A stretch of 64,000 nt of DNA, taken from NCBI GenBank assembly GCA_002104905.1, contig MCFE01000198.1, forward strand, positions 70,308 to 134,307, given 5' to 3'. A program made the translations under genes and the position numbers. Positions within the stretch are counted from its first letter, which is position 1, and every line of letters begins with the position of its first letter. The DNA comes from Basidiobolus meristosporus CBS 931.73 (taxonomy: Eukaryota > Fungi > Basidiobolomycota). Shown one piece after another: positions 1 through 64,000 of this stretch. The notes under the pieces are model-generated. The model was not told the origin of the DNA. It ran no database searches and saw only the letters and a program-made list of their open reading frames with translations.

Positions 1-1413
1 CAATCTAGCCAAATCGTTAGAGGCGGCTTGAGAGGAGCTGCGGTCTTGCTCCAAAGACTTGATCTTGTTTTCCATGGCCAAAAGAGCTTGATCTTTTTGG
101 GAAACGATTTGAGACATGCGTTGCTGTCCGAATCCAAGCTCGTGGGTGAGTTGGTCAATAGCGGTCTTGGCCTTACCAAGCTCGCTGATAAGGCTGGACT
201 CGCGAGATTGGGCCTCTCTGATTTGACGGGTAAGGGATTCTTGCTCGGCATAATGGGTCTTGCGCTCAATGTTGAATTGCTCGATTTGCTGCTGGAGGTT
301 GGCCTGTTGCTCACGGTGGGTGGCGTTGGCTTCATCGATATCGTAGCTAGCGGCTTGGAGAGTCTTGACGTTCTCCTTTTCAACCGTCAATTGCTTGAAG
401 AGAACTTGGTTGGTGTAGTTCAATGAATCAACCTTGGTTTCAAGAGTCTTGATCTTCTTCTCGTAGACCTTCTTGTCAATCTGTTGATCATTCAACTGCT
501 CACTAACTTCATCAAACTCCTTTTGGAGTTGGTTCTGAAGGGTCTTCAAGGAATCATTCTTCTTGGACAAGTTCTTGATGGTCTCCTCCTTGTCCTCCAA
601 GGATTGACGAAGCTCTTCCAACTCCTTGGAAGAGACCTCAGGCTCAGCGTGAGTGGCGCTAATAGATTCAATGGTGGGCTGCTCGACAGGAATCTCCTTG
701 GTGGCTTCCTGAACTTGGGCGGCGGTCACCTCCTCAACAACAACAGCGTTCTTGTTCTTCTTCTTCTTGGCCTTCTTCTCAGATACAGGAGCAGGGGTCT
801 GCTCAGGCTCTTCCTTCTTGATCGGCTCGGGGGCGGCGACCTCAGGAACAGCTTCAACAGCAGCAACAGCAGTTTGTTCAACTACTTCAGCCACAGGAGC
901 GGCTGGAGTCTCGGGAACAACAGGCTTCTGCTTCTTGGACTTGGAACCCTTGGGCTTCTTAGGCTCCTTCTTTTCAAAAAGAACTGGACCACCGTTGACC
1001 TCAAGAGCAGCATAAGGATTGGCCGAAGCGACAGAGGCGTCAATACCATATTCTGGCTCTTCCTCTTCCTCCTCCTCGACTTCTACGACCTCTTCAACAA
1101 CCTTTTGGACCACCTTGGGGGGTGCGGCGGCTTTAGCGGCCTTAGCCTTGGAGCGCTTGGTAGCGTTTCCAGCTGCCTTGGGTTGAGCCTTGGCACCGTT
1201 AACCTTAGGTTGAACCTTAGGAGTGGTGGCCTTGGACTTCTTGGCAGGCTTCTTCTTGGTCTCGAGCTCTACTTCCTTCAGAAGAGCAGCTTGAGCCTCG
1301 GTGTGATCGACCGCAGGCTTGCTACCAACAAAGTTATAGTAGATGTAAACACTGGAAGTGGAAACTACACCCAGGACAACCAAAAGGGTAGTAAGATTCG
1401 AGAAAGCATCCAT
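1..1413 (-). CDS. N-terminally membrane-anchored, Lys/Glu-rich coiled-coil protein (3'-partial; kinectin/p180-like architecture)
   Basis: ATG at 1413 opens a stop-free minus-strand frame of 471 codons that runs off the window, which is why it is absent from the ORF track. Translation: MDAFSNLTTLLVVLGVVSTSSVYIYYNFVGSKPAVDH (hydrophobic segment), then KKKPAKKSKATTPKVQPK (Lys-rich), an E/P/A/V-rich linker, and heptad-like SSKELEELRQSLEDKEETIKNLSKKNDSLKTLQNQLQKEFDEV. Strong AAG/GAG codon bias. Confidence 0.85.
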   Translation of the reverse strand, partial: MDAFSNLTTLLVVLGVVSTSSVYIYYNFVGSKPAVDHTEAQAALLKEVELETKKKPAKKSKATTPKVQPKVNGAKAQPKAAGNATKRSKAKAAKAAAPPKVVQKVVEEVVEVEEEEEEEPEYGIDASVASANPYAALEVNGGPVLFEKKEPKKPKGSKSKKQKPVVPETPAAPVAEVVEQTAVAAVEAVPEVAAPEPIKKEEPEQTPAPVSEKKAKKKKNKNAVVVEEVTAAQVQEATKEIPVEQPTIESISATHAEPEVSSKELEELRQSLEDKEETIKNLSKKNDSLKTLQNQLQKEFDEVSEQLNDQQIDKKVYEKKIKTLETKVDSLNYTNQVLFKQLTVEKENVKTLQAASYDIDEANATHREQQANLQQQIEQFNIERKTHYAEQESLTRQIREAQSRESSLISELGKAKTAIDQLTHELGFGQQRMSQIVSQKDQALLAMENKIKSLEQDRSSSQAASNDLARL

Positions 1414-1964
1414 GATAGAGAGTCAAATAACCGGGTTTCAAAGAGAGGATACAGACAACGATAAACGACTGGTCAGAGAAGTGAAAGTCGGTAATAACAC
1501 ACTGCGACCAGCTCACCAACTGCTCAGTAATAACTATCCAAGCGGTTGGAGAAAGCCAGGGTATTATTCAACAATGTCCAGGGTTGGTTTAGCAGAACAA
1601 AAAATTCTGGCCAAACACATCTCTGATCAAGCGCTCCTCGGGGAAAGGACCAAGGATCACTCCAATATTTAATCAGCATCCACGCATATTCGTCTCCTTA
1701 CCAGGCATTAACCATTGCCAATTGCCATAAATCCATTCATAAATGACCCCATATACGCACAATCACTCTCCCCGAGCTTGGTAGGATTTACTCGGATCTC
1801 GCCTGTCCACCAATCGTGTGTGGTGGCAATAATCCAGAGCTTACAGAAGGATTGAGAATAATTTGTGATAATAACTGCCAATCAGCGCATGCATTGGCAG
1901 GTAGCGCTCTTCAAGATTTCGTCGAATCAGCACCAGCCAGCTGTAGATGATTCATTGCCGTCTC

Positions 1965-2003
1965 CCCCAACCCCAACCCTAACCCTAACCCTAGCCCTAA
2001 CCC
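1965..2003 (+). repeat. Interstitial telomere-like (CCCTAA)n tract in the divergent promoter
   Basis: CCCCAA CCCCAA CCCTAA CCCTAA CCCTAG CCCTAA CCC read directly from the sequence. Confidence 0.85.
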
Positions 2004-2321
2004 GCCATCACAGCCCAGAGTAGACGCATAGATAAATTCACTTCGAAGAAAGGTTGACCTCTTTGGCAATTATTAGATCCGTGACTTGAAACCAATCAAA
2101 TGGGAAATTGAATGTTTTGATTTCTCGCGGCTGCCCATAGACCTTCCACTCCCGATGATGCTTGGAGATTGTAAACAACAATAAAAGAATTTTCGTCATC
2201 AAAACACCCACCAAATTGGCCTTAAAGTGGTACCCCCAGTGCTGCTACCTCTTGACTAGCTTACTCCTTAGACTTCCCTTCCATCTGTATTATATATTAC
2301 TCACAACCGGGACTTGCAACC

Positions 2322-4682
2322 ATGGTTATGTACGTTAAGAAGCGTGATGGCAGACAGGAGCGGGTTGCTTTTGACAAGATCACCGCCCGAGTGAACAAAC
2401 TGTGCTACGGACTAGACACCAACTACATCGACTCCGCCGCTGTGGCCCAGCGCGTTATTTCTGGCGTTTATGAGGGTGTTACAACTCAGGAGCTGGACAA
2501 CCTTGCTGCCGAAACCGCCGCCTATATGACCACAAAGCACCCCGACTATGCTATTTTGGCCGCACGTATCGCCATATCAAACCTTCATAAGGAGACCAAG
2601 AAGCAGTTCTCCGCTGTCATGCATGACCTGTATCACTACGTCAATCCCAAAAACGAGAAGCCTTCTCCCAAAATCGCCAAAGAGACCTATGAGATCATCA
2701 TGAAGAATGCGGAGCGTCTGGACTCGGCCATCATCTACGACAGAGATTTCAACTTCAATTACTTCGGTTTCAAGACTCTTGAACGCTCTTACCTACTGAA
2801 ACTGGACAACCAGGTCGCCGAGAGACCACAACACATGGTCATGAGAGTGGCCGTTGGGATCCACGGCGAGGATATCGATGCTGCCATCGAGACATACAAC
2901 TACATGTCCGAGAAGTACTTCACTCATGCCTCGCCAACCCTGTTCAACGCCGGCACCCCAGTCCCCCAGATGAGCAGTTGCTTCCTGGTTTCCATGAAGG
3001 AAGACTCGATCGATGGGATCTACGACACACTGAAGACCTGTGCCCTCATCTCCAAATCTGCCGGTGGCATTGGGCTGAACGTGCACAAGATCCGTGCCTC
3101 CGGATCCTACATTGCCGGCACCAACGGTACCTCCAACGGGCTGATCCCCATGCTTCGAGTATTCAACAACACCGCCAGATACGTCGACCAAGGTGGCAAC
3201 AAGCGACCCGGCGCCTTTGCCATCTACCTCGAGCCATGGCACTATGACATCCTGGACTTCTTGGACTTGCGTAAGAACACCGGCAAGGAGGAATCCAGAG
3301 CCCGTGATCTCTTCTACGCGTTGTGGATCTCCGACCTGTTCATGAAGCGTGTCGAGAAGGATGAGGACTGGAGCCTGTTCTGCCCCGCGGAGGCCCCTGG
3401 CCTCGAGGATTGCTGGGGTGAAGAGTTCGAGAAGCTGTACATTTCGTACGAACGCAAGGGGCTCGCCCGCAAGACCATCAAGGCCCAGAAGCTGTGGTAC
3501 GCCATCCTGGATGCCCAGATCGAGACCGGCAACCCATTCATGCTCTACAAAGACTCGTGCAACCGCAAGTCGAACCAACAGAACCTCGGTACCATCAAGT
3601 CCAGCAATCTCTGCTGCGAGATCGTGGAGTACTCCAGCCCCGAAGAGGTGGCTGTCTGCAATCTTGCCAGTTTGGCGCTCCCCACGTTCGTTACTTCCAA
3701 GGACCACTACAACTTCGAGGAGCTCCACAAGGTCACCAAGATCCTTACCAAGAATCTCAACAAGGTGATCGATGTCAACTACTACCCGATCGAGGAGGCT
3801 CGCCGCTCCAACATGCGCCACCGACCGGTCGGTCTAGGCGTTCAGGGACTCGCCGATGCCTTCATCAAGATGCGCCTACCCTTCGAGTCCGCAGGTGCGA
3901 TCGAGCTGAACAAGAAGATCTTCGAAACCATCTACCACGCTGCGTTGGAAGCATCCTGCGAGCTTGCTCAGCGCGATGGCCCCTACGAGACGTATGAAGG
4001 ATCTCCCGTTTCCCAGGGAATCTTGCAGTACGACATGTGGGGTGTCACCCCTACCGATCTGTGGGACTGGGACGAGCTGAAGGCGAAGATCGCCAAGCAC
4101 GGCGTGCGCAACTCCCTCCTGGTAGCCCCCATGCCCACCGCATCCACCTCGCAGATCCTTGGCTTCAACGAGTGTTTCGAGCCCTACACATCGAACATCT
4201 ACACCCGCAGAGTGTTGGCCGGCGAATTCCAGATCGTCAACCCATGGCTGCTTAAAGACCTAGTTGAGCTAGGTCTCTGGAACGACAGCCTGAAGAACCG
4301 AATCATCGCGGACAGCGGCTCCATTCAGAATATACCCTCGATTCCCAAGGAGCTCAAGGAGCTTTACAAGACCGTGTGGGAGATCAAGCAGAAGGTGATC
4401 GTCGATATGGCTGCCGACAGAGGGGCGTTCATTGACCAGTCCCAGTCACTCAACATCTTCATCGCCGAGCCCTCCTACCCCAAGCTCACCTCCATGCACT
4501 TCTACGGTTGGAAGAAGGGCCTCAAGACTGGCATGTACTACTTGAGAACCCGGCCCGCCGCCGATGCCATCCAGTTCACCGTGGACCAGCTGGCGTTGAA
4601 GATGGAGGGGAATGCGATCGAGGACGCCAAGCTACAATGCTCTATCGACAACAAAGATGCGTGTATGATGTGTAGCGGATAG
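2322..4682 (+). CDS. RNR1: Ribonucleoside-diphosphate reductase large subunit (class Ia), intronless, 786 aa
   Basis: ATP cone ([17 protein letters not shown]), [48 protein letters not shown] and C-terminal CMMC. The true start may be the second Met at 2328. Confidence 0.98.
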
Positions 4683-4818
4683 ATATTTATTTCCATGTAA
4701 TCAAGAGAATCAGGAGGAATGTACCAATAAATTATCCCGAATTTTGTCATCAATGTCCGCGAAACCTCGATATTTTACTGAGAGGGTGCCAATAGAATTT
4801 TGTCATGGATGCAGTCGG

Positions 4819-6131
4819 CTACATCTCCTCCAGGATGGTGATCCCAACCATCAGGCCAATGCCGACGAACATCGCGACAATCTGCCAGAAGGACTCCAGG
4901 ATCTTCTTGCCGACGGTGGTGGCCTCCGAGTCGTCCGAAAGGAGCTCGGGTATCACCCCCACGGTTGCGATGTAGATGAACCCACCCGCGGTGGCGGGGA
5001 TGATCATCTCACTGGCGGTGACGATGGAGTCGCTTTCGCCACCTAGCACTCCCTTCAATATAGGAATCATATCTGGATTCCTGGTGGCCTCCTCGATGAT
5101 CACTCCTACCACTGTGCCCATGAACGCGCCGATGGCGGTCACGAATTGCGCACCCAGCGCCCGGCTTCTGCTGAATCCGGACTGTATCAGAATAGCGTAG
5201 TCGCCCACTTCGTGGGGAATCTCGTGGAAGAACACCGCGGCGAAGGTCGAGATCCCGATGGCAGGGGAGGTGTAGAACGATGCGGCGATGGCCAGTCCGT
5301 CGGTGAAGTTGTGGGTCATATCTGCAATCAAATTAAGGTAGGCTGATAGGTTGACCTTCTGGGAAGTGGCCTCTTGCGCCACGGGCTGTTCCTGCTCAGT
5401 GTCGGTTTTCTTGCGTTGTCGTAGTTGTGCGTCGGTCCCGACCTCGCTCACCGAGCTGCTCTTGCCTTCGATTTTTTCTTGAGGGCTGTGGGAGTGGGAG
5501 TGGAGTGGGAGTGGGAATGCCCATCTCCGCCACTGGCAATTCGCATAAATTTGTCCAACAGGAAGAAAAATAGGAAGCCCCCAAATATTCCCAAGCCGAC
5601 GTACAGGTTACGCCATTTGAGCGTTTCCTCGTTGAGCTTGGTCACCTCGCCATGCTCGCCCAAAAACACCTGCGGAAGCAGGTGCAAGAAGACATCCCCC
5701 AACAAACCACCAACAGCGAAGCTCACGAGAATGTTCAGGCTACTTGGGCGTATGTTGGGCGGGACGAAAAACAAAATGAAGTTCGGAAACAGGGAGATGT
5801 AGGCGGTAGCCAAGAAGGAGGAGATCATCGGGCTCTCCGAGAACAGGAAGCTGAAGGTAGACTTCCCTTCGGTTCTCGTGCTCGCCTCATCCGGAGACTT
5901 GCGGTTCAGGCCAAAGAATTTATGAAAGGGGCAATCGGCTGGATCTCCGGCTGGGATGTCCCCGTGGTACTTCTTGGCCAGCTCCTCAGGACTTCCCTGA
6001 AATAAACTTTCCTCTGACGGACCTGGCTTAGCCCTGTGTCCGGCACATAATATGGCACCAAAGACTACTATCAAAAGTAGAAGGACCAAGAGTTTGCTTC
6101 TTCTGTTTTTCAAAGACCCACCAGATTGCAT
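4819..6131 (-). CDS. YKE4: ZIP (SLC39) zinc transporter, LIV-1/ZIP7-YKE4 type; 1-nt frameshift near 5502
   Basis: N-half (ORF 5448-6245, likely start MQSGG at 6131): hydrophobic leader, GGLLGDVFLHLLP, GDGHSHSHS. C-half (ORF 4819-5451): ADMTHNFTDGLAIAASF, FHEIPHEVGDYAIL, ATAGGFIYIA. Restoring one C in the (CACTCC)n run joins the halves. Confidence 0.9.
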
Positions 6132-6379
6132 CTTCGCAGTTGGTCGGTACGCAAACAGGGGATGTGCGAATAAAATGCTTTCAGGAGTAGTGAGCGCTTG
6201 AGCGGTGTTAACGTACCGTGAATCCGAGAAATAGGCTGGTTTCAATTGGTAGATGATTTCAAATCAATTTGCAACAAAGCCAAACATTGGGATTTAATGC
6301 GTGTTTATTATCGTACAGTATAGAGAAAAGAATCGAGGTCTAGCACAATATGCGACCCTCCACCTCTCGTTCACGCTGC

Positions 6380-8456
6380 CTAGAGCATGGCAAGGGTCTT
6401 CTTCGCTTCTTCCATTTTCTTCATTCGCTTCTCTACCTTCAGTTTGCCAGAGCTCTTTCCATGGAATTTGTGAGATTGAGCACGGAACGCCTCTTTCTGA
6501 TTCGCGGGGTTGCCGAACTCATCAGAATATTCCAAATGGACGTCGGGCTTATAATTCTCGAAGCGTTTCCACTCGTCATCCACATCTCTACGGCGGTCTC
6601 GAGAGCGAGATCTGTCACGGGAATACCGATCTCTGGATCTTGAGGGTGAACGCTCACGACGAGAAGACGACCCACTACTCTGCGTTCTTTGCTCCGAAAT
6701 CCATCTCTGTCTCTCTCTCTGAATCTTTTCACGCTCTTTCTGCTCCTCAGTCATACCCTCGTATATTCCCTTCTGTTGAAGTAGAGCCAATGTTGCTGCA
6801 AGACCGCTACTAACTAAAGGCTCCTCTTCAACAATAGCCACCGATTGCTCTTTCACCGCTGGGGTCTCTGCTGTGGAATCGACCGCGGCATCAATCTCCA
6901 TTGAATCGGCTTGAGGGGCTGATATAGGCTGTGGGCTGGCAGCTCTCTCCCGATGCTGCACCCCAGTAGGGTTTATGGGCAAAGTAGGGATGGATCCCAA
7001 GTTCTTCACAAACTCTGAGGTGTCATCAATGATGAGGCCACCCTGTGAATCGTCAGCGACTGCTTCATTAGTCTCTAGCACAGCTTTGGCAACCTCCTCG
7101 ATGCTCCGCTTTTGCTTTTTCACTGCTAGTCTCCGGGCTCTCGCCAAAGCTTGCTGCAGATCTTCGTCATCAACGAAATTGGCCTCGTCTTGGTTGGTAT
7201 ATCTATTGGTTGTAGAAGTGGCCGGAGTATTCGAATCCAACTCCATATCGGCCTCTTGTTTGTTCTTTTCGTTGGAATCGTCCAAGAAGCCCAAGTCGGC
7301 CTTGCGTCTGGAGCTCTTCTTTTTCTTCTTCTTTGGCTTTTTGAATGTGACCTCAACCTCTTCAGCTGTGTAGTAATCCTGGATCTCATTCATTTTCTCG
7401 AATGATAATGTAACAGCCTGTGACTTTAGCTTTGCCGCGACCTCTTCACGTTCACGCTCTCGATCCAATGAGGCTTCCCCCTTTGAATTCAGAACAAAGA
7501 AATCCTTCTTTGGACCATCGATTTCTTCGTCATAGTGTGAAAGTATAGATCTCTTTTGACCAATGTCCCCTTGAAACTCTTCATCGTCATATCCAGTATA
7601 AATGGGTCGCTTCTTTTTGTTTTCTATGTTTTGACGTAATTTCTCCTGTTCCTCTAACTGGATATTTGACAACTCATCGCCATTTTCTTCCAGGATGTTA
7701 CTATCCTTTAGAGTAAGAATCACTTCTCCGCTCTCAAAGTCACCAAGATTGTGCGCGACCTTCATTCCACTAAGGCTATCTAAAAGAAGAAAACACCATA
7801 AATATATGCATTGAAGCAGACAGTAAACAATTCGATTGAGTTGTTTGGAACTATGCTCTACCTCCAGAGTATTTGACTTTTGCTGATTGCTCAAGCTCAG
7901 CATCCAGATTGTTCAACTCCTGCATTCGCTTCTTGGCCAACTCTTTCTCTCTCTGTCGTGACTTCTTTACCCAATCCAAAGTATCATCAACATCCGCCTC
8001 ATCTCCCAATCCTTGACCTGAAAGCTTTTCATTTAACTTTCTCCTACTTTTCGACCTATGGTTGTGTAAAAAAAGGGGATCCGTTAGAACTGTCTCTGGT
8101 CCAGTACTACAAAAATAAATATGCTTACTTTTCTATTCTCGCCTTGACCTCTTGAGTTGCACTTTTTGCCGCTTGCTCCTCTTGGTATTTGGTATAATTC
8201 TCTTCAGCCGCCCGATCTTTCGTGGATCCTTTTCCAGGTTCCAGTGGTTTCAGACCTAGAGAGATACGTAGCTTACTTTAAGAATCGAAAGTTAATAAAT
8301 CAATCCAGTATGCCGAGACTATGTAAATTAAAGAAACATTCGAAGCGTTCAGTCGAAATTTCAAGTGCAGGAATAGATCGGTTGAATTGACAGGCGAACT
8401 TACTTTGTTTCTTCAAAAGAGAGAGAGCTCTCGCCACCAGAACGATCTTCATCCAT
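6380..8456 (-). CDS. SNU66: U4/U6.U5 tri-snRNP protein SART1/Snu66; exons 8456-8404, 8275-8129, 8055-7862, 7779-6380 (597 aa)
   Basis: Splicing at GT..AG gives MDEDRSGGESSLSFEETNKLRISLGLKPL (HIND motif), DDTLDWVKKSR, GMKVAHNLGDF, GEVILTLKDSNILE, EEPLVSSGLAATLALL and EYSDEFG...SHKFHGKSSGK. Exon lengths 53+147+194+1400 = 1794 nt keep frame. Confidence 0.93.
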
Positions 8457-8678
8457 TTCTTCGGAGCAGCGTTAGTTCACAACAAAGAGTAGATTTCCAG
8501 TGCCATTGTACAGTTGTATATATTTATGGAGAATATATCTGCAGGAAGTCTCATGATTGATTAAATTAACCCATCTTTGGGATGGGTGCGGGGAACAAAA
8601 AATTTTGATGATTCTAACTTTGAAAAGGTTAGAGGTGAGTGGGAATTTCCTGACTTCACTTTCGTATTTCTTACTATA

Positions 8679-9131
8679 ATGTTTGGTGCGTTCCGTAGTA
8701 CTTTCGTCGCTCAAGGTGGTCTTCTTTGGTAAGTATAACGAAGAGCCGATCCAATTTGCACATAAAACTGATACTAAAGTGACCTTGTATAAAGGAAAGT
8801 ACCTTTCCGTCTGAGTAAGACACGCAAAGCCAACGTCCGTAAGAGACTTAGAGCGGTTGATGATGTCATTCAAGCTGTTAGCAGCTCCGGCATCGAATGC
8901 AAAGCTCTCGTAAGTAGCAGCTAATACCCGCGATACACTCGACAACACCATTCATAGGTATGCTCTATATAGGAAACTGCGCAAAAACTTCCACGCTGCA
9001 CAGAGATGAGCAAATGGCAAAAATACACGGTATTCTCCAAGAAGTTCCCTGGTCACCGCAAGCCAGTTCACAAAGTGCAGAAATTCACCAAGACTCCCAT
9101 CCCTAGAGAATATCCTGAGGGCTTCTTATAA
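8679..9131 (+). CDS. MRPL31: Mitochondrial large-subunit ribosomal protein mL60/MrpL31; exons 8679-8728, 8795-8909, 8973-9131
   Basis: Spliced product MFGAFRSTFVAQGGLLWKVPFRLSKTRKANVRKRLRAVDDVIQAVSSSGIECKALETAQKLPRCTEMSKWQKYTVFSKKFPGHRKPVHKVQKFTKTPIPREYPEGFL matches the family pattern (MFG..GGLLWK.P.R, RLR.VD.VI, KY..F, HK..K.T). Both introns begin GTAAGT and end AG. Confidence 0.92.
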
Positions 9132-9250
9132 GCTCAGGGACACATAGCGTTTCATGCATACATTCCATTCACCTCATCATTTTCTCTGAAATAAACACCA
9201 GATTTCCATTACTTGACATATCACCGAGCATACACTCAAATTTACAACCG

Positions 9251-9284
9251 CATTCACATTCACATTCACATTCACACTCACATT
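9251..9284 (+). repeat. (CATTCA)n microsatellite upstream of RPP1
   Basis: cattcacattcacattcacattcacactcacatt. Confidence 0.8.
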
Positions 9285-9483
9285 TGCATTCTATTCATAT
9301 TCAAGTTCACGTTCATCACATCCATTCCGATAGCCAATAAATTCAGCGGCAAAAAGATTTTTTTTCTCAAAAATTCTCCTTTACCCAGGATAGTAAGTAG
9401 TGAATGTAACAAAAGAGGCCGAGCATTGCGACCACTTGTTCCTTCTCCTTTACATTTGTAGCCTTTGAGCCATCCAGATCGAA

Positions 9484-9860
9484 ATGTCTGCCGAACAAGC
9501 TATTGTCTACGCTGCTCTCATCCTTCAAGATGACGGTGTTGAGATCACCGTACGTATTGTTCATCCCCAGCCTCGATGATTTAGCCACTAACTCCGTTCA
9601 TATAGGCTGATAAACTCACTGCCCTCACCAAGGCTGCCAACGTCGAAGTTGAACCCGTCTGGGCTTCCCTCTTCGCCAAGGCTTTGGCTGGCAAGGACCT
9701 CAAGGACTTGTTGATGAACGTTGGTTCTGCTGGTTCCGCCCCCGCCGCCGCTGCTGGTGGTGCCGCCGCCGGTGCCGCTGAGGCTGCCCCCGCTGCTGAA
9801 GAGAAGGAAGAGGCCAAGGAAGAGTCTGATGACGATATGGGCTTCGGTCTTTTCGATTAA
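9484..9860 (+). CDS. RPP1: 60S acidic ribosomal protein P1; exons 9484-9549, 9606-9860
   Basis: [22 protein letters not shown] / [27 protein letters not shown], Ala-rich hinge, [20 protein letters not shown]. Intron GTACGT..TAG. Confidence 0.97.
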
Positions 9861-10364
9861 GCGGATGTTATATCAAATACGTAAACCCGTCATCAATAAA
9901 CAAGATATCGTAACACGTCTAATGGATGCTTGCGAAATGACTATGGATATGTTGCAACTGCCGTGTCTTGAATGTTTCGATTCTGTAGTTTAATTTGCTG
10001 TGGTATTAGGTGTGTGGGATGCCAAGTGGAATGCTGGTCCTCTCTGAACCCTCAGAGTTGGCGTTTGCTCATTATCGTATTAAAAGGCTAAATTTCGAAG
10101 CGAAGCACTTTATGTGTGCATCCGCCCTCAATTAGGTGTTTTAAACCATTACAGGATTAGTGGGAGTATTGAATGCCTTATGTAGTGATACATTTTGCCT
10201 GATACCCACAATCTATCTGTTGACCGGCTAGAAGCTGGCAATACTTGGGCGTAATAACTGTATTTTCAATATAAATATGACTGCACTGCACTGCACTTAT
10301 TACTCACCAACATGGTTGCTAATCCATACCACTTATAATGCTGTATTGTTATACATTTAATTTC

Positions 10365-10547
10365 TGTTGTAAAAATTTGTAATTGCACCTAAATATTGAC
10401 CAAACTTCATCACTTAGAGCAATACCTACAAATGTTAGAATATTTTCACATAAATATCTGGTACCCAGAGCATGAAAATTAGAAAAGTTGCCCAAACAGC
10501 CCCAAACTTGGCACACATGTTCTTGGGACCTTCCTAAACCTATTATA
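10365..10547 (+). mobile_element. 5' part of a copia family-1 LTR, cut off by the next LTR
   Basis: Starts TGTTGTAAAAATTTGTAATT, matches the first ~180 bp of the family LTR and abuts the LTR at 10548. Confidence 0.8.
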
Positions 10548-10879
10548 TGTTGTAATAATTTGTAATTCCACCTAAATATTCACCTAACTTAGTCACTTAG
10601 ATCATTATCTTCAAATCCTAGAGAATACTGACCAAATTCCTTGCCAGGATTTACTTAGAATATTTACCCAGAACATGAAAGTTAGATAAGTTGTCCAAAC
10701 AGCCCCAAAGTTTGCACACATGTTCTTGGGACCTTCCTAAGCCAGTTCTATGTGTTGGTTATGCCATGACCATGTAAAAATATAAATACTACTTTTACAT
10801 TCAATATATTATCAAGTGAAAGCCACATAATCTACTTGTCCTCCCAATCACTTCCAATATCTCCAAGACTCTTACAATA

Positions 10880-10892
10880 GGTTATGAGCCCC
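10880..10892 (+). promoter_or_regulatory. Primer-binding site GGTTATGAGCCCC (copia/Ty5-type, internal tRNA-iMet priming)
   Basis: Directly follows the LTR end. The same motif occurs at 16395-16407 (minus), 49504-49516 and, in family 2, 42672-42685. Confidence 0.75.
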
Positions 10893-13800
10893 ATGTTATT
10901 ACTCTCTGCAATGTCTACTACTGCTATTACTGGAATTTTTCCCTCTGCTGAAAAGTTGGATGGATCTAACTGCCAAGTGTGGAAGGTGAAGATGAAGATG
11001 CTGCTACAAGAAAGTGTTGTAAGAGTCTTAGAGATATTGGAAGTGATTGGGAGGACAAGTAGATTATGTGGCTTTCACTTGATAATATATTGAATGTAAA
11101 GGCAGTATTTATATTTTTACATGGTTATGGCATAGCAAACACATAGAATAGATCAAGGATGATCCCAAGAACATGTGTGCAGAGTTTGGGGCTGTTTGGA
11201 CAACTTTGAGAATTTTCATGTTCTGGGTACCTGGTATTTTGGTGAAAGTATTCTAAGTAAATCCCAACAAGGAATTTGGTCAGTATTCTCTAGGATTTGA
11301 AGGTAATGATCTAAGTGACTAAGTTAGGTGAATATTTTGGTGGAATTACAAATTCTTACAGCACTCCCACTCAGCTAAATGTTCATACTGACTAGTCCTA
11401 ATTTTGACTAAAGATATTCAAACTTGTCTCTAGCTAATGGTTTGGTAAATATGTCAGCAATCATTTCATCTGAAGGACAGTAAACTAAACTAACCAAGTT
11501 ATTTTCTATTGCTTCATGTATGAAATGATGCCTAATATCTATGTGCTTAGTTCTAGCATGAAAAGTTGGATTTCTACCTAATTTTATACATCCTTGATTA
11601 TCTTGAAATAAAGTAATAGGAGTTTTTTTGACATAGGCCTAAATCTGAAAAAGCTTTCTTAACCACACTGCTTCTTTTGTAGCTTCACAGGCTGCCATAT
11701 ATTTGCCTCTGTGGTAGACAGTGCAATGGTGGGTTGCTTTCTTGAACTCCATGAAATTGCTCCTTGACAGTAAAGAAAGGTGTATCCTGTGGTGGATCTT
11801 CTGTCTTCCAAATTTTGTTTCCAATCTGCATCAGAGTATCCCACAAGATCCTATTGTGAATCCTTATAAGTGTATCTTAAGCAGATATCAGCAGTTCCTT
11901 TTAGGTATCTAAAAATCTGCTTAACTGCTGCAATATGATCAGATCCATATTTCTGACTATCTTGGCTGACAACTCCCACTGAATATGAGATATCTGGACA
12001 TGTTCCAAGCATGATATACATCAGACTGCCAACCATAGATTTATATGGAAAGTAAGGGCTTTCAGGTGGCACCAAGCTCTCTTGATTTGGTTGAGTTTTG
12101 ACCTAGTTAAGGTTTATCTCCATTGGGGTAGCTGCCGGTTTACAGTCTTCCATTTGGTACTTCATTAGAATATCTTGAATATACTTGGATTGGATTAGGG
12201 TAATAGTCTGGGTACTTCTGTCTATGGAGAGCTTAGTCCCTAAGTAGTAACTGAGTTCTCCTAGACCGGACATCTTGAACTCCTTAGATAGGCTGGATTT
12301 AGTCTCTTCCAATGTTTTTAGGTTATTGGTGGCTATAATAAGATCATGCACATATGGTGCTAATAGAGCTGGATTTGCTCTATCTGGCTTATAGTATATA
12401 CTATAGTCAGCCTTACTCCTTTTGAAACTCAACAATTCCAAATAAGAATCTATCTTGCAATTCCAGGCTCATGGCAATTATTTGAGACCATATAGTGACT
12501 TTTTAAGCTTGCAGACCAAATGGGTTTATCTTGGTCAACAAACCCATCAGGCTGGTCCATATTCATGTCCTCATCAAGTTCTCCATTCAAAAAAGCAGTT
12601 TTTACATCCATTGGATGAATAAAAAACTTATATTTGGCTGCAATAGCCAATATTAATCTGATAGAATTAAACTTGGCTACCAGTGCAAATGTCTCAGTAT
12701 AGTCAAGTCCTTCTGTTTGAGAGTATCATTTGGCCACAAGTCTTGCTTTGTATCTTTCAAGTGTACCATCAGCCTTGTATTTTGTCTTGAAGACCCATCT
12801 GCATCCAATTGATTTAAGGTTGATTGGTAATTTGACAAAGTCACAAGTTTGATTTTCCATCAGGGCCTGATATTCATCAGTCATTGCAGATCTCCAAAAC
12901 TTTGTCTGAGGGCTATTTAGGGCCTCTTTTACAGTCTGGGGCTCATCAATATGGAATGAATAGGCTTAGGCTAAGTTTGTACCTTGATTGATATAGTAAT
13001 TTGGGCTATTTCTAGTCCAATTCAATCTCCAGGCATTTAATACTGGAATGATCCCTTCTGGGATATTCCTGGGCACTGATTCAGGCTGAACCATGGTGAT
13101 AGAGTCCTCTGGAGTGAAAAAATTTTCATTGTTTTGCACATATTCAATCCTGACAATTGGTGAACTTGAGATCATATTTTTGTCATCATTTGATGTCACT
13201 TTTTGTGAAAATTTTGAATCTTCATCAAACAACACATCCCTGGACTTGAATAGCTTTTTTGCTTTGGTATTATAGAGTCTGTATGCTTTACTCTCATTGC
13301 AGTAGCCCAAAAATATGCATTTTACACTTTTTGGCTCAAATTTTGACCAATTTACGGGCAGTTTCTTGGCATATGCTGTACACCCAAAAATTCTTAGATG
13401 TTCTGCACTTGATCTATATCCATACCATGCTTCAAATGGAATAGAATCACAAAGTATCCTGTTATAACTCTTATTTTTAAGGAAATAAGCAGTGGCAACT
13501 GATTCCACCCAAAAATTGTAGTATAATTTTTGATCATGGATCATAGATCTTGCCATATCAATTGTTGATCTGTTAGCACATTCTGCTACTCCATTTTGCT
13601 GTGGGGAGTATGGTACATTAGTCACTTGCTTACCCCATGAATTTTGCAGAAGTGGATGAAGAGTTTTGAGGTATATTCTCCACCATTGTCAGAGCATATT
13701 TTCTTGATTTTTTCACCAGTTTCTCTCTCCACCATGGCTTTGAGCTCCCTGAGCTTAGAAAGAGCTTCTTCCTCTTTCTCTATGAAGTAGACTCATGTGT

Positions 13801-14733
13801 ATCTTGTATAATCATCAATAAATGTGATTAAATACTTCATTCCGCCTTAGGATAAACTTTGTATAGGTTCACACAGATCTGAGTGAATTAGATCTATTTT
13901 TCTTAGTTTTGATTAACTCAGAGCTCTTGAATGGTTGTCTGCCTTGTTTCCCACATATGCAGGCCTCACAGTGCTCCAAACTAGCTGGGGGATCAATTTT
14001 AATACGGAAATTAGCTGATATTTGATCATTTTGTGCAAATAATCAAAATTAATGTGTCCAAATCTCCTGTGCCAAAGCATTGGTGTTTCTTAACTTAAGT
14101 TACTTTTATTGGCTTCCAGATATGATGGAATACAAGTCAACTTGTATAGATTCTGATCTCTGATACCCAAAGCAATATTGGCACCATTTTGATCAGTGAT
14201 CTTGCATCTAGAATTGTCAAAGCTGAAACTGAGTCCTTCTGCTGTGGCCTTGCTTACAGATAGTAGGTTCTTGGCTATTTCTGGTACATAGAGTACTTCA
14301 TTAAAGGTTAGTGTATGGCTTCCTTCACTGCTTCTTAGGTTTACTTGGATAGTTCCTTCTCCCACTGCATCTAGTGTTCTATTGTTACCAATGAGTACCT
14401 TTGTAATTGGAGTTTCTTGATATTGAGTAAAAAGTTCTTTTTGGTGTGCAAAGTGCTGAGATGTTCTAGAGTCAATATGCCATGTCTGAGAATCCCTGCT
14501 TGTGGTCATATTTAGTGCAGATATGAATAGTCTATCTTCAGTTGTTGCAGCATTTCCGTATTCAGGCTTCTTTTGCTGATTATCTCTGTTTTTGAAACAC
14601 CAGTCTGATGTGTGTCCTTTCCTTTTGCAGTAGTTGCAAAACAGGTTGCAGTTGCCTTTGTAGGGTCTTGAGTACCTCCTTTGTTGGTTATCATTGCTTA
14701 TTAAAGCATTTTCTTCTTCCTTCTTATTGGTGC

Positions 14734-15793
14734 TGTAGTGGGGTCACAGTGACACCCACTGACAGATGTGCTCATTCCCATATTTTCTACTTCCTTATAT
14801 TTCTACTACATTTATTTTAGATTTATCCTATTTGTCTTACCTGATCAGTACTATCCCATAAGCCGGTTGACTATCACACCTGCTTACCTTATTGCATAAG
14901 TTATCCCTCACTTTATGTAAGATTACTAGCTGTAAGTGCTTCTATATTAGGCAAGTACCCACGCCAGTACCTGTGACACATGATCAACCCATATCATCAT
15001 CCCTACCATTTCCATACTATATATGGGATCCCTATGTTACACAGGTTTCAGAGTACAGATTCCTGATTGGTGGGATGTGCTGTGCCTCTTGGAACCCTCT
15101 GGCACTTACTTAGAACATTCTGATGTCATTAAGATTTCTATTGATATCCAGAACCTTCTGGAACACCATGATTAGTAATCACTTAGCCAGTGAGAAAAGT
15201 ATATAAGGGAGTCTATCCCTCAACAATAAATCACCATCCCTTTTATCAGTATACCAACTTGTTGATTAGTGTGATCACTGCTACCTGCTGCTACCTGAAC
15301 TTCCAACCCCAGATCACAGGACACTCCCAGGAAACAGTGCTGACAGTCAACTGACCTTGGAGGCACAACTTGTGAGGAATACTCCAAGTAGGTATCTTTT
15401 ACTATATTTGATTCTTTCCCAAGTTTGTTCTTGCACAGGCAAAGATACTTTTCTGTCTTTGTAACTATTGACCACAGCTGCATTCTTATCAAGTCCCTGC
15501 TGGTGGGGTTTACAGTTGTTTTGACTTTGGAAGCTTTAGTACATTGTCATCTCAAAGGATGCTGAACCCAGCACATACTTTTGTTAAGACACCAACTAAG
15601 TTGGGGATTGTAGCTCAATAGTTTTCTCTTGACAAGCTTGTGGCTTTATTCCCCATCACATTAGATTAGAGACAGTACCCAAGTATTCCTAGCAAGCTTT
15701 TGCCAGAAGTTATCACACCCAGTGAACACCCCACACACAAAACACTTGAGAAGTGTTGGACATATCTCTCCCTTGGACTTATACACCACCACA
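14734..15793 (+). mobile_element. ~1.06-kb solo LTR (gypsy-type, 4-bp TSD) nested in copia B gag
   Basis: TGTAGTGGGG..CACCACCACA. TSD GTGC at 14730-14733 and 15794-15797. Reverse-complement homologue at 55964-57034. Confidence 0.88.
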
Positions 15794-16642
15794 GTGCTTG
15801 ATTTTCTTAATTCTTCATCTAGGAGCCGTCCATATATGTAATTTAAGGTCAAATCTTTGGTTCTGGACTCTAGGGCTGATACATGGCCCTGAAACTCATC
15901 TGTCAGGCTATTCAGGATGGTAACTATCACATACTCATCAGTAGTTGGTACGCCCACTGATTCCATCTCATCTACCAGCAGGGTAGTTCTGTTAATTAGA
16001 TTTTCCATTTCATCTCCTGGCAGCATCTTTGTAGTAAATAGTTTTTGTCTCAGATACATTTTCTTGGCAGCTGAACATTACTGGTAGATGTCTTGTAATG
16101 CCTTCCAGGCATTCTTTGCTGTTTTTGCTCTTGAGCATTGAATTAGCAGTTTGTCCTTGACATTGATGCAAATGCAGTTAATGGAGTTTGTTCTTTCTTT
16201 GGGTACTTTAAGGCTTCCTCTCCCATGTTTTTAGGAGGGCATTCTTCTCCCATGACAATATTCCAAAGGCCTCTTTCTTGTAGCAGCATCTTAATATTCA
16301 CCTTCCACACTTGGTAGTTAGATCCATCCAACTTTTCAGCAGAGGGAAAAGCTCCAGTAATAGTAGTGGTAGATATTGCAGAGAGTAATAACTTGGGGCT
16401 CATAACATGTTGTAAGAGTCTTGGAGATATTGGAAGTGATTAGGAGGACATGTAGATTATGTGGCTTTCACTTGATTATTTATTGAATGTAAAAGTAATT
16501 TTAATACTTTACATGATCTTGACATAACAAGCATGTTGAATAGTTCAAGGAAGGTCCCAAGAACATGTGCGCAAAGTTTGGGGCTGTTTGGACAACTCTG
16601 AGAATTTTCATGTTCTGAGTACCTGGTATTTTGGTGAAAATA

Positions 16643-16853
16643 AGACTTGTTCCATCATTCCAGCTGATCATAGTGCCCAAGAGTGCCATAGCATGCCAGA
16701 TGGTGCTTGATTATGCCACAGAGTGCCAGATGGTGCCATACAGTGCCAATTTGGGATCAAAATTGACATGCATATGACCCTAAAATATCAAATTAATAGC
16801 AAAATATACAGCACTTTCTGGCACTATGATCAATGGTACAATGGAACAAGTCT
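16643..16853. mobile_element. 211-bp PHIS/Harbinger-family MITE inside the 5' LTR of copia B
   Basis: TIR AGACTTGTTCCAT / ATGGAACAAGTCT; TSD ATA at 16640-16642 and 16854-16856. Removing it restores the LTR sequence GTGAAAATATTCTAAG. Confidence 0.9.
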
Positions 16854-18675
16854 ATATTCTAAGTAAATCCCAACAAGGAAATTGGTCAGTATTCTCTAGG
16901 ATTTGAAGGTAATGATCTAAGTGACTAAGTTAGGTGAATATTTAGGTGGAATTACAATTTTTACAACAGAAAGAGGCCTTTGGGATATTGTCATGGGAGA
17001 AGAATGCCCTCCTAAAATTGTGAGGGAGGAAGCCTTAAAGTACCAGAAGAAAGAACAAAGTGCCTTAAGCTGCACACCCCTTTATGTTAAAGACAAATTG
17101 CAAATTCAATGCTCAAGAGCAAAAACAGCAAAGAATGCCTGGAAGGCACTAGAAGACACCTACCAGTCATGTTCAGCTGCCAAGAGAATGTATTTTAGAC
17201 AAATATTCTTTACTACAAAGATGCTGCCAGGAGAAGAAATGAAAAATCTAATTACCAGATTTACCCTGCTGGTGGATCAGATGGAATTTGTGGGCATGCC
17301 AGCTACTGATGGGAATGTGATAGTAAACATCCTGAATAGCCTGACAGACAGGTTTCAGGGCCTTGTAGCCTGCAAAAGGAGAGGGCACACATCAAACCAG
17401 TGCCTGAAAAAGAGAGATAATAAGCAGAAAAAGCCTGAATATGGAAATGCTGCAACAGCTGAGGAAAGACTAATCATATCTGCACTAAATATGACCATAA
17501 ACAGGGATTCTCAGACGTGGTATATTGACTCTGCAGCATCTCAACACTTTACACACCAAAAAGAACTTTTTACCCAATATCAAGAAATTCTAATTAAGAA
17601 GGTTTTCATGGGTGATGACAGAACACTTGATACAGTGGGAGAAGGAACTATCAAAGCAAGCCTTGAAAGCAGTGAAGGAAGCCATACACTGACCTTGAAA
17701 GAAGTACTCTATGTACCAGAAATAGCCAAGAACCTGCTATCTATAAGCAAGGTAGCAGCAGAAGGAGTCAGTTCTAGCTTTGACAATTCTGGATGCAGGA
17801 TCACTGATCAAAATGAGGCCCATATTGCTCTGGGTATCAGAGATCAGAATCTGTATAGGTTGATATATATTCCATCATATCTGAAAGCCAATATAAGTAA
17901 CTCAAATGAAGAAACACCAATGCTTTGGCACAGGAGATTTGGACACATCAATTTTGATTATTTGTGCAAAATGATTAAAGATCAGCTAATTTTCAGAGTA
18001 AACACTGATTCCCTAGCTAATTTGGAGCTCTGTGAAGCCTGCATATATGGGAAACAAGCCAGACAACCATTCAAGAGCTCTTGGTTAATTAAAAATAGGA
18101 AAAAAATAGATCTGATTCACTCAGGTCTGTGTGGACCTATGCAAAATTTCTACTTAGATGAGATGAAATATATAATCCCTCTTATTTATGATTATACAAG
18201 ATACACATGGGTCTATTTCATGGAGAGAAAGGAAGAAGCTTGTCTAAGTTCAGCAAGTTTAAAGCCATATTGGAGAAAGAAACTAATGAAAAAATTAAAA
18301 AAATATGCATTGACAATGGTGGAGAATATACATCAAAACTCTTCATCCACTTCTGCAAAATTCACGGAATAAAGCAAGAGACTAATGTACCATACTCCCT
18401 GCAGCAAAATGGAGTAGCAGAATGTGCAAACAGATGAATAAATGATATGGTAAGATCTACAATTCATTTTTAAAAATTATCCTATGACATCTGGGTGGAA
18501 TCAGTTACCACAGGGGTATAACTTAATATAGGAGCTATAGCAGAATACTTTATGATTCTACTCCATTTGAAGCATAGTATGGATACAGCCCAAGTGCAGA
18601 ATATCTAAGAATATTTAGGTGTACAACATATGCTAAGAAAACTCCCAGAAATCAGTCAAAATTTGAGCCAAAAAG

Positions 18676-18996
18676 TCCTAAGAAAAAATATTAAGAAAAG
18701 GCCAGCAGAATACCATCATAAAATCAGCTGCATTCCAAGTTTCTCAAATCTGACAACTATCACTATCTCGTGTACTAGCAGTTGGGCAGACAAGCAGACA
18801 TATTTTACAAGAGGAGACTAGGCCAACCTTGATTCATGCCAAATTTGGTGATTAGCTGCCCACTATTTCCATCCAATATTGTAACTGGATATATGAACAA
18901 AAAATACCAGCTGAATACCAGCTAAATACCATTAGAATACCAGCAGAGTACTGACTGAAAATCAGATGAATTCCAAGTTTGAGATTTTTCATAGGG
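18676..18996. mobile_element. ~320-bp non-autonomous MITE of the CACTA-like family in copia A integrase
   Basis: Ends TCCTAAGAAAAA / TTTTTCATAGGG match the CCCTATGAAAAA TIR. Flanks AAAA(G) are duplicated, and removal restores GAGCCAAAAAGTG of the integrase. Confidence 0.75.
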
Positions 18997-20171
18997 AAAA
19001 GTGCAAAATACATATTTTTGGACAACTGCATCAGAGTAAAGCATACAGACTCTACAATGCCAAAGCAAAGAAGCTGATCAAGTCCAGGGATGTGTTGTTT
19101 AATGAAAATTCAAAATTGTCACAAAAAATGATATCAGATCATGACAAATTTCTGATCTTAAATCTACCAATTATGAGGATGGAATCAGAGCAAAACAATA
19201 AAGTTTTTTTCACTCCAGAGAGCTCTAAAACTGTGATTTAGCCTGAGTCAGTGCCCAGGAATATCCTAGAAGTGAGCATTCCAGTATCAAATGCCCAGAG
19301 ATCCAACTGGACAAGAAATAGCCCAAATTACTACATTAATGAGGGTGCAAACTTAGCATATGCCCATTCAGTCAATGTCAATGAACCACAGACTGTAACA
19401 GAAGCCCTAAGTAACCCTCAGACTAAGTTTTGGAGATCTGCAATGACTGAGGAATATCAGGCCCTAATGGAAAATCAAACTTGGGACTTGGTCAAATTAC
19501 CAATCAACAAAAAATCAATTGGATGCAGATGGGTCTTTAAGACTAAATGCAAGGCTGATGGTACAGCTGAAAGATACAAAGTAAGACTTGTGGCTAAAGG
19601 ATACTCTCAAACAAAAGGACTTGACTATACTGAGACCTTTACACCAGTAGGCAAGTTTAATTCCATCAGTTTAATATTGGCTATTGCAGCCAAACCCTAT
19701 GAAAAATAATTTGGTCCTGTGGGTGGATCCAATCCGGATCATCTGTCAAGATCCTGTTTAGAGACCGTCATAATAACAGCAGCTTAGAACTAGTGACCCT
19801 CCTGACAATCCTATAACAAGATCATGATGGTGCTTTGCAAATTTTACAGCCAAATAAAGGGATAAACTTGACAATTTTTAATTGGTGCTGTGAAGATATT
19901 TGCATGGTATTGTTACGGTCTTTCAGCAATCTATTACTATATTAAGTGGATCCAGTTGGCCAGGACTTCCAATTGCTTTATATGGCAAGAAACATGACGG
20001 TATTTTGACGGCCTCACCGCAAGACTCTGAAGGCATTTTCTTAGCAGTGTGACGGCCTACCTCTGGTTCTGTATAATGCTACCGTACCAATTTACCAAAT
20101 GATATTTCCTTTTTCTACCTCCCCTTGTGCAATTCATATATTCCACTTTAGAATCACCTTTCTTTATTTGC

Positions 20172-22861
20172 TTACCCACTACTACCTTGGGTATTATACA
20201 TATAGTTTGAATCAAAAAATACTATGGCCTCCTGCTTACTAGCCTCTACAAATGTGCACACCTGCTGCAATTGACATACTTCTATCACCTCAACTTTACG
20301 GCTTTTTAGTGTGATACTTGCAAAGTTACCATATACCTTGTACTGCTGGTAGCATATACATCTTGCAAACATATGCTTGGTTGTTGCCACTTCTGCCATG
20401 GATACCTCCTGAATATTGGCAAAGAACTTCTTAGTATTTAGCTAATGTATTCCTTCTCCTTGCTGATTCTAGTCCTCCTTATAGGTGCGCTCTGGCTTTT
20501 GTTTTTGTGAATTCCATATTGAGTGGTGTAGAAGTTGCCTTGTGACCACAAGAAATCTGGCATATATTGGTGGAGCTTTCCTGATAAAAATTTGTTGCTT
20601 GTTGCACCCAACCCAACCTTGCATTACTTAACTAATTACCCACGCATTGGGGCTGCTTAGCTTCTTAATGCCATAGGCATAGGTGTCTCCATGTGCACAT
20701 TTGTCCTCAGTATTTTCCAACTCTTTCTGGCTGTCCTCCATGTGCCAACATATCACATCCATGATGGACTTGAAGGTAATATTCTTGATGAGATTGGGAT
20801 ATGATAGTACCTGCAACTTGACTTGTCTTCCTATCTCCCCACACATCCACTCCATAGGAAACTCCCAAAAGGTGAAGCAAGGCCCAATATTCTCCACACA
20901 CAGTGCAAGTTGGAGTAGAGAATGGATACAGTAGCGGCAGAGATCTACATGTTCAGCTTTATGTTTGTAGTATAGCCACTCAAATCCCATCACAAACTCC
21001 TCACACAACAGCTGTAGATGCGTCAAGTTGGCATTAGTGATCCACCTCTGGATATATATTCCTACAAATTCCACATATGACTCCCAGTGCTTCCAATGTA
21101 CTCTTGGTAGGAATGGCTTCAGAACATCACTTGAATAAATACATATCCAGTTCATCTAGTCTTTGCACTTGTATTGCTGCATATGCATATGAATATTAAC
21201 TGAAGCCTGTGAGAAGTACTTAGGGTAGCGGATACTCTGCAATATCTTGCCAATTTTTTCAAATTTCTCTGGTATCTTAAAGGGCTCATTTAGCTTGAAA
21301 TGCCCCATGTACAACTTGGTCATCAGTATAGGGATATTGCTGATAAGCAAATGCATTGCTCCCAGTGGAAAGCTTTTGCTCCAACAGTTACCCTCTATCT
21401 TAAGTATCCCTGGTGGCCAATTGATTCCATATTCTGTCCAATGGCTTATAGCTTGCCAGCTTTGCTGCAATTGCATGCTTACTTCTGTACATTCCCTCTG
21501 TGAAAAGATGATGTTCTTAGTGCTGGTGTTTGGGTAATAATCGTGTGTGTGAGTTATGGAGTAAGTCCCCAGGATCTCACACATTTGACAGCAATACTGT
21601 CCATTGTGCCTGGAAAAACCTGCTATCTTGCTGATGGCTGGGGTATCTCCAATGCAGATAAAAATATGCGCTTTTACATGACGGCCATTTACTGTTATCC
21701 TGATAGAAAGCATATGAAGTTTATCCAGCAATGGATACTGGTAGCTATCCAGGTTAGACAGTGATTTAGGCCCAGATACCAGTGACACTACCATTGGATT
21801 ATTGCTCTGATACCATAAGATGGGTGGCAGATTCAGATTGATGAGAATCAGTGGCCAGCAGGATTTGCTGGTAGGATACTTGTTTAATGGGAATCCATCA
21901 AGTGCTAAAGCAAAGGCATGGTCATACATACCTTCAAAGTAGCCCTTGCTTCTTTGCTGTTTGCAAGGTTTGCCATCAAATATATTGGATACGTTTGCGC
22001 TTGATTGATACCAAGTGTGGTACTGTATAGCTTTGCAATATTAGTTGGACTGCATCAGCTTCCTCAGACAGGGTATGACTGGAATATATTTAGAGTGTGA
22101 ACAATGTTTTCCCTCAATGGTGGTGAATTCCTGACAATTTGGAAACATTGCAATAGTAGCATTTTTGGATATGAATGCCATGCAACTGTTAACACATGCT
22201 GGAATCAGGACAGTCTCTGGACCATATGTTGCCTGCCACATGACAGTTGTCCACTTGTACCATGTACATGGTAAGTTGTATCCTGGTATGAATTTGGCAA
22301 GATGTAGTAATAAATCCACAAAGCCCCCATTACAGATATTAGTGGAAACACACCACTTCTCCAGCCACAATGTTACATCATTCACTAGTAGATGGATTAC
22401 TGGGCTCACTTGGCTCCATAAAGTATCCTTGGCATTTGTTTCAACAGGTATTGTCTCATTGCATATAGGGACTTGACTGAGCTCATACATGGTACTGTTG
22501 TTAGGGGAGATAGGATCAAATCCATCAGTGAACCTTCTTTGTCAGAGCTATCACTCTGCGTGCCATATTTGGATAGTTAAGGTTAGCCTAAAGGCATTAC
22601 AAACTCACCTGACTCAGTTTGTGCAAGGTGACAAAGACAGCCAGGTGCCAATATAGAAGTATCCACTGGCTGGCAAGATAATGTTGATACAGCAGTGACC
22701 AATGAATGTTCAAATATGACTTGGGTGGCAAAACACTGGCTGTGATCCTTGTAATACTTCCTATGCTGTCTGCGTGCTTCATGGCTGAGAGGCTTGCCAC
22801 AATAGCCACATGGTCTATTTTCTCTTCTCTTACGGCATTGAGTAAAAGTAGTCTTGTCCAT
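20172..22861 (-). pseudogene. Tnp2-family (Transposase_21 plus DUF4218-like) transposase of CACTA copy 1, multiple stops and frameshifts
   Basis: Fragments RPCGYCGKPLSHEARRQHR, LIPACVNSCMAF..CQE, ALALDGF..SCWPLILINLNLPP, GDTPAISK..F..HNG.YCC..C, FPLGAMHLLISNI and IHSLL....IENIGP..TFWEFPME. Boundaries approximate. Confidence 0.8.
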
Positions 22862-23082
22862 GGGGCAAACAATTTGACCTTCAACAATGAAACGCTATTA
22901 TTTCACTTTTGGGCTAATACTCATGTAAACTTAAGACAGTTTGTATTTGAGACATTGCACCTACATGGGTGTAAGATTCAATGATGACCCACCATAGTAA
23001 GCATTATAAATAAAGTTGTGGCACCACATACACACATATATGTAGCACTATTTCCCTTTTGGTTTGACTCACTTCCATATAT

Positions 23083-25101
23083 ATGCCGCCAAAAAATAAA
23101 GCAAAGTCATCTGGTTCTCCACCAAACCCCACTGCTGATGGCAATAGAAGAACAGTTGGACAACAGCTTGCTTTGACATTCAGTGCAACAAGCAGGGCTA
23201 CATTCAAAAAAGGCCCTGTGGATAGTGTGCCCATTGAAGGTAATAATGGGGACTCCTCAGGCTCTCATTCAAGTAGGCAATTGAGAACCTGCAGAGCTAC
23301 AAGCTGACCATTATGCTCAGGCAGATAAGAATGTAGCAAACTCAGTACCCTCAGTTGAAGATCAGAAAGTGGCCATGATAACATCACCACCACCCATATT
23401 AGCAAGTTTGTTGTCAGCTCATACCAAAGCATTAATGAAGCAATTAGGTGCAGTGGCTGATAGGATAGATGCAATGGCCCAGAGAAATCAGGATGTAGTC
23501 TGGAAACAGGATGAGCAGATAATATGTGTAGAGTAATCATTATCCCAGGTAGAGAAAGCAGTATCTTTGCTGCGAAGAAGGAACTCAAGTAGCTCAATGT
23601 CACAGCCAAGAATTGAGCCATTTCCCAATGTAACAGCAGAGGAACACTGTAGAGTCTTTGAAGAACAACAACAGTGCCCAAAGATAAAGCCCACAGAAAA
23701 CCTATCACAGCATGGGAGGGAGCCAATGTGGTGTTTATTCCAAAGCCTAAAAATCAAAAGACATTGAAGATCTGTGAAGCCACTGAGTGCAATAATGAAG
23801 AGTGGAATGATATATAAGAGGCCATCAGAAGTCTAGCATGCCATCACCTTAAGGCCAGCATACCATGGGACCATCAGGAACTCAAGGCCAAGCAGAATGC
23901 ACTTGACTTGTTCCATGAGCATTATGCTGGATTCAAACAGGCAAATGGATTTTTGGCCAGCATTGGTATGCTAAGAAAGTATCTTAAGAATGCAGAGACT
24001 ATCAAAGACAGAAGAACAAGGGTGCCATGGCTAAAAAGCAGCGGCTTCCTCAAGAGCCTGCTACAAGCAGGGCCAAAGGCTCTAGACAAGCGTCAAAGAG
24101 ACATCAGGCAGCTGGAAGAGTGCCAGTTAAGGACAAGCAGGCAGACATAGATGCACCAGCATAACATGTATCAAGGAAAAAGAGTAGTATCACTCAAGAA
24201 GCACCCAGTCAAAGTAGCAGTGAAGGACCTGGCAGTGATAAAAACCAGCTGCTTTTACAGGAGCCTGTCACAACTATGGTTGAGAGCTCAAAACAAGCTG
24301 AAAAGAAAGGTCAGGTTGCCAGAAGAGTGCCAGCAAGGGACAAGCAGGCCAAAACAGATGCGTCAGAACATAATTTATCAAGGAGAGAACACAGTTCATT
24401 ACAAGAAGGACTCAGACAAAGTAGCAGTGAAAGACCTGGCAGTGATAAAGGAAAAGGTAAAAGGAAAAATGTCTACCCAAGCCTGAGACAGGGAGGCATG
24501 TAAAAAAAACTGCAGTTCTTGCCAATCAACGCCACAAGCCAGGAACAGACTGAATCCCATCATAGCCAAAAAGAATTACCAACAAGAGAATGCTGTTTTC
24601 ACCAGAGTTGGAAGCACAGCCATTTGAGCTACACTCCAGCAAGGTTGACAAGTTTGCTGAAAAAGGCAATTTATCTACTACAGCCTCCACAGCCTCCATT
24701 GTTGACAGAGTGGAGATCCCACTGACAGACAAGGCTACAATGTCAAGAGCTCAAAAGACTATCACAATGCCTTCAGCAATGTTTTGGAACATTAATAGGC
24801 ACACCAAGAGGTTGCAGCACTTCTTCAAGAGCAGTGCACAAGAAAATGCACTGGAATATTGCAAGATTTACTGCAAAGACTGGCAGATGAGGAGCTAGAC
24901 CTTGCAGTGCTGGCTGAAGACCAGGACATGTGGGAACCAGTGAAGGAACAGTGGCACAAAGCTGTTGGGTTCCCACCAAAGTTGCAGAACCAGAGCATTA
25001 CTGCAGAAATACTTATTGAGCGGTGGATTTCAATTGAGTTACTGTTGCGTGGGAAGTTGGGCTTTATGTTAGTGTTGGGTAAAGAGACTTGTACAAGTTG
25101 A
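23083..25101 (+). pseudogene. CACTA accessory ORF (ORF2) of unknown function, degenerate
   Basis: Starts MPPKNKAKSSGSPPNP. Homologous fragments recur in copies 2, 3, 5 and 6 (EWANIQEAVRSLACHHL..PWDHQ; SIGMLRKYLKNSRDY; FWNINRHTKRL). Contains a ~200-bp internal tandem duplication near 24040-24460. Confidence 0.65.
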
Positions 25102-25252
25102 TACAATAGGTAATTGAGGTACAACTGAAGTTTCAACAGAAATAAATCAATTTGTATGCATTAAAAGTAAGAGAAACAGTTGAGTCAGGAAGTAAGGAGT
25201 GTGAAAAAGAGGCAATAGCCAGTCAATTCACACAATTGTAGGAGGTGATAGA

Positions 25253-25986
25253 AGAGTTATTCTGTTGGATAGTGCCATATTGAGCCATGAGTACCAAATG
25301 ATGCCATAGTGTGCCAGAGAGGCCAATTGAGCCTCTACCTGGCCACAGAGTGTGAAACATAGCTCCGCATCTTCATGCAAAGCAGCCCCTTTGTTTCACC
25401 CATTGTGTTGGAGAAAATCCATTTTTTGACCTTTTTTTTTAGATCAATGTTGCGCAGGATGTGTTAGAGCACAAGCAGATTGAAGATACGCATCTGGTAC
25501 TCAATACCCAGGGCACTCTGAATCTAGCTCCTGTAGCTTGTATCATGTCACAAAAATGAATGGCACTATCTTGGTCCACTGGTACTATCTGGCACTATAT
25601 TTAAATATTAGCCCTAAAGTAAGATCTATACAAAGCACTTATAGTGCCAGATAGTACCAGTAGACCAAGATAGTGCCATTCATTTTTGTGACATGATACA
25701 AGCTACAGGAGCTAGATTCAGAGTGCCATGGGTATTGAGTACCAGATGCATATCTTCAGTTCTCCTGTGCTCTTACACATCCTGAGTTACATTGATCCAC
25801 AAAAAAAGGTCAAAAAATGGATTTTCTCTTGTGCAATGGGTGAAACACAGGGGCTGCTTTACATGTAGATGCAGAGCTATGTTTCACACTCTGTGGCCAA
25901 GTATAGGCTCACTTGACCTCTCCGGCACACTATGGCATCATTTGGCACTCATGGCTCAATGTTGCACTATCCAACAGAACAGGTCT
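25253..25986. mobile_element. Fold-back PHIS-family MITE (347-bp inverted arms, 40-bp spacer) nested in CACTA copy 1
   Basis: Arms 25253-25599 and 25640-25986 are imperfect reverse complements. TSD AGA at 25250-25252 and 25987-25989. The corresponding site in copy 2 (~33345) is empty. Confidence 0.9.
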
Positions 25987-26590
25987 AGAGTGTCCAGGAT
26001 CAGAAAGTGAGCAAATTGGCAGGGAACCAATCAAAAGCCACTTATACATTGTTGTGATGAAAAATTTTGACAAAGTTTTTTGTGAAATCTGAGGTGCAAT
26101 TATTTTTCAATGGTATCTGGACAGTGTCCTGACAAGATCAGTACCTCTTAGTCATGGGACATTAACTTTGTGGCAGCCTTTTGATGGGATCATCTCAATA
26201 ATTTTTCATAGGGCAAATATAAGTTTCTTATACATCAAATGGATGTAAAAGCTGCATTTTTGAATAGAGAACTTGATGAGGATGTCTATATGGACAAGTC
26301 AGATGGGTTTGTTGACCAAGATAGCCCCTATTTGGTCTGCAAGCTAAAAATGTCCCTGTAAGGACTTGAGCAATGACCAAGAGCCTGGAATTACAAAATA
26401 GTTTCTGATTTGGAATCTTTGAGTTTCAACAGGAGTAATGCTGACTATAATATATACTATAAGCCAGATAGAGCAAGTCCAGTTCTATTAGCTCTATATG
26501 TGGATGATCTTATTGTAGCCAACAATAGCCCAGAAACATTGGAAGAGACTAAATCCAGCCTATCTAAAGAGCTCAAGATGTCCAATCTAG

Positions 26591-27092
26591 TGTTATGAAT
26601 AGACACAAGGCAGGAGGAAAAGCTAGGCATGGCAGGAAAGGACTTAGGTGTGGACCATCAACAAGGCTGTTTATTCAAGACCTGGGTTTATCAGACTGAG
26701 GAATACTTAAGGGGGGATAGGACTATATATACTTTTTGGCTATTCTGATGCCAAGGAGTATTAGCTAATACTAATGGGGTTATGGGGTGAGGCACAGCAG
26801 CAGTGCTGGGGATAATAATATAGAAGGCAAGGCACTGAAACAGGATGGGGAAATGGATAGGGACACCTTATCATGTGACTAAGTCATGTGACCTGGTATT
26901 TGCATATATGGTACTGGACTATGAAAAATACGGTGGGAAGCTTCCATGGAATGTTCCATTGTGTAACAATGGTTTGGAATGGTCAGGAACTTTCTGGAAG
27001 GTGGTAGAAGGTTCCAGAAGGAATCTCTTAGAAATTGAGCTAGGAAGCTGAAACTTGGCATGGGTGTTCATGGTTGTCATGTGATCATAACA
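26591..27092 (+). mobile_element. 502-bp solo LTR in copia A RT
   Basis: TGTTATGA..TCATAACA; flanks TCTAG/TCCAG are a near-TSD. Reverse-complement copy at 63521-64000. Confidence 0.8.
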
Positions 27093-27098
27093 TCCAGT

Positions 27099-30000
27099 TC
27101 CTATGAGAAATAACTTGGTACTGCTGGTGGATCCAATCCAGATCTGCAGTCTGGATCCCATTTAGAGACTGTCATAATACCAGCAGCTTGTAATTAGTGA
27201 CCCTCTCAATGATCTTATTACAGGATTGCAATGGCATTTTGCTAATTTTACTACCAAATAAAGGGATAAAACTTGACAACATTTGATAGGTGCGGTGACA
27301 ATAATTGCATTGTATTGTTGCAGTCTTATTGCACTCTGCAACTATTTTAAATGGATACAACTGGCCGCAACATTCAATTGCCTTATATGGCAAGAAGCTT
27401 GACAATATTTTGACAGCCTCACAGCAAGACTCTGATGGCATTATATTGGCAGTATGATGGCCTACAGCTGGATCTTTGTAATGCTACTGCACCAATTTAC
27501 CAAATGGCATCCTTCTTCTACCTCCACTTGCAAAATTCATATCTTCCACTGTAGAATCACCCTTCTTTGTTTGCTTACCCACTACCACCCTGGGCATTCC
27601 ACATATAGTTTAATCAGAAAAACCTATGGCCTCCTGCTTACTAGCCTCTAAAGACATGCACATCTGCCACAATTGACATACTTCTATCACCTCAATTTTA
27701 CAGCTTTTTAGTGAGATGCTTGCAAAGCTGCCATTTTTCTTGTATTGATGGTTACATAAACATCTTGCCAACATATGCTTGGTTGCTGCTACTTCTGCCA
27801 TGAATACCTCCTGAATATCTGCAAGGACTATTTGGTATTTAGCCAAAATATTCCTTCCCTTGCTGGATTCTAGTCCCCCTTATAGGTGTATTCTGGCTCT
27901 TGTTTGTATAGGTTCCATACTGGATGGTGTAGAAGTTGGCTTGTGACCAAGAGAAGTCAAGCATACCTTGGTAGAGTTATCCCAATAAAAGTTAGTTGCT
28001 TGTTGCACCCAACCCAACTTTGCATAACTTAACTAATTACTCACATATTGGGGCTTCTTAGCTTCTTAATGCCATAGGCATAGGTGTCTCCATGTGCACA
28101 TTTGTCCTCAGTATGTTCCAACTCCTCATGGCTGTCCTCCATGTGCCAACATATCACATCCATGATGGACTTGAAGATAATATTCTTGATGAGAATGGGA
28201 TATGAGAGTACCTGCAACTTGACTTGTTTTCCCAACTCCCCACACATCCACTCCATAGGAAGTTCCCAAAAGGCAAAGCAAGGTCCAATAGTCTCAACAC
28301 ACCAAGCAAGATGGAGTAGCATACAGATACAGTAGCAGCAGAGATCTACATGTACAGCTTTATGTTTGTAGTATAGTCTCTCAAATCCTGTCACAAACTC
28401 TTTGCACAAAAGCTGTAGATGCATCAAGTTTGCATTTGTGATTTGCTTCTGGATAAATATTTCTACAATGTCCACACATGACTCCCAATGCTTCCAATGT
28501 ACAACTTGAATAAATATATATCCAGTTCATCCAGTCCTAGCGCTTGTATTGTTGCATATGTGTATAAAAGCTAATTGGAGCCTGTGGGAATTACTTAGAG
28601 TAGCAGATACTCTGTAATATCTTGCTACTTTTTTCAAATTTCTCTGGTATCTCAAAGGGCTCATTTAGCTTGAAATGCCCCATGTACAACTGGGTCATCA
28701 GTATAGGAATATTGCTGATAAGCAAATGCATTGCTCCCAGTGGAAAGCTTTTGCGCCAACAGATACCCCCTATCTTAAGTATCCCTGGTTTCCATTTGAT
28801 TCCATATTCTGGCCAATGGCTTATAGCTTGCCAACTTTGCTGCAATTGCATGCTGACTTCTGTACATTCCCTCTGTGGAAAGATGATGTTCTCAGTGCTG
28901 GTGTTTGGATAATAATAATGTGTGTGAGCAATCAAGTAAATCCCCTAGATCTTTCACATTTGGCAGCAATACCATCCTTTGTGCCTGGAAAAACCTGCTA
29001 TCTTGCTGATGGCTGGGGTATCTCCAATGCAGATAATAATATGCACTTTTGCATAATGGTCATTTACTGTTATCCCAATGGAAAGCATATAATATTCATC
29101 CAGCAATGGATACAGGTAGTTATCCAGGCTGGATGGTGATTTATGCCCAGATACCAGTGAGACTACCATCAGATTATTGCTCTGATACCATAAGATGGGC
29201 AGCAGATTCAGAATAATGAGAATCAGTGGCCAGCAGGACTTGCTGGTAGAGTACTTGATTAATGAAAATCCATCAAGTGCAAAGGTAAAGGCATGGTCAT
29301 ACATATCTTCATTGTAGCCCTTGCTTCTTAGCTGTTTGTAATGTTGCCCTTTGAATATATTGAATATGTTTGCGCTTGATTGATACTAAGTGCAGTAATG
29401 TATAGCTTTGCAATATTAGTTAGACTGCATCAGCTTCCTCAGACAGGGTATTACTGGACTGTATCCAGAGTGTGAACAATGTCTTCCCTCAATGGTAGTG
29501 GATATCTGACAATTTGCACATGTTGCAATGGTAGCATTCTTGGATGTCAATGCCATGCAGCTATTAATACATGCTGGAATCAGGACAGACTCTGGATCAT
29601 ATGCTGCCAGCTACATGATGGTTGTCCACTTGTACCATGTACATGGAAAGTTGCATGCTGGAATGATTTTGGCAAGAAGTAGTAATAAATCCACAAAGCC
29701 CCCATTACTGATATTAGTGGAAACATGCCACTTCTTTAGCCACAACATTACATCATTCACTAGTAGATGGATTACTGGGCTCACTTGGCGCCATAAAGTA
29801 TCCTTGGCATTTGTTTCAATGGGTGTTGTCTCTTTGCACATTGGGATTTGACTGGGCTCATACATGGTACTGTTGTTAGAGGAGATAGGTGCACAATCCA
29901 TCTGTGAACCTTCTTTGTCAGAGCTATGACTCTGCATGCCATACTTGGAAGGCTGAGGTGAGCCTAAAGGCATCACAAACTCACCTGACTCAGTTTGCAC

Positions 30001-33000
30001 AAGGTGACAAAGATGGCCAGGTGCCAATATAGAAGTATCAACTGGCTGGCAAGAGAATGTTGGTACTGTAGTGACCAATCAATGGTCAAATATGACTTGT
30101 GTGGCAAAATGCTGGCTGTGATCCTTGTAATACTTCCTATGCTGTCTGCATGCTTTGTGGCTGAGAGGCTTGCCACAATAGCCACATGGCCTTTTTTCTC
30201 TTCTCTAATGGCATTGAGTCAAAGTAGTTTTGTCCATGGAGCAAATGGTTTGACCTTCAACAATGTGATGCTATTATATCACTTTTTGGTCAATACTCAT
30301 GTTAATTTAAGACAGTCTTGTATTTGAGATATTAGACTTGTTCCATTGGATTATGGCACATAGAGCCGTGAGTGCCAAATGATGCCATAGTATGCCAGGG
30401 AGGCCAGGTAAGCCTATACTTGGCCACAGAGTGTAGGCATAGCTCTTCACCTTCATGGAAAGCAGCCCCTTTGTTTCACCCAGCATGTTGGAGAAAATCC
30501 ATTTTTTGACCTTTTTTTGGGATCAATGTTGTGCAGGATGTGTAAGAGCACAGAAGGACTGAAGAAATGCATCTGGTACTCAATACATATGGCACTCTGA
30601 ATCTAGCTCCTGTGGGTTGTATCATGTTACAAAAATGCATTGCACTATCTTGGTCCACTGGTACTATCTGGTGCTATAAGTACTTTGTATAGATCTTACT
30701 TAGTGCTAATATTTAAATATAGTGCCAGATAGTACCAGTGGACCAAGATAGTGCCATGCATTTTTGTGAAATGATACAACCTACAGGAGCTAGATTCAGA
30801 GTGCCATGGGTGTTGGGTACCAGGTGCATGTCTTCAATCCTTTTGTGTGCTCACTCACCATGCACAACACTGATCCAAAAAAAAGGTTTAAAAAGAATTT
30901 TGTCCAGTACAATGAGTGAAACACAGGGCTGCTTTGCATGACAATGCAGAGCTATGTTTCAGACTCTGTGACCAAGCATAGGCTCACTTGGCCTCCCTGG
31001 CATAATATGGCATCATTTGGCACTCATGTCTCAATGTGGCACTATCCAAAGGAACAAGTCTATTGCACCTACATGAATGTTAGATTCAATGATGACCTGC
31101 CATAATAAGCATTACAAATAAAGTTGTGGCACCATACACACAAGCATATGTAACACTATTTCCCCTTTGGTTTTACTCACTTCCATGTCTATGCTGCCAA
31201 AAAATAAAGCAACGCCATCTGGTTCCCAACCAAACCCCACTGCTGAAAGCAGCAGAAGAATGGTTGGACAACAGCTTGCTTTACATTCAGTGCAGAAGCA
31301 GGGCTACATCCCAAAAAGGCCATGTTCAAAGTGCGCCTACTGAACATAATAATGCGGACTCCTCAGGCTCTCAGTCAAGTAGGCAATTGAGAATCTCTAC
31401 AGTGCCACAAGCTGACTGTTATGCTCAGGCAGATGAAAATGTAGCAAATGCAGTACCCTTGGTTAATAACCAACAAGTAGTCATCATAACATCACCACCA
31501 CCCATATTATCAAGTTTATTGTCAGCTCATACTAAAGCATTAATGAAGCAATTAGGTGCAGTGGCTGATAGGATAGTTGCAATGGCCCAGAGAAATCAGA
31601 AAATAGTTCAGATACAGGATGAGCAGATAATATGTGTAGAGCAATCAATATCCCAGGTGGAGAAACCAGTATCTTTGCTGCAAAGCAGGAACTCAAGTAG
31701 CTCAATGCCACAGCCAGGAGTTGAGCCATTTCCCAATGTAACAGCAGAGGAACACCATACAGTTTTTGAAGCATAACAACAGTGACCAAAGATAAAGCCC
31801 ACAGAAAGCCTATCACAGTATGGGAGGGAGACAATGTGGTGTTTATACCAAAGCCTAAAAATTAACAGACATTGAAGATCTGTGAAGCTGTTGAGTGCAA
31901 TAATGAAGAGTGGGCTAATATACAAGAGGCTGTCAGAAGTCTAGCATGCCATCACCTTAAGGCTGGCATACCATGGGACCATCAGGAACTCAAGGCCAAG
32001 CAGAATACACTTGACTTGTTCCATGAGCATTATGCTGGATTCAAACAGGCAAATGGATTTTTAGCCAGCATTGGTATGCTAAGAAAGTATCTTAAGAATA
32101 GCAGAGACTATCAAAGACAGAAGAACAAGGGTGCCATGGCTAAAAACCAGCAGCTTCCTCAAGAGCCTGTTACAAGCAGGGCCAAAGCTCCAGACAAGCA
32201 TCAAAGAGACATCAGGTAGCTGGAAGAGTGCCAATTAGGGACAAGCAGGCAGATACAGATGCACCAGCACACCATTTATTAAGGATAAAGTGTAGTACCA
32301 CTCAAGAAGCACCCAGTCAAAGTAGCAGTGAAGGACCTGGCAGTGATAAAAACTAGCCACTTTTACAGGAGCCTGTTGCAACTATGGTTAAGAGCTCAAA
32401 ACTAGCGGAAAAGAAATGTCAGGTTGCCAGAAGAGTGCCAGCAAGGGGCAAGCAGGCCAAAGCAGATGCATCAGAGCAGAATTTATCAAGGAGAAAGCAC
32501 AGTTCATTACAAAAAGCACTCAGATAAAGTAGCAGTGAAAGACCTGGCGGTGATAAAGGAAAAGGTAAACGGAAAAATGTCTACTCAAGCCTGAGACAGG
32601 GAAGCATGCAAAAGAAACTGCAGTTCTTGCTAATTAATGCCGCAAGCCTGGAACAGATTGAATCCCACCATAGCTAAGAAGAATTACCAACAAGAAAACA
32701 GCTGTTTTCACAAGAGTTGAAAGCACCACCAGTTGAGCTACAGTCCAGCAAGGTAGAACAGTTTGCAGAAAAAGGCAACTTGCCTGCCATAGCCTCCACA
32801 TTCTCCATTGTTGACAGAGTGGAGACCCCACTGACAGACAAGCTTACAATGCCAAGAGCTTGAGAGACTATCACAATGCCTTCAGTGGAATTTTAGAACA
32901 TTAATAGGCACACCAAGAGGTTGCAGCACTTCTTCTACAGCAGTGCTCAAGAAAACTCACTTGAAAATTGCAAGGATTTGTTGCAAAGACCGGCAGATAT

Positions 33001-33571
33001 GGTGCTAGACCTTGCAGTGCTGGCTGAAGACTGGGATGTCTGGGAACCAGTGAATGAACAGTGGTTCCTGTCAAAGTTGTGTAACCGGAGTGTTACAGCA
33101 GAAATACTAATTGAGTGGTAGATTTTAATGGAGTTACTTGTTGAGTGTGGAGTTAGGTTTAATGTTAGTGTAGGGAATAGGTACATGTATACATCAATAT
33201 AATTGGCAATTGAGATACAACCAAAGTTTCAATGAAAATAAATCAATTTGTATGCATGGAAGGTAAGAGAAATAGCTGAGTCAGGCAGTAAGGAGTGTGA
33301 AAAAGAGGCAATAGCCAATCAATGCACACAATTGTAGGAGGTGATAGAGTGTTTGGGATTGGAAAGTAAGCAAATTGGCAGGGAACCAATCAAAAGCCAC
33401 TTAAGCATTATTGTGATGAAAAATTTTGACCAAGTTTTTGTGAAATCTGGGGTGCAATTATTTTTCAATGGTCTCTGGATAGTGTCCTGACAGGATCAGT
33501 ACCTCTTAGTCACAGGACTTTAGCTTTGTGATGGCCTTTTGACAGAATCATTACAATAATTTTTCATAGGG
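27099..33571. mobile_element. CACTA-like copy 2, both ends present
   Basis: Left end TCCTATGAGAAATAA, right end TTTTTCATAGGG followed by CTAG GAGAAC of copia RT. Colinear with copy 1 (transposase on minus, ORF2 on plus). Confidence 0.85.
30334..31061. mobile_element. Second fold-back PHIS-family MITE, in the central spacer of CACTA copy 2
   Basis: AGACTTGTTCC..GGAACAAGTCT; TSD ATT at 30331-30333 and 31062-31064. Arms 30334-30678 and 30718-31061; the spacer is the reverse complement of that in the 25253 copy. Confidence 0.9.
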
Positions 33572-34068
33572 CTAGGAGAACTCAGTTAATACTTAGGCAT
33601 AAAGTTCACCATAGACAAGAGTACCCAGACTGTCACCTTAAGCCAATCCAAGTATATTCAAGATATACTAAAGAGGTACAAAATGGAAGACTGTAAACCA
33701 GCAGCTACCCCAATGGAGACAAAACTTAACTTGGTCAAACCCAACTAAATCAAGAGAGCTTGGTGCCATCTGAAAACCCTGAGTTTCCTTATCAGTCTAT
33801 AGTTAGCAGTCTGATGTATATTGTGCTTGGAAAATGTCCAGATATCTCAAATGCAGTGGGAGTTGTCAGCTAGGATAATCAGAACTATGGATTCAATCAT
33901 GTTGCAGCAGTTAAGCAGATTATTGAACACCTGAAAGGAACTGCTGATATCTGATTAACATACACCCACAAGGATTAAGATCACATTCTTGTGGGACATT
34001 CTGAAGCTGATTGAGAACAAAAATTTAGATAACAGTAGGTTCACCACAGGATTCAACTTTCTCTATTA

Positions 34069-37000
34069 CCCTATGAAAAGTAATTTGGTCCTGTGGGTGG
34101 ATCCAATTCAGATCACCCTTCAAGATCCCATCAGGAGACTGCAATAATACCAGCAGCTTGGAATTAATGACCATCTACATGATCTTGCAATTGGATCGCA
34201 GCAGCATGTTGCTAATCTTCCAGCCAAATAAGGTAGATAAACTATGATGGCGTTTGTATGGTATCTTGTCAAGGGTGGCATGGCATTGTTATGGTCTTAG
34301 TGTGTCTTACAACTCTTTGAGTGGATCTAACTGGCCAGTACATCCAATTGACTTATGTAGCAAGAAACTTGACAGTGTTTTGAGGGTCTCTTTGCAAGCC
34401 TTTGATGGCATTATCATGGCAGTATGCTGGCCTACAGCTAGTTCTGTATAATGCTATAGTACCAATATACTGAATGGTATTCTCCTTCTACTTCCACTTG
34501 CGTAATTCATATATTTCACTGTAGAATCACCCCTCTTCATTTGCTTACCCACTACTACCTTGGATATTCCACATATAGTCTGAATCAAAAATACTATGGC
34601 CTCCTGCTTACTAGCTTCTACAAATGTGCACACCTACTGCAATTGACATATTTCTATCACCTCACCTTTACAGCTTTTGAGTGTGATACTTGCAAAGTTA
34701 TCATATATCTTGTATTTCTGGTTACATGTACATCTTGCAAACATATGCTTGGTTGCTGCCACTTCTGCCATGAATACCTCTTAAATATCTGCAAAGAACT
34801 ATTTGGTATTTAGCCAAAATAATTCTTCCCTTGCTGGATTCTAGTCCTCCTTATAGGTGCATACTAGCTCTTGTTTGTGTGAGTTCCATACTGAATGGTG
34901 TGGAAGTTAGCTTGTGAGCAAGAGAAATCCAGCATTCCTTTGTAGAGTTTTCCTAATAAAAGTAAGTTTTTTGTTGCACCCAACCTACCTTGCATTATTT
35001 AACTGATTACTTACATATTGGGGCTTCTTAGCTTCTTAATGCCATAGGCATAGGTGCCTCCATGTGCACATTTGCCCTCAGTATTTTCCAGCTCCTCTGG
35101 GCTGTCCTCCATGTGCCAAATCTTCATATCCATGATGGACTTGAAGAGAATATCCTTGATGAGATATGGATATGGTAGTACCTGCAACTTGACTTGTTAT
35201 CCTAACTCCCTCACATCCACACCATAGGAAGCTCCCAAAAGGTGAAACAAGGATGAATACTCCTACAATGTCCACTTATGACTCCCAATGCTTCCAATGT
35301 ACTCTTGGTATAAATTGCTTTGGAAGGCCTCTTGAATAAACATATATCCAGTTCATCCAGTCCTTGCACCTGTATTGTTGCATATGTGTATAAAAGTTAA
35401 TTGGAGCTTGTGGGAATTACTTGGAGTGGCAGATACTCTGTAGTATCTTGCCAATTGTTTCAAATTCCTCCAGTATCTCAAATTGCTCATTTAGCTTGAA
35501 ATGCCCCATGTACAACTTGGCCATCAGTATAGGGATATTGCTGAATAGCAAATGCATTGCTCCCAGTGGAAAGCTTTTGCACCAACAGATACCCTCTATC
35601 TTAAGTATTTCTGGATTTCAATTAATTCCATATTCTGGCCAATGGCTTATAGATTGTCAACTTTACTGCAAATGCATGCTGCCTCCTTTACAATCTCCCT
35701 GCAGAAAGATGATGTTCTTAGTGTTGGTGTTTGAGTAATATTAATGTCTGTGAGTTATGGAGTAAGTCCCCTGGATCTTACACATTTGACAGCAATACCA
35801 TCCATTGTGCTCAGAAAAGCTGGCTATCTTACTGATGGCCAGGGTATCTCCAATGCAGATAATAACATGTGCATTTGCATGACAGCCATTCACTGTTATC
35901 CCACTGGAAAGTATACAAAATGCATCCTGCATTGGATACAGGTAGCTATCCAGGTTGGACAGCAATATAGGCCCAGATCCCAGTGAGACTACCATCAGAT
36001 TTTTGCTCCAATACAGTAAGAAAGGCAACAGATTCATGTTGATAAGAATCAGTGGCCTACAGGATTTGCTGGTAGAGTACTTGTTGGTTGAAAATCCATT
36101 AAGTACCAAGGCAAGGGCATGGTCAAACATACCTTCAAAGTGGCCTTGCATCTGAGCTGTTTGTAATATTTGTCTTTAAATATATCTGATAGATTTGAGC
36201 TTGCTTGATACTGAGTGCAATACTTTATAGCTTCACAATGTTTGTCAGACTGCATGAGCATCTTTATATGGGGTATTACTGGGATGTATCCAAATTGTGA
36301 GCAATTTTTCCCCCACTGGTGGTGGATTCCTGGCAAGTTGAGCACCTTGCAATAGCAGCATTTCCCAATGTGAGTGCCATGCAACTATTAGCACATGCTG
36401 GTATCAGGATGGTCTCTGGGTCATATATTGCCACCTGCATGATGGTTTTCCATTTATACCATGTACATGGTAGGTTGCATCCTGCAAAGATTGTGGCAAG
36501 AAGTAGTAGTACCTTCTCAAAGCCCCCATTACTGATATTAGTGGAAACAATCCACTTTTCTGGCCACAACCTGACATCATACACAAGTGGATGTATTACT
36601 TGGCTCACTTGATTCCATAACATATCCTTAGGATTTTTTCCACAAGTGTTGTCCCCTGCATAATAAGATTTTGTCAGGCTCATGCAGGGTACTGTTGTTA
36701 AGGAAGGTGGGCTCATAATCCATCAGTGAGCCTGCTTATTCAGAGCTAGCACCCTGCATACCTTATTCAGAAGGCTGGGGTAAGTCTAGAGGTGTCACAA
36801 ACTCCCCTGACTCAGTTTGCTCAAGGTGACTGGTACAGCCAGATGCCATTATAGAAGTGTCAAGTGGCTGGCAAGATATTTTTGGTACAGCAGTGACTGG
36901 TGAATGGTCATATACAACTTGTGTGGCAAAACATTGACCATGATCTTTGAATACTTCCTATTCTGTCTGCATGCTTCATGGCTGATAGGCTTGCCACAAT

Positions 37001-37422
37001 AGCCACATGGTCTTTTTTCTCTTCTTGTACAGCATTGAATCAAAGTAGTCTTGTCCTTAGGGCAAACAGCTTGAAACTCAACAATGTATTGTTATTATAT
37101 CACTTATTTTCAATACTCATGTGCGTTCAAGAGAGTCTTGTGTTTGAGACATTGCACCTACATGAATGTAAGATTCAATGATGACCCACCATAGTAAGCA
37201 TTATAAATAAAGCTGTGGCACCAGATACACACATATATGTATCACCATTTCCTCTTTGGTTTGACTCACTTCCATATATATGCTGCCAAAGAATAAAGCC
37301 AAGTTGTCTGGTTCCCAACCAAACCCCACCACTGACAGCAGCAGAAGAATAGTTAGACAACAGCTTGCCTTGACATTCAGTGCAACATGCAGGGATACAG
37401 CCAAAAAAGGCCCTATGGAAAG
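34069..37422. mobile_element. CACTA-like copy 3: left TIR, transposase and start of ORF2; truncated
   Basis: CCCTATGAAAAGTAATTTGG at 34069. Colinear with copy 1, with internal deletions; ends at a copia LTR. Confidence 0.82.
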
Positions 37423-38273
37423 TGTTGTAACAGTCTTGGAGTTATTGGAAGTGACTGGGAGAACAAGCAGATTATGTGGTTTTCACTTATTGATATACTG
37501 AATGTAAAAGTAGTATTTGTACTTTTACATGGTCTTGACATTACAGGCACATAGAATAGGTTAAGGAAGGTCCCAAGAGCAAGTGTGCAAAGCTTGGGGT
37601 TGTTTGGACAACTTTGAGAATTTCATGTTCTGGGTACCTGGTATTTTGGTGAAAATATTCCATATAAATCCCAACAAGGTATTTAGTCAGTATTCTCTAG
37701 GATTTGAAGGTAATGATCTAAGTGACTAAGCTAGGTGAGTATTTAGGTGGAGTTTCAAACTTTTACAATACTCCCATTCAGCTTAATGTTCATACAGGCT
37801 AGTCTTGATTTTGACCTACAATATTCAAACTTGCCTCTATATAATGGTTTAGTAAAAATTTCTGCATCATTTCATCTGAAGGACAGTAGTCCAAGCTAAC
37901 TAAGTCATTCTCTGTAGCTTCACATATGAAATGATGTCTAATATATATGTGCTTAGTTCTAGCATGAAAAGTTGGATTTCTACCCAATTGTAATCATCCT
38001 TGATTATCTGGAAATAAAGTAATAGGCATTTTTTGACATAGGCCTAAATCTGTAAAATGCTTTCTTAGCCACATAGCTTCTTTTGTAGCTTCACTGGCTG
38101 CTATATACTCTGCCTCTGTGGTGGAAAGTGCTATGGTTGGTTGCTTTCTTGAGTTCCATGAAATTGATCCTTGACAGTAAAGAAATATATATCCTGTGAT
38201 GGATCTTCTGTCTTCCAAATTTTGTCCCCAATCAGCATCACTGTATCAAACAAGATCTTGTTCCATGACTTAT
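37423..38273 (-). mobile_element. 3' fragment of a copia family-1 element (3' LTR 37423-37770, PPT, RNase H)
   Basis: The LTR matches 11015-11363; CTCCCATTCAGC PPT; TKHIYIRHHF and SWNSRKQPTIALSTTEAEY on the minus strand. Confidence 0.85.
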
Positions 38274-39909
38274 CAGGAATCCACCACCATTGGAGCAAAG
38301 CATTGTCACACTTTGGATATATTCCAGTATGCCTCATATCAAGAAGCTCATGCAGTCTGACAAATATTGTGAAGCTATAAAGTACTGCACTCAGTATCAA
38401 TCCAGCACAAATATATCAGATAGTTTTGATGACAAACATTACAAACAGCTAAGATACAAGGGCTACTTTGAAGGTATGTATGACAATGCCCTTGCCTTGG
38501 CACTTGATAGATTTTTATTAAACAAGTACTCTATCAGCAAATCATGCTGGCCACTGATTCTCATCAACGTGAATCTGCTGCATTTCTTACTGTATTGAAG
38601 CAAAAATCTGATGGTAGTCTCACTGGTATCTGGGCCTATATTGCTGTCAAACCTGGATAGCTGCCTGTATCCCATGCAGGATGCATTTTGTATACTTTCC
38701 AGTGGGATAACAGTGAATGGCTGTCATGCAAATGCACATGTTATTATCTGCATTGGAGATACCCTGGCCATCACTAAGATAGCCAGCTTTTCTGAGCACA
38801 ATGGATGGTATTGCTGTCAAATGTGTAAGATCCAGGGGACTTACTCCATAACTCACAGACATTAATATTACTCAAACACCAACACTAAGAACATCATCTT
38901 TCTTCAGGAATTTTACCTTCAAGTCCATTGTGGATGTGATGAGTTGGCACATGGAGGACAGCCAGGAACAGTTGGAAATACTGAGGACACATGTGCACAT
39001 GGAGACACCTATGCCTATGGCATTAGGAAGCTAAGCAGCCCCAATGTCTGGGTAATCAGTTAAGTAATGCAAAGTTGGGTTGGGTGCAACCAGCAACTAA
39101 TTTTTATTAGGAAAACTCTACCAACATATGCCGGATTTCTCATGGTCACAAGCCAACTTCTACACCATTCAGTATGGAACTTACATAAACAAGAGCCAAA
39201 ATGCACCTATAAGGGTGACTCAAATCCAGTGGGAGAAGGGATATGATGGCTAAACACCAAAAGGTTCTCTGCGGATATTCATGTGGTATTCATGGCAGAA
39301 GTAGAGGCAACCAAGCGTGTGTTTGCAAGATGTAAATGTTACCGGCAATACAACGTATAAGGCAGCTTTGCAAGTATCACTCTAAAAAGCTGTACAGTTG
39401 AGGTGATAGAAGTATGTAAATTGCAGCATGTGTGTGTTTGTGTGTAGAGGTTAGTAAGCAGGAGAACATAGTATTTCCTGATTCAAACTATATGTGGATT
39501 ACACAAGGTATTAGTGTGTAAGTAAATAAAGAGGGGTAATTCTACAGTGAAGTATATGTATTGCACAAGGGGAGGTAGAAAAAGGAGATACCATTTGGTA
39601 AATTGGTGCAATAGCATTATGCGGAACTGGTTGTAGGCCACCATACTATCATGATAATGCCATGAGAGGCTTGCCATGAAGCTGCCAAAACACCATCAAG
39701 TTTTTTGCCATTTAAGCAATTGGATGTACTGGCCAGTTAGATCCACCCAAATAGTTGTAGAGTACACTAAGACCGCAACAATGCCATGCCATCCTGGTCA
39801 AAATACTGCATCAATAATGTAATGCTTTTGATTTTATTTGGCTTTAAAACTAGGCAAATGGCTGAAATAAATTGGATCCTCCTGTGGGACCAAATTATTT
39901 TTCATAGAG
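38274..39909. mobile_element. CACTA-like copy 4, inverted relative to the other copies, internally deleted
   Basis: Transposase fragments lie on the plus strand (ALALD..SCWPLILIN; GDTLAI). The left TIR appears reversed as CCAAATTATTTTTCATAGAG ending at 39909. Confidence 0.8.
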
Positions 39910-42249
39910 TAGGCCCAAATAGTGGTGAGACTACCATCAGATTTCTGCTCTGATGCATTAAGATAGGCAGAAGACTCATGTTTATGAGAATTAGTGGCCA
40001 GGATGACTTGCTGGTAGTGAATTTCTGTATTGGCAATCCATCAAGTGCCAAGGCAAAGGTATGCTCATCCATACCTTCAAGGTAGCCCTTGTTTCTTAGC
40101 TGGCTGTGTTGTTTGCCATCAAATATTTCAGATATGATTGCACTTGATTGATACAGAGTGTGGTACTTTATAGCTTCACAATATTTGTTGGACTGCATGG
40201 GCTTTTTTAGGTAGGGTATTACCAGTGTATATCCACAGTGTGAACAATGTTTTCCCTCAATGGTGGTGGATTCTTGACAAGTTGGACACCTGGCAACAAT
40301 GGCATTTTCTGATGGAAATGCCATGCAATTGTTAACACATGCTGGTAACAGCATAGTCTCTGGGTCTCATGTAGCCAGCTGTATGATACTTGTCCATTCA
40401 TACCATGTACATGACAAGTTGCATTCCAGGATGATTTTTGGCAAGGAGCAGTAGTGAATCCTCAAGGCCCCTATTGATATCAGTGGAAACACACAACTTC
40501 TCTAGACACAACATTACATCATTTACCAGTAGCTGCATTACCAAGCTCACTTGACTCCATCAAGTATACTTGCCTTTTTTTTCCATTAGTGTTGTCATAT
40601 TGTCTAATGAGATTTTGCCAGGCTCATGCAACTCAAAGGCATCACAAACTCACCTGACCTAATTTGTGCAAGGTGACAAGTACAGCCAGGTGCTGTTATT
40701 GGCGTATAAAGTGGCCAGCAAGATACTATTAGTACAGTAGTAACTGATGAATGGTCAAATATGACTTGTGTGGTAAAACACTGGCCTTGATCCTTGTAAT
40801 ACTTCCTATGCTGTCTATGTGCTTCATGGCTTAGTGGCTTGCTACAATAGCCATATGGGCTTTTTACTCTTCTCTTACAGTGTTAAATCAAAATAGTCTT
40901 GGCCATGGGGCAAACACTTTGACACTCACCAACAAAATGCTATTATATCATTTTTTTGTCAACATTCATGTGAATTTAAGACAGTCTTGTACATAGGACA
41001 TTGTGCCTAGATAAATGTAAAATCCAATGATAACCCGCTATAGTAAGCTTTATAAATACAGTTGTGGCACTACATACACATGTATATATACTGCCATTTC
41101 CCCTTTATTTTGACCAACTTCCATATATATGCCATCAAAAATAATATAAAGTTGTCAAATTCCCAATGAAACCCCACTGCTGACAGTAGCATAAGAACAG
41201 TTGGTCAACAGCTTGCTTTGACATTCAATGCAATAAGCAGAGCTATAACCAAAAGTGACCCTGTGGACAGTGTTCCCACTGAAGGTGATAATGCAAACTC
41301 CTCAGGCTCTTAGTCAGGTTGGCAAATGGGAATTTTTGCAGAGCTGCTAGCTGACCATAATGCCAAGGCAGATATAAATGTAGCAAAGGCAGTGCCTTCA
41401 ATTGAGGACCAGCATGTGGCCATCATAGCATCACCACCTCCTGTATTAGTAAGTATATTGTCAGCACATATCAAGGCCTCAATGAGGGAATTAAGTGCAG
41501 TGGCTGATAGGATGGATGCAATGACCCAGAGAGTTCAGGGAATAGTCCAGAAATAGGATGATCAGTCAAAAGGTGTAGAGTGCTCAATATATCAGGTAGA
41601 GAAGGCAGTATCTTTGCTGCAAAGAAGAAACTCAAGCAGCTCAGTGCCACAGCCAAAATTGAGCCATTTTGCAACATAACAGCAGTGGGAAGCTGCACAG
41701 CCTTGGCAGCACAACATCAGTGCCCAAAGATAAAGCCCACAGAAAAACATATTACAGCATGGCAGAGAGAAAATGTAGTGTATATACCAAAGCCTAAAAA
41801 TCAAAAGACATTGTAGATCCATGAAGCCATTGAGTGCAATGATAAAGTGTGGGCTAATATGCATGATGCTGTTAAAAGTCTAGCATGCAAACACCTTAAG
41901 GCCAGCAAACTATGGGACCAACTGAAACTCATGTCCAAGCAGAATATGCTTGACTTGTTTCATGAGCATTATCCTGGAATTAAACAAGTAAACAAACTTT
42001 GGAACAGCATTGGTGTGCTAAGAAAGTAACTGAAGAATAGCAGAAACTATTAAAGGCAGAAGAACAATGGTGCAAAGGCTCAAGATCAGCAGTTTCCTCA
42101 ATTGGTGCTGCAAGCCCAGAACAGACTGAATTCTGTCATAGCCGAGAAGAATTGCCAATAAGAAAACTGCTGTTCTCAACAGAGCTGGAAGCACAGCCAG
42201 TAGACCTACACTCCAGTATTGTAGATGATATTGCATAGAAAGGCAATTT
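39910..42249. mobile_element. CACTA-like copy 5 (internal fragment, more diverged)
   Basis: Transposase 5' half on minus (PACVNNCMAF..CPTCQE) and ORF2 remnants on plus (WANMHDAVKSLACKHL..WDQ). Confidence 0.78.
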
Positions 42250-42617
42250 TGTTGTTATTTAAGAAGTGATCCGGATATAAGCAACCTATCAAGAAATAGT
42301 GATAGTAGTTAAACTGTTGCTTATTAATAAAGAAGCTCAGTATTTATACCTTTGTAGAAGTAATACAGCTGTAGCACTAAGCAAGGAGGGCTTCTCACTA
42401 TTCAGGAGCATTCTGTAACTGTTTCAGGGTTGGTATATGATGTTTAATAATAGTGCTAATTTGATCCTGACTATAAAGAAATAATCATGAGATCATAGAT
42501 CTGATGAAAGTAGCAAAGTTAGACTGTAAGTTAGTCCCACATTGACCAAGACTAATCCAGAGTTGTTAAGTAAATTTTTAGCTGCAGAATGATACCAAAT
42601 TGTCCAATATTTCAGCA
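42250..42617 (-). mobile_element. Inverted LTR of copia family 2
   Basis: Reverse complement of the LTR at 46129-46489. Confidence 0.75.
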
Positions 42618-45600
42618 AACACTACTTCTTGATAGGTTCCTTGTATCCATATCACTTGTTAAATTGCAACAGGTTATGGCCCCCAGTTGCCTTATCAATT
42701 CCAAAAATGACTTCTACCAGCAAACAGAACAATACAAACATCTTCCCTGTAAAGGAGAAATTTGATGGAAAGAACTACAGACTTTGCAGAATAAAGATGC
42801 AGATCCACCTTGAGGAAAGAGAGCTTTAGGATATAGTAACAGGAAAAGAAGAAGAGCCCACAGCAGCAGCAGAAGAAGTGGAGAAGTTTCAAGAGAAGGA
42901 GAGAAAGGCTTTTAATGCTGTATTTATCAATATGCAAGATTCCTTCACTAGACAAATCTATGCTTTAAATACTGTCAAAGCAGTATGAGAATCCTTAGAG
43001 AAAATCTTTAGAGCCAAGTCAGTATCAAGCAAGCTTTATTTCAAGCAAAAGTTCTTCATCATGAGGGAGATGCCAGATGATGACTTGCTATAACTCATTA
43101 CTAGGACAGAGACACTTGCAAAAGAACTTTGCAGTATTAATGCTGGTGCGGATGATGAAGAAAAGACAATCTGCCTGCTTTGCAGCCTACCAGACAAGTA
43201 TGAGCCACTCATACTTTCTTTTGAAAGCAGATAAGACAATTGACTTAAGACTATGTCAAAGGAAGAATTCTCTATGAGGAACTCTGACAACATGATCAAG
43301 CAGAGATAGCTAAAGACAATGCTTTATACAGTGCAGATGATGAAAACAGAAACTGGAGCAGGCAAACCACATAGCTGCTGATGAACAGTTATATGTAACT
43401 GTAGAAGAGAGTGCAAGTAACCAAGGTAATGAAAGGTATCTTGACTCTGGAGCATCACAGTATATTTGTGGTATAAAGGGGTGGTTCTGTGACCTAAAGA
43501 CTATTCCGGTAAGAAATACTTATCTGGGAGACAATCCAGCACTGGAAGCTACCCCCAGTGGGTCTATACAACTAAATATGAGTGATATCCCATGGACTAC
43601 ACCATCAAAACTAACTGGCATACTCTATATAACTGGAATAGCTAAAAACCTACACTAAGTCAGTAAATCAACTGCTCAGGGCCTGTAATTTGTATTTAAT
43701 AAGCTGAGCGGCTCAATATTGAGTGAAATTTGACAAAAATTAGATTTGGAAATCAGAGATCACAAAATATTCAAGTTACAATGCAAGATCATTGTGGCTG
43801 AGTATGCCAACACTGCTGAAACTGATGAAACTAACCGGGAAATGTGGCATAAGCTGCTAGGACACATTAGGGTAAAGAAAATGTGCCAGTTAGTGAAAAA
43901 TCAGTTTGTTTGTGCCCAAATTACTCAATGGCAATCAAATTGAGTGCCTGTAAGGGATATTCATATGGCAAACAAGCTAGGTAACATTTTGAGATCTCGG
44001 GAGGCATCAACATCACCAAGATATTTGCTATTGTACACTCAAACATATGTGGGCCAATGAGAAAACTGTCCCTTGGAGCTAACAGATGCTTTATGAAAAT
44101 TATTGATGACAAGCCAAGATATATGTGGGTGTGCTTCAACAAAACAAGGGATGAAGCTTTAGAGATGCTTAAACACTTCAAGAACATGGTAGAAACTTAA
44201 GCTGGGTGTAAATTGACAGTGCCCCAATGTGACAATTGAGGGGAATACTGAATCTGTTGCTACCACTGTATGCATCAAGAATAGATGCCCAACAACAGCA
44301 CTATGGGATTCTACACCCTTTGAAGCATATACTGGCAAAATACCTAACCTCCAGCACCTTAGGATCTTTGGCAGTGGTGTCTTTTATCTTATCCCTCACA
44401 AAAAATGCTCAAAGCTAGAGCCACAGAGTAGAAAAGGGATCATTCTTGGGTATTGTGATGGTACTCAAGTGTACAGAGTATATGATGGCAAAATCCAGAA
44501 GCTGATCAAGAGCAGGGGCATTGTATCTGAGGAGAATTCTGATCAGAAAGCCACTAAAGTTATTGGCCATCTGCCTGATGTTGCAATAAACACTAATGAA
44601 GAAGCAACATATATAATTCAGCCAAACACAGAAGAGAATTTGACCGGTTCCAGATCAGAGCATACAATCCCAGTTGGAAGATCTACCAGAATAAGAAATG
44701 CCCCTGGATCCAGATAGCAGACATCCATTGGTCATCAGGAAGCTTATCTTGCCTTATGTGCCAAACTGCAGAATCTGGAACAGGCAATGCAAAGTCCAGA
44801 TACTACTATGTGGCTACAAACCATGCAGAAGGAGTACAAATCACTGATTATGGCAAAAATGTGGGAACTGGAAGATTTACTGAGTGGGATATAGACAATA
44901 GGATTTAAATTGGTTAACAATATTAAGATAACCTTAAAGGGTATTATTGATAAGTACAAGGCTAGATAGGTGGCTAACGGCTCTTCCCAGATCCAGGGAC
45001 TAGATTTTACGAAAACACTTGCTCTGGTTGCCAAGGTTAACTCTATTAGGACAGTCTCAGCCCTGGCAGCTGTATACAGTCTAGATCTGCACCAAATGGA
45101 CATCAAAACAGCCTTTCTAAATGGGGATTTGCAAGAAGCTATATATATGGAGCAAACAGAAGGCTTTTCCAATCCCAAAAGCCCCCATGTGGTGTGCATA
45201 CTTAGGAGATCATTGTATGTGGTCAGGCAGGCACCTAGAGCATGGTATAACAAGATTGTCACATCTTTAGAGAGAATTGGATTCATTTTTGCTCTGCAGA
45301 TCACAATATATATGTGAGGCAGCTCAAAAGGGTTTGATCATCCTAGTTCTTCATGTGCACTACCTTATAATAGCTACAAGTGACCAGGGGGCACTTGAAC
45401 AGACAAAATCAGATCTCCTCAGCAAGTTTGAGATGAAAGATCTTAGAAAACTAAGCTATATCTTTGAATTGAAGTCAACTTTGACATACCTACATAGAAA
45501 ACTGTGCTGAATCAGTCTAAGTACACCAGGGACATTCTTAGGTGCTTAAAAGTGGAAAATTGCAAATCTGCAGCTATAACTATGGACAATATTCTGAAAT

Positions 45601-46489
45601 TGCGCAAATCTTAGCCAGTTTTAGATGAAAATGGCTCAAATATTGACCAAAACTTTCCCTATCAGTCAATAGTTGGTAGCCTTATCCATGTGATGGTGTC
45701 TACATGCCCAGATATTATATTGGCAGTTGGAATAGGCAGTTGGTTCATGCGGAATTATGGATCAGGATAAATTACCATAGTTAAGTGGATTTCAGATATC
45801 CACAGGTATCATAAATAAGGTACTGGAATACTCTGGAGCAGCTACTAAGCAAAGACTTAGGCTCCAACTCAGCTGAACCAACATGTATTTACAAAGATAA
45901 TCAAAGTTGTATTTTGTTAGCTAAGAATCCTACTAATCATGCCAGAGCTAAGCATATAGATATACAACACCACTTTGTGAGGGAAGCTGTAGAGAATAGC
46001 TTGGCAGAGCTAGTTTACTGTCCAGCTGAAAAAATGGTGGCAGATATATTGACAAAGCCACTGGCTAAATCACAACTTGAGAATCTCACAGAGGAATTAG
46101 GATTAAGAAATTATCAGCTGAGGGAAAGTGTAAGAATATTAGACTATTTGGTATTAATCAGCAGCTAAAAGTTTACGTAATAACTCTAGACTAGTCTTGA
46201 TCACTGTAGGGCTACTTTACAGCCCTAACTTTGGCAGTTTATTCAGATCTATGAGCCTATTACTATTTCCCTCTAGTCAAGATCAAATCAACACCTTTTA
46301 CCAAACATTATGTACAAATTGTGAAACTGTTACAGATTGCTCCTGAATGTTGAGAAACCCTCCTTACTTAGTGGTACAGCAGTATTACTTTGACAAAAGT
46401 ATTAACACTGAGTCTCTTTATGAATAAACAGGAGTTCAACTATTTCTTGATAAGTTCCCTATATCCAAATCACTTCATAAATTGCAACA
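42618..46489 (+). mobile_element. Ty1/copia element D (family 2), degenerate; only the last ~54 bp of its 5' LTR remain
   Basis: AATTGCAACA followed by PBS GGTTATGGCCCCAG (42672). gag EKFDGKNY, protease YLDSGAS, integrase, RT (LHQMDIKTAFLNGDLQEAIYMEQ), RNase H (AKHIDIQHHFVRE), PPT GCTGAGGGAAAG and 3' LTR 46129-46489. Confidence 0.85.
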
Positions 46490-47269
46490 GAAGTGTGGTC
46501 TAATATCTAGGAGGGTATAAGATGTCTAGCATTCCAACACCTTAAGATCAGTGGACCATAGGACCATCAGGAACTCCCTGCCAAGCTGAATGTGCTTGAC
46601 CTGTTCCATGAGCATTAATCTGGACTCAAGCAAGTAAACATAATTTGGTCCAGGATTGGTATACTAAGAAATTATCTCAAGAATAGCAGAAACTATCAAA
46701 GGCAGAACTACAGGGGTACCATGGCTAAAAACAGCATCTTTCTCAAGAGCCTATTACAAGCAGGGACAAAAGCTTTAAGCTAGTGGCAATGATGTGTAAG
46801 GTAGACAGAAAAGTGCCAGTAAGGGACAAGCAGGCTGACATGGATGCACCAGCACAACATTTATGAATCAAAGAATGTAGTTCCATTGGAGAAACAGTCA
46901 GTCAAAGTAGTGGTGAAGGACCTGACAGTTATAAAAAGTAGCAACTACCTTAGAAGCCTCTCAAAACCAGGGCTGGATGCTCAACACAGGCAGCAAAGAA
47001 TTGTCAGGTTTACATGAGGGTACCCATAAGGGACAAGCTGGCAGAAGCAGATGCACTACAGCAGCATTTATCAAGAAGAAAACCAGGGTCAGCACACAAA
47101 GCACTCAGCAAAGTAGCAGTGAGAGACCAGGTAGGGATAAAGGAAAAGACAGAGGGAGAAAAGTCTGCCCAAGCCAGCAACAGGGAAGTGTGAGCAAAAT
47201 TCTACAGTTCCTGCTAGTTAATATTCTAATCCTGGAACATGCTTAATCCCATAATAGCCTAGATGAATT
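46490..47269. mobile_element. CACTA-like copy 6 (ORF2 fragment)
   Basis: Homologous to ORF2 of copies 1 and 2 (GGACCATCAGGAACTC..CTAAGAAATTATCTCAAGAATAGCAGAAACTATC). Confidence 0.7.
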
Positions 47270-48803
47270 TGTTCTGACCTACTGCTTGAATGTTTAAGAA
47301 AGATCATTTCTTAGTCAAACCAATTAGTTATATGCTTGCCTATCAGTATACCAGTGTTATCTATCAGATCAGCAGCATTAGTCAGCAAATGAATCTGCAG
47401 ATCCTTATCAGACAGGAATAGATATATTAAGTATATTCTTATTGGGTGATGATGATGCAATCAAATGAGTCATCAATCACAACCTACATTAGGAAATATA
47501 ACTTGTCAGCAATTGATCTGGCAAAATGTATATAAGGAGCTGCTGGAATCTCAATACAGATTAGTTCAAGCTTTAGCAAATACAATACTAGCTAAGCTGC
47601 CTATTCCTCTACAACTCTTATACCAAGACTTGTAACATTGGTAGCAGCAATAATCAGAAACCTCCCTCCTAAAGAAAGAAGAAACCCCCATCAACATGTC
47701 TGAAAGTCAAGAATGGAAGAATGCTATGCAGCAAATCCTGGCCTAATAGCAACAGTGACTCCAGATCCTTAGCCAGCAGCAACAAGGAATGACTACCATG
47801 GCCCAAAGCCAGCAAAACCCTGTCAAGAGCAACTTTAGTGTGAAGGTCAACTGGTACCATGATAGAGTCAATGAAAACTTGGGAACTTGGCTCTTCCAGA
47901 TTGAAGAGGCTTTCAAGGCAAAGCAAGTTATATTATGCGGCCTCTTACCTGACAGATGCAGCTTTACAGTGGTACCACAACAAGCTCAGGTCAGCCACCA
48001 TGATAGGATGCTCTAAAACCTCTATGTGCAATGAATTTGTGTTGGGAATTCAGGATGCTTTTGAACCTCTACACCAGCAGACACTACTAAGAAGAAAGTT
48101 GAAGACACGCAGACTGAAAGGAATGGCACATGAGTACATCTATGACTATAGATGTCTACATGGACAAATTGAATGAATGGACCCCCTGGATCAAGTGGAA
48201 TGCTTCATTGATGGGTTGAAAGAAAGAACTTGTAAGGAAGTGAATTATCATAGACCCCAGACTATTGAAGAAGCTATCAAGATTGCCATTGACTCTGACT
48301 CAGCTATGTTTGGAGTTGGGAATCCCACAATGACAAATCAGAGAGGTTACAATTATTATGAAAGAAGACAATCAGAAGCAGCGCCAATGGAAATAGATGC
48401 TATGAAGAAGAATCCTACCTCAGAAGTATGTAAGAAGAAAGGACTTTGCTTCAATTACCACCAGCAGGACATATTGCAAAGTACTGCCCTCAGAGAAGAA
48501 ATGGACATTAGCCATCAAGAAGCTTCAACCATATTGAAGCCCATGAGCATAGTAACATGGAGGATGAACTTGAAGATGACTCAGAACTCACCTTCCATAT
48601 TACAGAAGAATACCTATCCCAGATGACCTCAAACTCAGGAAAGCTATTATATTTGAATGGAGTAATCAATGGAGTACCTGCCAAGACCATGATTGACTCA
48701 GGAGCAGTGCATGAGTACATGTCAGAGCAATTTGCTTTGAAAGCTGGAATCCACTTGGAACCCACCAAATCAACCTCAGTCTCAACAGCTGATGGGAACT
48801 CTC

Positions 48804-51800
48804 TGTTGTAAAAATTTGTAATTCCACCTAAATATTCACCTAACTTAGTCACTTAGATCAATACCTTTGAATCCTACAGAATACTAACCAGATTCCTTGT
48901 TAAAACTTACTTGAATATTTTCACAAAATACCAGATACCTAGAACATGAAAGTTCTCAAAGTTGTCCAAGTAGCCCCAAACTTTGCACAAATGCTCTTGA
49001 GACCTTCCTTGACCTATTTTACATGTTTGTTATGCCAAGACCATGTAAAAGAATAAATACTACTTTTATATTCAATGAATCATCAAGTGAAAACTGTTGT
49101 AAAAACTTGTATTTCCACCTAAATATTCACCCAACTTTGTCACTTAGATCATCACCTTCAAATCCTAGAGAATACTGACCAAATTCCTTGTCAGGATTTA
49201 CTTAGAATATTTTCACCAAAATGCCAGGTATCCAGAATATGAAATTCTCAAAGTTGTCCAAACAGCCCCAAACCTTGCACACATGTTCTTGGGACCTTCC
49301 TTAACCTATCCTACATGTTTTTAATGCTAAGACCAGGTAAAAGTATAAATACTACTTTTACATTCAATAAATCATTAAGTGAAAACCACATAATCTACTT
49401 GTCCTCCCAATCACTTCCAATATCTCCAAGACTCTTAAAACAAAAACCACATAATCTACTTGTCCTCCAAATCACTTCCAATATCTCTAAGACTCTTACA
49501 ACAGGTTATAAGCCCCAAGATGTCACTCTCTGCAATGTCTACAACTGCTATTACTGGATATCATCCCTCTGCTGAAAAGTTGGATGGATCTAACTACCAT
49601 GTGTGGAAGGTGATGATGATGATGCTGCTACAAGAAAGAGGCCTTTGGGATATTGTCATGGGAGAAGAATGCTCTCTTAGAAATGTGGGAGAGGAAGCAT
49701 TAACGTACCAGAAGAAAGAACAAAGTGCCTTTAACTGCATTTGCCTTAATGTTAAGGACAAATTGCTAATTCAATACTCAAGAGCAAAAACGGCAAAGAA
49801 TGCCTGGAAGGCATTAGAAGACACCTATCAGTCATGTTCAGCTGCTAAGAAAATATATCTGAGACAAAAATTCCTTACCACAAAGATGCTGCCAGGAGAA
49901 GAAATGAAAAATCTAATTAACTGAAATACCTTGCTTGTAGATAAATGGAATTGGTGGTTGTACCAATTACTGATGAGGATGTGTTAGTTACCATCATGAA
50001 TAGCCTGACAGACAAGTTCAGGGCCTTGTATCAGCCCTGAAGTCCAGAACTGAAGATTTGACCTTTAACTACATACATGTAAGGCTCCAGGATGAAGAAT
50101 TGAGAAAATCAAGTGCCAATAAGAGGGAAGTAGTAAATGATTTAATAAGCAATGATAACAAAGCAAAGGAGGTACCCAAGACCCTAAAAAGGCAACAGCT
50201 ACCTGTTTTGCAACTACTGCACAAGGAAAGGACACATATCAGACTGGTGTCTCAAAAAGAGAGATAACCAGCAAAAGAAGCCTGAATATGGAAATGCTGC
50301 AACAACTGAAGATAGACTATTCATATCTGCACTAAATATGACCATGAACAAGGATTCTAAGGTATGGTAAATTCACTCTGGATCATCTCAACACTTTGAA
50401 CACCAAAAAAATATTTACCCACTATCAAGAAATTCCAATCAAGAAAGTTCTCATAGGTGACAATAGAACACTTGATGCAGTGGGAGAAGGAACTATCTAA
50501 GTGAACCTAAGAAGCAGTGAAGGAAGCCATACACTGACATTTAAAGAGGTACTTTATGTATGAGAAATAGCCAAGAACCTACTATCTGTAAGCAAGGCCA
50601 CAGCAGAAGGAATCAGTTTTAGCTTTGACACTTCTGGATGCAAGATCACTGATCAAAATGGTGCCAATATTTCTCCCGGTAGCAGAGATCAGAATCTAAA
50701 CAAGTTGACTTATATTCCACCATATTTGGAAGCCAATATAAGTAACTTAAATGAAGAAACATCAATGCTTTTGCCAGGCAATTTGGGCACATAAATTTTA
50801 ATTATTTGCCCAAAATGATCAAAGATCCGCTAATTTCTGGAGTAAAAGTTAATCCCCTAGCTAATTTAGAGCACTCTGAAGCCTGCATATTTGGGAAACA
50901 AGTTAAACAACCATTCAAGAGCACTAGGCTAGTCAAAACTAAGAATAAATTAGATCAAATTCATTCAGATCTGTGTGGAACTATGCAAAATTTATCCTTA
51001 GGTGGGATGAAGTATTTAATACCTTTAGTGATGATTATACAGGATACACATGGATCTACTTCATGGAGAGCAAGGAAGAAGCTCTGTTCAAGCTCAGGGA
51101 GCTTAAAGCCATGGTTACAAGAGCAAATGGTGAAAAAATCAAGAAAATATGCTCTGACAATGGTGGAGAATATACCTCAAACTCTTCATCCACTTCAGCA
51201 AAATTCATGGGATAATGCAAGAGACTACTGTGCCATACTCCCCACAGCAAAATGGAGTAGCAGAACATGCAAACAGAGCAAGAATTGATATGGCAAGATC
51301 AAAGATCTATGATCAAAAATTATCCTATGATTTTTGGGTGGAATTAGGTGCCACTGCTGTATTCCGTAAATATAGGAGTAATAACAGAATACATTGTGAT
51401 TTTACTTCATTTGAAGCATGGTAGGGGTAAAAAGCAAGTGCAGAACATCTAATAATATTTGGGTGTACAGCATATGTCAAGAAACTGCCTAGATATTGGC
51501 CAAATTTGAGCCAAAAAGTGTAAAATGCATACTTTTGGGTTACTGCAATGAGAGTAAAGCATACAGACTCTACAATACCAGAGCAAAGAAGCTAATCAAG
51601 TCCAGTGATGTGTTGTTTGATGAAAATTCAAAATTTTCACAAAAAATGACATCAGATGATGACAAAAATCTGATATCAAGTCCACCAGTTGTCAGGATTG
51701 AATCAGAGCAAAACAATGTCAATTTTTTCCCTCCAGAGGACTCTACAACTGTGGTTCAGCCTGAATCAGAGCCTAGGAATATCCCAGAAGTGATCATTCC

Positions 51801-53830
51801 AGTATCAAATGCCCAGAGATCCAATTGGACAAGAAATAACCCAATTTACTACATCAATGAGGGTTCAAATTTAGACTATGCCTATTCAGTCCATATTAAT
51901 GAGCCCCAGACTGTAAAAGAGGTCCTAAATAGCCCTCAGACAAAGTCTTGGAGATCTGCAATGACTGAGAAATATCACGCCCTGATGGAAAATCAAACTT
52001 GGGACTTAGTCAAGTTACCAAGCATCCAAAAATCAACTAGATGCTGATGTGCCTTCAAGACAAAATACAAGGCTGATGGTACAATTGAAAGATACAAAGT
52101 AAGACTTGTGGCCAACAGATACTCTCAAACAAAAGGACTAGACTATACTGAGACCTTTGCACTGGTAGCCAAGTTTAATTCCATCAGATTAATATTTGCT
52201 ATTGCAGCCAAATATAAGTTTTTATTCATTGAATGAATGTAAAAACTGCATTTTTGAATGGAGAACTTGATGAGGATGTGAATATGAACCAGCCTGATGG
52301 CTTTATTGACCAGGATAACCCCCATTTGGTCTGAAAGTATAAAAAGTCTCTATATGGTTTTAAGCAATACCTAAGAGCCTGGAATTGCAAGATAGATTCT
52401 TATTTGGAATCTCACAGTGTCAAGAGGAGTAATGCTGACTATAGTATATACTATAAGCCAGATAGAGCAAATCCAGTTCCATTAGCTCTATATGTGAATG
52501 ATCTTATCATGGCCACCAATAACCTAGAAACTTAGGAAGAGACTAAATCCAGCCTATCTAAGGAGCTCAACATGTCCAATTTAGGATAACTCAGTTACTA
52601 CATAGGGATTAAGTTCTCCATAGACAGAAATACCCAGGCTATTACCCTAAGCCAATCCAATTTTACTCAAGATATACTAAAGAGTACCAAATCAAAGACT
52701 GTAAATGGCTGCTACCCCAATGGAGACAAACCTTAACTTGGTCAAAACTCAACCCAAATCAAGAGAGCTTGGTGCCATCTGAAAGCCCTGACTTTCCTTA
52801 TCAATCCATGGTTGGCAGTCTGATGTATATCATGCTTGGAACATGTCCAGATATCTCATATCAGTGGGAGTTGTCAGCCAACATAATCTGAACTATGGAT
52901 CTGATCATATTGCAGCAGTTAAGCAGATGTCTAGATACCTAAAAGGAACTGCGGATATCTGCTTAAGATACACTTATAAGGTTTCAGAACAGGACCTTGT
53001 GGGATACTCTGATGCTGATTGGGAACAAAATTTGGAAGACAGAAGATCCACCACAGGATACACCTTTCTTTACTGCCAAGGAGCAATTTCATGGAACTCA
53101 AGAAAGCAACCAACCATAGCACTTTCTGCCACAGCAGCAGAGTAAATGGCAGCCTGTGAAGCTACAAAAAAAGCATTGTGGCTAAGAAAGCATTTTATAG
53201 ACTTAGGCCTATGTCAAAAAACACCTGTTACTTTGTATCAAGATAATCAAGGATATTTACAATTAGGTAGAAATCCAACTTTTCATGCTAGAACTAAGCA
53301 CATAGATATTAGATATCACTTCATACTTGAAGCTAAAGAGAGTAACTTAGTCAGCTTAGTTTACTGTCCTTCAGACAAAATGATTGCTGACATATTTACT
53401 AAGCAATTAGCTAGAGACAAGATTGAATATCTTAGGTGAAAATTAGGACTAGTCAGTATGAACATTTAGCTGAGTGGGAGTGTTGTCAAAAGCTGTAAAT
53501 GCACCTAAATATTCAGCTAACTTAGTCATTTAGAGCATTACCTTCAAATCCTAGAGAATACTAACCAGATTCCTTGCTGGGATTTACTTAGAATATTGTC
53601 ACCAAAATACCAGGTACCTAGAACATGAGAATTTTCAAAGTTGTCCAAACAGCCCCAAACGTTGCACACATGTTCTTGAGACCTTCCTTAAGCTATTCTA
53701 CCTTTTTGTTATGCCAAGACCATGTAAAAGTATAAATACTACTTTTACATTCAATAAATCATTAAGTGAAAAACCACATAATCTACTTGTCCTCCATATT
53801 GCTTCCAATATCTTGAAGACTCTTACAACA
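48804..53830 (+). mobile_element. Full-length degenerate Ty1/copia element C (family 1) inserted in the gypsy protease region
   Basis: 5' LTR 48804-49503, PBS GGTTATAAGCCCC, gag-pol remnants, PPT GCTGAGTGGGAG (53469-53480) and 3' LTR 53481-53830. The TSD is imperfect (CTCTC/TTCTG). Confidence 0.88.
49095..49442 (+). mobile_element. Family-1 solo LTR nested inside the 5' LTR of copia C
   Basis: TSD AAAAC at 49090-49094 and 49443-49447; the host LTR resumes at 49448. Confidence 0.88.
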
Positions 53831-55963
53831 TTCTGATATAATCCATCATATTACTCAGCCAGCAGGGATGAAGATCAATGACTATGAAGAAGACCTACAG
53901 GCCTATATATTTGAGAACTGCAAGTTTGACCTTGTACTTGGAAAACCTGGCTATTTTGTTGTAATCCATCAATCAACTGGAGAACCCATGCTACTCAGGT
54001 TCAGAAGGACAACAAGACCTATGAGCTATTACCTGCCAGACTGGATTTCAGCTTGGTCAATTGCAGTGTGTGTGAAGTGAGCTTAGCAAGACACAGTTCT
54101 GTAGAGCACTTAGCAAAGGCACCCTAATGTTCCTTATGGCAGTATTACTGGAGGATTCCTCTACTTCAGTACCCCAGAAGGTCCAGACTCTTTTCAAGGA
54201 ATATTCAGATGTATTTCCAGATGAGCTTGTAAGCCTACCATGGGTCAGAGATGTATATCATGCCATTGACACAGGAGATAGCCCTCCAGTTAGTGAGATA
54301 CCTTACAGAAAAAGTCCATTGCAATTGGAAGAGATGAGAGACAAATAGATCAGTTATTGGTGTAAGGATATATCAGACCCAGCAAGTCACCTTGGGGAGC
54401 ACCAGTACTTTTTGTGAAGAGGAAGGAGGGAGCACTTAGAATGGGCATTGACTGCAGAGCCCTTGACTCAGTTACTGTGAAAAATAAGTACCCCATACCT
54501 TGGATTGATGAGCTTTTAGACCAACTCAACCAAGCCACTATATTCAGCAAGATTAACCTTATGTCAGGATACAACCAGATTAGGGTGAAGCCAGAAGACA
54601 TCCCTAAGGCAGCATTCAGGACAAGATATGGACATTACAAGTACTTAGTTATGCATTTTGGCCTCACCAATGCCCCTGCAACATTCATGACCCTGATGAA
54701 GACTGTCTTCCAGGAGTACTTAGACAAGTTGATGATAATCTACCTAGATGACATATTGATATACAGCAAGACAGAAGAGGATCACATGGTGCACATTGAA
54801 AAGGTCTTGAAGAAGCTAAGAGAGTACAAACCATACAGCAAGCCAGCCAAGTGTGAATTCTGCAGGGAACACTTTGAATATCTGGAACTCATAGTGACTA
54901 GCACAGGAGTGACCTTAGATCCTAAGAAGGTTGAAGTTATCAAGAATCTGAAGCAGTCCCATAGCATATCAGAACTCAGATCATTCCTTTGAATGGTTTC
55001 CTGTTACTGGAGATTTGTCAAGTTCTTTGCAAGTATTGCAGCCTGTTTAACTGATATCCTCAAGAAAGACAATACCTACAAGTGGGACATAGCTTGTGAG
55101 ACTGCCTTCCAGATGCTCAAGAATGAACTTGTTAGGCTGCCAAGTTTAAGAATACCTGAATTCAGAAAAGAGTTTACTCTGTGCACAGATGCTTCAGATT
55201 ATGTAATTGGTGGAGTGTTGAGCCAAGAACACAAGGGAAAGGACTACCCAGTTGCCTTTGAATACAAGAAACTGAACTCAGCAGAACAAAACTATCCAGT
55301 ACCTGAGAAGGAGATGCTTGCTATAATACACTGCTTGAAGACATGGAGTTGCTATATTGAAGGAGTCAAATGCACTGTGTAGACTGATCATGCCTCCCAT
55401 AAGTATATATTGACTCATAAGGTACTCTCTAGAAGAATGATAAGATGGAATGAATACATTCAGCAATTCAACTTGGAGATTGTCTACTGCCCTGGAAAAA
55501 CAACATGGTTGCTGGTTCCTTATCAAGATTAGAACAAGCTGCACAACTCTACTTGGTGCATGAATCAGATTGGCCTAGCCTATTACCAAAGGACTTGGAG
55601 GACCAAGCCATTCCTAATGAGGTGGATGAGGAGATCAAGAAGATTATCCAGGATGAAGCCAGCAAATTTGTGGTACAGGATGAAACACTCTACCAAGTTG
55701 TTAATGGAAGCCCTATTGCATATTGCCCTCATATTGCTTGCCTGGATTTAATACATAAGACTTGTTCCATTGTACTGTGCCAGGGTGTGTGGTGCAATCC
55801 ACGGTTGTAAAGAACAATTGGGCGCAATATTATAGCTACCAGTAGGCAGCATTGTTCTTGGACAATTTTGCACTATGTGGGACAATCTTGCACACTATGG
55901 CACAATCTGACACAATGAGGTTGGCACGGATGACTGCGCCAACTTGTAATGTTTGCATCACGT

Positions 55964-57034
55964 TGTGGTGGTGTATAAGTCCAAGGGAGAGATACGTCCA
56001 ACACTTCTCAAGTGTTTTGTGTGTGGGGTGTTCACTGGGTGCGATAACCTCTGGCAAAAGCTTGCTAGGAATACTTGGGTTCTGTTTCTAATCTAATGTG
56101 AAGGGGAATAAAGCCACAAGCTTGTCAAGGGAAAACTATTGAGCTACAATCCCCAACTTAGTTGGTGTCTTAACAAAAGTATGTGCTGGGTTCAGCGTCC
56201 TTTGAGATGACAATGTACTAAAGCTTCCAAAGTCAAAACAACTGTAAACTCCACCAGCAGGGACTTGATAAGAATGCAGCTTTGGTCAATAGTTACAAAG
56301 ACAGAAAAGTATCTTTGCCTGTACAAGAACAAACTTGGGAAAGAATCAAATATAATAAAAGATACCTACTCTGAGTATTCCTCACAAGTAGTGCCTCCAA
56401 GGTCAGTTGGCTGTCAGCGCGGTTTCCTGGGAGTGTCCTGTGGTCTAGGGTTGGAAGTTCAGGTAGCAGCAGGTAGCAGTGATCACACTAATCAACAAGT
56501 TGGTATATTGATAAAAGGGATGATGATTTATTGTTGAGGGATAGCCTCCCTTATATACTTTTCTCACTGGCTAAGTGATTACTAATCATGGTGTTCCAGA
56601 AGGTTCCGGAGATCAATAGAAATCTTAATGACATCAGAATGACCTAAGAATGTTCTAAGTAGGTGCCGGAAGGTTCTAAGAGGCACAGCACATCCAACCA
56701 ATCAGGAATCAGTATTCTGAAATCTGTGTAACATGGGGATACCATATATGGTATGGAAATGGCAGGGATGGTGACACAGGCTGATCATGTGTCACGGGTA
56801 CTGGCGCGGGTACTTGCCTAATATAGAAGTACTTATAGCTAGTAATCTTACATAAAGTGAGGGTTAACTTATGCAATAAGGTAAGCAGGTGTGATAGTCA
56901 ACCGGCTTATGGGATAGTACTGATTGGGTAAGACAAATGGGATAAAACTAAAATAAGTGTAGTAGAGATATAGGGAAGTAGAAAATAAGGGAATGAGCAC
57001 ATCTGTCAGTGGGTGTCACTGTCACCCCACTACA
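55964..57034 (-). mobile_element. 1.07-kb solo LTR nested in the PHIS element
   Basis: TSD ACGT at 55960-55963 and 57035-57038; reverse complement of 14734-15793. Confidence 0.9.
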
Positions 57035-57573
57035 ACGTGCGCAATTGGATACCGCTATTATGGCAGGTAAAATCCGGTATTTGGATATGTTTCTTTAATG
57101 TAAATGGAAATAAATGTGTATCACTATAAACTACACTGATACTCACCATTTTGGTTACCATCACTCCAATTGGACGGTATCTCAGTGATTAATTGGTCCA
57201 GAAGTAACCTGAAGCTGGCAGCCCCTAATTGGCTCATTGACTACTAAACAATCTACCTGATTCACCATCAAATATCCCATTTTGCCCATTGAGCTAGTAA
57301 ATCTCTGATCCTGGTGATTGGTCAAGGCGTCATAGCTAGCACGCAAGCAATTGGGTAGGTGCAAAACAGATCCAATAGCTGCACTGGTATTACAGATGAT
57401 GTATATATATGCAGGGTGCTTATTTATAGGGGTTCTGTCTCAAATGTGAGACAACCTTGATATTACTTATATCAAAAATTTGATGATCACTGATTTGCAA
57501 TGGCTTAATTCAGATAGCAAAAAAAATGGGTTGTAGGGATCATTACAAATAATAGCAATTCAAAGCAATTGCA

Positions 57574-58836
57574 TCATCTTCTCCTGGGTTTTTTTCTCAC
57601 AGGGATTACTACTGAAGCATTTGGTAGTGACTTGCTTTGCACACCTATACTACTTCCTGGCTGACTATCATCTTGGCTACTTGTGTATTTGTAGTCAGTA
57701 TTTTGCCTCCTAGTTGATGAGTGCAATACTGCAGCTTGGCCATGCTGAATTGCTCCAACTGAACCAACTGAACCAGCCTGGAGTGCCACATGCTGACACG
57801 TTCTTTTACTTGCCAAGGGCTCTGGTGATTGAGGCACTTCATGTTGGTCATCATCAGTCAGTTCACCAAAAGTAACTTGCTGATGGTCAGACAAAACAGC
57901 ATGTGCAGGCGCAACTTGACGCATTGAGATGGCCCTTGGCTGAGTTCAATGTGATGCTGCATGTTGACGCAACTTGGTCTGCTCCAATGAACTTGTGTCT
58001 AAATGAGCAGTTTGGCAAGTTCTGGTAGTTTTGCTCTGAAGCACATGCATTGACCCAATGCGCATTGACTCAATGCACGTTGACTCAATGCGGGTTGTTC
58101 TGGTAAAGGGTGTTGGTGTAGTCTGGACTGACATGCGCTGGCATGCTGTGGTTGCAAGAGATGGTAAGGAATCCAGCAAGGCATGCTGGCACAATCTGGA
58201 CAATGTTGCTTGCGGTCTGTATTCTTCCTCCTGAAGCTCACCATCTGATTCCTCAAGGTATTCACTTACCCTGTGTTTGATACTTTGGAGCTGTTGCCTG
58301 GATGAGACCTGTGTATATTGCTCTTGGAAGCCACTTAGCTCTACTAATATATCATGTGGTACAGTAGTCATATGAGGCAAAAACCCATTCAAAATCTCTT
58401 TGGTTCCCAAAGTTGAGGCACAAATGGACACGTCCGGCCTGTACTGTGCAAATTGCACACAAAATTGTTCCCATGCGGCTTCTTCATCAAATTCCTTCAC
58501 TCTGAGCTCATTCTTGATTTCAATACTTGTCTTGTTATATTTCTTCTTACATACATTGGCTGGCATCTTGATGTAAAACTCATGCCACAGCTTTCTACTC
58601 AAATTCTTCCATCTTTGTTGACTCACTGGGGTATCTAGTTCTGCTAGATTAATCAGTAGTGCCCAAATATTTGTATGAAGGCTCATCATAGACACTTGGG
58701 CTATACTAAAATCATTTGGCAAGAACTTGAACAGATCCAACATTGACTTTTCTGGTCTGGACCGCGCTTGTGAGCTGGGGGATGGGTTTTGTCTGGGTTG
58801 TACTAAAGATGAGTTGAGACTTGGTATGGGGACCAT
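57574..58836 (-). pseudogene. PHIS accessory gene with a putative Myb/SANT-like domain; one in-frame TGA at 57946-57948
   Basis: ORFs 57946-58836 and 57574-57924 are in the same frame (421 codons in total). The segment RWKNLSRKLWHEFYIKMPANVCKKKYNK resembles trihelix/SANT motifs, and the C-terminus RKKPRRR is NLS-like. The domain call is by pattern only. Confidence 0.7.
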
Positions 58837-59195
58837 AGCAACAGATTTGGATACTTATACAGCAGTATATTGGCATAAACCTGGACTTATATGAAATATA
58901 TATGAAAACTGAAGTGATTGTTGAATTTTCCATATATTATGCATGATGCATCTCAGATCATGTTGACACAGACCAGATCACATCAATTGCAGATTTCCTA
59001 TTTGATTAAAGACCTATGAGTAAAGCATTAATAAAAGTACCAAGGCATTGTTTGCAGATAATTTTTGCAACATAATGATGGGATACATGGTAATTGATGG
59101 AGATTTAATCATAATGCATTAAAAATCAGATAAATAATGTAGATTGCACCAAATCAATTTAAACCACCTCCATACAATCATCCACCAATTTGAAT

Positions 59196-60077
59196 ATGAC
59201 TTGCTCATCTGAATGGTCTTTTCTCATCAATCCCATCACTACCACTGGATTTCCTTTTGACACACTAGAGGGGATCTATTCCAAGTACTATGGACCATCT
59301 ACCTCAATCTACTCAAGGAGATCCCTTGTTAAGCTTTTCTGCTATTACAAGAACTATTGCCCTACAAGCTTTCATCCCAACATCCATGGCAACAAAAGTC
59401 CTAGAAGCTTTCAATCCCAGCTGACAGCAATGGAGAACCACCTTGCTGAGTGTATGAATGACTTAGAGCAAGCTTGGAATACTAGGTTCAGAAGCTCCAA
59501 TAGACTTCCATATCCCTGAGTGTTCAGCAACAGGTTCCATATCCGGAGTATCTTGGATGCCTTCCCAGTGAGGATTAACAGACCTTCTAGAGGACAGGGG
59601 CACTTTTATTCCAGCAAGCACAAGGCACACTGTGTGAAGTTTCATGCACTGTCTGACATTGAGGGTAGCATCATCTGGTTTAGTGGGCCATTTGCTGGAA
59701 GTAGGCATGACAAAGCACTCTGGGTAGAGAATCATCCTGAATTCAGTAGAGGAGAGAAATGTATGGCAGACTTAGCCTATATAGGAGAGGATTGTCACAG
59801 ATTAGGTTGTATTACAGCTGATAGGAAGCCAAGGAATGGTGTGCTCAGCAGGAAGCAGCAGCTCTACAATGAGATATTTAATCATTTCAGAGTGAGGGTA
59901 GAGCACACACTTGGATATCTGAAGAGATTCAGCATACTGGCAGGTAAATACAGAGGAAAGTCATATATAGGAGAAAACGGCAGAATAGGTAAAATAGTTA
60001 AGATACCTATTAATGCACAGTATGCTCATACAAGAAGACATCCACTGAGAGAAATGTGTCTGGAGCATTATGAATAG
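59196..60077 (+). pseudogene. DDE_Tnp_4 (Harbinger/IS5-like) transposase; one in-frame TGA at 59517-59519
   Basis: SILDAFPVRINRP (D), HFYSSKHKAHCVK, SGPFAGSRHD, MADLAY (D) and NHFRVRVEHTLGYLKRF (E). The two ORF-track pieces are in frame. Confidence 0.88.
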
Positions 60078-61115
60078 TAAATAAAGCAAGGAAAGCACTA
60101 TTTGGAGCAACATAAGTAAGATTGAGTAAAATTACCAGTAACTGTATCATACCACTGGCATCATGGTAGAAGATATAGTGCCAGATAGTGCTGTAGGGTG
60201 CAGATCAATCCGGCACTATCAACAGGCTGGCACTATGTGGCACTATCCAACAGATCAAGTCTATAAGCTTCACAATGGATATGCACATCTTGAAACTGAA
60301 GGAACCTCTAGCCTTGAGAAAACCAGAGCATGGTGGCCCAGAATGAAACAAGACATTGAGAAGCTAGTGAAAACATGCCCAAATGGCCAAATCAACCAAG
60401 GTCAACCACAGTGAACTGCTGAACTCTTTTGCTTAGAGCCTGTAAGACCATTTGAAAGATGGGGAATTGACTTATTGGAAGACTGCCAACTACCAGGAAA
60501 TGCAACTGTTGGATCCTAGTAGCAATTGACCATGCAACTAAATGGCAAGTGGCTAATGCAGTACCTGTAGCCAGTGAAAAGAAGTTGCAAGTTTCATCTA
60601 CCATAAGATCCTTATGAAGTTTGGGTGCCCAATAGAGATTCCATCCAAAAGAGGAGCAAACTTTATAGCAAAGGCATTGCAAGCTTACCTGGAAATGCTG
60701 CACATCATACACTTGAAAACCTTGGCATATCACCCTAGAGCTAATAGAGTCACTGAGCAATTTAATGGGCTATTTGGAAAAATGCTGACCAAGTATGCAA
60801 ATGGAGCTATCAGTAGATGGGATGAGTATATAGACCAAGCACACTTTGCATGCAGAGTAAAAATACACAACACCACCCAACAATTGCCATTTTACATAGT
60901 GTATGGATGTGAACCAAGGATTCCAGGAGATCTCACACAACCAAAGCTTACAGAAACCTTAGAAGATGAACTTGGTCAGCCAAGTAGACACCCGCAGCTG
61001 GAACAGAGTTGTCAAGAAGCACAGGCCAAAGTATCTCAAATGCAGAAAAGATGAATCAGAGAATTGATACAACTATATCACCAGAATCATTGACAGTTGG
61101 ATGGAAGGCTCCTGG

Positions 61116-63520
61116 ATGAAGAATTAAGAATATAAAGTGCCAATAAGCAGGAAGAAGAAAATGCTGCAATAAGCAATGGGAACCAACAAAGGAGGTACCC
61201 AAGACCCTACAAAGACAATAGCAACCTGTTTTGCAACTACTGCAAAAGAAAGAACACACATCAGACTGGTGTCTCAAAAAGAGAGAAAATCAGCAAAAGA
61301 AGCCTGAATATGGAAATACTGCAACAACTGAAGATAGACTATTCATATCTGCACTGAGTATGACCACAAACAAGGATTCTCACATGTGGTACACTGACTC
61401 TGGGGCATCTCAACACTTTACACTCCAAAAAGAACTTTTTACCCACTATCAAGAAATTCCAATCTAGAAGGTTTTCATGGGTGATGATAGAACACTTGAT
61501 GCAGTGGGAGAATGAACTATCCTAGTAGACCCTAGAAGCAGTGAAGGAAGCCATACACTGACCTCTAAAGAGGTACTGTATGTACCAGAAATAGCAAGAA
61601 CCTACTATCTGTAAGCAAGGCCACAGCAGAGGGACTTAGTTTCAGCTTTGACAATTCTGGATGAAGGATCACTGATCAAAATGGAGCCCATATTGCTTTG
61701 GGTATCAGAGATCAGAATATATACAGGTTGACTTATATTCCATCATATCTGGAAGCCAATATAAGTAACTTAAATGAAGAAACACCTATACTTAGGTACA
61801 GGAGATTTGGGCACATCAATTTGGATTATTTGCCCAAAATGATCCAAGATCAGCTATTTTCTGGAGTAAAAATTGATCACCCAGCTAGTTTGGAGCACTT
61901 TGAAGCCTGCATACATGGGAAACAAGCCAGACAACCATTCAAGAGCTCTAGATTAATCAAAACTAAGAAAAAATTAGATCTAGTTCACTCAGATCTGTGA
62001 GGAGTTATGCAAAATTTATCCTTAAGTGGGATGAAGCATTGCATCACTTTTATTGATGATTATGCAAGATACACATGGGTTTACTTCATGGATAGAAAGG
62101 AAGAAGTTCTGTCCAACCTCTGGGAACTTAAAGCCATGGTGGAGAGAGAGACCAGTGAAAAAATCAAGAAAATACTCTCTGACAATGGTGGAGAATATAC
62201 CTCAAAACTCTTCAACCACTGCTGCAAAACTCATGGGATAAAGCAAGAGACTACAGTACCATACTCCCCACAGCAAATGGAGTAGCAGGATTGGCTAACA
62301 GATCAGTAATTGCCATAGCAAGATCTATGTTCCAAGATCAAAATTATCCTATGATTTTAAGCGGAATTGATTTCCACAGCTGTATACCATAAAAGTAGGA
62401 GTTTTATCATAATACTTTGTGATTCTACTCCATTTGAGGCATGGTATGGGTGCAGATCAAGTGCAGAACATCTCAGAATATTTGGGTGTACAGCATATGC
62501 CAAGAAACTGCCCAGCAATCAGTCAAAATACGAGCCAAAAAATGTAAAATGCATATTTTTAGGTTACTGCAATGAGAGTAAAGCATACAGACTCTACAAT
62601 ACCAAAGTAAAGAGGCTAATGAAGGCTAGTGATGTGCTGTTTGATGAAAATTTAAAATTTTCACAAAAAATGACATCAGATGATGACAAAAATCTGATCT
62701 CAAGTCCACCAGTTGTTGGGATTGAACCAGAGCAAAACAATGAAGATTTTTTCACTCCAGAGGACTCTACAACTGTGGTTCAGCCTGAATCAGTGCCCAG
62801 GAATATCCCAGAAGTGATCATTCCAGTATCAAATGCCTGTAGATTTAATCAGAAAAGAAATAGCCCAGATCACTATATCAATGAGGGTACAAACTTAGCC
62901 TATGCCTATTCAGTCCATATTGATGAGCCCCAGACTGTAAAAGAGACCCTAAATATCCCTCAGACAAAGTTTTGGAGATCTACAATGATTGAGGAATATC
63001 AGGCCCTGGTGGAAAATCAAACTTGGGACTTAGTCAAGTCACTAAGCAGCCAAAAATCAATTGGATGCTGATGTGTCTTCAAGACAAAATACAAGGCTGA
63101 TGGTACAATTGAAAGATGTAAAGTAAGACATGTGGCCAAAGGATACTCTCAAACAAAAGGACTTGACTATACTGAGACCTTTGCACTGGAAGCCAGGTTT
63201 AATTCCTTCAGACTAATATTGGCATTTGCAGCCAAATATAAGTTTTTATTCATCATATGAATGTAAAAGCTGCATTTTTGAATGGAGAGCTTGATTAGCA
63301 TGTCTATATGGACCAGCCTGATGGTTTTGTTGACCAAGATAACCCTCTATTTGGTCTGAAAGCTAAAAAAGTCACTATAAGGTCTTAAGCAATACCCAAG
63401 AGCCTGGAATTGCAAGAAAAATTCTTATTTGAAATCTTTGAGTGTCAAAAGGAGTAATGCTGACTATGGTATATACTATAAGCCAGATAGAGCAAATCCA
63501 GTTCTATTAGCTCTATAGTA
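61116..63520 (+). mobile_element. Copia family-1 internal fragment (mid-gag to RT), no 5' LTR
   Basis: CNYCKKKEHTSDWC, WYTDSGAS, FIDDYARYTWVYFM, DNGGEY, NLISSPP and RT start. The left junction is approximate. Confidence 0.85.
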
Positions 63521-64000
63521 TGTCATGATCACATGACAACCATGAACACCCATGCCAAGTTTCAGCTTCCCAGCTCAATTTCTAAGAGATTCCTTCCGGA
63601 ACCTTCTACCACCTTCCAGAAAGTTCCTGACCATTCCAAACCATTGTTACACAATGGAACATTCCATGGAAGCTTTCCATCGTATTTTTTATAGTCCAGT
63701 ACCATATATGGAAATACCAGGTCACATGACTTAGTCACATGATCAGGTGACCCAATCCATTTTCCCATCCTGTCTCAGTACCGTGTCATCTATGTCATTA
63801 TCCCAGCACCATTGCTGTGCCTCACCCCACAACCCCATTAGTATTAGCTAACATCTCTCGGCATCAATATAGCCAAAAAGTATATATAGTCCTATCCCCC
63901 CTTAAGTATTCCTCAGTCTGATAAACACAGGTCTTGATAAAACAGCCTTGCCTTGAATCCTGCCTTGCCTTGATGGTCCACACCTAAGTCCTTTCCTGCC
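63521..64000 (-). mobile_element. LTR of the 502-bp family, running off the window
   Basis: Reverse complement of 26591-27092, starting TGTCATGATCACATGAC. Confidence 0.82.

Follow-up and report, generated by a model that had tools for sequence, protein, structure and literature searches.

Results

Organization of the element

The window, meaning the whole 64,000-nucleotide stretch of Basidiobolus meristosporus CBS 931.73 DNA that was analyzed, carries at 55758-60262 a DNA transposon of 4505 bp. It belongs to the PIF/Harbinger (PHIS) superfamily, is of the cut-and-paste type and contains two divergent ORFs, one encoding a DDE transposase and the other a putative partner protein, whose role is assumed from its position (Table 1). 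Both ends of the element start with AGACTTG, the left end reading AGACTTGTTCCATTG and the right end, in reverse complement, AGACTTGATCTGTTG. These imperfect inverted repeats match at 9 of their first 10 nucleotides and at approximately 18 of 24. The trinucleotide ATA flanks the element on both sides as a 3-bp duplication, and when the flanks were joined with a single ATA, an uninterrupted frame of 133 codons was recovered. The right part of this rejoined frame starts at position 13 of the Pfam model Integrase_H2C2 (E 4.7e-10). The restored frame and the match to this model therefore indicated that the element had inserted into the integrase gene of an LTR retrotransposon. An element starting with GAC and flanked by a TAA/TTA, TA or 5-bp TANTA-like duplication was also considered and was rejected, since the flanks do not repeat in this manner and the empty sites leave 3 bp as the length of the duplication.

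The element has itself received a solo LTR. A second solo LTR, located at 14734-15793 and with its own GCAC duplication, shares 93.7% identity with it over 1071 bp. Removal of the nested LTR and its duplication leaves 3430 bp (4505 - 1071 - 4). A first-pass annotation of this DNA had described a two-gene PHIS element with non-TWA 3-bp duplications, its own miniature elements (MITEs) and a 3.4-kb core, and this description was borne out. The element first inserted into the retrotransposon integrase gene and later received an LTR retrotransposon, now reduced to a solo LTR. The observed/expected ratio of CpG is 0.19 in the element without the LTR versus 0.00-0.05 in the flanking retrotransposon. 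The same annotation had called the element probably young because it retains more CpG than its neighbors; the excess holds, but the reading of youth is weakened because the signal comes from the left end (0.47) and the partner ORF (0.22) only, with values of 0.05 in the transposase and 0.00 in the intergenic region.

Table 1. Features of the element and of its family members in the window.
Feature	Position	Strand	Basis
Left target duplication copy, ATA	55755-55757		Rejoined flanks restore open integrase frame
Left terminal inverted repeat, imperfect, starts AGACTTGTTCCATTG	55758-55781	+	First 18 nt identical to one end of 211-bp MITE
Nested solo LTR, TG...CA ends, 1071 bp	55964-57034 (55960-57038 with 4-bp ACGT duplication on both sides)		Second solo LTR in window
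Partner ORF (ORF2), 296 codons, in-frame TGA at 57946-57948, then 123 open codons	57574-58836	-	Open reading frame
Spacer between divergent genes, 31% GC, CpG-free; presumed bidirectional promoter	58837-59195		Position between ORFs
DDE transposase, 293 codons, one in-frame TGA at 59517-59519	59196-60077	+	DDE_Tnp_4 and P0002 homology
Subterminal WAGTGCC repeat cluster, presumed protein-binding sites	60173-60245		Motif density in family elements
Right terminal inverted repeat, reverse complement starts AGACTTGATCTGTTGGATAGTGCC	60239-60262	-	86% identical to fold-back MITE ends over 35 nt
Right target duplication copy, ATA	60263-60265		Matches left ATA
211-bp MITE, duplication ATA, GTGCC repeats at 10-bp period	16643-16853		Empty site in 4-5 paralogues
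734-bp fold-back MITE, arms 87.6% identical, duplication AGA	25253-25986		One paralogous empty site at 33201-33492
728-bp fold-back MITE, arms 81% identical, duplication ATT	30334-31061		Three paralogous empty sites

MITEs and target duplications of the family

Three MITEs with the ends and the WAGTGCC motif of the main element accompany it in the window, where no further family copies were found beyond these four. All three are short and non-coding and were inserted as whole units. Paralogous empty sites in the window revealed that exactly 3 bp had been duplicated at each of them. Since the duplications were thus verified for the MITEs, and the restored integrase frame served the same purpose for the main copy, their length could be fixed at exactly 3 bp. 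The duplications ATA, AGA, ATT and ATA and the AGAC termini, all of which had been reported in the first pass, were upheld by the flanks and the paralogous empty sites. The density of WAGTGCC within the four family elements exceeds that of the remaining window 15-fold. Moreover, a 17-nt block within the subterminal WAGTGCC cluster of the main element is identical to the centers of both fold-back MITEs, which are themselves 86% identical to each other. The sequence that the MITEs have in common with the main element is limited to approximately 18-35 nt of the ends and 17-21 nt of the motif.

The 3-bp duplication flanking each insertion results from a staggered cut of 3 bp at the A-N-(A/T) targets of the family. 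The transposase, probably together with the partner protein, would bind the ends and the WAGTGCC repeats, and the AT-rich spacer of 359 bp may act as a bidirectional promoter for the two genes. The MITEs may be mobilized in trans by intact copies that lie elsewhere in the genome.

The transposase and its premature stop

The transposase pieces on either side of the TGA were searched separately, and no joined or read-through version was used. The C-terminal piece of 185 amino acids matched DDE_Tnp_4 in Pfam (E 6.6e-22), in agreement with the original description of a 293-codon DDE transposase broken by a single in-frame TGA, and the best NCBIfam match of the transposase was to an IS5-family model (E 2.8e-12). 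The DDE triad is complete (D13, D84 and E128 of the C-terminal piece) and invariant in the alignment of homologues. A D-D-E domain of the DDE_Tnp_4/IS5 type, inverted ends and a duplication within the range of 0-3 bp are the features by which the element falls within the PHIS superfamily. Its closest transposase homologue, P0002, is a protein of 294 amino acids with the same layout, 60% identical to the C-terminal piece and, over residues 7-108, 52% identical to the N-terminal 107 amino acids (E 3e-38). The next relatives share approximately 40% identity, and IS5/IS702 transposases from plasmids are approximately 32% identical to that of the element. When 1.84 billion representatives were searched exhaustively, just 4 proteins reached E<=1e-30 and 1023 reached E<=0.001, and a word-based protein search with the 185-amino-acid piece found no match.

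In the closest homologue, the position of the TGA is occupied by Arg109. This stop had been ascribed to a plausible CGA>TGA change, and although an arginine is indeed aligned, this origin is doubtful: 24 of the 25 arginine codons in the transposase ORF are AGA or AGG and the ORF contains only 2 CpGs, so that AGA>TGA appears at least as likely. In addition, nine homologues share the same residue at each of 25 columns, and at 4 of these the DDE piece carries a private substitution, a count exceeding that of any homologue. Because of these changes at otherwise invariant residues, repair of the two stops may fail to restore activity to the 55758-60262 copy, and the earlier suggestion that the element is two stops away from being active is weakened.

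The partner ORF

The partner ORF runs from 58836 to 57574 and comprises 420 codons and a stop, with a single internal TGA. We considered whether the gene naturally has 296 codons and ends at the TGA at 57946, in which case the 123 codons downstream would be open by chance and the damage would be confined to the transposase. Such a length lies within the 170 to 592 amino acids spanned by ORF2 of the Pangu group discussed below, and the tail is of low complexity and without homologues. However, a simple stop-frequency estimate suggests that 123 open codons would arise by chance in DNA of 44% GC with a probability of approximately 0.002, and the frame beyond the TGA continues exactly in phase, which makes a natural end at this position quite improbable. 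As judged from its sequence, the 55758-60262 copy is broken: each gene carries one premature stop, and several conserved residues of the transposase are substituted.

The first-pass annotation had described this ORF as a 421-codon Myb-like gene. The divergent ORF with one TGA (57946) was confirmed, but the term Myb-like found no support. No match was obtained in Pfam at E values up to 10 (Myb, SANT and MADF included), among PDB sequences with the single orphan sequence as query, or in the ESM Atlas with either the whole protein or residues 30-135, and a word-based search of 5.8 billion proteins found none for the 296-amino-acid piece. A single-sequence AlphaFold model had a pLDDT of 36.7, insufficient for a search by fold. 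In pairwise comparisons of this ORF with those of two relatives, L005 and L009, the E values were 1.2 and 4.3. A W-x18-W...C-K-K-K-Y spacing is loosely reminiscent of Myb/SANT and could be aligned visually to a W-rich ORF in L009, at the latter E value.

This spacing and the divergent two-gene layout, which is that of Harbinger, would suit a canonical PIF/Harbinger element whose partner protein is of the Myb/SANT type and whose choice of targets is simply relaxed. We regard such an assignment as very improbable: none of the four duplications is TWA, no Myb/SANT/MADF match emerged from Pfam, PDB or the Atlas, and the fold model is unusable. Furthermore, phmmer reaches only approximately 1000 proteins, which suggests that the transposase lies far from most of DDE_Tnp_4.

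Discussion

Comparison with the Pangu group and other PHIS elements

Judged by its architecture against the published description, the element is probably closest to the Pangu group, which corresponds to Harbinger2 in Repbase (PMC12730594). As described by Han et al. 2015 (PMC4482050), Pangu elements are defined by duplication of ANT, which the first-pass annotation had stated correctly. They have ends of 11-40 bp starting with AG or GG and a mean length of approximately 3487 bp; their transposase contains a DDE domain only and falls close to IS5 in the phylogeny, and no known motif is present in their second ORF. They are present in fungi, where a rust harbors a 199-bp MITE family, Pangu_PStr (PMC4482050). 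The element described here resembles them in its transposase with a DDE_Tnp_4-type domain only, its motif-less second ORF, its short ends starting with AG and its core of 3430 bp. It further resembles them in a 3-bp duplication whose first base is A in all four insertions, in its similarity to the IS5 family, bacterial relatives of which, at approximately 30% identity, have comparable AGAC(C/T)T ends, in its fungal host and in a MITE derivative of approximately 200 bp. The difference lies in the third base of the duplication, which is A in three of the four insertions as opposed to the T that defines Pangu. With n=4, one duplication (ATT) fits ANT, while ATA, found twice, and AGA misfit in either orientation.

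Under the duplication scheme of Han et al. 2015, this deviation could mark a new group, a PHIS lineage separate from Pangu with its own non-palindromic A-N-W target specificity. The paucity of close proteins (the 4 noted above among 1.84 billion representatives, followed by a drop to approximately 40% identity) points in the same direction. However, a target logo would need more than four insertions, the description of Pangu is matched in every other feature, and AWT, ATT and ANT are all among the Pangu variants given by Han et al., with AWT in Melampsora families (PMC4482050). Moreover, the relative L009, a more distant element of 3434 bp from a metagenome, has an ATT duplication; the other relative, L005, has a 21-nt inverted repeat and no clean duplication. 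We consider a separate lineage unlikely. Of the two options originally offered, Pangu-like or a new PHIS lineage, the Pangu-like architecture stands, whereas for a new lineage only the third duplication base deviates, in four insertions.

Canonical PIF/Harbinger elements share with this one the superfamily, the divergent two-gene layout, the 3-bp duplication and Tourist-like MITE derivatives. They differ in duplicating TWA (0 of 4 here) and in a partner protein with a recognizable Myb/SANT/MADF domain, none being detected in the partner ORF when it was used as a single orphan sequence. NuwaI and NuwaII were rejected because their CWG or C|TNA|G duplications are absent from the four insertions, and ISL2EU, Spy and PHISTA, with a 2-bp AT, no or a TA duplication, because the empty sites show 3 bp. 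The two MITEs of approximately 730 bp resemble known fold-back (hairpin) MITEs: they form nearly complete inverted repeats (81-88%), bear the ends of the family, are flanked by 3-bp duplications and were inserted as units. Nothing about them is unusual, their interior being unrelated to the coding copy save for the ends and one 17-nt motif.

The window provides a cleanly and fully delimited example of a little-studied PHIS branch, in a family that accepts A-N-A as well as A-N-T targets. The element reveals no new mechanism; its use lies in the annotation of transposable elements in a repeat-rich fungal genome and in refining the duplication-based classification of PHIS elements.

Comparison with bacterial IS5-family elements

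There is a slight chance that the family forms its own branch between bacterial IS5-type elements with AGAC ends and eukaryotic Pangu, with a non-palindromic A-N-W preference, and would constitute a seventh duplication-defined PHIS group. If so, the set of autonomous copy, MITE and fold-back elements could become a transposition system for an early-diverging fungus. Bacterial IS5-family elements, for example those resembling IS702, have DDE domains 27-33% identical to that of the element, which is also the family named by its NCBIfam match. One group of insertion sequences on metagenome contigs, with AGAC(C/T)TCTTGC ends, shares the first bases AGAC with the element and has A/T-rich 3-bp flanks starting with A. 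In this AGAC-ended group, however, the A-W-T flanks agree on both sides in only 22 of 49 cases, which argues that these sequences probably duplicate TA within an AWTAWT target and do not make a 3-bp duplication. Bacterial IS5-family elements also differ from the two-gene element described here in having a single gene and a length of approximately 0.9 kb.

Target duplications and shared sequence of the transposon family

The main element is a two-gene DNA transposon of the PIF/Harbinger type (PHIS superfamily). Its left end starts AGACTTGTTCCATTG and its right end, as the reverse complement, AGACTTGATCTGTTG, and ATA immediately flanks it on both sides. No second copy of its host sequence was found within the window. 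However, when the flanks were joined with a single ATA, an uninterrupted open frame of 133 codons was obtained, and the part to the right of the junction aligned with the Pfam profile Integrase_H2C2, starting at position 13 of the profile (E 4.7e-10). Taken together, the rejoined frame and this match indicate that the insertion target was an LTR-retrotransposon integrase gene and that ATA was duplicated in the process. The three MITEs of the family sit in repeated DNA and therefore have paralogous empty sites inside the window: four to five for the 211-bp MITE, one for the 734-bp fold-back and three for the 728-bp fold-back. For all three, the flanks overlap on the empty paralogue by exactly three bases. 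Readings in which the element starts with GAC and duplicates TAA/TTA, TA or 5 bp were rejected, as the shifted boundaries leave no direct repeats. The family has inverted ends and a gene for a DDE transposase, and its insertions are flanked by exact 3-bp duplications of the form A-N-(A/T); the verified use of A-N-A targets is the chief point of this analysis.

Coordinates of the transposon family and of neighboring features in the window
Feature	Position	Strand	Description	Target duplication
Main element	55758-60262		4505 bp including nested solo LTR	ATA
Transposase ORF	59196-60077	+	293 codons, single internal TGA at 59517-59519	
Partner ORF	58836-57574	-	420-codon frame, single internal TGA at 57946-57948	
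Nested solo LTR	55964-57034		1071 bp, TG...CA	ACGT (4 bp)
MITE	16643-16853		211 bp, non-coding, family ends	ATA
Fold-back MITE	25253-25986		734 bp, non-coding, family ends, arms 87.6% identical	AGA
Fold-back MITE	30334-31061		728 bp, non-coding, family ends, arms 81% identical	ATT
Ribonucleotide reductase large subunit gene	2322-4682		intronless, in gene-rich first 6 kb	
Solo LTR	14734-15793		same family as nested LTR, 93.7% identical	GCAC
Copia-type gag/pre-integrase ORF	16921-18372		Retrotran_gag_2, Pol_BBD, gag_pre-integrs	
Retroviral-polymerase SH3-like fragment	62367-63071			

The family ends can be written AGACTTGTTCC. At its left end the main element shares 18 identical nucleotides with the 211-bp MITE, while its right end is 86% identical to the fold-backs across 35 nt, and a block of 17-21 nt, ATAGTGCCAGATAGTGC, is common to the main element and the MITEs. 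Copies of the heptamer WAGTGCC number 17 across the 5.1 kb that the family occupies and 13 across the remaining 58.9 kb, a 15-fold enrichment. Shared ends and motif enrichment are the usual kind of evidence for tying MITEs to an autonomous family, and they point to such a tie here; such shared sequence does not prove that the proteins of the main element mobilise the MITEs. By analogy with the superfamily, the transposase would bind the WAGTGCC repeats as well as the termini, a step in which the partner protein probably assists; it would then excise the element and reinsert it at a 3-bp staggered cut, and MITEs retaining ends and repeats would be moved in trans.

Coding capacity and decay of the main element

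The 185 codons 3' of the transposase TGA matched DDE_Tnp_4 (E 6.6e-22) and, among NCBIfam models, one for the IS5 family (E 2.8e-12). When 1.84 billion representatives were searched exhaustively with HMMER, a 294-aa homologue, P0002, was obtained, with 60% identity to the transposase across residues 110-293, and the 107 codons 5' of the TGA matched P0002 residues 7-108 (52% identity, E 3e-38). Because both pieces match this one protein, they constitute a single gene of natural length. The first-pass annotation had proposed CGA>TGA changes as a plausible origin of the stops in both genes. The transposase TGA aligns with Arg109 of P0002, so the original codon most likely encoded arginine; its assignment to CGA is doubtful, since AGA or AGG accounts for 24 of the ORF's 25 Arg codons and the ORF contains only two CpGs, which makes AGA>TGA at least as likely. 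For the partner ORF, CGA>TGA is plausible, as CGN codons are used there (6/26 Arg codons). The catalytic residues (D, D and E) show no variation when the transposase is aligned with nine homologues. The DDE piece nevertheless carries private substitutions (G32S, Y34H, Q42H and K102R) at 4 of the 25 columns that are invariant in the homologues, the first three falling within the best-conserved motif, Y-(N/S)-G-K-Y-K-x-H. As each homologue has 0-3 such changes, the earlier view that the element is two stops away from activity is optimistic.

A CpG-free spacer of 359 bp (31% GC) separates the transposase from the divergent partner ORF, previously described as Myb-like. That description found no support: the partner ORF had no Pfam match even at E 10, none in PDB sequences or the ESM Atlas, and none by word search of 5.8 billion proteins, nor did pairwise alignment to the corresponding ORFs of two metagenome loci, L005 and L009, lend it support. 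A single-sequence fold model reached a pLDDT of 36.7. The W-x18-W...CKKKY spacing present in the ORF is suggestive of Myb at best. Most Pangu families likewise have an orphan second ORF (Han et al. 2015, PMC4482050).

Without the nested LTR the main element measures 3430 bp. Its retention of CpG above that of its neighbors, formerly taken as a sign of youth, stands for the element as a whole (observed/expected 0.19 without the LTR versus 0.00-0.05 in the flanking retrotransposon), owing to the left end (0.47) and the partner ORF (0.22), but not for the transposase, whose depletion (0.05) is at the level of the old neighbors. We conclude that the main element is a real, well-delimited yet decayed member of a known superfamily. 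Beyond its first few kilobases the window consists of a mosaic of LTR retrotransposons. CpG observed/expected is 0.80 in the gene-rich positions 1-6000 versus 0.04-0.08 in the repeat-rich positions 16000-64000, where a TpG/CpA excess accompanies low CpG; this contrast is characteristic of cytosine methylation targeted at repeats and the resulting decay.

Relationship to Pangu and other PHIS groups

PIF-Harbinger elements are greatly expanded in Basidiobolus genomes, as published at the superfamily level (PMC5751038). Among metagenome loci, L009 (174-3607) holds a 3434-bp two-gene relative whose transposase is 29% identical to that of the window. This relative is bounded by 16-nt ends, AAGGATTTGGTCATCG, and flanked by an ATT duplication, and its second ORF (154 aa) shows Myb/SANT-like tryptophan spacing and no Pfam match. 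IS5/IS702-type transposases on plasmids share ~32% identity with the window transposase, and those of 49 IS-like metagenome elements (among L018-L080, e.g. L020:3509-4471) share 27-32%. The latter elements span 0.88-1.02 kb and have ends AGAC(C/T)TCTTGCGAAAC, also given as AGAC(C/T)TCTTGC. A-W-T is found in all of their 3-bp flanks, but left and right flanks agree in only 22 of the 49, so these are not a plain 3-bp duplication; the real duplication is probably TA inside an AWTAWT target.

Two further arrangements were observed among the relatives. An AT-rich, eukaryote-like contig (L005:1044-5584) has the divergent two-gene layout of the main element, with a minus-strand ORF of 272 aa, a 286-aa transposase and a 21-nt inverted repeat (153-173/3186-3206), directly outside which lies an ORF of 724 aa that matches JmjC weakly (E 0.004). 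Certain transposases of the lineage (P0011, P0012 and L002:4812-5924) carry an additional C-terminal tail of ~60 aa with a conserved TWWA.K...Y......LS.RLVG; it has no Pfam match and may be a chromatin-targeting module.

PHIS groups are set by their target duplications, which are TWA in PIF/Harbinger, AT in ISL2EU, CWG in NuwaI, C|TNA|G in NuwaII and ANT in Pangu, with none in Spy (Han et al. 2015, PMC4482050); the ANT given for Pangu in the first-pass annotation agrees with this source. Pangu, which corresponds to Repbase Harbinger2 (Kojima 2025, PMC12730594), averages ~3487 bp, has ends of 11-40 bp beginning with AG or GG, encodes a transposase with a DDE domain only and a second ORF without known motif, and adjoins bacterial IS5 in the tree (PMC4482050). 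Fungal Pangu families include two in the rust Melampsora with AWT duplications, and a 199-bp MITE family is known in Puccinia striiformis (PMC4482050). The four verified duplications of the present family (ATA, ATA, AGA and ATT) include no TWA, CWG or TNA, and an identity as canonical Harbinger or Nuwa was therefore rejected. The main element fits every architectural point of the Han et al. description of Pangu, and L009, the plasmid IS5/IS702 transposases and the AGAC-ended IS-like elements lend this placement partial support. In contrast, ANT is seen in only one of the four duplications (ATT), ATA and AGA being ANT in neither orientation, so the defining feature of Pangu does not hold strictly within the window. 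We therefore file the main element under PHIS as Pangu-like by architecture, a candidate member of Pangu whose family departs from strict ANT duplication in this window.
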